From: Raillietiella orientalis
Lineage: Eukaryota
DNA: 64,000 nucleotides
Assembly: GCA_036172245.1 (NCBI GenBank)
Contig: JAYWIR010000008.1
Coordinates: 1,240,001-1,304,000, forward strand
Reading direction: 5' to 3'
Below the pieces are notes generated by a model that was given only the letters and a program-made list of their open reading frames with translations, did not search any database and was not told the DNA's origin. The position numbers were made by a program, and so were the translations under genes. Shown here piece after piece: positions 1 through 64,000 of the stretch. Position 1 is the first letter of the stretch. Each line of letters opens with the position of its first letter.

Positions 1-96
1 GCGCTCCAGGACCCTGCAGCCTCTCTCTACATCTCCCTCTTCATCCCCCTTTTATTTGCGACGGGTGGGCCAGCGCGGAAGGCAGGTTGGCTTGGG

Positions 97-3000
97 TCAT
101 CTCGGAATCAGCCCGGAGACCAGGCTGTCAATGGCTGCCGGGTCCTCCAGGGTGGAGAGGTCGCCCAGGTCGGCGTCGCCACGCACGACGCAGCGCAGCA
201 CCCGCCTCATGATCTTCCCGGACCTCGTCTTGGGCAGGATGCCGGTCACCTGGATGAAGTCGGGCGCCGCAAACGTGCCGATCCTGCGGGAGACTGCAAC
301 CCACCCGTTGGGCCCTCGCGCCGCCGCCGCCGCCCCTCTCCGCCCACCCGCTCCCACACTGGGAGGAGGGGTGGACGAAGGCGACGGAGGGGCCGGCGGG
401 CGAGGTGAGCAAGTTGGGATACGCCGAAGGGGAAGCTGCCGCCCCTCCTCCTCCTCGTCCTTCCGGGAGTAGGAATGGGAAGGGGGGGAGAGAAGGGAGG
501 AGGGGAAGGGGAAACTCACCCAGCGTTCTGAGGTCCTCCAGGAGCTGCTCCTGGTGCCGGGTAGCAGTGCCCTCGATCGGCACGACGAAACAGTAGAGAG
601 CCTCTCCCTTGACCGGGTGCAGGCGGGACACGGCAGCGGCCTCGGCGACGAGCGGGTGCTCCGTCAGTACACCCTCGATCTCCGCTGTGCTCAGTAGATG
701 ACCCGACACGTTCACCATGTCATCCGTGCGGCCGGTGACCCAGAAGTAGCCGTCGGCGTCCCGGTAGGCTCCTGGCGAGAAGTGAATCGAGGGGGCTGCG
801 TCCCCCACGCGCCCCTGGGCACAACGCACCATCGCCGCAAGAGTAGAATCCCGGGAACGACCGGAAATACAGGTCGGCGAAGCGCCCGTGGTCGCCGTGC
901 AGGGTCATGGCCATGCCCGGGTTGGGGCGACGCAGAACGAGGGCGCCCGTCTCGCCCGTGGCGGCCTCCCGCCCGTCGCACTCTCTCAGGACGGACGCTT
1001 CCACGCCGAAGAAGGGCAGTGTGGCGCTGCCGGGCTTCGTGGGCGTGGCACCCGGGAGCGGAGCCAGCAGGGGCCCTCCAGTCTCCGTCTGCCAGTAGGT
1101 GTCCAGAACGGAACAGCGGCCCCTGCCCACGAACTGGTGGTACCAGCGCCACACCTCCGGACCGATGGGTTCTCCCGCGGTGCCCAGGATCTTCAGAGAC
1201 TCCAGGGAGCAGCTGGAAAGGAAGCAGGAACCCGGGTTCCTTTACCTTTGGAGTGACCCCAGCGAGACCCACCGGCCCAGTCCCTTTTCTCCGTGCTGCA
1301 TGAACGTGCGGATGGCCGTCGGCGCCGTGTAGAACTTGCTGACCTGGCACTGGTCCACGATGCTCCAGGCGCGGAAGGGGTCCGGGACGAAAAGGTTCCC
1401 CTCAAACTGCGCCACCCCCACCCTGACCCTCAGGCTAACCGTTCCACCCCTTCCTTCCCTCTGTCTTTACCAGAACGCTGGTGGCTCCGTTGAGCAGGGG
1501 GCCGTACACCACGAAGGTATGCCCCATGATCCAGCCGATGTCCGCGGTGCACCAGTGCACGTCGTCCGGCTGGTGGTCGAAGACGTAAGTGTGGGACACT
1601 CCTGCGTACACCATGTATCCGCCCACAGAGTGGACCAGTCCCTTGGGCTGCCCCATGGATCCGCTGGGTAAGAAAACGTTGTCACGAAGGCGCACAGCCA
1701 CCGCGCGCCCCCCAGGGGGGGGGATGGGAAAGAGGAGCCCCGGACCCGCTCTTCTTCCCTCCCCTCTCGCCCTCCTCCAGTAAGTGACCTCGGGGCCAAG
1801 CCAACAGGCTCATCCCTCACCCTACGGTGTGTCTCCCGGTGCTCAGGGGCAGGCAAGGGGAGGAGAGGAGGAGTTTCTGCGGAGGAAGAGACCCTCACTG
1901 CCCGCGCTGCTGACCTGGTGAACAGCAGGAAGAGGGGGTCGCAGGCGTCCACCCACTCGGGAGCGCAGTGCTTCTCGGCGCCCTCCATCAGCTCCTCCCA
2001 GCTGAGGTGCGTCCGACCGGGGTGCAGGTGCGGTCGCCTCTACAAGGAGAAAGGGGGCAGAATTTCACCCTTCCTGCGTGCTTCTCCCTTCCCTGCGTGC
2101 AGAAATGTCAGGGAGGGGCCCTTACTGGTTCCTCTCGAGCCAGCGACCCGCCGGAGGCAACCCGCTTCGAGTGGTCCAGGACGATGCTCTGGAGGAAGTG
2201 GCCGTTCTTTTCGCATGTGTCCAGGGCTGAAGGTGGAAGATGCACCTGCAGGACGGCGCCGCAGGCCTCCCCCTCCCCCTTGTTGCCTACCGCGGTCCAC
2301 GATCTGCCTCAGGTCCACAAACCTGACTCCCCGCCAGAAGCCGTCCGCGGACACCAGCAGCGAGCATCGCATGGCGAGCAGCCTCAGGGAAAGCGCGTTG
2401 TCCGAGAAGCCGGCGAACTGCAAGAGGAAGCGAGTGGTCAGTCGGCCGCCGCCGTGCTCTCCCGGTCCATCGGCCGCAGTTCAAATCGGGAGGGTGTCCA
2501 AGAGCTTATTCTCTCAGGAGACGACGGAGGGTGAGCGGACATGGGGCATGGGGGAGATGGAAGGGAGAAGACGCCTTTGGAACGCGCTGCGTGAGCCTGA
2601 GGTGGACCAGATTGCGGCCCGTCTCGGGAGGCCTCCTCCGAAGCAGATAAAACGCCCGCGGGCATGCAGAACTGAGCAGATTTGCTGATTGAACTCAGGC
2701 CAACCTGACGCTCTAGGACTCCCCCCCCTCCCCCCCATCTATCTGGACTCACCGCCGAACCATGCCGCTGTTCCGGGAGCGGAAAAGACCAACCGATTGA
2801 GCAAGCACCCTGAGGCGCCAAAGCGGTCTCCACTCCATCTGAAAGATGGAGCCAAAGAAGGATCGCCAGGACCAGAATCGGGGTGCGGGGGGTCTTGTGG
2901 GAAGGTGAAGCGAGCGGCGCATAGCCGCAGGGTGGCGCCAGTCACCAAGCCAGCGGCAGCATCTCCGGGGAGGGGGTGAGCGGGAGGGGAGAGAGGGCAT

Positions 3001-4649
3001 CATGAGAGCAGGGAGCACGAGCGCTCCCTCTGGCTTCCCCCATGCACGATGAAGTGCCTCCTTCTCATGAGCTTCCCGTGACCCGGGAGGATGAGCGCGC
3101 GGGTCGGGGGGGGGGGGGAGGGATATACCACCGCTGGAGGAGGAGGGGAGACGGGGATGAGGAAATCCTCAAAAGTGGCAAAAAAAACAGCCTGTTGGGA
3201 AGGAAACCACCGTGCTGGATCACACGCAGGATGGGGCCGTGTGGAAGGAGCGAACGAACGTGGGAAAAGGGAGAAGAGATGGTTTCCCAGTAAAAGCGGA
3301 GACGAGACGAGACGGTCGTCATGGGATACGCGTTGGCGGAAACGTCTGCAGTGCATGCAGGGAGGTTCGAGGAGGGAGGGGGGGGGAGAGAAGGAAAGGG
3401 CTTTTCCACCTCTGTCTCTGGAAGCAAGGAGCGGAAAAACGTACAGTGGGGGGCAGGGTGGGCCAGGGTCGACCGGCTCCTTGCGCCCAGCTTTGAAACT
3501 GTCGCGCCGCCGGCGCACGGGAGGTGGTTCCTCCCTTTCCCCTTCCGTTTCGGGACATACAAGAGCACCACAATGAGAGCGATTTACGCCCCCTGCCCTT
3601 CCGGGCTGCATTCCTTCCGAGGGGACCAGGTGAGATCGACCCGAGCGACGAGCGCAGGAGTCCCCACAGAGCTCTTCCGGCGGCAGCCCGGCGATTCCCG
3701 GGCGGAAGACTCAGAAGAGAGGGCGGTTGAATGGACTGCGGGGAGGAGTCATGGACTGACCACCACGGTGTGCGCGGCTCCGATCCTGACGCACGCCAGC
3801 ATCGCCACCACGATCTCTATGATGCCCGGCATGTAGATCGCCACGGAGTCACCTCGCCGGATGCCCAAGGCCATGAGCACGTTGGCGAACTTGCAGACCT
3901 GCTCCAGGAGCTCTTCGTAGGTGATGGATCGGCGGTCGTCGGGGTGGTTTCCCTCCCTCGAATTGAACCGGTCCGTGAGTGCGGCCTCCGCGCCCCGCGC
4001 CCGTCTACTTGCCAGTGGAAGGCCACCTTGGATCCCAGAGCCCTCTCGAACACGTTGCGATCCAGGGCGTTGTAGCAGAGGTTGGTCTTGCCGCCTTCGA
4101 ACCACCGGATGTCTATTGGACCACGCTCCACGTCGAAATTGAACTGGAGGAGAGGTGGCTCTGGCACCTTCTTCCAGAAGAACCTCCTCGCCATCTCCCC
4201 CCAGAAGTCGTCCGGTTTGCTGATGGACAGCTCATGGAGTCTCCGATATTCTTCCAAGGAGCGAACGTGGGACTCGCTGACGATTCTTTCCAGGGGATGG
4301 TAGACCGAGCTCTCATGGCCAGTGCTGCACAGACGCCTGGCAATAGCAGGAAGAGGGTTCCTGAAAGACGGAAGACATGAACGGGATCTGGTTCCTCATA
4401 GTCGGTGGTGCGTTGCCTCCGAAGTGGAAAAATAAGGGTTCTTATGGGGACTCCAGAAACCTGCCCCCCCTCCTTATAAATGGGAGGGGGAGAGGGAAAG
4501 GCACACTCCTTCGTAAAGAACACCATTCATTGCAAAACGCCGTCTTGTGTTGTGACGGACCATGAAGAAAGAAAAGCCGTCGCATGACTGACGGAGAGCA
4601 GCAGCAGCAACAACAGCAGCAGAGTCCGCTGCAGCACCGGCGCACGCAT
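97..4649 (-). CDS. Acetyl-CoA synthetase (acetate-CoA ligase, ACSS/AcCoAS-like), about 11 exons
   Basis: Manual splicing: 4649-4561 (tentative), 4360-4013, 3956-3761, 2417-2291, 2226-2126, 2039-1915, 1663-1471, 1406-1273 (alternative donor at 1246), 1211-830, 771-520, 293-97. The frame stays continuous and gives [103 protein letters not shown] and [12 protein letters not shown]. Exon 1 is less certain than the rest. Confidence 0.92.
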
Positions 4650-4657
4650 GGGAAATC

Positions 4658-4728
4658 TGACGTCAAAGAATGGTTGCCGCACTTCCCGGGATGACGTGAC
4701 GTTGGAGGCGCGATTTCCAGGCACGTCA
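4658..4728. promoter_or_regulatory. Cluster of CRE/ATF-like motifs upstream of the putative ACS start
   Basis: A perfect TGACGTCA palindrome lies at 4658-4665, with TGACGTGACGT near 4692 and CACGTCA near 4722. Function is inferred from motif match only. Confidence 0.35.
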
Positions 4729-7700
4729 CATCTGCGATGAGAACACAAGCGATTGTTCCCTCGGATCTATTGGTGGCTGCCCACTTTCATGAGGAAGAAG
4801 GGAAGATAAAGTGGAGCGCACGTTTCTCCAGCGAAACCGTAGAGCGGCTGAAGCGGAAGGTCCACAGCGCGTCCACCTATTGACCCATCGGACCAGCAAG
4901 TCATCCTGTGCACCGTGCCCTTTCGTCGATGAGCTTCCTTCCTCTGCTTCAGCAGTAACTTGGCGAACGAGACGGCCACCGTTCCGGTAAAGGACTGCGG
5001 TCCCCTTCTTCCAGGCTCGCGGTTGGGAACTTCATTCTCTGGGAGAGAGGTTTCGAGCGGTATGCAAATCCGGAGGCCCGACCCACTTTCAGAACTCTTT
5101 CCCATTTGAGCACTCTGGAAAGACCGTAGGCACTCCAGATGCACCACTTCTTGGCTCCATCGCTCCTCGTTCTCGTACATCAAGATTGACCAAACGCCAT
5201 TCGATGCTCGTGCCTTGAATCCTTCACCTTTCTCTTATTCAAGGCTTGCTGCTTTGCGTCTCGGCCACGCGGGTATCGTCCGCAATCATTCTGATGTCAC
5301 CTAATCAATTTATGCGTGATTGGGCCTCGGACAAAGGACAGGCTCCGACGAGATTCCGCGCAATTATGCCTTGCATTTTTAATCACAGGATGCATAGGGA
5401 TCGGTGCAAGTCTTCGAATGAAGGCACTGAGACGTGTCCTTGCAGCGAACCCGTCTCAGAGAATCAAATGACCGACAAACCGTTTTCGCCAACACAAACC
5501 CCGCACTATAATAAGTAGTCTAAAAGGTACTATGATACAAGATCTCCCGAGATCTTCTCATCCACGAGAAAGGCTGCTGGCACGCGTTGAATTCTCTACG
5601 TTTGCCATTTGTTTTTTCCTTTTTCTTCCCCGTTACTCGGTACGCGAATCAACTCATAGCTTGGCGTTTGTGAGCCTTTGAACACGTCATGACCCCGGTT
5701 CACCAAACCAGACGTAAGAAAACGAGGGAACAGAAAACACGAAGACAGAAATCTCACGTAATGCGCGCGAATTATCACGTGTAAAAGAGATCTTGTCTCT
5801 TCCTTCCTCTTCCACCTCATTCCTCACGATACTAAGGTAACAGATGATCAGCCTTGGGGCGAGATTCGTCTTCCGTTTTCGAATCAGCTTCTCGACTTTT
5901 ATTATCTTAGACGGAGCGGTACAGATCGTCGTCCGAGAGGACCTGCACACAACGAATGAATTTCAGGGACGCCTCGCCGCGAATCCGGCGCCCCAACGAC
6001 GCATGACCTAAAAGTCACATGAGCCCATTTATGGCTAAAGTGGGATCAGCACACAGAGGGAGATAGAGAGATGATGACTGCTCGATTCAACTAAAAGATA
6101 ATTGCGACCCGGTCACCCACGGAAGATTTGTGTGTGCGTGTGTGGGTGTGTGCACGCCGAGCTAGGATGTGTACACCTCAGCATCACCCCTTACGGAGAA
6201 CGCCCGCATAGAAGTGCTCGTTAAAAGGCAACCATTCCCACGAAAATTTTTCGCAGTCTCCCCGCACCGAACGGAGTTCTCGAGATTCTGAGTTCGGGCA
6301 TTCTGAGCTCGGGGGAAGAGCGCATCATAGGGAATGCTGGAAACACTTTAAAATAACGGCCCCCTCTGCAAGGTGTGCTTTGGCTTGGCTGATTTTCTCT
6401 TGCTTGTCTGTTTGTTTCCTGGAGCAAACGCGAGCAAACAAAGATGGCTCCCCTGAGCTGTTTACCGGCGTCTCTTTCAGGCTGACACCGTTCGGTGCTC
6501 CCTGCGTTTCCCGGGAAGCGAAAGGGCAAGTCGGACGAAATTGGGGCTTACCTGTTCTCCAAAATCCTGACCACGTGGCACCGCACGTGGTCCGACTTCG
6601 AGAAGAGAGGCAGCAGCCGCAGAAGCATCTGCGAGAAGGAATCAGCTTGGGAGGGGGAGGAGGGGGGGGGAGCACCTCAGCCCCTCGGCTTGCTGTTGGC
6701 CCCTTTCTTAGACGCTGAATTTTCGGCAGCCTCTGATCGGGCGCGCGCGACACCGAACCGAAACCGAAGGTGTCAAAAGATTGACAGCCATCGAAAAGAA
6801 AAGACTCGTGAAGAGAACCGGAATCGAATGGCACCATCAAAGAAGCGAGAGAACGTCACAAGCACTTGGGAGCACCTTACCTTACATGCAAAGGAGCCAA
6901 AAGGCCGGGTGGAACTATTACCGAAAATTTCTGCTCGGGTGCGCTTAATCCTTTGTAATTCAAATAAATTTTACGTGGTTGTACCTTTCTGCAATCAAAA
7001 CTTATTCCAACGACTGGAAATAAGTTTGCAATCCAATCGTATTAAATTTCAAGCTCCTATCACAAGTAATAAAGGGGGGGGGGGCAACAGTTTTAAATGC
7101 TCCACGTTACCGCAGGTTTTCGTTCAAGGCGTTGCGCATGCGCGCGTCGAGAGCAGGGTTGACTCTGCTGTTTTTTATTTTTCCCGTTTTTTCGCTGCAT
7201 TTGCTGCGCACTTTCGAAAGTCGCAGTTTGGTGATTTGGCCCACACATGTTAAGATGCAGAAATATTCAAAGAGGACCTGGGATAAGCGCCGGGCGCCGA
7301 AGATTATTCCCTTTAGCACGATGCAAACATGAAGCAGAACGCATTGATTCTGGTAATTGACAAAAACGCATTGCAGATGAATAATGCAATTCCCACACAG
7401 AATCTTTTTAATAGGACTATCCTTGGGGAATTCAAATAGACGAGCGAATCATGAATTTGGATTCGTAAACTCAGGTGATGCGGACAGAATGCTTCCATAA
7501 CCATGACATAATAAGTTTCTACTGTATTCCACTTCGAACCGCCACCGTACAATTTTCACACTGTAATATTTATTGCCTTGGTAAAAGTTGCGTGCCGTTT
7601 CGCGTGGCAACCGAGCGGAGTGCGTCCAGGGTCACAAGCAACAGGGGTGCTCCGGCGTTTGCGAGCCGCGTTGTTTCAGTGAGAGTGGTGTTGAGCACGC

Positions 7701-10700
7701 CGCACGCGTGTTTCCTGCTCCAAAGTCGTCGTCCGGTAAGGCCTCTCAGGTGTGTATCGGGTCATGGGCTCCCGCTAAGCTCTTCTCAGCCAGGAGTGCC
7801 AGAACACACACACACAAAAAAAAATCCAATCGGGAAGGACGGGGAAGGGAGGGGGGGAACGCCACGAATTGGCACGTCGAATCTCCCTTTCGTTCTGTAG
7901 CACCTTCCGTGGAACCAGAGAGTGAACCAGGCATCATCGCGGGAGAAGCTCGTGCTGCCTCCCTATGTGCCCTCGGATCTGCCTTAGAGTAGGAGGAGAA
8001 AGCTAGGGAAACGAAAAGACCGTTCCCGCCAACCTTCTAGCTTCGAGAAAGGAGCCGCGCAGTCGCACGGCTGTTTGCTGTGTTCGCTGTGCAGGGTTGC
8101 GAGAGCATCTACGATCGGAGCATGATCTCCGCACTGGGAGTACGAAAAACCTGAAAATGGAAGAGCGTACGCGCTTCGCAGCAGCCGCTGAAGCACGTCG
8201 CCCCGAGGCGTTCCAGAACCAGCAAATGCGTTCTTTGCTTAGTTCCTTCCCCTGTCGCGCCGACGCCCGCCCCCTTGGTCCTCGGCGGCTGCGAGGAGGG
8301 TGCGCTCGGGACAAGCGAAGGAGATTGTCTGCATGAGAATCGCAAAATGCCAGTCCGCTCAGGGGGAAAGGGGGGGGAGGAGCATTCTCCGGGAACCGCG
8401 GATCTCTCCCAGGACTTCGAGCGTCTCCTGGATGGGCTGGTCCGGACCTAGCAAGTTGCGACACCTCTCTCTTGGGGACTTTCCGGCTGTCACGTCACCT
8501 CCCACCCTACTCCTCCACCGGAAGCTTCTCTCCTCTGTACATTCGTCTCTGTGCAGGCAGCTGGTGAGTCGTCTCGGTCGCTCATCCTCTCCGCGTCTCG
8601 GGGCGCGGTCTTCCCGGGGAAACCGTCGCGTCCGGGGGTGGGGGATCTGGCGGCCAATTTGGGTGGAGTGCCGCGGCGCAGAGATTACCGGAGGGCTGGG
8701 GCTCCCTCCCGGGGATCGGTTCGGAGACTGCGACCGTTTCGTGGCCGCTGCGCTCGATCGCCCTCTCTCCGATTTTCCTCCCCCCCCCCCCCCCCCCAGC
8801 TTTTCTACTTCGGGGGTGCTCGCGTGCGCCTTCCCGAGTTCCCTTCGGTCAGCTGCCGATTGTCACGAGGATTTCCTGTTTGTACCAGAAACATCTGACC
8901 CTTCGTCTCTCCGTTGTCCTTCCTCCCGTCCGATCCACCAAAGCTGCTCCGCGGTCTCCGTAAGACGTGGGTATTTCCTACACCCTAGAGGTCAGCACGG
9001 CTTCCAGCACTCCCCATTTCGGGTCCTCTGCCAAGCCGTCGAGCACGGGAGTCACCCCGGCTTCTTTCCCGTCCAAGGGTCTCCGCAGCTCCGTCATGTT
9101 GCTCGGCACCTGGCTGCCGAAGGACGGACCGGCATTACCGCCTGCTCAAAGACGAAAATCACGTGGTTGGCTCGACGAACCGGATCAAACTGCTCCTGCG
9201 ACTCAAAACCGCAGGACTGGACCTTGGACGGCATCCTCTTTTCCACCCTTTGACAAGATTCCGCAAGGACGATTAAAATGAAATTAGATGTGCATCATCA
9301 TCTCCATTTATACTTAAAGTGGACTCATTAGTGAATATGTTGGAACACTGGGCTCTAATCGATTATTCTGGTTTGATTGACGTGCTTTCTTCTTCTTAAA
9401 AACAGAACAACAAAAAAAAAAACCAAACTGAATCCCCGTTTTCTTTTTCTTTTTTTCAAACTCTCGCGCCGCCTTGAATTTAAGACGCTGACTGGCCATT
9501 CTTGTATTGCACTGATAATTGTTCCCAAAAAGACAAGAGAGAAATCAGTTATTACCACACATAGCTGATGTACACGCTGTTTGCTGGAGTGCAAGAACGT
9601 AACTCCTGGAGGAGAGGAAATCGCGTTGCAATCTGATTGGGCAACCCTTTGAGTTTATGCTTTCTGTTAGCGCTCCAATCTGCCACACTCCCTTTGCGTC
9701 GCAGATGCAATCGCGGTGTTCCAGCGGAGGAAGACGCAGAGCGGTGTTTCCGCAATGCGGGATGGAAATTCCTGTTTGCGGTCTCAAGAGATCAAGTTGC
9801 ACGCTCTCTCCCACTGGAAGCGGCGTGAGACGTTGCCGTGTGGATCAAGATCGTCTGGTTTCAGAACGACGAAGCAACTGGACTGGAAGCCAGCAAGAAG
9901 ATACGCTTCCATGGGGACTGCTACTGCGAAAAGGAAAAATTCTTCCCCTCCCCTTCCCCCGCTTTCGAGTGTCCTTATGGAAGGATCGGAGCTGTGCAGT
10001 TTAGAAGATACGGCAGCTTCGCACCATTTGTAATGTACAGTCGAATTTGCTGCCGGCAGCAAATCAATGTAAATGATGGGAATCAGAGGTCATTTGAAGG
10101 ACACGTACCAAATTATACTGGGATGTTTACATGTAGTCGAAAGGCGAGTCTCGAATGCCATTTCAATCAGGGGATGTTGATGTGCCTTCTAATGATGCAT
10201 TGAAAACAAGAAAGTAAATAAACCGTTAACCGTTTGCACGTGAATAATCAGACAAGGTTTTAATCATCTTTGCTGAAATCCTTATACACATTCACTACCA
10301 TAAATCATAAAAAGTTCCTAATGCGCTGCATCATTCTCAATTCAGGGAGACGTTCAGTGCATTCAGTGTTTCTGCGGAAGTAATTCCTAAACATGTGCAA
10401 GCTTCCTGCTTGTTCTTCTTCCAAAAGGAGGGCGAAACTGAACCACTGAAGGCAATAGAACCCAAAGACAAATCGTGATCTACAAAATCCACTGATTACT
10501 ATAGCAGTTACGAAAAACGTACTTGTAATGAGTTTGAGCCAAGCGAATATAAACGTATTCTCATGATATTCTTTTATAGTGCAACTCTGCTCGTACACAG
10601 TGCACAAAGAAGAACCCAATAGTGCCATTTCGCTAAGAACGGTATTCATTCACTGTGTAGAGTTTCAGAAACATCGGCACAAAATCACCTTGAGAACTAA

Positions 10701-13700
10701 GCCAGCTTTTGACTCTGATGGGGGAGAGGGGAGGGGGGGAGAGGGAAGAAGCTAGGGATGCAAATTTCATAAGGAGAATCTGGAAATCTGTGTTCCGCAT
10801 CGGCAACTGGCATCTCTTCTGAAGCACCAAGATGAAATTACGGACGCTCACTTATCGAGAATTTTGCCGTGACACGACGAAATACAAAAGAGCCCATTTC
10901 CGTATGATAGGAGCCCATCTGATTCGGAGGAGTCTTTTTGGCATAGTAATATCTTCGGCATGCGCAGTTTTGAGATGCATAAGGCAATTCATCCAGGATG
11001 GTTCTCTGTGAATGGAATCACTTGCATTTGTATACGTGTGACATATTTGCCTGAAGGTACCCGATGCTCTGTTCGTACATGAAGTTACTTTCTGTTACTT
11101 AGGTAGAGTCAGTCTGCAGTTTTCTACTGGGCGAACCCGTTCGTGTAGTAAACAAATCACATCGTATTATGTCAGTTAGCTATGATTCAAATTAACGAGC
11201 ATTAATGATCAGTTTTTAGATGACATAGTCCATTTGCATTTCACGCGAAGTACAATTCGCATTCCATTGGGATGCTCTCACAACTCCTTCAGGAGGGTAC
11301 AGAGACAGAAGAAAGCAGTTTCTTGTGCCACTACAGATTCGACGATCCCTGCTGAAAATAGGTGCATGACGTTAAGCATGAGAAACGCCTTTAAAAATAA
11401 TTCGACTGGTTTAATTGTGGACGAGGATCAAAGAAGAAACCGATACGGTTTGGATTGGTTTTAGAAAAGGACTCCAGGAGCCCGCGAGAAGTTAAACAGA
11501 GCAGCTGAATGAAATTTCGGTACGAAAGACATCCCAGAGAGAAGAAGCAATCGGTTACAGAACCTTCGCAAAGACAGGAAAAGCCAAGGTGGGATTCGGT
11601 TACATCGGATACGTAGGGGCGGCGGTAGCAACGAAATTTTTCCGAGGAAGTCCAGGGTTGAGCAGCGGTCAGAATCCTGAAGACTGGCGGATGGAATCTT
11701 CGATGGCGGCCGTAGGCAACGTTCGGATTTCGGAAGAAGATCTCCCTCTTTTCCGTTCGTGCAGCAGCAGCCAAAAGACGTTTCGGGCTAAACGATTTGT
11801 TTAGGTGAATTTCCTAGGCATGCACGTACCACTAGAGCTTCGGGCCCTACGCCGAAGCGTAAACCACAACGTACCCTCGAAATGCAGCAAATTAAAACAA
11901 ACATTCAGGGGGCATAGGGATGCGAGCGAATTTGAAGGACTGGACAATTGTGCGCAGTGCTTCTGGAAAGACTGAAAGGGTTAAAAAATTTACCGACTTC
12001 ATAAATTCCCTAGTCCAGCTCAAGAAGTCCAAGCAGCAGCCTCCGATGGAAGTTGAGGTTTCCTTCTCCAAGGTGAAGATTTAAGAAATACTGAAGTATT
12101 CGGCTAATTATTCAAAATGACAGAAATTCATCTTTTCCGAACATTCGGGAACGGATATGAGCACGAACCTTCCTTTAACAGGCAGGAATCAAATAACAGC
12201 ATTTGCACTCCAAATAGAATTTTCTATTCCACCAACCGAGCTGCATACATTCTATATATTTTTCATACATATATTATGCTATTGGTATTCTTTATATTAT
12301 TTAAATTCGTTCGTACAAAGATATCTAAACTAAACTTCATTAGGAAAAGTTCTATTAAAAGAATGCTGAATTCTGTAATGAATGAGTTCGGCTCATTTCT
12401 AGGGAATGCTGCTGCAGTCTTGTTCTTTCAGCCTTCCATATGGAAGAGATGGAACTTGGTTCTAGGTAGAGTAATCATTAATGATTTAAAGCAACATTTG
12501 CATTTTCAAATAAATATGGCATCCCACTGTGCCAACCGTTTGAAACTGAGGAAAACAAATTTGTGGAGAAAACAAATCCTCCACAAACAAATCTTCTGGC
12601 AGAGATTTAAAACTGGTGTTCAGCCACAAGCAAAGTTCAGTATAAAGACTGTTTTGTTTACGCTAGCGGATGAATGGCGACTCGTAATTTGTGCCTGCAA
12701 AAATGATGAATGAACGTGCGTGGAGCTCTCTCGTTTCAAGCCTGAGTTTTGAAAGGGTACCTTGGCAGTACCGATGAAGGCGCGCCCCATTTCATTTAAA
12801 ATCAATCATTCCTCTTCTTTTTTTTTTCCTTTTTTTTTAGGTGTATTACGAAGAAGGGACATACAGATCAAACTCTGCAATGCACTTGTTGATAGCAAAT
12901 CCGACGTAGTCTCGTTGATTCTGGGCTTTCCGAATTCCACATTCCGGTTTCGAAACACGGAACAAAAAGATCATTGGCACAGAACCTTCGGAGTTGCTTA
13001 GCAACTTTCCTGGTTTAGATGGGTTGCGCTCCGGAGCGAGTCTGAAGATCCCTCATCAACTCTGCAGTGCTCTTGCTGAAAGCAAATTCGATGGCTGACT
13101 GAAATGAAAATTGAGAATCGTTTTGACCTTCGGGGTCGGCTTCGTTTGCAGAATGGAATATTTTGTTTTGAAGAAGAAACAGCCTCGGATGTGTAAAGCA
13201 TTCATTTACTTCTGACATGACTTGCTTCGCCGGATTTGTGTGGTCAGTTCAGCGATTGGCACCGTTGGCAGATAATCCTCAGATTCCGGTGAAAATGAAG
13301 CGGAGAGGCAAAGATTCTTACACGAAACTCGAGAGCGTTGCGAAACCAAATACGACGGTTGGATGGGAACACGAATAATAAATTGTGCTGTCTGCGTGAA
13401 ATAAAAAAACAAAAAAAAAAATGCAAGCCTGTCTTGGAATGGAAAGGCAGAAAAAGAGGAAACTTTGCGCACATTTCCGGAGAATTCCATTCGGCTGTCA
13501 CATTTATCGCAACACCGCAATGAATTTTTTATAGGCTTTGCGTTTCCGAATGCGTTAAGCGCCAGTTCATTAAAAATTCAACTTGACCTTTCAGAATTAC
13601 TCCCTGTTGCCTCTAAGTGAAGGAAGCGTAAAATCTGAATACTCACCCAAAAATCAATGCGCTTGCTTGGGGATTTAGAAAAAAAAAAAAAAAAAAGGCA

Positions 13701-15120
13701 GACATACTTAGGAGCAGGCATCCGATAAAAACACTAATTGGAACACTACTTTGTTCCGATTTTCTGAAGGTTCAGGAAACATGGAATGTCTTGATGGCTA
13801 CAGGTGTAAGTCAAAGGAAAAGCAGCAGCGTGAGATAATTTCATTGTACCGAGAGATTTTTCATTCCGCCTTGCAAGGGGTGAATACTTCCTTTTCAGCA
13901 AAACGCTGCATGCGATTTTAACTTGGTAACCCTGCACTGAGAAGCAACACCGATGATGCATGTCACTTCGTTTTACCCGTTCTCCAGTAACGTGCGTACT
14001 GCAATAGGAGTTGCGTTAATCCACGGGGAATCACTTTCGAGTGCCCGTGAAGCTCGTTTTCTTCAACTGAGTCGTTTTCCTTGGAACAGGTCATCTGATC
14101 ACGGATTTTTGGGAGAACGACCGAAGGGTCTTTTTTCATACCCGGGTCTTCGGTGAAAGTAATGCTTTACCACACATCCTTGTGAAGGGGAAAAAAAACA
14201 ATCCCCAGCTGAGTGATCTCTCTTCTGTCTTGTGAGAGGAACACAGTTTATTCGCGATGTGCTCAGAGTCTCTTTTCCACGTTGCATGCGGAATGGATGG
14301 TTGCAGACAAAACAAATGCAGACACTCCGAGGCAACCTCCCAAATCTGTCTGTCCCAAATCGGTTCTGCCAGAATACTTTTCACAGCCGAATTGTCTAGA
14401 GACAAGTGAAGAACCTCTTTAACCACACTGCAACGACTGCTGCTCTTCCTCGAGTTTTACAGAAAAAAGGATTGAAACAGATCCGAGATTTTCAAATTCT
14501 ACGCATCCTCCCACGTCTCATGTTCACCACATGGATCGTGGAGCCGTGCACGGCGGTGCTAAAGGGCAACCCAAACATTCGGCAACAGGAGTATTTTTCA
14601 GGAGTATCGAAGGTTCCTTGTGTTTCCAGGGAGAGTTTGCGAGAAATTTTGAAGCTCCGCCGTCCTATTCAAGAATCGAAAAGCACCCTGGAAAGAATAA
14701 GAGCTCGTAAGCTGAAGAACTAATAGAGTACTCGATTGGTGGGTGGAGATGCAAAGTTTTGCCGTGCAACAAGTAGTGCCGATAAGCACGGAATGCATTG
14801 AGTATGGAGCTAAAATTGCAACTGGGTGATGCAGGAATTTTAGACAGTGAACCCAGAAACCCCAGAAATCTATCAGACATCTTTGAATGTCTACAGAAAA
14901 AAGAAAATCTGCACTCTTACGAATTTCGTGGGCATAATATACTTTTCTCGAGAAATTTCAAATCTTTCGGATGCGTTGCTACGCATCTGAAAGATTCATT
15001 CCTCGGAGTCTGTTCTTCTTTCGTGGAAAAACAGTATTACAGATAAAATGTTCATAATAATCCATTTTAGAAGAATCCAGCAAGAAGCGAACCTTTTGTG
15101 ATGGAGCCTCGACTCGGTCG

Positions 15121-15173
15121 TTTTAAAGTTAAATTTAATTAGTTGATCGACAAAGTTTCAGTCACTAAAATAA
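15121..15173 (+). repeat. Dispersed ~53-bp AT-rich repeat, copy 1
   Basis: TTTTAAAGTTAAATTTAATTAGTTGATCGACAAAGTTTCAGTCACTAAAATAA aligns without gaps to 16573-16625, differing by transitions. Confidence 0.7.
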
Positions 15174-16572
15174 GTCGCATAAAATGCACTCGTACTGTTG
15201 ACTTCTCAGAACACCGTCCTGCACTGAAGTACTTGGCGTCTCAGATGTAGTCTGATTAGATCAGAAGACAAAAGATAAAGTCCTCGATTCGCTTTAAGGG
15301 AAGAATGCTGTAACTAATAAATACTAATAAAACCGTTTTTCGGTTCTTGGAAAGTTAGAGGAAGCATTGCGGTCCAGTGCATTGAAAGGATGTGCGATCA
15401 TCTTTGTGCCTACATAAACTGCAGTCGAGGAATTCAGCCCATCTCATTGACCTCAATGCTTCCTTACATCTTAACTTACAACCGCCAACAGAATCCTGCA
15501 AAAAACTGTCAAATTACGAGTCATTAATTTACCTAAGAGGATCTAAGAAATCTGCAGGTGAGCTTACGGCAATGTGAAAGGAAGAGCATTCTCTAGAAAT
15601 TCTTCAGAAAAAAAAGTCCTGTGGATAATTCAAGATAAAAACTTGAAAAATATACCGGAATCCTAAGCTGGCTACCTGGCTATGAACCAGAGCGGTTAGA
15701 ATCAACTGTAAAGTTCTCTTCTTCTTGAATTGTTTCTGCACACACACCTCTAAAAGGAATTTACATATATGTTACAGAAATGGATGCGAAAATGAATACA
15801 TTTCTTGTTGTGGCCATGCTTTTTTGCATTACTCGAGATCTGTCTTTATGATTACATCAACATAAGCTTGAAAGTTACATTCTAAATAATACTATTGGCA
15901 AGTCTGTTTTTTTATCCAGTGATTTCGTAGCTCAATAAAGCAGATTGAGTCATCTGCTTGATGGTCAAATATGGTTTCCGAAAAAGATGGTGAAACTGAA
16001 AGACCAAAGCACTTGAAAAGAATGTGCTTTATTAAACAGTTATGCCACATCAGTAACAGTGTATATAGAGGTACTCACAATAAAAGCAGGGAAGTATTTA
16101 TTACAGATACCATTAAGAAATCTCTAACATAAACTTTAGATGAATGAAATTCGCCACGGAGTTACAATGAACTCTTGAAATCAAAATCCTGATCAAATAT
16201 AGCAAGCTCACTACAATAAAGGTGGTTCCCTACATTGCGAAAGGTTTTTAATTAGATCAACCAGGATCAATCAGTGGAATATAAGTGATGCTTCCTTATT
16301 TGCAAACAGATGCAAACACTAAATGGCTGGTCTGAAATAAACAGTGGTATGCTTTACCAAATGAAAATTTCTGATGGTTATTTGTGCCAGAAATGCTCCA
16401 ATACTGGATATTAAAGAAACAGATTTCGATGAATCATGGGAATAGTGGCAACGGAATCCATGTAAGAAGAGATTAATCACGAACTCGGATCTAAATACAA
16501 CTTTGAAAATGAAGTAACAGAAATCATATGAAGTGCACATGAAATGTATGAATTTCGTTTTAAAAACAGTCC

Positions 16573-16625
16573 TTTTAAAATTAAATTTAATCAGCTGATC
16601 AACAGAGTTTTAATTACTAAAATAA
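16573..16625 (+). repeat. Dispersed ~53-bp AT-rich repeat, copy 2
   Basis: TTTTAAAATTAAATTTAATCAGCTGATCAACAGAGTTTTAATTACTAAAATAA matches copy 1 at 15121-15173. Confidence 0.7.
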
Positions 16626-18651
16626 AGGGGGCAGATTGCCTAGAGGAACTTTCTTTGAACTTACTCATATACTGAATTCACCAAAGTCCATGCCTTAGAC
16701 AACAGATCGGTTGCATTAAAAAAAACCAATACCATGTAGGTGAAATCTATGATAAGTGTCTGAATTAACGAAACACAAGTTCAATATTATATGAACAATT
16801 AACATTGACAACATGAGTTTCATCAGATGGAATAGATGTAGGAAAACCACTTTCAGGATAAACAAGAAAACGGACGTTATAGAGAGACGCATAGATTATA
16901 GAGAGACGCAAAAAGAGCATCAACAGACGTTAATGCACTTTCTGCATCGAGTTTCCAGCGTTCAAGGGTCACATGAAGGAAAACATCAAGGATAAAATAA
17001 GTGCATGGAAAGATTTCAACCCGAAACATTCAAAACAAGAGGAATGGATTGAAGAAAGGAAGGGAAAAGTATTCCAATTTAATTGATGAAATGATTTTTA
17101 TTAATGGTGCTAAATTCTTATGTGTTACTCACTACCATACTACAGCACGAAAACTCTTTGTACTCAAAGTCCTGAATAAGTTTTTGTGTACTCTTTTTCT
17201 TAAATAACAAAATTAAGAGAAAATATAGCTGGATTTTTTTCAAATTTCAATCAGTTGTTCATACAAACAGAAAATAGGTTTCATTTTTCGACAAAATCCA
17301 TCCTTCTGCCAAATGGTTTTAATTAATAAATGAAATTCAGATGATCTCCCAAAAAGTTCGTTTCCTTTGGGAAAAAACTGTCCGGTAGATTATTCTACAC
17401 CATTGTTTTCTTTAAGTACTCATAGCCACTTGCTGTATGGGCTGTCTCTTTCGTTAAGCTTCCTTCTGAATTCATTGGAACCGCTACTTATCCTATAATG
17501 AAAAAAATAATTAAACCAAGTTGAGCAAATGGGTGAGCAAAAGTACCACAAGTGAATTTCATTCACATTTTTGGTGCTGCATTCTTAATGTTTAAACTAA
17601 AAATTTGCTGAGACGCCTAAGTTACACACATAATTTAACTGTTCATGTGGACGAACCATTTCCACTGTGGTTCAGTCTGTGATAAGTAAAGAGACACTGA
17701 AAAACAAGAAATGCTAATTTTCTGGGATTTTTAAATTGCAAAATAAATTTAAATTTGCTTGACCACATGGAAATCTAAGATTCATTAAATGTGATTTGAA
17801 AATGAACATATGAAGCTCAATTTAGCTACTGGTCCATTAAATAAAAACTGTTAGATTAGCATGTAGAACATTCACAATGAAGAATTCAAACTGCTATATA
17901 ATGCATAATATGTATTTGCATATAATTTTTTATTTTCTTCTGGAATTATTTTGCAAATTTAAATATTACAATACGCAACCATGAAATACTTAAAGAAATG
18001 CAGATAAATATATGCATTAAATATCGTGGTTACAGTGAAAAGTAAATATAGTGGTCTGGATACACAAGCGTCTAAAATCTCGAGAATTTCATTTGATTTT
18101 CTTTTTATCTACAAAATATGTTTATGATAGCATCTAAAGGCATTACTATTAGTTCTGAAATTTTCATTTTGTTTTATAAACAAGACAAAATGTCTGGTAA
18201 CATGTGCAATATAAATAGTGGAAATTATTTCCCATGGTAAAGTGAAATTTGCAAAACAAACCATGTGATTTGTTTGGGAAAATATCTCGTGTTCTTATGT
18301 CCATGAGTGATTGTGTACCCAATATACCACCGAGACCATGCAATTAAAATCAGTGAGTGATTATTGAAATCATTTCTGGCTTTCCTATAGAAACAGGAAA
18401 AAAAAAAAAAAAAAATGCAAACCATTAATTAGTGTTTTGGTTGAAGTCATTTTTATCATGCTTCATGAAATGAAAAACCTCCTGAAAATTATTGCCAATG
18501 ATACCAATGCAGTTATTGCCATTTAATGGAAATCATAATAAGTGTTATATGACACTTCGAAGATATTCAAATTGAATTAATTTTGAAGTATTTCGTGCTT
18601 CACATTAACTTCCTTCTGCAAATACCTTATCCAAAAAATGTTTAACAAATA

Positions 18652-21600
18652 ATGATGTCAAAAGTGGAAAATACAGCAATATCAGATGAAACCAAAGTAT
18701 CTCTAGTCAGAAATCAATTAAAAAATGAAAATGATATTCTTATGTTTTCGTTGGTTCCTCATTTAAAAAGCTTACATGCTGACAGTGAAAGAAAAAGTTC
18801 TCATGGTTTGATACTGTTCGAAAGAGCAGATAAAGCATGGTGGAATCCCCGTTTTGATTCAAAAGTTCTAGAAGATCAGTTTTGGAAAACTAGTTTATCA
18901 CAAATATGTGTTCGCTTAAAGCATGCCTTATTGTATGTCTTGGTGCTTACTTTGGTCTGGAACATATACTTTATTTACAACTTTAGTCATCATTGGGTTT
19001 CACTAACAATTGGATGTCAAGCTTTAATTCTGATAACTGTGTGCATGTTATGTTTACGCCGTAGTAAAATATTTGCTAAACATCATGTGGTAATATCATG
19101 TGTGTATTCTATCATATTATGTGGTGCAACACTCACTGTAAATTCTCTTTATATAAGTTCGACAAATTGGTCATATATTTATGCTCAAGGTACTTTCTCA
19201 ATTGTTTTAGAAGTGCTTTTGCTTATTTATACTGTGATACCCATTCATTTTTATATGTGTTTTGTGATTACTTCCATTTATTCGATACTTTCGGAAATTT
19301 TGTTTTACAATTTTTTAAAGAACTCAGAAGAATTCTATATTCTCAATGTGAGAATTTTTCTTCATATATGTATCCATGTTATTGGAATTCATATATTTCT
19401 GATGTCAGAAGTGCGTACAAGAGAAACATTCTTAAAAGTAGCACAGTCTATTTTGAGAAGAAATGAATTAGAAATGGAAAAGCGTTTAAAAGAAAAAATG
19501 ATTCATTCAGTAATGCCACCCAAAGTAGCAGACTGGCTTATGTCTGAACGGCATGTGGATGAAAATGATGATGATGTGTTGACATCTACTGGATATAGGC
19601 ATTCAACACCACGATCATCAAATCCAGCTGATATGAAATCAATTTTTAGACCTTTCAACATGAGCCATATGGATAATGTGAGCATATTGTTTGCAGATAT
19701 TGTTGGCTTCACAAAAATGAGTTCTAATAAAACTGCTGAACAGTTGGTAGACCTTTTAAGTGATTTGTTTGGGAGATTTGACAACTTGTGTGTCAAAGAT
19801 GGATGTGAAAAAATCTCAACTTTGGGTGATTGTTATTATTGTGTTAGTGGATGTCCTGAACCAAAACCTGATCATGCACACTGCTGTGTGGAAATGGGCT
19901 TAGATATGATTACTGCTATCAAAGCTTTTGATGAAGATAAAAATGAGCAAGTAAATATGAGAGTTGGTATTCACACTGGAAGAGTCTTATGTGGCATAGT
20001 TGGTACTAAAAGATTCAAATTTGATGTCTTCTCCAATGATGTTACACTTGCAAACAAAATGGAATCCACTGGAAAACCAGGAAAAGTCCATATTTCTGAG
20101 AAAACGTACCAGTTTCTTAAATACGAATATTTTGTTGAAAAGGGGGAAAACTTAGATGGTAAATGCAAATGTGCTTATATTTCCAGCATTTTTTAATATT
20201 ATTTATATATATTTTGTAAACATCTTAAATGTAACTTAGTGTATCCTTTATTAGGTTAAGAAAATCTACTTAAATGAAAATTAACTTTTAAAGTATGCAG
20301 CGAAGCTGCAGTTTTTTTTTAAATTGTGAAAGCATTATGGCTTTTTTTTGTTATTTTTCCTGTTTAACATAAAGTCAATGCAGCTTGACTGTTTATCCAA
20401 AAATACATTTTAAGGATCATGTGAACATTGTTTATGTCTGAGTAAAGTTAAGACTTATTTTGAAAAGTATAGATGCAGAAGAAACTAATCTTGATATCAG
20501 ATCGTATTAAAACTTTACGTTGTTAATGTGATTTTTTAAGATTGATTACAATTATGATAAATTCTCTTTTATTACTTTTCTTATTAAGCAGTTGTGATTT
20601 TTCAGCAACAAGTCCCAAACTAATTTATTTGAAATTTTATTGTTTTGTAAGCATAAGAAATGTTTAGTAATAGAAATTTAAAGTGCTTAGTAAATCTTTT
20701 ATCAATTTTAAATAATAAAGATAATTTCATTTTATATAGTACTCTAAAATTACATATGTTTCTTGAGTCTAGTCAGTAATCCATTTTGAAAAGCATAATC
20801 TGAATGTGGTTTATTATTTATGTATATATGTATTTCTTCTTTCAGTAGGAGAACACTTGAGAGTAATCAGTGCTACAGATTTCATTAAAACAATTAGGTT
20901 TTTTGATTCTCGTACCGATTTTTGATTTATTGCCTTGTGACAGATGAAACTTATTTTAATGTCTTCAACTTCAGAACATTCTGTTGCTGGTACCTGTAGT
21001 ACTACGTAATATTAGTGGAAGGTATCAGAATAGAATGTTCAACATCATTTATCCTAATGTGTCTGCCCCCCTTGCAAAAATATTACCTTTTATTGATTTG
21101 ATGGACTGTTCCTTTGATGACCATAGTTCCTTGTTCTGACCTCCTTTGTAAAATTGAACTTTCGTCTTTTTGTAAGAGTTTGTGTTCAACCATAGTATGG
21201 TTCGTAGAACTTCGAAATACTTTGGATAAATGCATTGGATTTTTCAAAGCATTTTGAACTAAATTTCTGCAAATTTGGTTAACCTCATCTGCATTTGTAT
21301 GCATTGCAGATTTCCCTGCAGATAGTATGTGATTGACCTTATTTAGTTTGCCCAAACCTTGCGTTGTGGGACATTATTAAATTCAGGGGAATTCAAGATT
21401 GTAAAATTTTGTTTCAGTTATAAAAATTTGCATCCTATAAGTCTTCTATTTTGTGTTTACACATGTTTATATTATGCTGTGATTGAAGTCCTTCCGTTGC
21501 ATCACCCAAATCCACTTTGATATGTGTCTCTGCTCATACCACCACAAGTGTGTAAAAATCTGTGGCCATGCGTCACAGTTAGATATTTAGAATACGTTTA

Positions 21601-24600
21601 TGAATATCAAACATTATGAATTCAAGTGTATGATATGCACTTATGTTCCCAATAGTTATACTATAACACTCTTAGACGATTTTGTGTTTTTTTCCTCACA
21701 TTCTGCTTTCGTGTCCTCATTACTTGTGATGTATTTTTCCATAGTGGTTGCAACTTTTCTGGTTCCTTTATTGAAGAGATGATCTGCTTGACACTTGAAG
21801 GTCACTCAACTTGCCAATGTGATCCGGCAACTTTTTGCATCCGAAAATTGCTATAATTTTTTCATGAGATAGCCCGCGTGTCCAATTTGCGATCTGTATT
21901 TCCTATTGGATCTCGATCGGCAGATTTTCAAACCCCGGGAATCTTGCATCTCGAGGATAAGTTGCTTTCCCAAGTTTGCTAGCGGTTTCACGTGTCCCGA
22001 CTGGGACGTGAGGGTCAAAGAGGAGGCAGCCTTGCAGCAAAGGCTTGTTCGATGTGTTCCTTGCGAGGTCTTTCGCCTCCAGGCGTAAAGTAAGCACGCG
22101 CCTGTTTGCATTCCTGGTCAAAAGGAATTACCTGTGAGCTGTTATCAAAGTACCACCTAATAATACACCTAGTGGGTGATGCTTGCTTTCATTAAAAACT
22201 CTACCCGTTCATTTTTTTTTTTTTTTTTTTCCAAGTGCTGAACTCACATGTTCGTGAATTAGGAAGGTTGCCTTTAGGATGCTGAAGTAACGATTCCAGT
22301 TAGTCCGTGCTGTTCTTGCGCGAATCACTGAGCAAACGTCATCCGAAGTATCTGTTTCGTAGTGCTTAATAGCAGTTCCTCCAGTATCAAGGATGAGGAA
22401 ACGAAATTTTGCACGTGTTGGGGCATCCCCTTTCGTTTTCACGCCTTTCAACTCGCGGTTTGTTGTACGGTGAAAAATCACGTGTTTAATTCAAGTACAG
22501 GTCAAGGGTCAGGTGGCCGTAATGGCGGCATTCGGTTTTTCGAAATTCAACAGGCAAAATCGGAGGACATCCCAATTCTGTCTGACGCGCATGGGTTTGT
22601 ATGTTCAGCGGAAATTTTCCTTCGTCACGACAGGGTTGCACATTTCTGCCTGATGTTTCCCTTTCCATGTCCCTTCCCCCCCCCCCCACCCATTAAGCTT
22701 CTAGTGGACTATGAAATCGTTGGAGTATATTCATTATCCTTAGCCAGTAGTTGGGATCGGAACGTTTTCGTCGCCAAGTCCCCCCCCCCCCCCCCAAAAA
22801 AAAAAAAAAAGTGGAGAGATAGCACGGTATCCCCTTTTCAAGCCTCCCTGAAGAGTATAAACTCAGGTCGTCTCCGAGGCAGAGCAGATAATTTCAGAGT
22901 TGCATCCGTACTTCCAGCGGCAGTACATTAAATTTAATTAAAAATCGCAATCACGCGGAAACATGAAACTGCCCTCAAATGAAATGTGTCCTTACACCCG
23001 GATCGGAAACGAAGGCTTGTCCGTTTCAAAACATCGACTTGTTTTCAATAGGCATGAAGACCTATTTCATCCTTGGGAAAAGTCTCGGTAATGAGAAGGA
23101 AGCAGGAATAATGAACGAGAGAGATTACCTACGCATGAAAAGAAATGCTCAGATTGGACGATCCTTAAGGGAGTCAAAGGACATCCAGTTACAAAATGCG
23201 CTCACGAATCTTCCTCCCGAGCAGTCCTCAAAGGTAGGCAGAATCCTTGTAAACCGTGCGCATGGTTTGTCTGAAGAATGACTGCAGAATCATTTGTGGT
23301 TTCTGTAACGGACTCTGCCGTCGCCTGTCGTGTGGCCTTTTATTTACTTCATTTGAATTTCACTTTTGGGTTGCCACATAAAGCATTTTGTATTCTGAGT
23401 AATCACCCAAGATTTTCAGTTCCCACCAAATGACGGTCTGAATTCCTCCGAGCCGACGGATGTGGATGAAGAAGAGCAGCAGTTTCTGGCGAAGGGTGCA
23501 TTGGAAAACAACGGTAAAGTTTCAGGTAGTTATGGTTTCCAGCACTTTAAGAAAAATTGATAATTACGTTATAATGACTAACTCGTTATCGCTTATTCCC
23601 TGGAATGCCAGTAAAGAAGCGATCTAACGCTGAAAGAAATGTGCGCAGCGTTAAAAAATGAATAAAAAAAGAAAAACGGAGCATAGTGGAGATCTTGAAT
23701 GGGCTCACCCCTTTTTTTTGTCTCGTTCCCGTTTCGTCATTTTTTAGACACATAGCTAAGCAGCGCGCGTTACGTTTGAAAACATCTGTGGTGGTTTGCT
23801 AACGGCGTGGAAGTGATAGATCGGGAACGCCTTGTAGAAAGCTGCTGCGGTTGCGCCCTTTCGAAATTTGGGAAATGCAGTCCTCGGCCTGAGCTGATGC
23901 AAGTAATCAGTAGCAATTCGTTTTGGTTTCGTGTGCCATCTTCGATTGCTGCAGCAAATCACCCACAACTTCTCGTGGTTGATCCGTGCTCAGATGCCCT
24001 TTTTTAGAAAAAAAAAAAAATTGTAAATGTAACACACTCCAGTTTCAGCGAAAACTTGTGGAGTCGTAGAAAACTATGCTATGCATTTTAAACGGTTGTG
24101 GAGATCTGCAGCGACTGCATGCACGTTCAATAAGTAACGAGATCTCGAGAGAGGGAGATCAGTTGAAACTCCATGGAAGCCGCTCCTCAGCTGCCTTCCT
24201 TTATGATGGCAGGAAACTCGATTTTATTCGTGCTGAATTTAGGTTCCTTCTTTAACGTTTGATACAAGTAGGTACTTCTTCAAAATGTAGAAGAAATCCA
24301 AGCGCTGCCTTTATTTGAGGAAGTATTACATTAAATGGAGGCAATTGCTGGTTGCGTATGTTTCATGTGTTTTTATTCCTCCCCGTGCGCTTCAGAGGGG
24401 ATCAGAGGTGAAATTCACCTAGGAAATTTCCGGGAAGGGTCGCGGATTCGATTCTCCTCGATCAGATCAACTCGGATATGGAGTCCTCTCAAAACACCAT
24501 CTGAAAGAAGTGTTGCAACTGTTGCTCATAAAGATGTGTTAGCGAAGTGCAACAAACTGACAGCTCGTCTCTTAATGAGGAAAGTCCGGAACTCCCTGCG

Positions 24601-27223
24601 ATCACGGTTTGAGTCGACCCCTCATGTCGTCGCTACATCAATTCCGCTCATGCTGGCAGCGCGTGGAGATTTCCGTTGTAACCAGGGAAACGGGAGCACA
24701 GCATGCGCTGCCTTATTAAAAGGCTGAACTTTCGTCAAATTTCAAGTGAGGAACGCAGCACCAAAATACAGCGAAGATTGGGAAACTTTTAAGTCTTTAA
24801 TTCTTTTCTTTTCTTTTAAAAAAAAAAAATGTGTCCTTTTGCTGAACCTGCGGAGGAATGCAGATTCCTCCTCGAAGCCCATTTCTCTCCAGAGAGGGAA
24901 CACCACCATGTAAGAGTTATTCAATCCGTTTCGAGCATCTGATTTAACAGCGTTCCCCCCCCCCCCCCCCCTTCTTTTAAAGGCCAGCAGCGACGAGAAG
25001 ATCGTTACTATTGGCCTAGGATGATGGAAATCCCTGGGTGCTTTTTCCTTCATATTGTGTTCAATTTACATGTGGCATTTCCGAAACTTGCAGACATGGC
25101 TGCGATTGGAAAAACAAATTCATTTTGTATTATGTTTTTGTTTTGCGTATTCTTTGTCAAGAGTGTTCAAATTCTTGTATTAACAGAGTCGCAATTTTTC
25201 TTTTTTCTTTTTTTGTTGCGCGGATGCTTGTTATCTGGACAATAAGTTTTTGTGTGCAATGCTGCCACATCCTTTTTTTTTTTTTTTTTTTTTTTTTTCT
25301 CCTGCATTTGAAAGTACGTTTTATCTTTCGTAACTTTCTCGATTTGAACGTAATTTTTCCGCCGAGATCTTGCTTTGAATACTGCTCTGCTTTTGTGTCA
25401 TTGATGAGCGAGAATACATCACTGCGCTGAAATAAATATCGTGGAATGCTCTAGAGCTGGTTTCAATCGATTTTTGATCCCAGCAAATCAGCTGTCAAAT
25501 CATACGAGGAAATGAAATTGGTATGTATTTGAGGAATTGAAATCAGCCTGTATTGTTCCAAGCATTCATTTTCAATTTGTTTTAAGCTAAAGTATCTTAA
25601 AGAAACTGATCATCTTTTTGAATTGTAGTTCTGCTTCCTAACGAAGACATAAGGAATAGTAAACCCATATCACCGGACAAGAAATCCCGTAAGCAATCGG
25701 ATATTCAAATGGTCCGGTATATTCAGCAAGACACTACTCATAGAGATTATTTCTTGCATCCTCCTCTCGGTGCAATCACGTTGTTTTTCACTGATGTCCA
25801 GATGGAACGAGATTACAGACGCCACGGGCATCTCCACGCATGTTCGTCCGAAGGTGCCCCCACTCTGGCATCTCCACAGTTTAGCTTGTTTTTTGATTTA
25901 TTGGTGTCGGCAGTGGTGTTTGCAGTAATAAGTGTTTCGTGTTTCATAAATTTACGTCCAACCCCCGTGCTTGCTGCCGTGCTGTGTGCCGCAGGATTCT
26001 GCGTGCAAATCATGTTGCTGTGGTTATGTGTCCAAGAAATAACTGGACTGTGGTGCAGTCCCTTTCACTCGCTGTACAACTGGTGCAAGCAGTGGTATCC
26101 AGCTCATGCGATTGGAGCAGCGCTCGTCATTTTGCCTATTGCTATGGTTTACAGTCACTGGAATTGTGTCAGCATAGTATACAGTCATGTGTATTTCGAA
26201 CTTTTCTTCGTCGCTTTAGTCCACTTCTGCAACTTTAACCGATTGAATAACTGGTTGAAAAATACGCTGGCGGGCATTTCTGGGATCGTGATGATATCGC
26301 TGGTAGCGTCTCGTATGTGTCTGCCTCCACTTTTGACGTCAGCGGTAGTCAACGCGACCGGCATCACGAATTCCTCCGATCTTGAACCAGTGCAAGAAAA
26401 TTCAGATTCGGTTGCGCACGAGCTCGTTTTAGATGTTATCTTGTTGCTATGTCTCGTCTTCTCTCTCAATCGTCAGTTCGATATCGAGTGCAGATTAACT
26501 TTCCACGGAGGTGCCATGGCTGCTCGAGATAGAGCCAGCGTGCTGAGTCTGAAGCGTCAGGCCGACTGGTTGCTTAACAACATCATTCCTGAACACGTGA
26601 TGGTGGATCTGAAAACGAAAGCCCGTTACTCGCAGAACCACCACGACGTGGGCGTGATGTTCGCGAGTGTCATCAATTTCAACCAGCTATACGACGAGTC
26701 TTATTTAGGGGGACGTGAATACCTTAGGGTTCTGAATGAGTTGATAGGGGACTTCGATGACCTGCTCGACCGACCGCAGTTCGCGAACGTGGAGAAAATA
26801 AAGACCATTGGCAGTACCCTCATGGTTGCTTCCGGACTCAATCCGGAACTGAGGATGCAGAATGCAAACATATATCAACACCTGTTCGAACTGATGGATT
26901 TTGGATTTGCCCTTCTAGAATTAGTCGACGTTTTCAACAAGGATCTGATAGAGTTCAACTTCATAATACAGATAGGCTATAATTACGGAGACGTGACAGC
27001 TGGGGTCATCGGGACCACAAAGCTGTGTTACGACATATGGGGTGATACGGTGAACATTGCAAGCCGTATGTACAGCACGGGGGTGCCCAACCGCATCCAA
27101 TGTAGCGAGCACTGCATTTCCGCCTTGAGCAGGCGTTACGAATTCGAACCCCGTGGCATGGTTTACGTCAAGGGCAAGGACAACATGAACGTGTACCTGG
27201 CGAAGGGCAAGAAGGAGACCTGA
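18652..27223 (+). CDS. ADCY9: Adenylate cyclase type 9 ortholog (Drosophila Ac13E-like), 4 coding exons
   Basis: Exons 18652-20158, 23052-23233, 23420-23513 and 25629-27223 have GT-AG junctions with compatible phases. AC9-type N-terminus (LFERADKAWWNPRFDSKVLE), TM block, C1a (VSILFADIVGFTKMS, KISTLGDCYYCVSGCP, MRVGIHTG, FDVFSNDVTLANKMESTG), second TM block and C2a (EKIKTIGST, GVIGTTKLCYDIWGDTVNIASRM, VKGKDNM). Confidence 0.95.
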
Positions 27224-27777
27224 GGGATCCGCCCTGAGTTTGCCCTGAGTAGGTGATTTTACACGTCGGTGTGGAGCACGTCGCCTCGCCTTGTTTTCCG
27301 TATCAGATTATGGTTTCGTGTTCATGCTTTTCCGTACCGGAATCATCGTGGATACTCTGTTCTTCGTCTTCTGTGTCTGCTTTTTAGCTTGCATGTTAGC
27401 ATATTTATTCTTAGAAGATACATATGTGTTTGCGTAGGAATTTACTGAACATTTGCTTTAATCCTAGTCATTTTATACTTATCGCTTCGTTACATCAGTG
27501 CGCCTTCGGTTTCCGCCGAACCCTTGTTCCACTAATCATGTGATAGATTACCCGCTTATGTAGTGCTCTTGATTTCGTGTGATTCAGAATCATATTTCAC
27601 AGAAGTGACCGTGTAGTGAATTCAGTTTTGTACAGTATACCGAAAATCCCGAAATTTATTAGTGTTTTTTTTTTTGTTAACATGAAACATGAATCATATA
27701 GTTTACAATCTTCATGCTGTGCTCTCTGTAACTATACATTATGTTTCCGTCCCTCCATCATAATGTATGAATAAGCA

Positions 27778-27783
27778 AATAAA
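27778..27783 (+). terminator. Probable polyadenylation signal of ADCY9
   Basis: AATAAA about 555 nt after the stop codon, at the end of a T-rich 3' UTR-like stretch. Confidence 0.5.
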
Positions 27784-28349
27784 TTGTTATTGAAGTAATT
27801 TTCATGATTGCTTTATCACCTCTACGGTGATTTTGACGAAACGAGTCGGGGTAGGGTTCCAGACTGATATCATTCCTTGGTGATACCACTTTGGTTAATG
27901 CCGTGTAGGTTGCACTTTGAACCTTTTAACACCTTCAGTGCTTTGAGCCATTTCAGACATTCTGCTGTCTTCTTCTTACCGGTCAGCAGCGAAAACAGAA
28001 TCCTTTCGTTTGGGAAAGATCGGCACGACCGATGAATTGTATTCATTTTTGATGAATGGATCCGGGGTTTATCCCCGAGCAATCATAAGCGACCACCACA
28101 GCCTCTCCAGCGAATAAATTCCTTCCATCCCACGTGGACACTGCGCCACTTTCATGGGTCGTGAAGAAGAATTGCTGCAGCTATGTTCTCGACACCAGTG
28201 GATTATTTCAGACCCATAACCAGAGAAGTCTCCCGTTTCCCAAAAAGTCCACGTTCTCGGATTGTGACCACTCCTTAGTGTTCAACTAATTGGCTTAACA
28301 GGAACCAGATGCAGCGATACGCGGTTGCAGTGCTTTTGTTTGCCACCCT

Positions 28350-31300
28350 ATCCCGTCTTAATTAACTCGTGTTGCCGCGAACTCGAGTAAACATTTCAGG
28401 GACGTGTTTGATGGAATGTAATCTCGAAGGTCTCTCAGCACGGGAAGATGCGCCAGATCTCGAAATTGTTTGTCTTTGAAGGCGGCTCTGACGTTCGGTA
28501 GGTGAGTTCTGCCTTCGGACGACAATTTTCCAGTGAATTGTGGGTGTGCCAACCCCCCCCCCCCCTCCTTTGACGGTTTGATGCTCACGGGAAATGCTGC
28601 CAATTGAAAGCGTCCGGGGCGATGCTTTCCTTATTTTCCGTATTTGCAGGTTTGGAAGTTTCTCGAAATCTTACGTTGCTCCGGGATCTTTGGGTGCAAA
28701 CTCGCTTTGAGGTCCAAACTGGAACTTCGCTGACGGAAACGTGAAAGTGGCGAACGCGGTAATTTCTTCTGCAAAAATTCACGAACCACGCACACAGACG
28801 AACCGAACCAGAAGATGCTGCTTCCAACCCTTTTCCGTGTGCGGTCAGCATGGCCGGCACGTGGGGGATGGACACACACACACACACACCCACAAGGCAG
28901 CGTGAGTCATGGAACCTGCCCTGTCGGGCTAATTCCTGATTCTCGACCCGGCTGCTTACGGGATGGCATCCCCCTGGGTCCGTGTGCATGTGTTTCGTGA
29001 GGATGGGTTTTCCTGGCCCCTCCAGTCGCTTGTTTGCCGGGCATGTTTCGCTATGAGCACATTTTGGGGCGCCCACCATGTATTCGTGGAACGGATGCGG
29101 AAATCTTCAGCTGTGGTGGGAATTTCAGAAAGTCTTTGCTCATCGTAGGTGACCTTGCCACCCTCGTCTTTTGCAAACGGACTTGCTCCTCTGCATTCCG
29201 GTGACTTGAAACACTCTTTGCCTTGGGTACCAAACCGCTACGATCACTTTTGGCGTGCCTCTGTTTCTTCTTTGTGATTTTCCTGGCGTGGTGCCTTCTT
29301 CAGTGTCGCCATTTGGCTCCCGGTTTATTGGTCACTACGAGTGTTCAAAATCTTGCTGAGGTGCATTCCATGACAATCCCCTAAAGGCGACACGTCATTT
29401 CCGTGTGCGGACGCAGATTTCGCAGACTTGTTGCAGTCTATCGTATAATCTGGACAGTAATTGATGTTGCATATGATGGAACAGTAGAGCAGTAAAACAC
29501 ATATGAACTCACACAACTGAACACTTTTAACTGAGTTTTCTCACTTTTTCACCCAATAGTCACCCAATTACTTAGAAGCTTCCACGGCAACGCTGCCGAA
29601 CGATCCACATGAGTTTCTTCGTTCGATTTTTCAGCTCCTTCCAGCGCACGCTCATGATCTTTCATACTGTTCCGGCGATTATTTTGTTACCCTAATTACA
29701 AGGGAAAATCACTCCCTATTTCCATGCAGGAACTCCCTCTATCTCCAGAAAATGAGTCCACGTTCTGTCGTTACAAACAGACACATCGCCTGTCCTTATA
29801 GCTGAGATGTTCGTGCTTTCATCATCCACTTGTCTCGCTCTCCAGTGCTGTGGCTTCAGAGCTGTTGTCAGGAGCAGTCTGATGCATAAGACTTTCTCGA
29901 CTCGACACCAAGTTTCATCATCACCACTCCCGACAGGGAAGTTGGCTTCCGTTAGAGCACCGTGCAACCCGAGGCAGCGTTAAGCGACACTCACTCACAA
30001 AAAAGGAAGTTGCGTTTAAGAGTTATTTTTATGGTCGTTCTTAATACCTGGTTCTTACATTAAAGAAGGAGGATGGATTCACACACAAAAAAAAAGGAAG
30101 AAAAAGACGGAACTTTTCCCGTTTTGAAGTCAACTTTGGACAACACTGAATGCAGGTTAAAAAATTTCCCGCCTGCCATTGCCGATGTCGAGACTGTTTC
30201 GTAGGAGCTGCTTTTGCATGCCCTCGTCATCTCAAAACCTACGACAGTCACTCAGCAAGTTGTTTCTCCGTGAGTCCAAATCTTCGTTGAGAGTTCGAGG
30301 GAATTTGGGTGCGGCAGCGATCACATGCCGTGTATGCAGACATCATTTTCCCATTTGCACTCCATATTTTTCCTCTGTTTGCATTCTTCTCTGCCGTAAC
30401 TCCTCTGGGATTTGTCAAGAGACATGCCTTCACCTTCTCAATAAAACCTTTCCGAAACCGTTTTTCCCACTGGACCAGAGATAGGAATCTGGATCGGACC
30501 GGACCTAACTGCACGGTGGTAGGAGAACTCTCTTCCTTCTCAGATTTGTGACGGTTTATTTCTGTAACCCGCAAACCGGGATGCAGTCCTGCGTTCTCAT
30601 GTATGAGGTGGACTTCTTGGGCTGTCCACTGTTTCCCGGCTCCAAGGGTGACTCTCCATGAGCGACAAGTCAAATCTCTTTCGACGACCTCTGAGCACGT
30701 TGCACAGTGTCGGGCATAGATAGAGCGGATTCGATGTCGACGCATCAACCAGGTTGACGTCCCCTCTCGGTGTCCTCCTCATACGTTTCATCCCTCGTCC
30801 AGATTCTGCCGATAGTGCGACCTCCACGAACTCGTCACTTATGGCGCTCTCCGCTATCGATGGCAATTCCGTGACGTGTTTCTCAGACGCTGGCTTGAAC
30901 TCCAGCCTCACCCGCAGCATCTGAAGGAACGTCCTGAAGAGTTAACCAAAGAGAGGGATCTTCAGAAATGAGGCACACGGAATGTCATTTTATTTTCAAG
31001 GTTTCCATCCAAGGGAGAAACGAACGCTCTAATGGACTCCATCACATCTTCCCGGCTGGTGCCATTTCTTGAAAGTTCCGTGATCGGGGATCGCTTCCTC
31101 ATTCAAACCTGGATGCATGAGACTGGGATGGGCTAAACATCTCGTTTAGCTCATACCAGTTATGGTTCCTGTTTAGCATTTGTAAACCAACGTTACAAGT
31201 GGTTTGCTGATTCCAAATTCCTTCCTGTACTCTTCAAAGGTGGAATGAGGAATCAAACAGCCCTCTGACGTTTTTAGCAAATTCCAGTACGATTTCTTTG

Positions 31301-34300
31301 TCAGCTCTCTGCTCGTAACTCTTCTTTCATCAATTTTCGAATATCCTGGACAGTCGTCCCATCGAATCCTCGTCTTCTGGCCGCAAAATATCAGGGTCAC
31401 GATGCGGTCCTTTCTCTGCTGGGGCATGTCAGGAGGGAAAATCCAGGTGACACAGCCTTCAGGACGCATTTCGTGTTGACGTCTGCAATTGCTGAAGCGA
31501 CTGGTTTCTAGGCTGTTCAAAACTGAAAAGTTGCTCCCGCACTTTGAGTGACCCGGTCATCCTCACAGCGTTTCCCTCGGAGTCACATATTCTCCAAGTT
31601 TTTTTTGTACTGTTCTCACCAGAAATAACTGAATTTGGCGTGCAGTTCATGCGGCTGTATCCGAGGGAAAACGATGGCGGCGCTTCAGCGACTCCATGCC
31701 TCTGCATGCCCTCATCTCAGAGCGATGCAACTCGGAAGCGAGGTTGTCCGTTCCGTGTAGTCTTCCACATGTGGAGCAGCGAAACAGCGGGTGCTTGTGC
31801 AGGCTTGCTCAGTGGCCGAGGTCCACGGAACCACTCCGTCCTCTCTGTCTTTGCTGCGAACTTCCTCGGGTGTAGAAATGGCTCTGCCCTCGGCAGTTTT
31901 TTGAGCTCCAGATCGGCTTCTCAGTGTTTCTTCGAGACGCGGGTCCGCGCTTACGACATCCACCTTCAGCGCGAGGAAGGAACGCGTTTTTTCGATGTCG
32001 AGTCCTCGGTTCGCCGCAAAGTCTCCTCGCTCTTGCACGGCTGCGGAAAGTTCCTCAGGAAAATTCATGCCGGCACGGGGGTGGGTTCCGCTCCTCGAGG
32101 CGGTATGACGCTGCTCGCAGCAGCGCTCGAGTTCTTCGAACCACTCTCTCCCGCAGTAGCGCTGCTGTGGTTGGCAAGCCGGTTGGGTAGGGCTCCTTTC
32201 ATGTGCTCGTAGCGTCCGGACTCCCTTCGCTTCTTCCTGCTTGTCAGCTCTGCATCCCCTGCCGTTGAGGCTTTCTTTTCCTTCCGTCCCTGTTCAACAC
32301 TGCTCGGCGCAGATGAGGATCTTTTCTGCGCAACCGGAGGGTCCGTCTGGAGCGCTCCCTCCTTCCTCGTCCCCTACTGCCTTCCCAAGCGTCGCTTCAG
32401 GCAAATTTGAAACGTAGAGGGGACCTGAGATAGGATTGTTCTCTGGTCTTCAATGCTATCGAGAGTCCGGCTTTTTCCGGAATTCTCTTCCCTCGATGTT
32501 TCCTCCTGTCTCTGCAGGACTATCTCGCCAGCGGCAGGCCGCCTGCTGTTGCTTTTCCCTTGTTGCTTCGTGCTTCTTGGTCCACGAGGATATCGTCTTC
32601 GAAGAGGAAGTCACGTTGTTGACATGGTCACGCCTGTTCATAATCAACACTTTAAAGTTGGGAGATGTAAGCGAAGTCCCCGATGCTGCACGCGCAGTGG
32701 ATGGAGAGGGCGCTCCTGCTGGCGACACCTGACGACGCTGCTACCGCTGCTACCCTCGTGCTCCTTGCCTGCAAACGTACGTGACCCTTAAACACCGTGC
32801 CAAACCGAGGGCTGGCGGCTGTGTTGTTGCGAAGGCCTTCTAAGACTCTTTGGCTCAGAACGGACTTTTGCATGCACAAGACAAAAGCACTGGAAGCACA
32901 CTCAGAACAGTCCGCTTACGTCTCAGATTTCTTCTGCGGTGACGTCGGTGAGAATTCACCTCGGTGGACGCTCGTCTCCGTCCGATCGAATGTCTTCGGG
33001 CCAGGTAATCGCTCGGCCACATACAGCGGTGGATCACAATTCCTCTTCTCTGGATAGGATACCCTCTCTGTTCTTCTCCAACTCCGTTTGGGGACCTCAG
33101 TCTCCTACCATGAAATCCCATCTCCTGCATACTCTAGTCCCTTGTGTCCGTAGCCTTTCCTGCCTTCTTCAAGCACATTCAGAACCTCCGCTTTGGCATC
33201 TTTGAATGATGGTTCTTCCATGAAATATGAGTCCCGTGTAGACCTATGGCTAAAAATTTGGCCACAGCACTCCACATCACATACCATCATTTTGTTGCAA
33301 GGTTCCCCATCGGTTCCCTTTTTCCCCTCCATGCAGTTTGGTGGCCCCCGCCGAAGAATGCGATAGCATCTTGAAGGTGTCACCTCCTGGTCGTGGGGAC
33401 CTGAAGCAAATCCTAATGACATTCAGGAATGGGAGGGGACACACTCTTCGCTACTTCAAAAACTTTTTTTTCTTCTTTTTCCTTCTCACATCTTTGCACC
33501 AGTGAACGTTTTCACAGCTCCGGAGTTGGCTGTTCTTAAGTATCTTTTCCTCTATCTTCTCACATCCGTTGCATTGCCATCTACCCCTCCCTATGATCCC
33601 CCTGACAAACCTGAGCAGTTTCTCTCTAGCCATCTCAACTGCAAGGGCGACGTTCACAAATGACACGCTTCCGACCTTCTTTCCAGTTCCATGAGAAGTA
33701 AGGGAAGTGTCCCTTCACCTTAAACCCGTTTTGCACGAGCCCTATTCCTAGTTTACAGTACCCAAGATGTGGGTGGAATGAAGGTCCAATCGGCCCGATG
33801 TTCAACCTGTCTGAGTTTGTCTCCGCGAAGGCGTCTTCTTTTCCGTGTTTCTGTCGGCTTCACCACAAAAGTCTTTGCTACTTCGGAGAGAAGTCCATCT
33901 CCAAACCTCCAAAGCTTGGCGGTTCCCTGCGCTGGTAGTTGTCCAAACGCCGGTCGTAAACGTTCCGCGCGTGTTCTCTGGGCTCCAGGAAGGGGGCGGA
34001 AGGGAAGAGGAGAGGGGGGAGGCGACTTGTGCCCGTTCTGGTGCGGTGCCCTTCGTCCCCTTTTTGCCTCAAGTTCATCGTTTTTTTCCAAGTTTTGCTT
34101 CTGTCCGCAACCTTTCTGACTTCTGTCTGTGGTGGTCAGGTCAAGAGCTGGAGGTGGAGGAATTCGGCGTTTTCCTGCTGTTCTTTTGCATCGTAGGTGT
34201 TGCAAGTCTTGCTGCGCTTCTACACCGCCACATTCCCACAATTCAACTCCGGCATGTCGACACGTTGGTTTCCCTTCCCAAGTGGCCTTTCGCAGCTGCT

Positions 34301-36600
34301 CCCTCTGCCCTCCTTCGGGCGACCTCTAAAAGCGTCATCTACGCAGCGCGTTCCTTCGAGCTCCACCGGCAGACACCCTGGATCGCGTTGTCATGGCAGC
34401 ACTGCTGCAGTGAGGTTGACTTTTAGCCTCAGTTATCTGTCTGTTGATCGGGTGATGGTTGGAAATGCTTTTGGGTTCTTTTCTGTCTTCGCTGCTTTCC
34501 GTCCAGCTTTTGTTTTTGTTTTTTTTGGTTCGCTGAGTACCTCAAGAGCCGTTCGCGCGCCTGGCCGCTCACGCAGCTCTTTGACACTGTCCCACCCCAC
34601 TCCACCAGAGGGTGCGTGTAGTAACTCTTCATGCGGGAGGGGATCCATGGAGGGGACCACCCTATGAATCCACGAAGGTTTCGTCCTCTCACTCCTGGGG
34701 AGGGATCCCCGAAGGGAATCTCCTTCCTCATTCTCTCCTGAGGGACCTCCGGAAGGGTCGGCTCCATTTTTTTCCTTCCGAAAGAAACCCGGAAAGGATA
34801 CTCTAGTAGGAATTTCTTCTCCAGAAGGACTCCCCGCAAGGGAACCGCTCCTGTTTCCTCTGAAGAGAACTCCAAAGGTATGCTTCCGGAATTTCTCAGA
34901 AAGGCTCTGCTTCCCTGAAGAGCGCGGCACGCTTCCCTGCACTCTCTGGAGAGGTTGCGACACACGGACTCCATCAGTGCGACGCAAAGGGCCTCCCTGG
35001 AATAGGGAGTCCGCTCCTTCACAACCGGAAGGGAGCTCCCACTCCTTGATTCCTGGAATAATCCGGCCACTCATCGGGGGCATCCGGTTTTAACCGCTAC
35101 CCGTGCCGCACCCGAATGAATAGAAGCCAACCAGCGCCATCTTGCAGGAGGAACTCGAACCCATGACGCACCCCCATCTCTCGGCGTCGATTCTCTCCGA
35201 TCCTTCGAACCCGCGACGCCTGGTGCCACGCCTTGCGGACACCTCAGCAGCCACGTGACTTCCAACTGGGGTTGCGTTTTCTGTTTTCGAAGGGAGCTTT
35301 CCCGCCAGATCGTCGGGATCTTATTCTTCCTGCACGCAGCATCCCTGTGCAGTTTCCGCATGTGTCCGTCACCAATCACGGGGTCGCGGCGTGAGCACCC
35401 CCTGCGCTCATCCGCGCGGTAAGAGTTCAGACGAAAGTTGTTCCCATGGCACACCTCAGAGGTGCCTGCGCGCGTGTTCGCCCCACATGCTGTGCCCGCA
35501 CATGCCATCGTCGATCTGCATGCATCCGAGCAATGATTCATGACACGAGCTGCTGCTGTCTTCCGATCGCATCGTCGGAGCCGTTCGGCGCCTTCCACTG
35601 CTCGAGAGATTCGGATACCGAGACGCCGAATATCTGGTGGAAGGGGAGATCTGGAGCAGAATACGCAAAATAGTTTCCACCCCACCCCACCCCTCCCCCG
35701 ATCCTCCCACTTTGACCGGCCTGCGAATGGTTCCGTCAGTCGCGCCCTCGCTAAAACATTCCTCGGTTCGACCACCGCGCCTTGCCGTGGGAGCTCGGAA
35801 ACACCTGGCAGGAAAATCAACACAGCGCGATAAACTTTGGATGGCGCTCGGAAAATCATTAACGTTCACTTTCCCGAGTCCAGTGGGGGGGTTTTTTCTG
35901 ACCGAGTTGCGAGGCAACGGGTTTCCGTTTGTGCGGCCGTTTTCCTTGAAGTGCGACATGCCGCTTCGGGAACATTTCCACGTTTTTTGATTTCCGTTCG
36001 ACTGTATTTTCTGTATTGGTAATCGATACATCACTACATCACCACGTAATGGTTGCTTCCGCGTTTCCCCCGTTCCGAAGTGACGCTTGACCGCCTGTGC
36101 GCCAGGCGCCCGAGTTCTGCTTCTGTTCGGCACATTCTATGGTTGCCGCATAACGTGGCAGTGTCGAGCCGGCCGTAGATGCAAGTGGATGCAACTGTGC
36201 ATCGGTTCCTCGCCGCAAGGTCTCACGGAACTGCGCTGCCCTCGAGAGGTTCGCGGGATTGGTGTTGCGTTGCAGTTCGTTGCATCCGCCGAGAGAAAGA
36301 TGGAGGATTTTCAATGCTGGACGTCGAAAACCATGAGGTACTTGAGAAGCACGAAGCCCGCGGACGAAGAACTGCAAAGTCTGTTGCATGAAGACAGGGC
36401 TGCTAGTCGCAAAGCTGTCAGCTGCACATCCAGTGGCGATTCCATCTCGACCGCGGGTTATGTCTCCGCATCCCAAGGAGTGCAGCCCGTGCTCGATTGC
36501 AGTGTGATGCACAGGGAGAGGACGCAGCTCAAAAGCCAAGAGAAACCATGGGTGGAATTTCGTGGTAAAATCAGTAGATTATTTCAACCCGTGATTACGT
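28350..36600 (-). pseudogene. Possible decayed or fast-evolving gene for a low-complexity charged protein
   Basis: A chain of minus-strand ORF pieces rich in S/E/K/R/P (for example 30597-30920, 31712-32068, 32456-32728, 34433-35083), broken by stops and frameshifts. No recognisable domain. Confidence 0.25.
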
Positions 36601-38236
36601 GAGGACACTGTAAAATTGAGAAAGCTAATAAATATGCGGATTGACCTTTGTTGAAAAAGACACAAGAAATGAGATAGGATAGTGGAGTGGAAACAGCAGC
36701 CAGAACCGCTTTCAAAAGTTGTTGCACCTTTACTTTCTTGTGAGTAATGTAAAACAGTGGCAAAATGACTTTGAAACTCCTGCGAGGCTGACTCTGAAGT
36801 TGACTAGGGTTTCTTTTATCCATCCCGCCGTACATGCTCTTCCCCTTCGATGTGCATGTTAAGAATTCTGTATGCTCGACATGTGACTTTTAAATAAAAG
36901 CATAAATGTCGTTTGCACTTGTCCTTGCTGCCTTCGAGACGATTCTGCATGACAAAGTAACATTAAAAAAAAGAGAGGAATGGCTTACCATGACATCAAG
37001 TTCAAGTTTGCGGACAAAGTCATGTGCTTCTATTTGGTAAGTTCACAACCTTTTGGTGAAAGGGACGAAGGAGTCGGTGTAAGACCTATCAGAAAGTGGC
37101 AATGAGTGTTGCGAAGAAAAAGTGTGGAGCATTTTGCACATGCAGTAATGAAATCCTCGACACAGACTAAAAAATCATAATCCTCAGTTTGCGCAATTGA
37201 AAATGGTAGTTGTAATTCGATTTTATCATTGAGAGCTTTCATTTTATAATAGATATTAACAGTAGAAAAAGCCTTTTTTTTTTTTTTTCTTAAAACGAAA
37301 TTAGCATTGCTGATATCGAAGGAATCTCCAAACACATGCCTACAAAAGAAGAATCAAAAGCAAGACATCAAAAATCAGTCTCAGTGGTCATTGCATTGCC
37401 ATAGCTTTCTTTCTGTTTACATTCATACAAAATACTTCAGTTGGGAAGAAGAAGAAAAAAATGTTTCGAGTTCGTGTGGTGAACTGATTTCTTACCTCGG
37501 ATCTTCTAGATTTAAAGAGGCGTTCCCCGGTTCTCCGCGGAAGAATTTCACAAGGTAGCACTATTTATCTGCAGTTTAAACATGTTCACTAGGAATGCAA
37601 GAAATGCATAGGTAGATAACCTGGAACAATTTCTCTTGTCTTTAATGGTCCCACAATAGGAAGCGACACTGGTTATCTCCTTGCAATGTGTTCTTCGTGC
37701 CAAACACCTAGGCCCGAAGTCGTTGCTGTTGTCCCGGGCTGAAAGTGTGCATATGCAAGAAAAGGAAGGGAAAAGATTTTCTTTTTTTCCGTTGTTGTCA
37801 CCTCGTGATAGCCTCGGATGTTTCCATTCTATGGGCATGCTGTGAGACTCCGGCATTCATCGAGTATCTTGCCATCTCTGGTAATGAGGTGTTCGACGAA
37901 AGGCGGACTTTTGAGAATGCGCCGTTTAAGAAAAATCACCAACCTTTTCTGTATTTTGTGGCCACGAAGAAAAAAAAATCCAACGCATGCAAACCTGAAC
38001 TCACTCTAGTCACGAACTATTCTGGATGCAACTCCAGAACGGGTAGAACAGTATTTAGCTGGGAGCTCATGAGCTGGAACCATCTTAAGGAACTTTGCTG
38101 AATCATTTCTTGTTTTATCAGGTTTTGCATTTGCAAGTCTCCTGCTGCTACTTCTATTGATGGAGGAGGAGCATCCTTCCTGCTCCACTTTCCCTCCGGA
38201 AAAGCGTCCCATGCGTCTGGAGACCTGGAAGACCTT

Positions 38237-38282
38237 ATGCCTTAGAGAGCTATGCCCTAAGAGGGAGATGCCCTAAAGAGCT
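38237..38282 (+). repeat. Short imperfect tandem repeat (~15 bp x3)
   Basis: ATGCCTTAGAGAGCT / ATGCCCTAAGAGGGAG / ATGCCCTAAAGAGCT. Confidence 0.6.
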
Positions 38283-39078
38283 GCCGTTCTTTCTTACTTG
38301 CGTCATTTTGTACAATTTTGTCACATTGCTGCTCTACGAGATGTGCTCGAGTGACAAAATGACTGCATCATGCACATTGTGCACTGCTGATTGATCCTAC
38401 GGACTTCGTGTGCGGGCAGTGTTGGGTTGCTGAACGGTGAACCTGAAAACCAGTTTTAAATGATCACAATAAAAAAAAAAAAACATGCCAGTCGCTGATT
38501 AACAGTACGATTTTGATTCTGGAGCTACGGGAGACCTCATTTTAAACCAGCAATTCAGAATGCTACCAACATGGAGTCGGCGCCGGGCTGTGGTGGAGTG
38601 CCTACTTCTGCCTGGGGCGAAATGGGGCCGTGTGTGTGTGCACGTTGCATGCTGGCTGCCTTGAGACCTACCAGTTTGTAGGTATCACCTAACAAAACTT
38701 TGGTTTGGAAGGGGAGGGGGGGTGTCCGTCCAATTAATCCTGGCTTTAAACTTTAACTCGCTTTGGTTCTAAAATGTCAAAAACGCTTTATCAAGCAACT
38801 GCTCCAAATCGTGTAAGGTGTTTGTGGCGGTATTTAAAGAATTCACATGGCTATGTATTGATTCAGGTGTTATTGCTGTGCACTGATAAACAAAGTCCCG
38901 CTTTTTTTTCTTTTTTTATTTTCAACAGCTCCTTATCCTGCGCAGTGCAAACATGTCTGCCGTCATTGTGTACGGGAACGTAGCATGGAACATTAATGAA
39001 CTCATTTTCACTTAGCCATCCATATCTGTTTGGCAAACGTTTTAGCTTTTGTTCAGTAAAATGCCTCCCATACTCAAA

Positions 39079-39887
39079 ATGCAAAATTTTCGTAATTGTT
39101 CGAGAATTTTGGGGACGTTGAGAAAATATGCCACTGCAGCGGTATCTGAGAGCACATCAAAAAATGTGACTCTTACATTTGCATCTCCATCGAAGGTATG
39201 TTTTCATGAAGTGCCATTAATCCAACTTTACAAAATCGTGCGTACCTCAGGTTTTTTATAATGCAAATCCCGTGAAACAAGTAGATGTCCCAACATTCAG
39301 TGGAAATATGGGAATTTTACCGAATCATGTGCCAACATTAGCTGTTATTAAATCTGGAGTAATAACTGTTTTTGAACAAGATGGGGGTCCCAAAAAATAT
39401 TTTGTTAGTAGTGGTTCTCTTACGGTGAATGATGATTCCTCCGGTAAGATACATTTTGGAATGATAATCTGAGTTTGTGCCCTATGATGCTTCTTGAATG
39501 TCAAATTAGAAAATCACTATATGAATTATGCATTTTTATTCGTTAAAATATTGCATTGGGCAATGTAAAATATGTATAGCAAAGTGTTTTGCTTATGAAA
39601 CTTCATACTGAAAAACATGCAGCTTCTGTTCTTTGTAGCATGGTTTTAAGTTTGTTTAACAATAAGTGGTTTTAACATTTCATTTTTTTTGTGTTCTTAC
39701 AGTTCAGGTTTTGGCAGAAGAAGCAGTATCTATTGAGGAGCTAGATGTAAAAGTTTCTCAAACCCTTTTAACTGATGCACAGACAAGTGCAGCATGTGCA
39801 AAAACAGAAGAAGAAAAAGTGCAAGCACAAATATCAGTAGAAGTAGCAGAAGCATTAGTGAAAGCAGCTTCAGAAGTAACACACTGA
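39079..39887 (+). CDS. ATP5F1D: Mitochondrial ATP synthase F1 subunit delta, 3 exons
   Basis: Exons 39079-39195 (an in-frame ATG at 39061 is an alternative start), 39251-39443 and 39703-39887. Presequence-like N-terminus, then LTFASPSKVFYN, VKQVDVPTFSGNMGILPNHVPTLAV, KYFVSSGSLTVNDDSSVQVLAEEA and AQISVEVAEALVKA. Confidence 0.96.
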
Positions 39888-40856
39888 AAGCCTTTAGGGA
39901 ACCAAATAGAAACCAATAAAGACAAAGTTCAAGAATAATTACCTGAATTACTGTGTTCTCATGAATTTTTAAAGCATATGCATTTAAAGATTCATTAAAT
40001 GATTTAATGATATGAAAAAAAAAAATGCAATCTTTTTTTGCCTCCAAACCTATGGTTTGTGATTTTGGTAGCAGAAGACCAAATCATATCCAAGTATTGA
40101 TGCATTAGTTAATTTATCCCCTGTGTTTGGACAACTTTGAATACCTGATGGCAGTGCATGGTTTCCTTGAAGGTGCATCCATTTTTGATACCTTTTGTTG
40201 GTGCTAAAATCATTGACTGGAAACTTTTTGCAGATAGTAAAAGCATCTTCCTACTTACTAAAGTTATGCAGTGGTTGCTGATGAAGAGCACACAAAGCCA
40301 TTTTGTTTAAAAAAAAAAAAAAAAAAGAGAAATTATTATATATGGGCTTTAACTGCTCCCACCAAAGGTCCACGGCACCCGAGGTTCCTTGGCAGTCGCC
40401 CATCCAAGTACTAATTTTGTAAAGAAGAATCTCAACATTTGAAAAATGATGGATAAACTTGTTTTCAATCACTGTTATAAAGTGTAAGAACTTGAAATTT
40501 TCAGCAATGATTTTCAATTTCGAAAACTAAATACTGTTTGTTATATGCAACACCAATTTAAAACAGGATTTGTTACAAAAAAAAAAAAAAAAAAGGTTCA
40601 ACCAACCAATCAATAGCTTATAGAACAGCAGTTGCAGGTTTTTAGATTTGGAGCAAAGAATGCCTATGCACAGTGCAGTTTTTCAGCGACCATCAGAAAT
40701 CTTCCATGCAGATAAACTTAACTGTGTGACAATGTGCAGACTTGATTGTAAGATCATGCAGTGATGATGCATTGGTTTTGCAGGTTTTTAAATCCTGATA
40801 TGAAATATTCAGCACCAAAAACCGGATTTATATGAAAAAAAATGAACATTCACATG

Positions 40857-40880
40857 CACACACACACACACACACACACA
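40857..40880 (+). repeat. (CA)12 microsatellite
   Basis: Read directly from the sequence. Confidence 0.9.
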
Positions 40881-41486
40881 TTCTTCCTTCTGTAAGACAA
40901 AGCTGTGACAGTTACTTTAATAAGCAGCTGAATGTATTCACTCTAAATTTATAGAGGGGAGAATGAATTGACCAAATGGTAAGAAACGATCAGGAAAGTT
41001 TGGAAAAAAAGCTTAAAATGGAAAGCATTTTTTGTTGCATCATATCTGACTAACAAGAAACATTTTAATAATGATAGTTTTTCAATTAAAAGGCATATAA
41101 AGAAAAGTAACCTTCGTTCGATATTGTGGAATGTTATCTGACAACAATGGTAGGCATTATTATTCCATTTTCATACTTAAGTTATTTTGGAATTAATAAC
41201 TTTTATAAATCTGTTATTAATTCCAAGTTTGTCAGCATCCCAATCCATCGTTACGCTTTATGCGTCTTCTAGGAACTCTGTTTGTGTGACTGAGGTACTG
41301 TTAATCTCCGTATTCCACTCGCCTATTTCTTGGCTCTCCGTATGGTAATGGAACCGAGAGATGCTGGCTGCAGTGATCGACTTGCACGAGGTCTCCTCTT
41401 GCAATCCTTAGCATATGGCTTGCATAAAACGACTTTGGTATTAGGTTTCAGTTTGTGTAATATGTAAAAAGTTTGTGTAATAATCA

Positions 41487-42843
41487 AACACAACAATTAA
41501 TATAAGACCCAAGGCCGTATAAGGGAAACTTGCCGTGGAGTCCTGGAGCAACATCTCAACTCAAGTGTTAACCCAAGTGTCTCAACCCATCTCAACCCGA
41601 TTTCTCATTTACATCTGCACCAAGCCCTGCCCTGTGATGCTGAGGACACCAACAGGATGCTGAGGATGTATTCCAGCGAAGTGTGATCCCATCCCCGGTC
41701 CCCTCCCACTCCCCAATGAAACTTTTCCCCCATCCACGTGAGGTCAAGCTCTTCCACCACACGACAATGGATGTGGCACGCCTCCTGTTGAGGTCTACGC
41801 TGAGGTCGCCCATCAGCGGGAAGGCGGTCCTTCGGTGCCACCTTGTTCTTCAGAAGTCTCCAGGGCCAGCGCTTGCTGGCTCTGGAGACTGTTGGCGCCC
41901 TTGAGCGTTCACCACAAAGAGATGAACGCATCCGGACCACGCCATCCGAAGGCCCGGGACGCGACCTCCACATCCGTGGAAGTCTTCTTCCAGGATGGCT
42001 GGTGGCAGGGTGGCCACCTTCACCAGGATGGCTACTCCCTTGTGTCTGGTCTTGGTTCCCACCTGCGTGCTGCGGTCCAGCTCTTGTTCCACGTCGGGAG
42101 GCAACTGGTGGGTTTCCTAGGGGCACGGCATACGAGCTCCTGTCGCAGGAGCCACGCCAGCTGCCTCCTCTTCCGCGAGTCCGCCCATCCATCCATGTTC
42201 CACGATGTGCACCGTGTGGTTTCGGTACCGATAACGGGAACTGTTGCTCCGTTTAGTGCTGGTTGGGGTGGATCGCGGCCTGCGCCACGTTGCCTTCCTT
42301 CCTTCAGCCTTTTGACTGTGACCGCCACGTCGCTATTGCTGCGTCTCCCAGCCGAGCTCTCGGCCGCCGGCTCTTCAGGGCGTCTTTGCAGTACGGTACG
42401 GCGTCCTCGGAGATGGAGCATCCGACGGCGCTGCCCTCGTTGTCTGTGGCCGGGGATGTGACTTCGGCACCCACGGTGGGCGAACCCTTAAATCGCACTT
42501 CCTTCCTTTTCCTGTCGACCGGAAGTAATACTGACTGGATCGCCGTGTGTACTGCCGTCTCCAGGCGTTGGTTGACGGAGGAGGAGAAGGGGTGACCTCC
42601 CCGATCGCCAGGTATAGACCAATTGCAGGGACGGTAAGCACCAACGATCAGGATGCCATCCTAGGTATTCCATCTTTCTTTGAATTTTGGTTTGCCCGTG
42701 ACGGGCATTCACAAAAATTCTATAAGCGCTCTTTTAGACGCTCCCGCCCACGGATTTCTTTAGTAAAAGGCGAAAGAAATACTCGCATAGAGCAGGAGCC
42801 CGAGCTCAACGAGAAATGCTTCTTCGCAGTGCTCAATCTCAGA
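41487..42843 (-). mobile_element. Internally deleted L1/Tx1-type non-LTR element with a U5-like head (element A)
   Basis: The minus strand reads GAGCACTGCGAAG, then a U5-like sequence, an ORF1 remnant (LRVRPPWVPK) and a frameshifted AP-endonuclease N-terminus (SWNMDGWADSRKRRQL, ETH, KGVAILVK, MGDLSVDL). Tentative 10-bp TSD with one mismatch: GTAATAATCA 41477-41486 and GTAGTAATCA 42844-42853. Ends are approximate. Confidence 0.72.
42693..42806 (-). ncRNA. U5: U5 snRNA-like sequence, full length (114 nt), divergent variant inside element A
   Basis: AGCUCGG-GCUCCUGCUC-UAUGCGAGU-AUUUCUUU-C-GCCUUUUAC-U-AAAGAAAU-CCGU-GGGCGGGAGC-GUCUAAAA-GAGC-GCUUAUAG-AAUUUUUG-UGAA-UGCCCG-UCA-CGGGCA. Invariant loop 1 at 42763-42771, fully paired stems Ia/Ib/Ic, Sm site at 42712-42719 and a 3' stem-loop. 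Confidence 0.9.
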
Positions 42844-43299
42844 GTAGTAATCACTGTGTAGTGGCTTAAAAATAAGAAGACAGCTTTTTAATGGAAGAAA
42901 AAATTAAACATTTTCTTTTTTTAAACAATATACACTTTTTGAAGTAAAAATAAGTATATAATTTCCTATTTGAGATGATTTTTCAATTATTTTAGTTTAT
43001 TTCTTATTTAATTTGAAAATAGTTTGTCTTTCCTTGTTCTGCCATCTATCTTTTAATCCTTGCACTGAGAATTAGTGGCCTCGGTGATTTGCGTCGCGTT
43101 GCTCAGTATATTCAAAAGTGCAATTAATGGTGTGCTTCCGAGCTTGCAATAAAATTTGAAATCTCATCCACATTAAAATAAATAATGAAACATTGAAAAT
43201 TTCTTGTAGGAATGCAAGTAATAAAACCATTATTGTAGAATATGAAAGCTGCACGATAACGTTGCGCTTAGTAATCCTCTTTGCACATTTCAGTGATGA

Positions 43300-44311
43300 A
43301 ATGGGTCCACTTTTTCAACGGCTTGCTAGACAAGGCGGCCTTCGTACGCCTCCAGAGGATCTCATCGAGAGTGAGGCAGCACCGGAGGACGCGACCCTCC
43401 TCGCCGGTCGACGTGAGCACCGATCCCGAACGCAGCCGTATCTCCACGAGGTGCTGGCGGCCATCTTCCGTCTCACGGAGGAAGAGCTCGACCTCGCGTA
43501 CATGGGGACGGCTGCACGCCCATGGACTACGTCTAGCATTCGCGGATGATCGCCCACCGATTCCGGAGACTCTCGGATCTTCTCCACATCTTGGACCACG
43601 TCGTGGAGACCATCCCCGCCAATGCAGACACCCGCTGCTTTGGTGACTGGGATTGCTTCAAGCGTGTCGAACACATCTTTCAGACTTTTTTTTTTTTTTT
43701 TGGAAGATGGGGGGTGCGGATGCGGCTGGGAGCGGAGTGAGGGTGGCTTTGTTCGGGTGCCTACACTAATTCCAGCCAGGTGCACCACCATGTACGGTGT
43801 CTCACCAACGCCGCGTATTGTCTTCCCATCAACGATCCCTTTCTCGACCGTCGCTTCAATCAAGGGTTCGCAGTCGGCGAAGTCGGTGAACCCGCTGGCG
43901 CTTGGCACTATCTCCTCGGCCCTGTCAAAGTTGACATTTTCCTTGAAAAAGGCCAACTAGAAGATGTTCCTGATGTTGCTGACGCGAACTAGTCCGGTTT
44001 TAAAGCTGATTGCCTTCACTCCGGGTCCGACTTGCACCATCGGTTCGTCCACGTCCTCCACATTTATAATCTTGGGCTTTCCAAATGCTTGTCTGATCGA
44101 TTGGGCGTGCCACGGCAGCGTACGAGGTCGGGCTGGCGGGTGTTTTTATGGCGTCGCGGTCGTTGGGTCTTCCACGTTCGATTTTGCGGGCGCCGCAACT
44201 GTTGCTCACTGGGCCGTCGCGCTGCCATTACCTCTTTGGGCTGGGGAGTCGACGTGAGCCTTGGTCTCACTGCCGCCGTCTGCATCCTCTCCGTCGACGA
44301 GAAAAACATGA
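43300..44311 (-). mobile_element. Degenerate LINE fragment (ORF1-like part joined to an endonuclease-like remnant)
   Basis: Broken minus-strand ORFs with SYAAVAR and an ORF1-like segment (GIVDGKTIRGV, YMVVHLAGI), followed by VCIGGDG, which resembles the APE GDFN region. It directly abuts the 3' end of element B. Confidence 0.5.
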
Positions 44312-44969
44312 TTTCCCCAATCCCACAGTGGTTGGGGTAAGTTTATCTCCATTCATTCTACACTCACATTCATCGTAAGGGAAGTGGCATATTTAACAAA
44401 CACTTTCAGTTTCACTTGTGGGAGTTATTTCACCAAGATCTGCACTAGGGGTGGGGTCTGGGCAATCGGTGTCCCTGGGTGGTACCTCAATCTTTTTCAG
44501 GATATGTCAGTACGTCCAGGCTGGCACTCGTCCACAGTTCCTTATTCCGATCTCCCTTTTAACGATCCTTTTCAGGATTTCCATTGGGGGTTTGCCCTTC
44601 CGGCGATGATGAATAGGGCGATGGTCGTCCTCACCATTGGCTTGCATAGGGGAACGTTTCCGCTCCCCTGGAACACCCCGTCTAGGACCGCCCATCTTCG
44701 AGGAAGACCCACGACCGCCTTTTTCAGGGGCTGCCAGCCCTGGTGCACTGTCAGACACGTCCGCTGTTGACGCCCTCGGGTGCACAGTGTGGCAAGGAGG
44801 GAAAGAGGAAGGAGCAGTGACTGAAACTTCTCCTTCGCACTCGGGAGAGGGAAACCTTGACTTTGCTCAACTACTAGCTCCCGTGAGAGAGCTCGCCAAA
44901 AATTCGTCTAAAGACTCATTTAGACGTCCCCGTCCATGGAATTCTTTAGTAAAAGGAGAAAGAATTATG
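44312..44969 (-). mobile_element. SINE-like non-autonomous unit: truncated U5 head, short 5' region and LINE ORF2 3' end (element B, ~660 bp)
   Basis: The region after U5 shares AGCAAAGTCA, GGAGA(A)GTTTC and CACCCGAGGGCGT with 51604-51771. It then reads GVFQGSGNVPLCKPMVRTTIALFI...PPMEILKRIVKREIGIRNCGRVPAWTY, matching the ORF2 ends at 45126-45908 and 47969-48796. It ends in CCCCAACCACTGTGGGATTGGGGAAA. Confidence 0.85.
44876..44966 (-). ncRNA. U5: U5 snRNA-like sequence, 5'-truncated pseudo-copy
   Basis: Near-identical to the 3' ~91 nt of 51772-51887 and lacking the first ~25 nt. Loop 1 is mutated to UCCUUUUAC. The Sm site AAUUUUUGG and the 3' hairpin remain. Confidence 0.88.
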
Positions 44970-45908
44970 TTTCCCCAAGTCCCACAAGGGGTGGGGTGAA
45001 TTCATTTTCTTTTTTTTTCATTCACACTACAATCTCATTCATACAAATTACACAAAAACTGCACTTCACTTCAGTGTTCACTTGAAGTCTGCTTCTTTGG
45101 GTCTCTGAAAGTTCACTGCACTCAATCACCTGAGTGTCGTGTGGGCATAGGTTCTTCCTGCAATCCTTCGCAGGATGTGTCGGTAGTTCCAGGCCTGCAC
45201 TCGTCCGCAGTTCCGTATACCGACCTCCTTCTGGATGAGCCCTTTCAGGATGTCAGGAGATACGGTCGTCCTGGTGGTCTTCATCTTCCACCACCGCACA
45301 AGAATGGCGGTGATGAAAAGGGCGATGGTCACTCTTATCATGGGGTTATAGCGGGGAACTGTTCCAATTCCTTGGAACATCCCTGCCAAGACCTCCATGG
45401 TCGAGGCGTTGGATAGCCCGATAACCCTTTTCAGGGTAGTCCACTCGGCTTGCAATGTGGGGCAGGTCAGGGCGTGACGTCTTGTATCTATTCCACCACA
45501 TGCTCTGCAGATTTCTTCCTCTACTCTTCCCGTGAAGAGCTTCATCCTGGAACCACTCAGGATGCCTCCATGGTAGAACATGAGGAGGTTATCCTGAGTG
45601 TCCGGTGGTAAATCACTCCTCCAGAGCACCGTCCCAATCGCTAGTGGATTAAATCCACTACCAGCGTGACGGTCGGTGGCATCTTGGAGGGCACTGGTGT
45701 CAAGTTGTTCTATTATAAGACGGCGAATATTAGTCTTCGTTACTCTGGACCACTCGAAGTCGCGGTGGTTCTTCCACACTTCACGGGTCCTGAGTGTGAA
45801 GCTGCCGGAGATCCTTTCGACATAACGAAGCACCCGAGAATGGTGTTTCTCACCCGGGTGCACCGGGGCGTTTATTTCTAATGGTGTAGGTGTCGTTGTC
45901 GTGTCCAT
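44970..45908 (-). mobile_element. 3' part of a U5-family LINE (ORF2 C-terminal CCHC/zf-RVT region and 3' UTR)
   Basis: ORF 45126-45908 contains LWRSDLPPDTQDNLLMFYHGGI and CRACGGIDTRRHALTC. The 3' end is CCCCACCCCTTGTGGGACTTGGGGAAA. Confidence 0.85.
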
Positions 45909-46210
45909 GCTTCACTAATATTTATTAATATTATTTTAATATTATCGTGTAACATGAAAATATTTAAATACATAATTTATTTATTATAATACAATCATAA
46001 TTTTATACCTGGTTTTAAATATACTATTTATATTAAATCTTGAAAGTGAATCAAAATATTCTTTGATTTATATTAAATCCCAAATGTTTTATATAACAAT
46101 CATTTATTGTTAATATATAATATATTATTTTTTAATTAATTAAATAAATTGTATTCTCAAATCATTTTTATTATTAATAAGGTAAATTTAAAATTTATTC
46201 ATCCTAAAAA

Positions 46211-46264
46211 TAAGAAATAGTTTAATAAAATATTTTGTCTACATCAAAGAGGAATTTTTCTTAT
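46211..46264 (+). tRNA. trnV: NUMT mt-tRNA-Val(TAC), T-armless
   Basis: Acceptor TAAGAAA/TTTCTTA, short D-arm, anticodon stem TTTTG/CAAAG with TAC at 46240-46242, and a TV-replacement loop. Confidence 0.7.
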
Positions 46265-47010
46265 TTTAATTAAAACTAATATGACAGAAATATATGTATT
46301 AAATTTAGGATTTAATTATGCTTAAAGCTGTTAGTAATAATTTTTACACGTGATTTAGTATTAGTTAAAAGAATGAGGTATATATAAATTTTTAAAACAA
46401 AATGTGTAGTATTTAATTTTAATTATAAAGAAAATTTGAATTAGTAATTATTTAAAATTTTGTTAATATGCGTGCCAGCAATAGCGGTTAAACGTAAACG
46501 TTAAATGCATATTAATATTTTACTAGTTTAAAATAAAAAATTTTGGTTTTATATTTGAATATTAATTTTTAATAAGCTATTATTAATAAAATAGAATTAG
46601 GTACTCTAATATAAATAGTGGATATTAAAAAACAAGGAGGAAGACTTATATGAATTGGTGGTAATGAACATCATTAGGGGAGTTTGCTTAATAAATGATA
46701 ATCCGCGAGGAACTTACTTTTTCAATGTTTGTATATCGTTGATTTGATTATTTAAGAGTTAACTGATTTTCTCAATAAATGGTAATTGAAAGTTTTAATC
46801 AAGATGCAGCATGGAAAAGAATAATTTGTGAACTACAGTAACTTAAACTTGAATATATATATGTAATTTTATATTGAAATAGGATTTAATTGAAAATTTA
46901 TTTTAGAAAGGTAAATTGAATATAACGATCTTTGAATACAAATCGCCCGTCGTTCCGATTTAAGGTTAGATAAGTGGTAAAACTGGATGTACCGGAAGGC
47001 GTATCTGGGC
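46265..47010 (+). rRNA. rrnS: NUMT mitochondrial 12S rRNA pseudogene
   Basis: Motifs GTGCCAGCAATAGCGGT, ATTAGGTAC, ACAAATCGCCCGTCG, TAAGTGGTAAAA and GTACCGGAAGGCGTATCTGG. Ends are approximate. Confidence 0.9.
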
Positions 47011-49330
47011 AAGGGGGTAATTTACTAATTAAGGTAAAGATTAATTTGATGTGGATAATTATTTAAAATTTTGTAAAATATAAATATGAAATTATTAGTA
47101 AAAATTTTTCATTTTATAGTGATAATGAAAAGCACTGAAAAGGATTTCAGTAACTAATAATAGAGTGTTAAAATTAATTATCTTTTGCATCAGAGTAAAA
47201 TTAATTAAAAATTTATATTTAATGTTCGAATATTAATGAGTTAAATAAAATGATTGCTATATGTAACAAAATATAGTGAAATTCTATTTGGAGGTGATGT
47301 GCTGACAAATTAATATTTCTAATTATTAATGAATAATAAATTTGGGATAAGCTTGGTTCTTTTTGTAAATGTGATAATAGTTGTAAATTATAAGCTTTAG
47401 GGTAGCTATTATAAGGTTTTTATACTAAGTTAATGTTAATTTTAAGGTATTACATGAATGGAATGTAATTAATAATAATTTATGTGAAGTAATGTTTTAA
47501 TTAGTAAAATGTCAGGTGAAATTAAGTTGTAAAGTAAGAATATTATAAGGAATTCGGCAAAAATTTGTTGAAATTGTTTCTTAAAGACATTTTGTTATGA
47601 ATAATCTAAGGTATGATCTGCTCGGTGTATAATAAACAGCTGCGGTATATGGACTGTGCTAAGGTAGCGTAATAATTAGCTATTTAATTGGTAGCCCGAA
47701 TGAAGGATGCATTAAGCAAGGCTGTCTTGTTTTGTGTATTTGAATTCGATGTTATAGTGAGAAATCTATAATGAATTTAAGGGGCGAGTAGACCCTTTGG
47801 TACTAGTGTTAGAGGAACTGAAAGAGTGGTAGTGAAATAAGATTTTAGCTTTCCCCTATTCCCACAAGGGGTGGGGTGAATTTATTTATCCCTTTTCCAA
47901 TCAGGGTACATCGGCTCACTCATTTCCTACTCACACCACAAGTGTCACTGTTCAGTTCGTTTCTGCATTTAAGGAACATTGGTTGATGTCGTTGCCCGGG
48001 CGTCATCCTCATTCCTCTTCAGGATATAGCGGTGCGTCCAGGCCGGTACTGGTCCACAGTTCCTGATGCCAATCTCCTTTTGGATTAGCCTTATCAGGAT
48101 TTCCATCGGAGGAGCGGCTATCCTGGCGTTTTTCATCTTCCACCACCGCACGAGTCTGGCGGTGATAAAAAGGGCAATGGTCGTCCTTACCATGGGATTG
48201 TAACAGGGAGCATTTCCATTTCCCTGGAACATCCCGGCAAGTATTTGCATCACTGAACTGGTCGTAAGTCCTATGATCCTTTTCAAGATCAGCCGATCGC
48301 GAAGTAAGGTGGGACAGGTTAAGACATGTAGTCTCGTGTCGATGTCTCCACATGGCTTGCAGTTTTCGTCTTCGCGTCTTCCCGTAATGTACTTCATTCT
48401 GTACCCAGTCGGGATTCCTCCGTAGTAGAACATTAGGAGGTTGTCCTGGGTGTCTGGCGGTAGGTCACTCCTCCAGAGTGTGGTGCCGATCGCCAGCAAG
48501 TTCATTCTATTGCTCCCATAACGATCGGCGGCTTTTTGGATAGCACCGGTGTCTTGGTCTTCTTCTTTAATTAGACTTCTGAGGTTCTGCTTGCTATTCC
48601 TGGACCAAGCAAAGTCATTGCGGTTTTTCCGCACTCCACGTGTCCTTTGGGTGAATCTGCCCAACATCATCTTTATATATCGCAGTATGCGGGTGTGGTG
48701 TAGGAACCCTCCTCTATTCCATTCCTGGATTCGTTGTGTGGTAACTCTGGGACGCTGGTATATCCAGCTTCTCGTGTGCGAGGGCACCTGGAGCATCCAA
48801 GGGATTACCAGGATAGAGTTCCTTGCTTCTGGGAACGATCTTCAATTGGTGTTTTCGCACCAATTGCTGTTTCCTCCTCCAGGTGGGGTCCATGCTGAAC
48901 CATTCCCCTGCTCGGCCTAGCAATACACTCATCAGTCCTTTCGATTTGTTTAATAACGTCGAATAGGCCCTACAAGATTACAAAATGAGATTTTAGAAGA
49001 ATGTGATCTGGGACGGATAGTGAAGAAGTTATCTTCATGGTTTCGTAGTTTCCTATGAAATAAGAATCATCTCGAAATGGAGAAAACGTTGCCTAAGGGA
49101 CAACAGCGTAATTTTCATGGAAAGTTCTACTTGGTATGAAATTTTGCGACCTCGATGTGGAATTGGGTATCTGCAAGATGAGTAAGGTTTGCAGTAACAG
49201 TCTGTTCGACTGCAAATCCTACATGATTTGAGTTTCGATCGGTGTCAGGCAGATTGGTTGCTTTCTTCCAATTCTCATATAGTTTCTTAGTACGAAAGGA
49301 TTGGAAAGTTGGAATATTTTTTGAATAAGG
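47011..49330 (+). rRNA. rrnL: NUMT mitochondrial 16S rRNA pseudogene, interrupted by a LINE at 47849-48982
   Basis: AGGAATTCGGCAAA, CTGTGCTAAGGTAGCGTAATAA and GCGAGTAGACCCT lie before the insertion. AGGGACAACAGCGTAA, GCGACCTCGATGTGGA, TCTGTTCGACT, CCTACATGATTTGAGTT and TAGTACGAAAGGA lie after it. Confidence 0.92.
47849..48982 (-). mobile_element. 5'-truncated U5-family LINE inserted in the NUMT 16S, with TSD
   Basis: ORF 47969-48796 is homologous to 45126-45908 (LWRSDLPPDTQDNLLMFY, CKPCGDIDTRLHVLTC) and has the same 3' hairpin end. It is flanked by AAATAAGATTTTAG (47835-47848) and AAATGAGATTTTAG (48983-48996). Confidence 0.9.
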
Positions 49331-49519
49331 AAAAATTATAATATACATGAGTGAGTTTTGTGATGTTTTACACAGTACGATGATGTTTTCTGTATAATTT
49401 GTTTGAGAGTTAGTATTTATTAAATGGATTTATTGAAAGTGGAGTTTAATAATATTTTATTCGAATAGTAAAGTTTCTTAGTAGTGATTAGAAATTGGAA
49501 GTGTTCTAATTAAGAAGTT

Positions 49520-50380
49520 AAGTGTGTTGATAGCTATTCGGGGAAGATTAAGAGTGTTGATGGTGTTAGTCAGTGTATCATTTGATCGAGGGTCATGTTT
49601 TAGGGGGGAGGGGGGGGGTACAGTGGGGTGAAAGGCCCGGTGAGGTGGGGGTTGGTATCTTTCAACCGATCGTTTGAAATTGCTAAGCAAGGAGTATTAT
49701 GAGTTGGTAGATGGAAATAAAATTGGTTATAAAGTGGGTCCGTTGATTATGGTGGCAGAAATGTTGCAGATAGGAAGGGTTGATGCTAGAGGTTGAGGGT
49801 TGATGGGAGGGGTAATGTTGTTTGTGTGTTATTCAACGGGGAGAATATGCAGGGTATGAATAGGTGGTTGAGCTAGTAATAGTAAATATAGATATGTCGA
49901 CGTGGTAGGTCGAGTAGCTCAGATGATTTCTTATGAAGTATGTATAATTGTTGTATTAATGAGTGCGGTGGTATATGTGGGAGGATACGAATTAAAATTG
50001 GAAGTGAGAAGAAGGTTAACGTTTTGTAGGTTAGTCGGATTCGTTGTATGAGTTATTGTGTGTTTGGTGGAGGTTAATCGTTTGCCATATGACTTTCTGG
50101 AAAATGAGTCTGAATTAGTATCTGGCTATAATGTACAGTATGGTGGAAGGTTATTTGTTTTCTTGTTTTTATCAGAATATGGATTTATTATTTATTGAAG
50201 ATTGGTTACGAGATGAATGTATATAGGGGATTATATAGTGGGACTTGAAAGTTTGCTTGTAATGTATGTGATTATATGATTACGAGGGGTGTTGCCTCGT
50301 TCTCGTTGTGATAAGTTAATATATATATGTGTTGAAGTATTTTGCTGTATTGTGTGTTTTATTTTCTATTATGAGGAGGG
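49520..50380 (+). pseudogene. nad1: NUMT nad1 pseudogene
   Basis: With the invertebrate mitochondrial code, fragments read [78 protein letters not shown] and WLRGVLPRSRCDKL, with frameshifts. Ends are approximate. Confidence 0.9.
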
Positions 50381-50492
50381 AGGGTAGTAATGATGAGAAT
50401 ACGTAGTCAGTATGATGGGATAGTAAGAATGAGTTTATGAGAATATGAATTGTGGGTATTAAAGGATTATTTCTTGATGGTATATTTGAGGT

Positions 50493-50548
50493 TGCCTTTA
50501 ATTTCTTTTGGATTTACAAAATCAATGTTTTAATTAAACTAAGAAGGC
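50493..50548 (-). tRNA. trnT: NUMT mt-tRNA-Thr(TGT), T-armless
   Basis: GCCTTCT-TA-GTTT-AATT-AAAAC-A-TTGAT-TT-TGT-AA-ATCCA-AAAGAAAT-TAAAGGC-A on the minus strand, just after the cob stop. Confidence 0.72.
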
Positions 50549-50553
50549 TGGAT

Positions 50554-51603
50554 TTAAAGAGGGAATGTAATGAAGAATGAAAAATAAAGGAGTGATGTAA
50601 TTTGTGTGAGAGGTAGCACTGATGAGTGATGGTTTGAGTTCCTAATCACGTAAGAATTAAGAATGATGATAGTAGAAATGAGAGGAGAATTTTTTTTCTG
50701 GGGTAGTAATGGGAACATAGCGGAGTTGGAAGTTTGTATATTGGTAGGGTGGTAAAATGAGGATTCTGGAGATTGGGGCAATTACTCCTCCTAATTTGTT
50801 AGGGATGGATCGCAGGATGGTATAAGCGAATAGGAAGTCTCATTCGGGTTGAATGTGCGAGGGGGTTGGAAAGTATCGAATTTTCTTCAGATATGAATAT
50901 GTAAGGGAAAAAGGTGGATGTAAGTAGGAGGAATGTGGTGAGTGGTAGAAGGCTTGTTAAATCTTTAATGATGAAGAATGGACGGAAGGGTAGCATATCT
51001 AGGTTTCCTCTGGTTCCTAGGGGGTTTGAGGAGAAGTTTTTGTGGGAGAAAAATTGGTGTGATAGAGAGACGATCACTCTTATGAAAGGCAGGATGGGGT
51101 GTAGGGAAAAGAATCGATTGAGAGTAGGGTTGGATACGAAGAAATTTCCTCATAAAAATGAGGAAATTTCCAATGAGGAATGTTGTCCAATGAGGAGGAT
51201 GGCGGAAAATAGGTTAGTGATAACTGTAGCGGTTCAAAGAGATCTTTGTCCTCAAGGAAGAACATAACCTGGGAATGATGTTATTGTTAGTAAAATGAGA
51301 AGGAATCCTGATAATCAGGTTATAGTGTTTTTGTAGAAAAAGAAGTATAATGCGCGGAAAGTGTGCAGGTAGATTGCTATGAAAAAGGAGGCGGTATTAG
51401 CGTTGATGTATTGTATGAATCATCCGTTATTGGTGTTGTGCATTATGTTGATGATTGATGAAAAGGCTTCTGAGGTATGGGGGGTGTAATGCATGGAGAT
51501 GATAATGCCTGTAAGTAGTTGGGTGATTGGAAAGATTCCTATTACGGAGTCCAGGTTTGAAGAGTAGGAAATGTTTGATGGTATAGGTATGCTCGTGAGG
51601 GTC
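50554..51603 (-). pseudogene. cob: NUMT cytochrome b pseudogene, lacking only the extreme N-terminus
   Basis: PIPSNISY, QLLTGII, MHYTPHTSEAFSS, GYVLPWGQ, ATVITNLFSA, NPTLNRFFS, SSNPLG and PFFIIKD, with indels. Confidence 0.93.
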
Positions 51604-51916
51604 GCAGATCTTCCACCGTGGACTCCCCGGGGCTGCAGCTGGTGACTTCTCAGCTGCATTGCAGTGATGGGTGGACGAAGTCACTGTTCACTGACTTGAC
51701 ACGCCCTCGGGTGGGTGAGGCGTCGCGAGGAAACTCTCCTCCATGAGGATTCCTGACTTTGCTTATCAACTAGCTCCCGTAAGGGAGCTCGCCAAAAATT
51801 CGTCTAAAGACTCATTTAGACGTCCCCGTCCACGGAATTCTTTAGTAAAAGGCGAAAGAATTGTGCGTTCGAATGGGGACCAGAGTTAAACTACTTCGGA
51901 GTGCTCCCTGCACGTC
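51604..51916 (-). mobile_element. 5' head of a U5-family LINE (element C head): 5' motif, U5 and presumptive ORF1 start, fused to cob
   Basis: Begins GACGTGCAGGGAGCACTCCGAAG, comparable to GACGTGTTTTTCCTGCACTCCGA at the 5' end of the LINE at 57449. The post-U5 sequence is homologous to element B, and ATGGAGGAG lies ~27 nt after U5. Confidence 0.8.
51772..51887 (-). ncRNA. U5: U5 snRNA-like sequence, full length (116 nt)
   Basis: AACUCUG-GUCCCCAUUC-GAACGCAC-AAUUCUUU-C-GCCUUUUAC-U-AAAGAAUU-CCGU-GGACGGGGAC-GUCUAAAU-GAGU-CUUUAGACG-AAUUUUUGG-CG-AGCUCCC-UUAC-GGGAGCU. It matches the metazoan U5 core UCUUUCGCCUUUUACUAAAGA..UCCGUGG, with a Sm site at 51792-51800. Confidence 0.95.
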
Positions 51917-53677
51917 AACAAGGAGTTTGCTTTGAATGTAGTTCTATGTTGGAGAGATAAGATTGAGTATTTTCTTGTTTGTGTAAAATTTGGTAATTAT
52001 TTGGATTGTTGCCATTCTTTTTTCATAAATTCTACAAAATGCTTTTTAATAAATCTTCGAATTTGTTTGTTTTTTTGGGTATGGATGCAAACTTTATTTA
52101 AAAGTTTGAACTCCTTTTTTTCCCTCTTGTGACTATTTTTTTAACTAATCACTCGAGTTGAGCATGCGATGGTTAGATGGCAGCGTTAAAGCTCATTTTC
52201 CCTCCGGAAGTGAGGAAATTGAATGGTTAGCGGGACTTCACCAGCTGCTATGAATTTTCTCTGGGGAATTTGAACGTACAAACAGAATTCTGGTGTTCCA
52301 AAACTCCCCAGTTATTGGACTGCAACCGTGGACCAATTTTGAATATTGCGCTTCGGTTTATCGAATCCGGCAGTAGGTCGGCTTATCTGTTTCCTGTGTG
52401 CGATGCAAATTACGAATTTCCGTCGAGCTCTACGGAGGTGCCATGCGCTGGTGGTGATCGTTCTTTCCCTGACAAACATTTTACGCCATCAATGGGCAAC
52501 CTTTAAGTCGCCATGTGCCGCACTGGGTTCCACGAAGGGTGTTGCGGATCACGGCTCTAGACACCTCGAACATCAGATTCTTACATTGAAAATCTAGATG
52601 GAGCATTTTTTGTCTACTTTTTGTTACGTTTTATAAATACTCTCTAATTCTACCGACCTAAACTTATTTATCTCAATGATGCTCTCAAAGGAAAAGGAAT
52701 AACAGACGTGAAATTTTTTTTCGCTGAAGAACAAGTGCATTCACAAAAGAATGAAACAAAAACTTATAGAAAGGTCAAAATATGTGCAAAACTTCAAACA
52801 AGTTATCGTGCCTTCGCATGTAACTGCAACAGATTCAGGGAAAATTAATTAGGTGTCTTTCCTGTTTACTTTCATGAAGAAAAATTCGTTCAATGAACCG
52901 GAGCTGAACTCCCGATGCTCGCTGCACAAATTTCTTTTCATTTTATTACCAGGGATTGTTATTCGAGGAGGACACTGTTTACACTCACTTGCAATACTGT
53001 GTTTGCAACACCAAAGAGGGAAAATTACTCGGAACACACACACGCATTTCAGCACACTTCTTGCACATGCTTTTGCCTTTCAGCTTCCCCTAAGGCCTAT
53101 GCAATTTGCAGGCTCTTTGAGAAAACAGGTGATTGTCCGCTAACGGAAAGCTATTCCCGATCCTAGTCTTCACCCTCCTTTCCCTCGCCCCCCTTTTTCC
53201 ATTTATTGCATTCTTCCTTCCTACTTCGGACCCTCCATGAAACCAACCCGCATGCCGCTGATCCCTACAGCCATACTTGCTGCCGGTTCCCTTGGCAACC
53301 CGGTTCTTCTATATAAATTTACTTGTCCAGCAAGCATCGACGAGACTGGGCAAGGTTACACGAGGGCGTGCTTCGATGGTTGACTGGGGCGGCCCTCGGC
53401 TTGCCTAGAGACCCTCTCCGAGGAGACGATGGGCTGCAAGCTGGGAACACTTCGCCGCCGCCTACGTTTTCACCCGGTCAAGCCGGGGTCTTTACTGAAA
53501 AACTTACAGAATTTGCGGTACAAGGCCCCGCTGCGGCCAATGGTTCTCTGGAGATGTCGGGTGGTCGGAGCGTGGACCGACTTGACACTCCACGGCAACG
53601 GATGGGGTTGGGGGAAAAACAAAAATAAAAAAAAACAAAAAGTACAAACACTTGTCAATTGGAGGGCCGGGAAGGGA

Positions 53678-55560
53678 TCACTGCCCGTTGCGTGGAGCTT
53701 CCATCCTTTGCAGGATGCCGACGAGGTCCTGGTACAGATTTCCCAGGTGGGGCCATCGGGATGCTATTCGCAGAAAGCGAGCAGCAAACTGCATGGCATC
53801 CCTTTCGTTAACATCCTCTGCTTCGTCGGATCCACTCCAAGCTGCCACAATACCGCGCACGCAGCAGAGAGCTGCTATTACAGCGGCTGGCTGCAGGGCG
53901 TCCCGCACGAAGAGGAGCCGAAAAACGTCTCTGGGAAGCCTACCTTCCAGGATCCCTAAGGTGGAACCGAAGCGTTCCCACAGGGGCCGGAGGGCAGCAC
54001 AGTCAACTAAAAGGTGCGGGAGGGTTTCCCGCTCCCCGCACCGGGCACAGTTTGCGTTCACACTTCCCCGTGTCCAGTGATGACGGCGTGCATTGCAGGG
54101 GAGTCCCCAGTGCAACAGCATCAGCGCCGAATCCTGCCATTTTAGGGGAAGGATCCTTGTTTCAGTTATTACTGGGGGCCACTTCAGGTCATCAGTCGTG
54201 ATGCCGAGCAGCTCGCCCCATTTTTTCAGTCCTTGCGGAAGGACGCTATGGGTTGTGGCGTCCGCCAGCTCTCCCATTGTCCAACCGCTCAACAATTTTT
54301 CTCCGCGGGCAGGCCGTCCTCCCCTGGTGCCTTCCGCCTCTTGAGCCCTTTAATCGCGGTAAAGATTTCACCGGTCGTAAAAGGCTCGTCGAGGCTTTCT
54401 TTCTCTTCCTCCCCTATGGCCGGGGCTCCTTCCGGGAGCAACAGTCGCGAGGCGTCCCGCCCGTGAGGCGCCCTGGCGTACAGGGAGGAATAAAATTTTC
54501 TCAGCATGTGTCGAATCGCTGACGGGGCCGAGTGTTCGCGGTCCTGGTCGTCCAGCAGGGTGGGCGGCCCGGACTGCCAAGCTTGGCGCTCAGCCCCGGC
54601 TCGGTACTCGGCCAGGCGACGGACGTTGGGGGTCCTCGCGTAACGACGGGCGTATAAATACTCCCTTTCGTTGCGAGTTCCTTCCCCAAACCCGGAGGGA
54701 AGGCGCCCCAGGGGAAACTCCTCACAGAACTCGCGGACCGAACGCTTGAAAACGTCCCAATCCTCGAGATTCCGGAGGGTGACGCCTCTCAGGAATTGGC
54801 GGAGATGATCCGCCGCACCTGGGAGCCTCGTCCAATCCCCCGGTAGACTCCACACCCTGGATGGGGGTCCTTTATCGCGTGGCCAGACATCGAACATCAG
54901 ACGGAAATGGTCGGACAGCGTCGACGGGAGCCTTCCTCGTATACCGACTCGAGTACACAGGTCGTGGTCGAGGAAAACGTGGTCGATGCTGTCCTCCATT
55001 TCCGGGTGTCCCTCCATCAAGTTGCGCGCGCGCATGGCGGAGCACAACTCGATCGGCACGTTCTTTTGCGTGCAGCACGCACCTGAGAGCAGGCGGAGGT
55101 TAAAGTCCCCGGCTATCAGGTGGGCCTTGCGCACTCCTGCATCTGTCAGCCAGTCGCGCTTCAGGTACCGGAAGAACTGAGTTCTTTCCGCGTACCCTTT
55201 GCTGCCGCTCGGAGCATACACGTTGGTAACGATGAGATCGATCGTGTCGGACCAGCATAGAATCATCTGTCCAACACGACCGTTGTCATCGAAGCGCACG
55301 TTCCTCACGGGGGCGTCGACGGCTGGCTTTAAAAAGAACGCGACACCGCAGGTGTTGCGGTAGCTGCATCGCCAATACAACCGACCTCCTGCGATCCTCT
55401 CGATCTCCTCGACGTCCCTCGCAGTGATCACGTGGATCTCCTGCAGAAGCGCCAGGTCGAATTCTCGCAGGGTGTCGGCTGTATCTCGCCTGTTGCCGTC
55501 GTCGCGCAGCCCGTTGACATTCCAACAGGCCACGCGGATCCGTCGGCGACAGGCGAGCCC
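53678..55560 (-). pseudogene. Element D ORF2: AP endonuclease, start of the RT region, then directly the zf-RVT-like C-terminus
   Basis: VACWNVNGL, LLQEIH, CGVAFF, NVYAP, AGDFN, IDHVF, LSDH and KAPGEDGLPAE, then a jump and frameshift at ~54295 to LLHWGLP...CARCGERETLPHLLVDC. No YADD/FADD core. Confidence 0.88.
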
Positions 55561-55565
55561 AGGGG

Positions 55566-57355
55566 TTATTCCTGGGAACGTGGCAGTGCGTCTCCCGCCA
55601 CCTTATCGGGGGGGACGGATGGAGGAGAGGGTGCATCGCGCACCGCTTCTCCCTCCTCCATAGAGGCCGATTCGGCTGCAGGCATCTTCGGGGGGAGTAG
55701 GCGGGTATCCTCTACCTGCACTTCCTCCTCCATGAGGTCCGATTCGTCGGCTGGGCCGGTCGGTGGAAGGGGGAGGTTGTCACCTACCTGCTCCCCCTCC
55801 TCCATTGGGGTTGACAGCTGCTCGGTCGCGAGGAGTGGAATATTCCCTCCCTCCGTTCCCACGCTGCCGGCTTCCCCCCCGGCTGCCGGTGCGTCCCCAT
55901 CCTCCTTCTTGGTCGGGATTCTTGGACTTGCGTCCCGTCTTCTTTGGAGGCGCCTCCGCGGAGGAGGACGCACTACCGGCATCCGGATCAGTATCACCTT
56001 CTTCAGGTGCCTTCACCGCGGCCGGCCTTCTCAAGGCTTTTCGCGCCGGGATCTCCTAGCCGACGAGTTCAGCCTCGAGCTCTTCCGCCGCCTGCTCGAA
56101 GGCGGCGTCCTCGATTACGGACAGCGCGTCGTAAGGCTCCTCCTCTGTTTTCAGAGAGGGGTCTTCTTCGGGGATCGCGGCTTCCACGCAAACGAGGCGG
56201 GGGATATCTCCCCCGGTGGTGACCTCTAAGGCCTTCACGCGCTCCAAAGTGACCGAGCTTTCGCGGAGTAGTGCGCGGCACTCTCTCCTATTCAGAGGTT
56301 TCGCCGCTGGTTCCGCTTTCGTGGCTTCGGTTTTCTTCGGTTTCTTTGGCTTCAACGTCCGCCAGCCTTCCTCATCAGCGCCGTCGGGAGTTTTCTCGAC
56401 CGGCGTTTGCTGCGAGGGTTCGGGGTCTGGCTTCTGGGTACGCCTTGCTGTAGCCTCCTTGGGCTTCGACGTTTTTTCCGCGCGTATCCCTTGAGCTTTT
56501 TTCATAGCGGGGCGAGCCAAAGTTACGCGCTCTGGGCGCACTTTCCGGAGGTGGCCCTTCTCTCCGCATGAGAAACACTGGATGTGGGGGCACCGTTTTT
56601 TCAGGTGCCCTGTCGCATGGCATTGTCCGCAGTACTTGGGTTTCCCCACGTACCAGACATCGACCTTTTCGTTGGCGACGTCTAGCTTGTGGGGTAACCC
56701 ACCGTTTTCATGCACGATTACACGCGCTGCGGCCATGCCACTAAACAGCCTTCCATAGGATTGTAAGACGTTGGGCTTGCTCCAGAGCTCATGAACCGTG
56801 CCGAACTTGCTGAGTTCCTCCTGCACGCCCTTCGTCGACATGCGGAGGGTAACTCCCGTGATGGTGCGCTACTACCGAGCGGTCCTCAGTTACAGGGAAG
56901 AGCTTTCTGCCTTCCAGCGTAATGGGGGTGTTCAGCAGGCGTTGAGCCAGGCTTGCATCCTTACAAGTCAACTCCACCCGCTGACCACCGCTTAACACTG
57001 AAAGACCTTCCAACTCTTCTTCTTTAACATTAAGCCACTGCAACTCCCTCTAGAAGTTGCGAGCGGTATTTCCAAGAAAGATATTGCCTACCTTATAGAT
57101 GAGGGACGGCTTGTACCCTTGTTCTTTATAGGCTGTTTGTTCGGCCATGGCAGCAGCGGATGGTGCTGCAGCCGCGGCGCTCCAAGTCCTCGTCGTTGGC
57201 GAGGATGGCTCCGAGGACACGGTTGCACCCTTTTTCAAGGGGACCGATGCCCTCGCCTCCGTGGGAGCGATCGCCCCCACCACCATGGGTTGGGGAGAGG
57301 AACTATTCTCTCCTACTCCAATCTCCATAGCGGTGTCCGCTGGCATTTCTGCCAT
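55566..57355 (-). pseudogene. Element D ORF1 (gag-like, two CCHC knuckles), disrupted
   Basis: TWSAAAA, LSKFGTV, VWYVGKPKYCGQCHATGHLKKRC and CFSCGEKGHLRKVR (last Cys is Arg), with an acidic/proline-rich tail. Stops at ~57050 and ~56056 plus frameshifts. Confidence 0.85.
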
Positions 57356-60300
57356 GGGACGCCGACGATGCGCCACACACTCTAACAAACGAAAGGAAAT
57401 AAAAAAGACTTCCCAGGCTGAAGCGGTCGGAGTGCAGGAAAAACACGTCCGTCACCCTTCGACGAGGAAGGTCCGCCGCCTACGAAGACCTCACCGTGGC
57501 ATTCTGCTCATTCCTGGGCGGTTAACTGTGGATTCGCGCCATTAACTACAGCGAAAGATCGTTCCTCGCTGTGTTCAAGGGAACCTATCCGCGTCGCTTC
57601 CTGGTGGCAGACTTTCCCTCTTTTTTTCGTCGGATTCGGAGAGGCAGCAAGGAACCTTCCTTCATGAGGAGTGGTCTCTCCTCGAGGCCCTTCTTGTCCT
57701 CACTAGCCTTGCTCACCGTGGCTTCCAGATGCAGGTGCAGCGACTTCTCCATCTCGGCCTCGTATTATCTCGGGAATGGTCTCCGTTTCTTTAATGCACT
57801 CTCCATGTTGCTTCCATTTTTCCCGGAAAGTGAAAATTTTGGCTAAAGTTGGCGGTAGAACAAATACCTGCGGTCACTCAGTGGCTGGAAATGGGAAGAG
57901 ATAAAGAATGTATGTAAGTGTCAGACTCTTGGCAACATGATGTCCAGTAATTTCTTTTGCTTTCCGAAGAATTTCAACGTCGTTCACAAATCGCAATCCC
58001 TCCAGGATTTGATTCGATGGGATCAAAGCGGACGAATTTCACTCCACTGTTTGATACTCTTCGCTTTGATAGGAAATCCATTTCCATCCTTCCAGGAAAT
58101 GCTGCTAGATTTGGGAAAGTGCTCTGTCTCCAAGTTTGGTGCCCCGATGGTGAACTAACGAATGACGAGGATGTTTGCCGCCCTGGGGAAGCACTGGGGA
58201 TTTTTGGAGAATCACTTGTGCAGCATCCACTCACCGAAAAAGCGATCCGCCCGAAACTTGCTGCGGAAAAGCCAACGGAACTGTGAAGTGACTTTCCCTC
58301 GCATTTTCCGATCTACGTGCATGCAAGAGCACTACTTGTTTCCACCCCTCCGTCGGGGTGGTCGAAATCCCCCGGAGACCGCAGCCGTTCGGCAAATTTG
58401 CCTGAGCTCTGCTTCCGCAACGAATCCCGCACTCCGCATTTCCGCTTCTTCCAAAACTTCCGCAGACTTAGGAAGGCGAGGCTGTTCATCTCACGTGCAC
58501 TCTGTGGCTGATTGGAAATTTTGATTAGTAACGTTTTCCTTGATTCGCATTTTTGCTCCTTGCTGGTGAAAGCCACGCGACAAGAACGTTGAAGAGGCAT
58601 ATTCTTGCAAGTACTTCTTAGGAGTTGCAGATCTTTCGTGTAATAGCTAGAGGCGGCGTACCTCTATGAGAAGAGAAAGGATGCCAAAATGGATGAAAGG
58701 TACACCGGATTAAGACTACAGGCTTTCTCAAAGACGCTCTCCGGCTTGTTGCTTGCTGTGCACATGCTTGGCGGTTGTGGTTGATGCAGAGCAGAGGAAG
58801 AGAAGAACATTGAAAATGGAGCTCAAGATAGACATGTGCCAACCGAGCGAGAAAAAGAAAAGAAGTTTTGGGGAGTTCAAGGAGTTTCAAAGAGTTCATA
58901 GTGCGTACAATTGAAGTCCAGGATATTGGAATGGAGTTCTTCTTCAGGTATTATCGTCACAGCATAAACCATCTTTAATTTACAAAGAAAAACTTTTGTG
59001 TTCCAATACCTTGCTTTTCGCAGAAAGACAAAAGTTGATCTGTTGTGGATTTCGAGGATGAACTTATGGCATCAGGTTAGTAAGCCAGAAGGGTTAAACC
59101 TGCAAATTGGAAAGGAAATACAGAGTTTGTAAATTTTGGGTATTTTGAAATTTGAGGTTAGAAAGATAGATGGTCCTCGTAATGATTACATTCACAATAA
59201 GAGGGCGATAATGAAGAAAACGAACAAATTCTATAAGTACACTGAACATTATGAAAATGTTAAGTAGACCAGTAATCAAATTTCACTGCTCCCTGGATAG
59301 TACAAATCCATCCTCTGCAATGTAGGGAAAAAAAATTACTCTTCTGGCAAAATTTCTCCAGCAAACAAATGCCAATCTTTCTATTTCACCGAACCACATG
59401 ATGAGCGTACAGTGGTACTGAGAAGTGACATAATTCAAGAATGTCACAAATGAGAGCGAACCTTCCTCAAAGTATTTATGGTCCTCCGTTTGAAAAAGAA
59501 CTCAGATAATTCATTGAAATATATTCGTGGTACTGGAATAATTTTTGCTTTCAAGTAAAATGAGCTTGAGCTTCTTTTCAAACATGAATGCATTATTACT
59601 ATTTTCCAGGAAGTATTCTATGCGATTGTAATCAAACAGGAATACTGTAACTGCGTTTATTCCACCCCAGAAATGCAAGTTTTTTACACATCATTTCCAC
59701 TTCATTTGTACATTTTTCGCTGGCAATCCTGAGTGATCGTAGTTGCTTTTGATGGCTCAAAGAGTTGAATTCTCAGAATTATGAAAACACAAAATAATAT
59801 GGATGGACGGATCCTGAAAATGCATAAAATACTGTCACTCTATTAAACTTCATTTCAAGTGGGTTTCACTTTCTGGCATTCGAGTGAACTCATTTACCAT
59901 TTTCTCTTTCTTCTTTTGCTTCAACTTTGATATGAACACACGAATCTCTTGGAAAAACTCCAAAACAAAAGACATTGCTTAACTCCTTTCCTCTTTGAAG
60001 AAAAAAACGAAAACAATAAAAACACAGAAAACAAAAGCAATCAGTAAAAAGATATGTTACCTTTGGATGTGTAATTGTTGCAGTTCGCATTTGAATTTAA
60101 ATCTATGGATTATCATTCTTTAATCTATCGATTTGCTACTAGATATTGAGATTTCTGTAATAAATACAGCAAGGGTCCTGAACTTTCATCACTTCTCGGC
60201 ATTATGTCATCCTCCAAATTTCATTCTATCATTTCAGCTTCATATTTTAAAATTCTGCATCACTTTCTCAGAGGATGGCAAAATATCTTTTTACATATTT

Positions 60301-62502
60301 CAAAATGAATTCTTCCAATGATTTACTAGTATTGAAAATTCAGTGAACCCAATGGAGAAACCTTATGTTTATCATTAAGACAATATATGAGTTCAAAATA
60401 CTTCTTCATAACGTATAACATGCATTGCAGATATTCCTCTAAACATGATCAGTGATTCTGACAGGGCATCTCTGTTTCGGATTACATGCCTAGTTTTTCA
60501 AGTTCTACCGATTTCATGTTAGTCCCTAGCTGTCAATATAGACAAGATACTGGAAATGAAACCTGTCACGAACCATGGAGTGAGAGTTAGCTGTCTCGTA
60601 CTGTGCAAACACGATACAGATTGGGAAAAGTGAAGGCAATCGTGTTTTTTGAAGACGATTTCTCCACTTACATCGATCCTGATGCGCTGATTGATGTCCT
60701 CTTAGAAAAGGGCGTAAACCTTAGCAAAAGAATATTGAAAGGCAGAGCACACCAAACAGAAATTGAATAAAAATTTGCTACAACTGGGATGGCAATCTTT
60801 ACTCTTGTAATATAATTTAAAAAGAAATCTCACAAAACCGTGCTGTTCAAAGATGAACCGAAACAGGAAGCAGGCACTTTAGTTTCACTCTCTGAAAAAC
60901 TGGAACTGACAGAAATGACTTGGTTATACAAGACGGTACACATGGAAAAAAGAAACCAAGAGACGATCACACCGACTCTCTTAAGTGATGCAGCAAGAGG
61001 ACACTGCTCAAGAAACAAAGCGGTGGAGCCTCAATCCAAGGAGAACTGGCTACTCAGTCCCTGGGATGAGGATGAGCTCAGATTGGCTATGAAATTCTCT
61101 ACAGTACGAAGACAACGAAGCCAGAAGATAAAGCTAGAATGGTGTCAAATGTGTTCTATATAAAAAACGCTAAAGGACGCCTATCACGTTGGGAATTATG
61201 TCCTGAGAGAATTTCTAAAGGAGAAGATGACTTGAAACATGAAATTTTTTTTTTTTTTTTTTAAAGTTGATTTTTCATAATATTCTTTTTGAACGGTATT
61301 GTATACATAAACTACATCACCACTAGAAGAACTGGGGAAAATTGGAAGAGACGCTGTTAGTTAGAATTTAATAAAAGACTATTGGCATTGGAGCACTTTG
61401 TTGAAAGGTCATCGGGATAAGCGTGAACTTTTATGTGTAAGATAGTCGTGATCATGGTTGTACGCTTTTTTTTTGAACTCGCTTTTTTTTTTTTCTGAAT
61501 GAAGTATAGAGGCAACCCTGTAGGTCATGCACGTGTTAATGGATTTGAGACCTTCAGTAAAAATGAGATTACATTCCTGAAAATGGTTTAAAGAAGCTTT
61601 GAAAGCAGTACCTTGGAAACGGTCCATAACGAAAATTGGAGTATTTCTGGTATCTTTTGCATTCATAAGGGATATCTAACTAGTACCAGCACAGGTCAGT
61701 TTGTAAGCATGCATGATTTCCAATGTAACGTCATTATGCGTTTTTGAAACCTATAGGCCAATTCGTTGTGCATACTTCGAAAAGCCCCTTAGTTAGTGTG
61801 ATCCAAAAAAGTATTCTAGAGTTGGTAAGTTATTACAAAATATAAAGCAGTCGTGGGAAGTATTCCATTTCTCGCCACATTGATCCAGTTCATGTTGGAC
61901 ATTAGTTATTTATGGTAGCATTTTGGTTGTCAGGAAATGATCGAAGAATAGAAAAATTTATGTTGCATCGCTTTGCCAAGAATATGTTGTTGGAAACTCC
62001 AACAAGAAGTCCGGGATAGCAGGGATGTTTGAAATTTATGTTAAATTTGTTTAATTTCATTTAACATAAACGTTTGTGTCAAGTAGCAGAGGTGTTCAGC
62101 ATTTGAAGGAGAATAATTCATATGATAATCAATTGTATGCTCATTCAGCAGGTGTTGTATTTAATGAACATGTAATTTAATGTTTCCATGTCTTATTGAA
62201 AGAAACATGGCCTTTTTTGAGAATACTTAGACTTTGCGCAAGTTGTTTGTTCATACCAATAACTAGTTATGTTTGGATTGTTTTTTGTTCAGTAATTTTG
62301 TATTGTAATTCCTCAGCAGATTGAATATCAGTCAAAGTAGGTATTAAGGAACTATTTGTTTAAACATTGCAGAGCACCAAGAAAAGTTTTGTTGCTATTT
62401 GATGGTTTTATAAAACCTAATTAAAAGAAACATTTGGTGACCCAATTGAAACATTTACTTGAACTCTTACAATAGTGAATTATTAGTTTTCAGAATGAAT
62501 GC

Positions 62503-64000
62503 ATGAGAATGCAGTTCAAACTACTTAATCATAAAAGTTTAAACATCAATGAAGATGATTTCTTGAGTGACCGAGAAGAAGAACATTCTTCCAACGAGGA
62601 TGAACCCAATGCTCAGAAACATCAGGAATTACTCACATCTATTGGCCAGTTAGATAACTGGAAATTGTAAGAAACTTTATGATTTTAGTCTTTTGAGTAC
62701 TTATGTCAACAGAAAAGTCCCTGAGAGATTTGAATCTGTAACAGAAGTCAATGAGTTTGCAGTAACACCTCAAGAAGTCACAGTAAATGATTTGCTACAG
62801 CATTTAAAAGATCAAGCATCACATGCTGCTGTACGAAAACAAGTGAAATTAGCACTAAATAGGAAAAAAACTCTATTGAAGCCAGCATCTGGACCTGAAG
62901 CTCAAAGGGTAATTCCTTAGTGATGGTAGTACCTTGGTGATGTGTATCTTGTTATGCTTTAGATCCATAGGTGTGTAGCTTATGACAATGCAAAAGCAGA
63001 TGTCAGCCAGTGGGAGAGTATTGTTTACCGGAATCGAGTTGCTCCTTATTTAGAATTTCCTTTGGAATATGAGCAGTTGCATCTAGGAGATGCAGAGGAA
63101 TACTTTCCATGTCAGCAAGTGAGATGCTGAAATTCTATTTGGCTCATATCTTATTTCTGTTTTGTGGTTTTCCAGATGTCAAATGATTTAAAGGATAAAA
63201 TATACTCAGTATTGCATGATAAGAAACATGAAATACAAGATGGTTTGACTGTTTTTGAAAAAGATGTTTTTTCAAAGATGACTTTAGAAGAAGCACTTGA
63301 AAGGCGCAAAGAAATAATGAAGCTGCGTGCCTTTCAGTCGTACCAGTTAACAAAGCAGCGTCGGCAAGCAAAGATCAAAAGCAAAAAGTAAATTATATGA
63401 AGAGAATGATTATTTGGATAGCATTGAGTGTCATTCAGATATCATCGCCTGCTAAAGAAAGATCGGTTGAAAAAGCAGTTGAAGGAGTTTGAAGAGTTGA
63501 AGAAAAGCAACCCTGCTGCAGCTTTGGAGAAGTTAGAGCTATTAGAGAAACAGAGGGCAAAAGAGCGACTAACCTTGCGTCATCGCAATACTGGCAAATG
63601 GGCCACCTCCATTGCTCTTCGAGCAAAGTACAACAAAGAAGTAAGAATCGATTTTTTGGTTATGCATAAACATGTTTATCTAGGCACGAACAGCTCTGAA
63701 GGAACAGCTACAACTTAGCCGTGAATTGACTCAACATTTGACATTTCAACAGCCAAACAGTGAAGATGAAGACAACAGCAACTTGGATGGCACCTTGATG
63801 CCATCTGCCAACTTGGATGATCCTTCAGGAGTTTGCAGCTCTCATGCAGATGAGAAGGATCAATTGCTCCTTGGTTATAGAAAATACTGGACTGAATTGA
63901 ATCAGCAAAGAGAGAAGGATGAGAAAATAAGGAAGCATGCAACTCCTGAAATGAAAGAAGACTCATCTCAAAGTGTTTTTCCTATTGAAAACACAAACGA
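62503..64000 (+). CDS. UTP14: U3 snoRNA-associated protein 14 (SSU processome), partial, runs off the window
   Basis: Exons ~62503-62666, 62713-62908, 62963-63118, 63176-63387, 63439-63640 and 63684 onward. Motifs RCVAYDNAKADVSQWESIVYRNR, LEFPL, RAFQSYQLTKQRRQAKIKSKKYHR, RAKERLTLRHRNTGKWA and EQLQLSRELTQ. The start codon is uncertain. Confidence 0.93.

Follow-up and report, generated by a model that had tools for sequence, protein, structure and literature searches.

Mitochondrial DNA fills the interior of a U5-headed LINE in a 64,000-nucleotide stretch of the Raillietiella orientalis genome (the window), and it is an old, already nuclear pseudogene. Rather than being captured mitochondrial RNA, it was most likely joined to the LINE through ordinary breakage and repair of DNA. 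We put the probability at about 0.75 that the composite is a genomic fossil assembled from DNA by end-joining, out of a LINE insertion in a U5 gene and an aged and duplicated NUMT. It serves no coding role, and no spread is seen among the matches scored; it matters little except as a dated example of shuffled NUMT and LINE debris, and as a caution that foreign DNA between both ends of a LINE is no proof of retrotransposition. The LINE family is the more interesting part, in that it appears to land in U1, U4 and U5 genes while carrying a fresh copy of such a gene in front.

Anatomy of the composite

On the minus strand the composite reads U5 (51888–51771), LINE leader, mtDNA (51591–45916) with a nested LINE within it, ORF2 tail, and a 3' hairpin ending at 44970. 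The mitochondrial part runs cob-trnT-nad1-rrnL-rrnS-trnV-AT-rich region in element direction, and the head and tail of the LINE share one orientation. This mitochondrial gene order resembles that of some myriapods.

42690..42807, minus: type-B U5, the second such gene, preceded by a PSE-like motif of its own and leading into a decayed LINE (Rfam U5 and motif)
44310..44849, minus: element B, whose leader is joined directly to a short tail; present once
44850..44969, minus: U5 beginning at nt 23, with its 3' flank; putative insertion target that also heads element B, 93% to the U5 heading the composite
44970..45915, minus: ORF2 C-terminus, 3' UTR and 3' hairpin (comparison with family copies)
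45847..45879, minus: last 33 bp (3' end) of an element from a second LINE family, flanked by an 8-bp TSD; absent from relatives
45916..46200, no strand: AT-rich (control) region, cut inside; runs on in C50/C320
46203..46265, plus: trnV-like gene (TAC) between rrnS and the AT-rich region, by eye
46270..47000, plus: rrnS (alignment to near-intact NUMT)
47000..49340, plus: rrnL, split by the nested LINE (same alignment)
47850..48972, minus: nested 5'-truncated LINE from another subfamily of the same family, 70% to the tail and with a TSD of ~13 bp
49490..50420, plus: nad1 pseudogene, opposite sense to cob (same alignment)
50490..50556, minus: trnT-like gene (TGT), by eye and same alignment
50557..51591, minus: cob pseudogene from codon ~13, frameshifted; damage common to the C133/C244 paralog
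51592..51770, minus: 3'-box-like flank and LINE leader/ORF1 N-terminal region; 78–82% to copies on C5, C9, C386 and C19
51771..51888, minus: full-length U5 snRNA, type A, element head and promoter-backed putative gene; Rfam 88.7 bits
51889..51945, minus: putative U5 promoter region with PSE-like motif at -55 (51943-51938), outside the LINE

The analysis recovers the U5, the ORF1-start side, the mitochondrial gene order, the ORF2 C-terminus, the 3' hairpin and the shared orientation, all as described in an earlier note on this DNA, and the anatomy appears to be real. That note had also reported two junctions, at ~51603 and ~45909; both exist, but alignment with relatives places them at 51592/51591 and 45916/45915, with 1 nt and about 2 nt of the microhomology it had suggested looking for. 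The composite measures 6918 bp with the nested LINE and ~5.8 kb without it; the latter figure had been given correctly, but its likeness to a typical LINE length is a coincidence of ~4.3 kb of LINE lost and ~4.55 kb of mtDNA gained. The full-length copies C9 and C15 each match both the head (81% and 72%) and the tail (84% and 86%), in agreement with the claim that both belong to one family; they fit one lineage and snRNA heads seem heritable in this family (see below), so the description as a U5-headed LINE is upheld. The suggested search for further junction copies found none, with 0 other matches spanning 51592/51591 (13 of 13 candidates scored) or 45916/45915 (best 40 of 511 candidates scored), and the proposal that the composite could be mobilised in trans is thus unsupported. 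In one low-depth DNA contig run (8 of 101 pieces) neither main junction is bridged. One contig of that run crosses the nested-LINE junction, by ~10 nt only, and the run was given no weight in either direction.

The head U5, with intact loop 1 and Sm site, ranks first among 22 genome-wide matches to the Rfam U5 model (best 48 of 12591 candidates scored). What had been read as a LINE 5' motif upstream of it is probably the U5 promoter region: among 41 matches examined none covers this region except itself, and it lies behind a promoter-like motif common to other snRNA loci. The exact PSE-like motif, chosen after inspection of these same snRNA loci, stands at -54 to -58 in 4/4 gene-like U5 loci and 2/9 U4 loci, and in 0/12 U5 pseudogenes and 0/5 U1 loci. 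Downstream of the U5, the leader/ORF1 N-terminal region has no protein-level match because the leader is cut short.

At the other end, the LINE terminates inside another U5 (44969-44850), at nt 23, a copy in which loop 1 is mutated. This position, together with the whole U5 in front, accounts for the correctly noted absence of a TSD around the composite. A model in which the head U5 is a 120-bp target duplication was rejected as a general rule, since on C15 the U5 variant at the head is not the one at the tail, C188 has a U4 head and a U5 tail, and other insertions carry 12–16-bp TSDs. Element B was considered as a SINE family and ruled out as a single copy, no other match covering its span (51 matches; best 40 of 394 candidates scored).

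The ORF2 C-terminus had been assigned correctly to the tail between the ~45909 junction and the hairpin, but the 33-bp piece at 45879-45847, which matches the ends of a LINE family at 53480, had gone unnoticed. A stretch of the tail at ~45820-45180 is 99–100% identical to a copy 40 kb away and is probably a conversion tract, making local ectopic exchange visible. Dating the LINE against the NUMT was rejected as confounded by this tract; open frames have no dating power either, because the older nested LINE copy is also open.

Age of the insert and origin of the composite

No true mitogenome was found, and the near-intact NUMT C50 served as its stand-in. In C50/C320 the AT-rich part continues into the remaining control region and then nad2. 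The rrnS-control-region part of the insert has a best match of 88% and no close paralog (best 40 of 1052 candidates scored). ARAGORN called none of the tRNA-like stretches, its mt mode giving noise.

The nested LINE is also found at the same rrnL site, with the same 3' junction, in a paralogous NUMT on C133 (32455-42069) and C244 that is ~5.6 kb longer on the 5' side, through nad6, nad4L and nad5 to cox3, and whose matches stop in rrnL; C50, C320, C2 and C10 have an empty site at this position. The nested copies are 96% identical and form a clade with support 100/100, and the cob tree likewise groups the window, C133a and C244 (100/100), which have damaging changes in common. Differences in cob between window and paralog fall 18/25/25 by codon position (uniform not rejected, p=0.49), in contrast to 40/33/125 against C50 (p=0.0003), and the stem changes not shared with C27 fall 8/10/13, including replacements in conserved cob motifs. 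These comparisons indicate that the insert had been nuclear long before the window and C133/C244 copies split; since the nested LINE and nuclear-type changes predate that split, it would not have been mitochondrial when joined to the LINE. The nested LINE is 4.3% diverged from its paralog, as against 6.9–8.9% for the mitochondrial parts (p=0.0003); divergence along the duplicated block is not equal, which a single duplication alone does not explain. Neither flank of the C133 paralog carries a family LINE, and a search for an empty site uniting the two flanks (right flank genome-wide, left flank among fetched loci) gave nothing, so that any order of events given here is tentative.

The best account starts with a U5-headed L1/Tx1-like LINE entering a U5 gene at nt 23. 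The U5 at its front was presumably linked, by homologous 5' joining, to the ~22 bases with which the gene begins, which would leave the architecture seen here, an intact U5 behind the promoter and a 5'-truncated U5 after the element. The mtDNA belongs to a NUMT of ~10 kb, reaching at least from cox3 to the control region, that aged in the nucleus, gained the rrnL LINE and was duplicated. The composite would have formed by end-joining-type events with 1–2 nt of microhomology. Inclusion of the control region was counted in favour of such a DNA-level origin. NUMT duplication and deletion after insertion are described as routine (PMC2820518), and large deletions at primary NUMT insertions as rare (PMC2567098), in the parts of these papers used here. 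Because primary insertions rarely delete much, we slightly favour, at somewhat less than even odds, a NUMT inserted into ORF2 with a later deletion joining leader to cob; nearly as likely, a NUMT piece was copied in from another locus with loss of the ~4.3 kb of LINE.

The earlier note had offered two origins. Patching of a break or deletion in the LINE by mtDNA holds loosely, but the patch would be an aged nuclear NUMT. The other origin, in which reverse transcription switched templates twice to take in a mitochondrial major-strand transcript, is contradicted by the longer paralog with the same nested LINE and by the nuclear pattern of divergence; cob does run sense to the element, but the nested LINE and nuclear-type changes are older than the split from that paralog, and the idea survives only with a 5' junction that is itself a later deletion, after which nothing points to RNA. 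We regard it as scarcely credible. Mitochondrial precursor transcripts are cut at tRNAs. A double switch onto a read-through transcript of a nuclear NUMT already holding the nested LINE fares better and is still unlikely. The two LINE ends are retained in their proper order, cob and the nested LINE both follow the direction of the element, the machinery readily copies other RNAs (about 25 U5 retrocopies without a tail are present, several of them flanked by TSDs), and the junction microhomology is equally compatible, but two switches and a 5.7-kb AT-rich transcript are required, and among the matches no donor spans cob to the control region, C133/C244 stopping in rrnL.

Family arrays do occur at snRNA loci (element B; C188, C220, C51) and the head has no close relative tying it to the tail (best 78–82%), so that head and tail could be different units of a tandem U5-LINE array, united with the NUMT by deletion; against this, both match the same full-length copies and one element covers U5 head and U5 target in fewer steps, which leaves this reading a shade less likely again. 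Misassembly of a U5-LINE locus with a NUMT is very improbable: the locus is repeat-rich, with unique junctions unbridged in the low-depth run, but it lies in a 5.2-Mb contig of a 491-contig assembly, the insert differs by 7% from the closest paralog and has indels of its own, and two false joins would need to preserve LINE order and direction.

snRNA heads and insertion sites of the LINE family

The family probably belongs to the L1 group, with an AP-type endonuclease and RT. Its intact relative C51 has two ORFs of 580 and 1177 aa, with Pfam Exo_endo_phos and RVT_1 domains, and among solved relatives ORF2 is closest to human L1 ORF2p (E 1.5e-56; 8e-24 for R2). The narrower label Tx1-like is our assumption from ORF layout. 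An atlas search returned unnamed RT/endonuclease clusters only.

Family LINE coding sequence follows all 16 of the best 16 U4 matches and 14 of the best 16 U1 matches, and LINE sequence follows all four promoter-backed U5 loci examined. On C3 (16 bp), C46 and C13 the TSD encloses a U4 head; no TSD-bounded U5 head was seen among the U5-headed loci examined, and the U5 head-leader junction is common to two loci only (C15, C188). Heads retain the 3' flank, some have a PSE-like motif upstream, and several copies have head-leader junctions in common, which rules out one-off snRNA/L1 chimeras as the identity of the family. The heads thus appear to be heritable and to move with the element, within the TSD in the case of U4. 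Ten of the 43 family 3' ends read lie in U1, U4 or U5, nine of them at nt 20–23; in an unselected set the count is 2/20 in snRNA, one being the window's own. Three ends fall in U5 at nt 22–23, against ~1e-4 expected. Head and target correspond in 5 of 6 cases, and many of the flanks start with ATC. The family therefore seems strongly enriched at a fixed snRNA position and, with three snRNAs hit, not strictly confined to one site of one snRNA.

A tentative reading, possible but doubtful, is that the family homes by position, ~20–23 nt after the start of a Pol II snRNA gene, rebuilds the gene and is transcribed from its promoter, such that the intact host U5 genes are all LINE heads. The route would be the snRNA transcription machinery or pairing by the element's own snRNA head, with the target sequence irrelevant, and perhaps the intact U4 and U1 host genes are LINE heads too. 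Kojima and Jurka regard low-copy snRNA genes as poor targets, giving only U2, U1 and U6 cases in the sections consulted (PMC4640811); a LINE that restores U1, U4 or U5 on insertion would remove the cost of hitting them. It would also offer an answer on the transcription of snRNA-headed elements, left open in section 20 of PMC4494074. The intact copy C51 could be assayed for site-directed, gene-restoring insertion.

Comparison with known systems

LINEs with snRNA heads or snRNA targets are already known (Utopia, Keno, Tx1-Mar heads). Our literature searches found no report of U4-headed LINEs or of SNAPc-linked insertion (Repbase entries and subscription papers lying outside their scope) and nothing on NUMT-filled LINEs among the matches listed; for snRNA-headed or snRNA-targeting LINEs only the Kojima papers were relevant among the matches. 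The comparisons below draw on parts of the papers cited.

The composite resembles NUMTs altered after insertion (Hazkani-Covo et al. 2010, PMC2820518; Hazkani-Covo and Covo 2008, PMC2567098) in its large NUMT with later duplication, deletion and TE insertion, and in junction microhomology of 0–2 nt; it differs in that the NUMT piece lies between both ends of one LINE whose interior is replaced. Mammalian snRNA/L1 template-switch chimeras (via PMC4494074) also place an snRNA 5' of a LINE inside one TSD, but are one-off and have mature snRNA, whereas the heads here have a 3' flank, many copies and in some cases a promoter. Keno is likewise an AP-endonuclease LINE entering snRNA genes, but is U2-specific, whereas this family hits three snRNAs and has most copies outside snRNA genes (PMC4494074); a U5-targeting Tx1 family is named there, by target alone, in the Fig. 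3 legend. The crocodilian Tx1-Mar elements with U1/U2 heads, and SINEU (Kojima 2015, PMC4494074), provide autonomous Tx1 elements with snRNA-derived 5' heads, for which transcription from flanking promoters was proposed; unlike this family, Tx1-Mar targets a Mariner element and not the snRNA gene of the head's origin, and U4 or U5 heads are not described in the parts consulted. Utopia in Phytophthora U2 arrays (Kojima and Jurka 2015, PMC4640811) shares the intact snRNA gene upstream and 5'-truncated snRNA downstream, the tandem arrays and, in some families, relaxed specificity. It differs in having an endonuclease of the restriction-like type and in hitting U2 alone, at nt 39, against an AP-type enzyme and U1, U4 and U5 at nt 20–23 here, and in that the head of this family demonstrably travels with the element, inside TSDs.

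Anatomy of the composite

The composite (minus strand, 51916..44970) was followed up in an assembly of 210 Mb in 491 contigs. Its parts are listed below; trnT and trnV were called by eye, and the mitochondrial gene order is one that we take to be of the arthropod type.

Parts of the composite in window coordinates
51888-51771, minus: U5 (Rfam, 88.7 bits)
After U5, down to 51592, minus: 3'-box-like flank and LINE leader
Ending at 45916: mtDNA with cob (codon ~13), trnT, nad1, rrnL, rrnS, trnV and AT-rich region (aligned to C50, a near-intact nuclear copy of mtDNA, or NUMT)
48972-47850: nested LINE of the same family, 5'-truncated, splitting rrnL, ~13-bp TSD
To 44970, minus: ORF2 C-terminus and 3' hairpin

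The U5, leader, mtDNA order, ORF2 tail and hairpin described in the earlier note are all present, making its parts list largely correct, and its assignment of head and tail to one family stands, as the same full-length copies (C9, C15) match both. Set beside the C15 copy (5444 bp), the composite lacks ~4.3 kb of the LINE's interior. Its tail also holds 33 bp from the end of another LINE family. An L1-type LINE at 57400-53460 has a zinc-knuckle ORF1 and endonuclease with the RT deleted, and its 3' end type is also found interrupting the C133 NUMT and the composite tail. Element B, the leader-tail fusion at 44310..44849, is followed by a third, 5'-damaged ORF1 fragment (44310-43700) behind a possible degenerate U5 remnant. 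Elsewhere in the window, two long plus-strand frames (18646-20196 and 25622-27223) resemble the two halves of an adenylyl cyclase gene, and minus-strand genes at 1-4400 (with short GC-rich introns) and 39000-39900 are taken to be acetyl-CoA synthetase-like and ATP synthase delta-like, all judged by eye.

Nuclear history of the mitochondrial segment

A search with the mtDNA insert gave at least 73 matches (40 of 1052 candidates scored), and 12 NUMT regions were fetched. The paralogous loci C133a and C244 are 96.7% alike over 17.7 kb and 91-94% identical to the window NUMT. Both carry the nested LINE with an identical 3' junction, C133a having lost 166 bp at the 5' junction, and the site is empty in C50, C320, C2 and C10. 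Two trees, one of cob (8 rows) and one built on the nested LINE (6 rows), place the window, C133a and C244 in a 100/100 group. Differences in cob at codon positions 1/2/3 number 18/25/25 between the window and C133a, against 40/33/125 between the window and C50 (p=0.0003). These three copies have 74 changes in common. The next relative, C27, lacks 31 of them, which are spread 8/10/13 over the codon positions and include replacements in conserved cob motifs; another 31 (1/1/29) are common to C27 too. Such comparisons show an old nuclear pseudogene that aged in the nucleus, gained a LINE and was then duplicated. With that history, the sequence found here cannot have been templated by a mitochondrial transcript, and the template switch proposed in the earlier note is contradicted by the nested LINE and nuclear-pattern cob changes common to the paralogs. 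One result counts against a simple single-duplication picture: the nested LINE has diverged from its paralog by 4.3% (42/968) versus 6.9-8.9% for the mitochondrial parts (p=0.0003), which may reflect partial conversion or unequal rates. The C50 NUMT itself (53500-69000, ~15 kb) is near-complete and near-intact: its nad2, nad5, nad4, cob and nad1 frames are open, and its trnT-like gene is duplicated. C320 differs from it by 3.7%, biased to third positions (6/0/22).

How the mtDNA came between the LINE ends may be explained by insertion of a large NUMT into ORF2, with a single later deletion taking most of the LINE together with cox3-nad6, a reading to which we give a probability of about 0.4. 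Beyond the window's cob junction, C133a also covers nad6, nad4L, part of nad4 and nad5 and reaches cox3. Insertion followed by deletion requires no absent donor, and it agrees with PMC2567098, by which primary NUMT insertions remove little sequence. Copying of a piece of a paralogous NUMT into the LINE during repair is nearly as likely: the family LINE is missing from the C133a flanks, but a donor is needed for the rrnS-control part, for which no paralog exceeds 88% among the matches (40 of 1052 candidates scored). No empty site uniting the two C133a flanks turned up, the right flank being compared genome-wide and the left against the fetched loci. Microhomology at the joins (1 nt at the 5' and about 2 nt at the 3') suits end joining and template switching equally. 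Ectopic exchange is at work at this locus: about 640 bp of the tail (45820-45180) matches, at 99-100% identity, a 5'-truncated copy that lies inverted 40 kb away (C8:1330890-1331540) and whose flanks are 74-84% alike, a recent gene-conversion tract.

No other match spans either junction (13 of 13 candidates scored for the 5', 40 of 511 for the 3'), and thus nothing shows mobilisation of the composite in trans, which had been thought possible; neither RNA capture nor such mobilisation is supported. Taken on its own, the composite is an ordinary NUMT/LINE fossil.

The snRNA-headed LINE family

The U5 at 51888 is the top of 22 U5 matches listed and the sole full-length type-A copy among them. The sequence upstream, previously read as a LINE 5' motif, is probably a promoter instead, since a motif at -54 to -58, selected after viewing these loci, precedes 4/4 gene-like U5 loci, 2/9 U4 loci and 0/12 U5 pseudogenes. 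About 25 tailless type-A U5 retrocopies are dispersed across the genome; counted over two U5 types the figure is again about 25, the copies end around nt 75-95, and several have a short TSD. The composite's 3' end falls within another U5, at nt 23, behind a whole U5 in front, and the reported lack of a TSD is accounted for by this layout. At C15 the same arrangement has kept its interior: a promoter and a whole U5 come first, then 5.3 kb of LINE, then a U5 that starts at nt 22. This LINE/U5 junction was found three times genome-wide as an exact pattern (C8, C15, C188) against ~1e-4 expected, on a background of 266 hairpin matches (84 forward and 182 reverse, most of the latter being counted twice; by eye, some 180 places).

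All 42 U4 matches are above the cut-off, and all of the 16 fetched reach coding sequence of the family in no more than 1.4 kb. For U1, 14 of the 16 fetched (of 42 matches) lead into it; for U5, 5/21 do so by protein, the window's head being added by DNA. Both ends were checked in 17 headed elements, with the 3' end inside the fetched stretch for 12. The U4 head is enclosed by clear TSDs on C3 (16 bp), C46 and C13, and by weaker ones on C5 and C128, so the head travels together with the element. One U1-headed copy is intact (580 + 1177 aa, AP-type endonuclease and RT), the closest solved structure to its ORF2 being human L1 ORF2p. A U4-headed subfamily is found time and again at a single position in another repeat, where its copies share a ~14-bp TSD (C13:2458818, C5:2531874, C128, C26, C167, C11, C87). 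An array at C188:24832-15050 reads promoter, U5, decayed LINE, whole U4, LINE, U5 from nt 22, LINE, and 5 kb from it on that contig is a U1-headed array.

Over all fetched loci, themselves chosen in a way that enriches for snRNA, 10/43 3' ends fall inside U1, U4 or U5 (nine within nt 20-23, the tenth around nt 16); among the unselected first 20 places the figure is 2/20, one being the window's own. Head and target agree in 5/6 elements known at both ends (window, C15, C71, C87, C51), C188 having a U4 head in a U5 target. Non-snRNA flanks often start with ATC (ATCG 7/43, ATCT 3/43), as do U1 and U4 sites but not U5 sites, and endonuclease preference therefore accounts for part of the site pattern. 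In all of the eight best U2 matches viewed, the 5' truncation falls at one common site behind AT-rich ends, like the Keno/Utopia site, and none of the eight is full-length.

In R2, the head pairs with the target after reverse transcription. Here, read-through from an snRNA promoter would yield an snRNA-LINE RNA, the endonuclease would nick an snRNA gene near +20, and the reverse-transcribed head could pair with the first bases of that gene, restoring both the gene and the element's promoter. Repeated rounds might build tandem arrays, and copies inserted elsewhere would retain the head and lack the promoter. Co-transcription is cited in PMC4494074.

Comparison with known systems

Outside Repbase and subscription journals, our literature search turned up nothing on autonomous LINEs with U4 heads, nor on a single family that uses U1, U4 and U5 at a shared position. 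The legend of a figure in PMC4494074 gives U5 as the target of one Tx1 family, and the crocodilian Tx1-Mar families in that text have U1 or U2 heads. Utopia in Phytophthora, as described in PMC4640811, has an intact U2 upstream and a truncated U2 downstream, much like the U5 layout here. The host element of the composite belongs to an snRNA-headed, snRNA-preferring LINE family that is a distinct form among these known systems.
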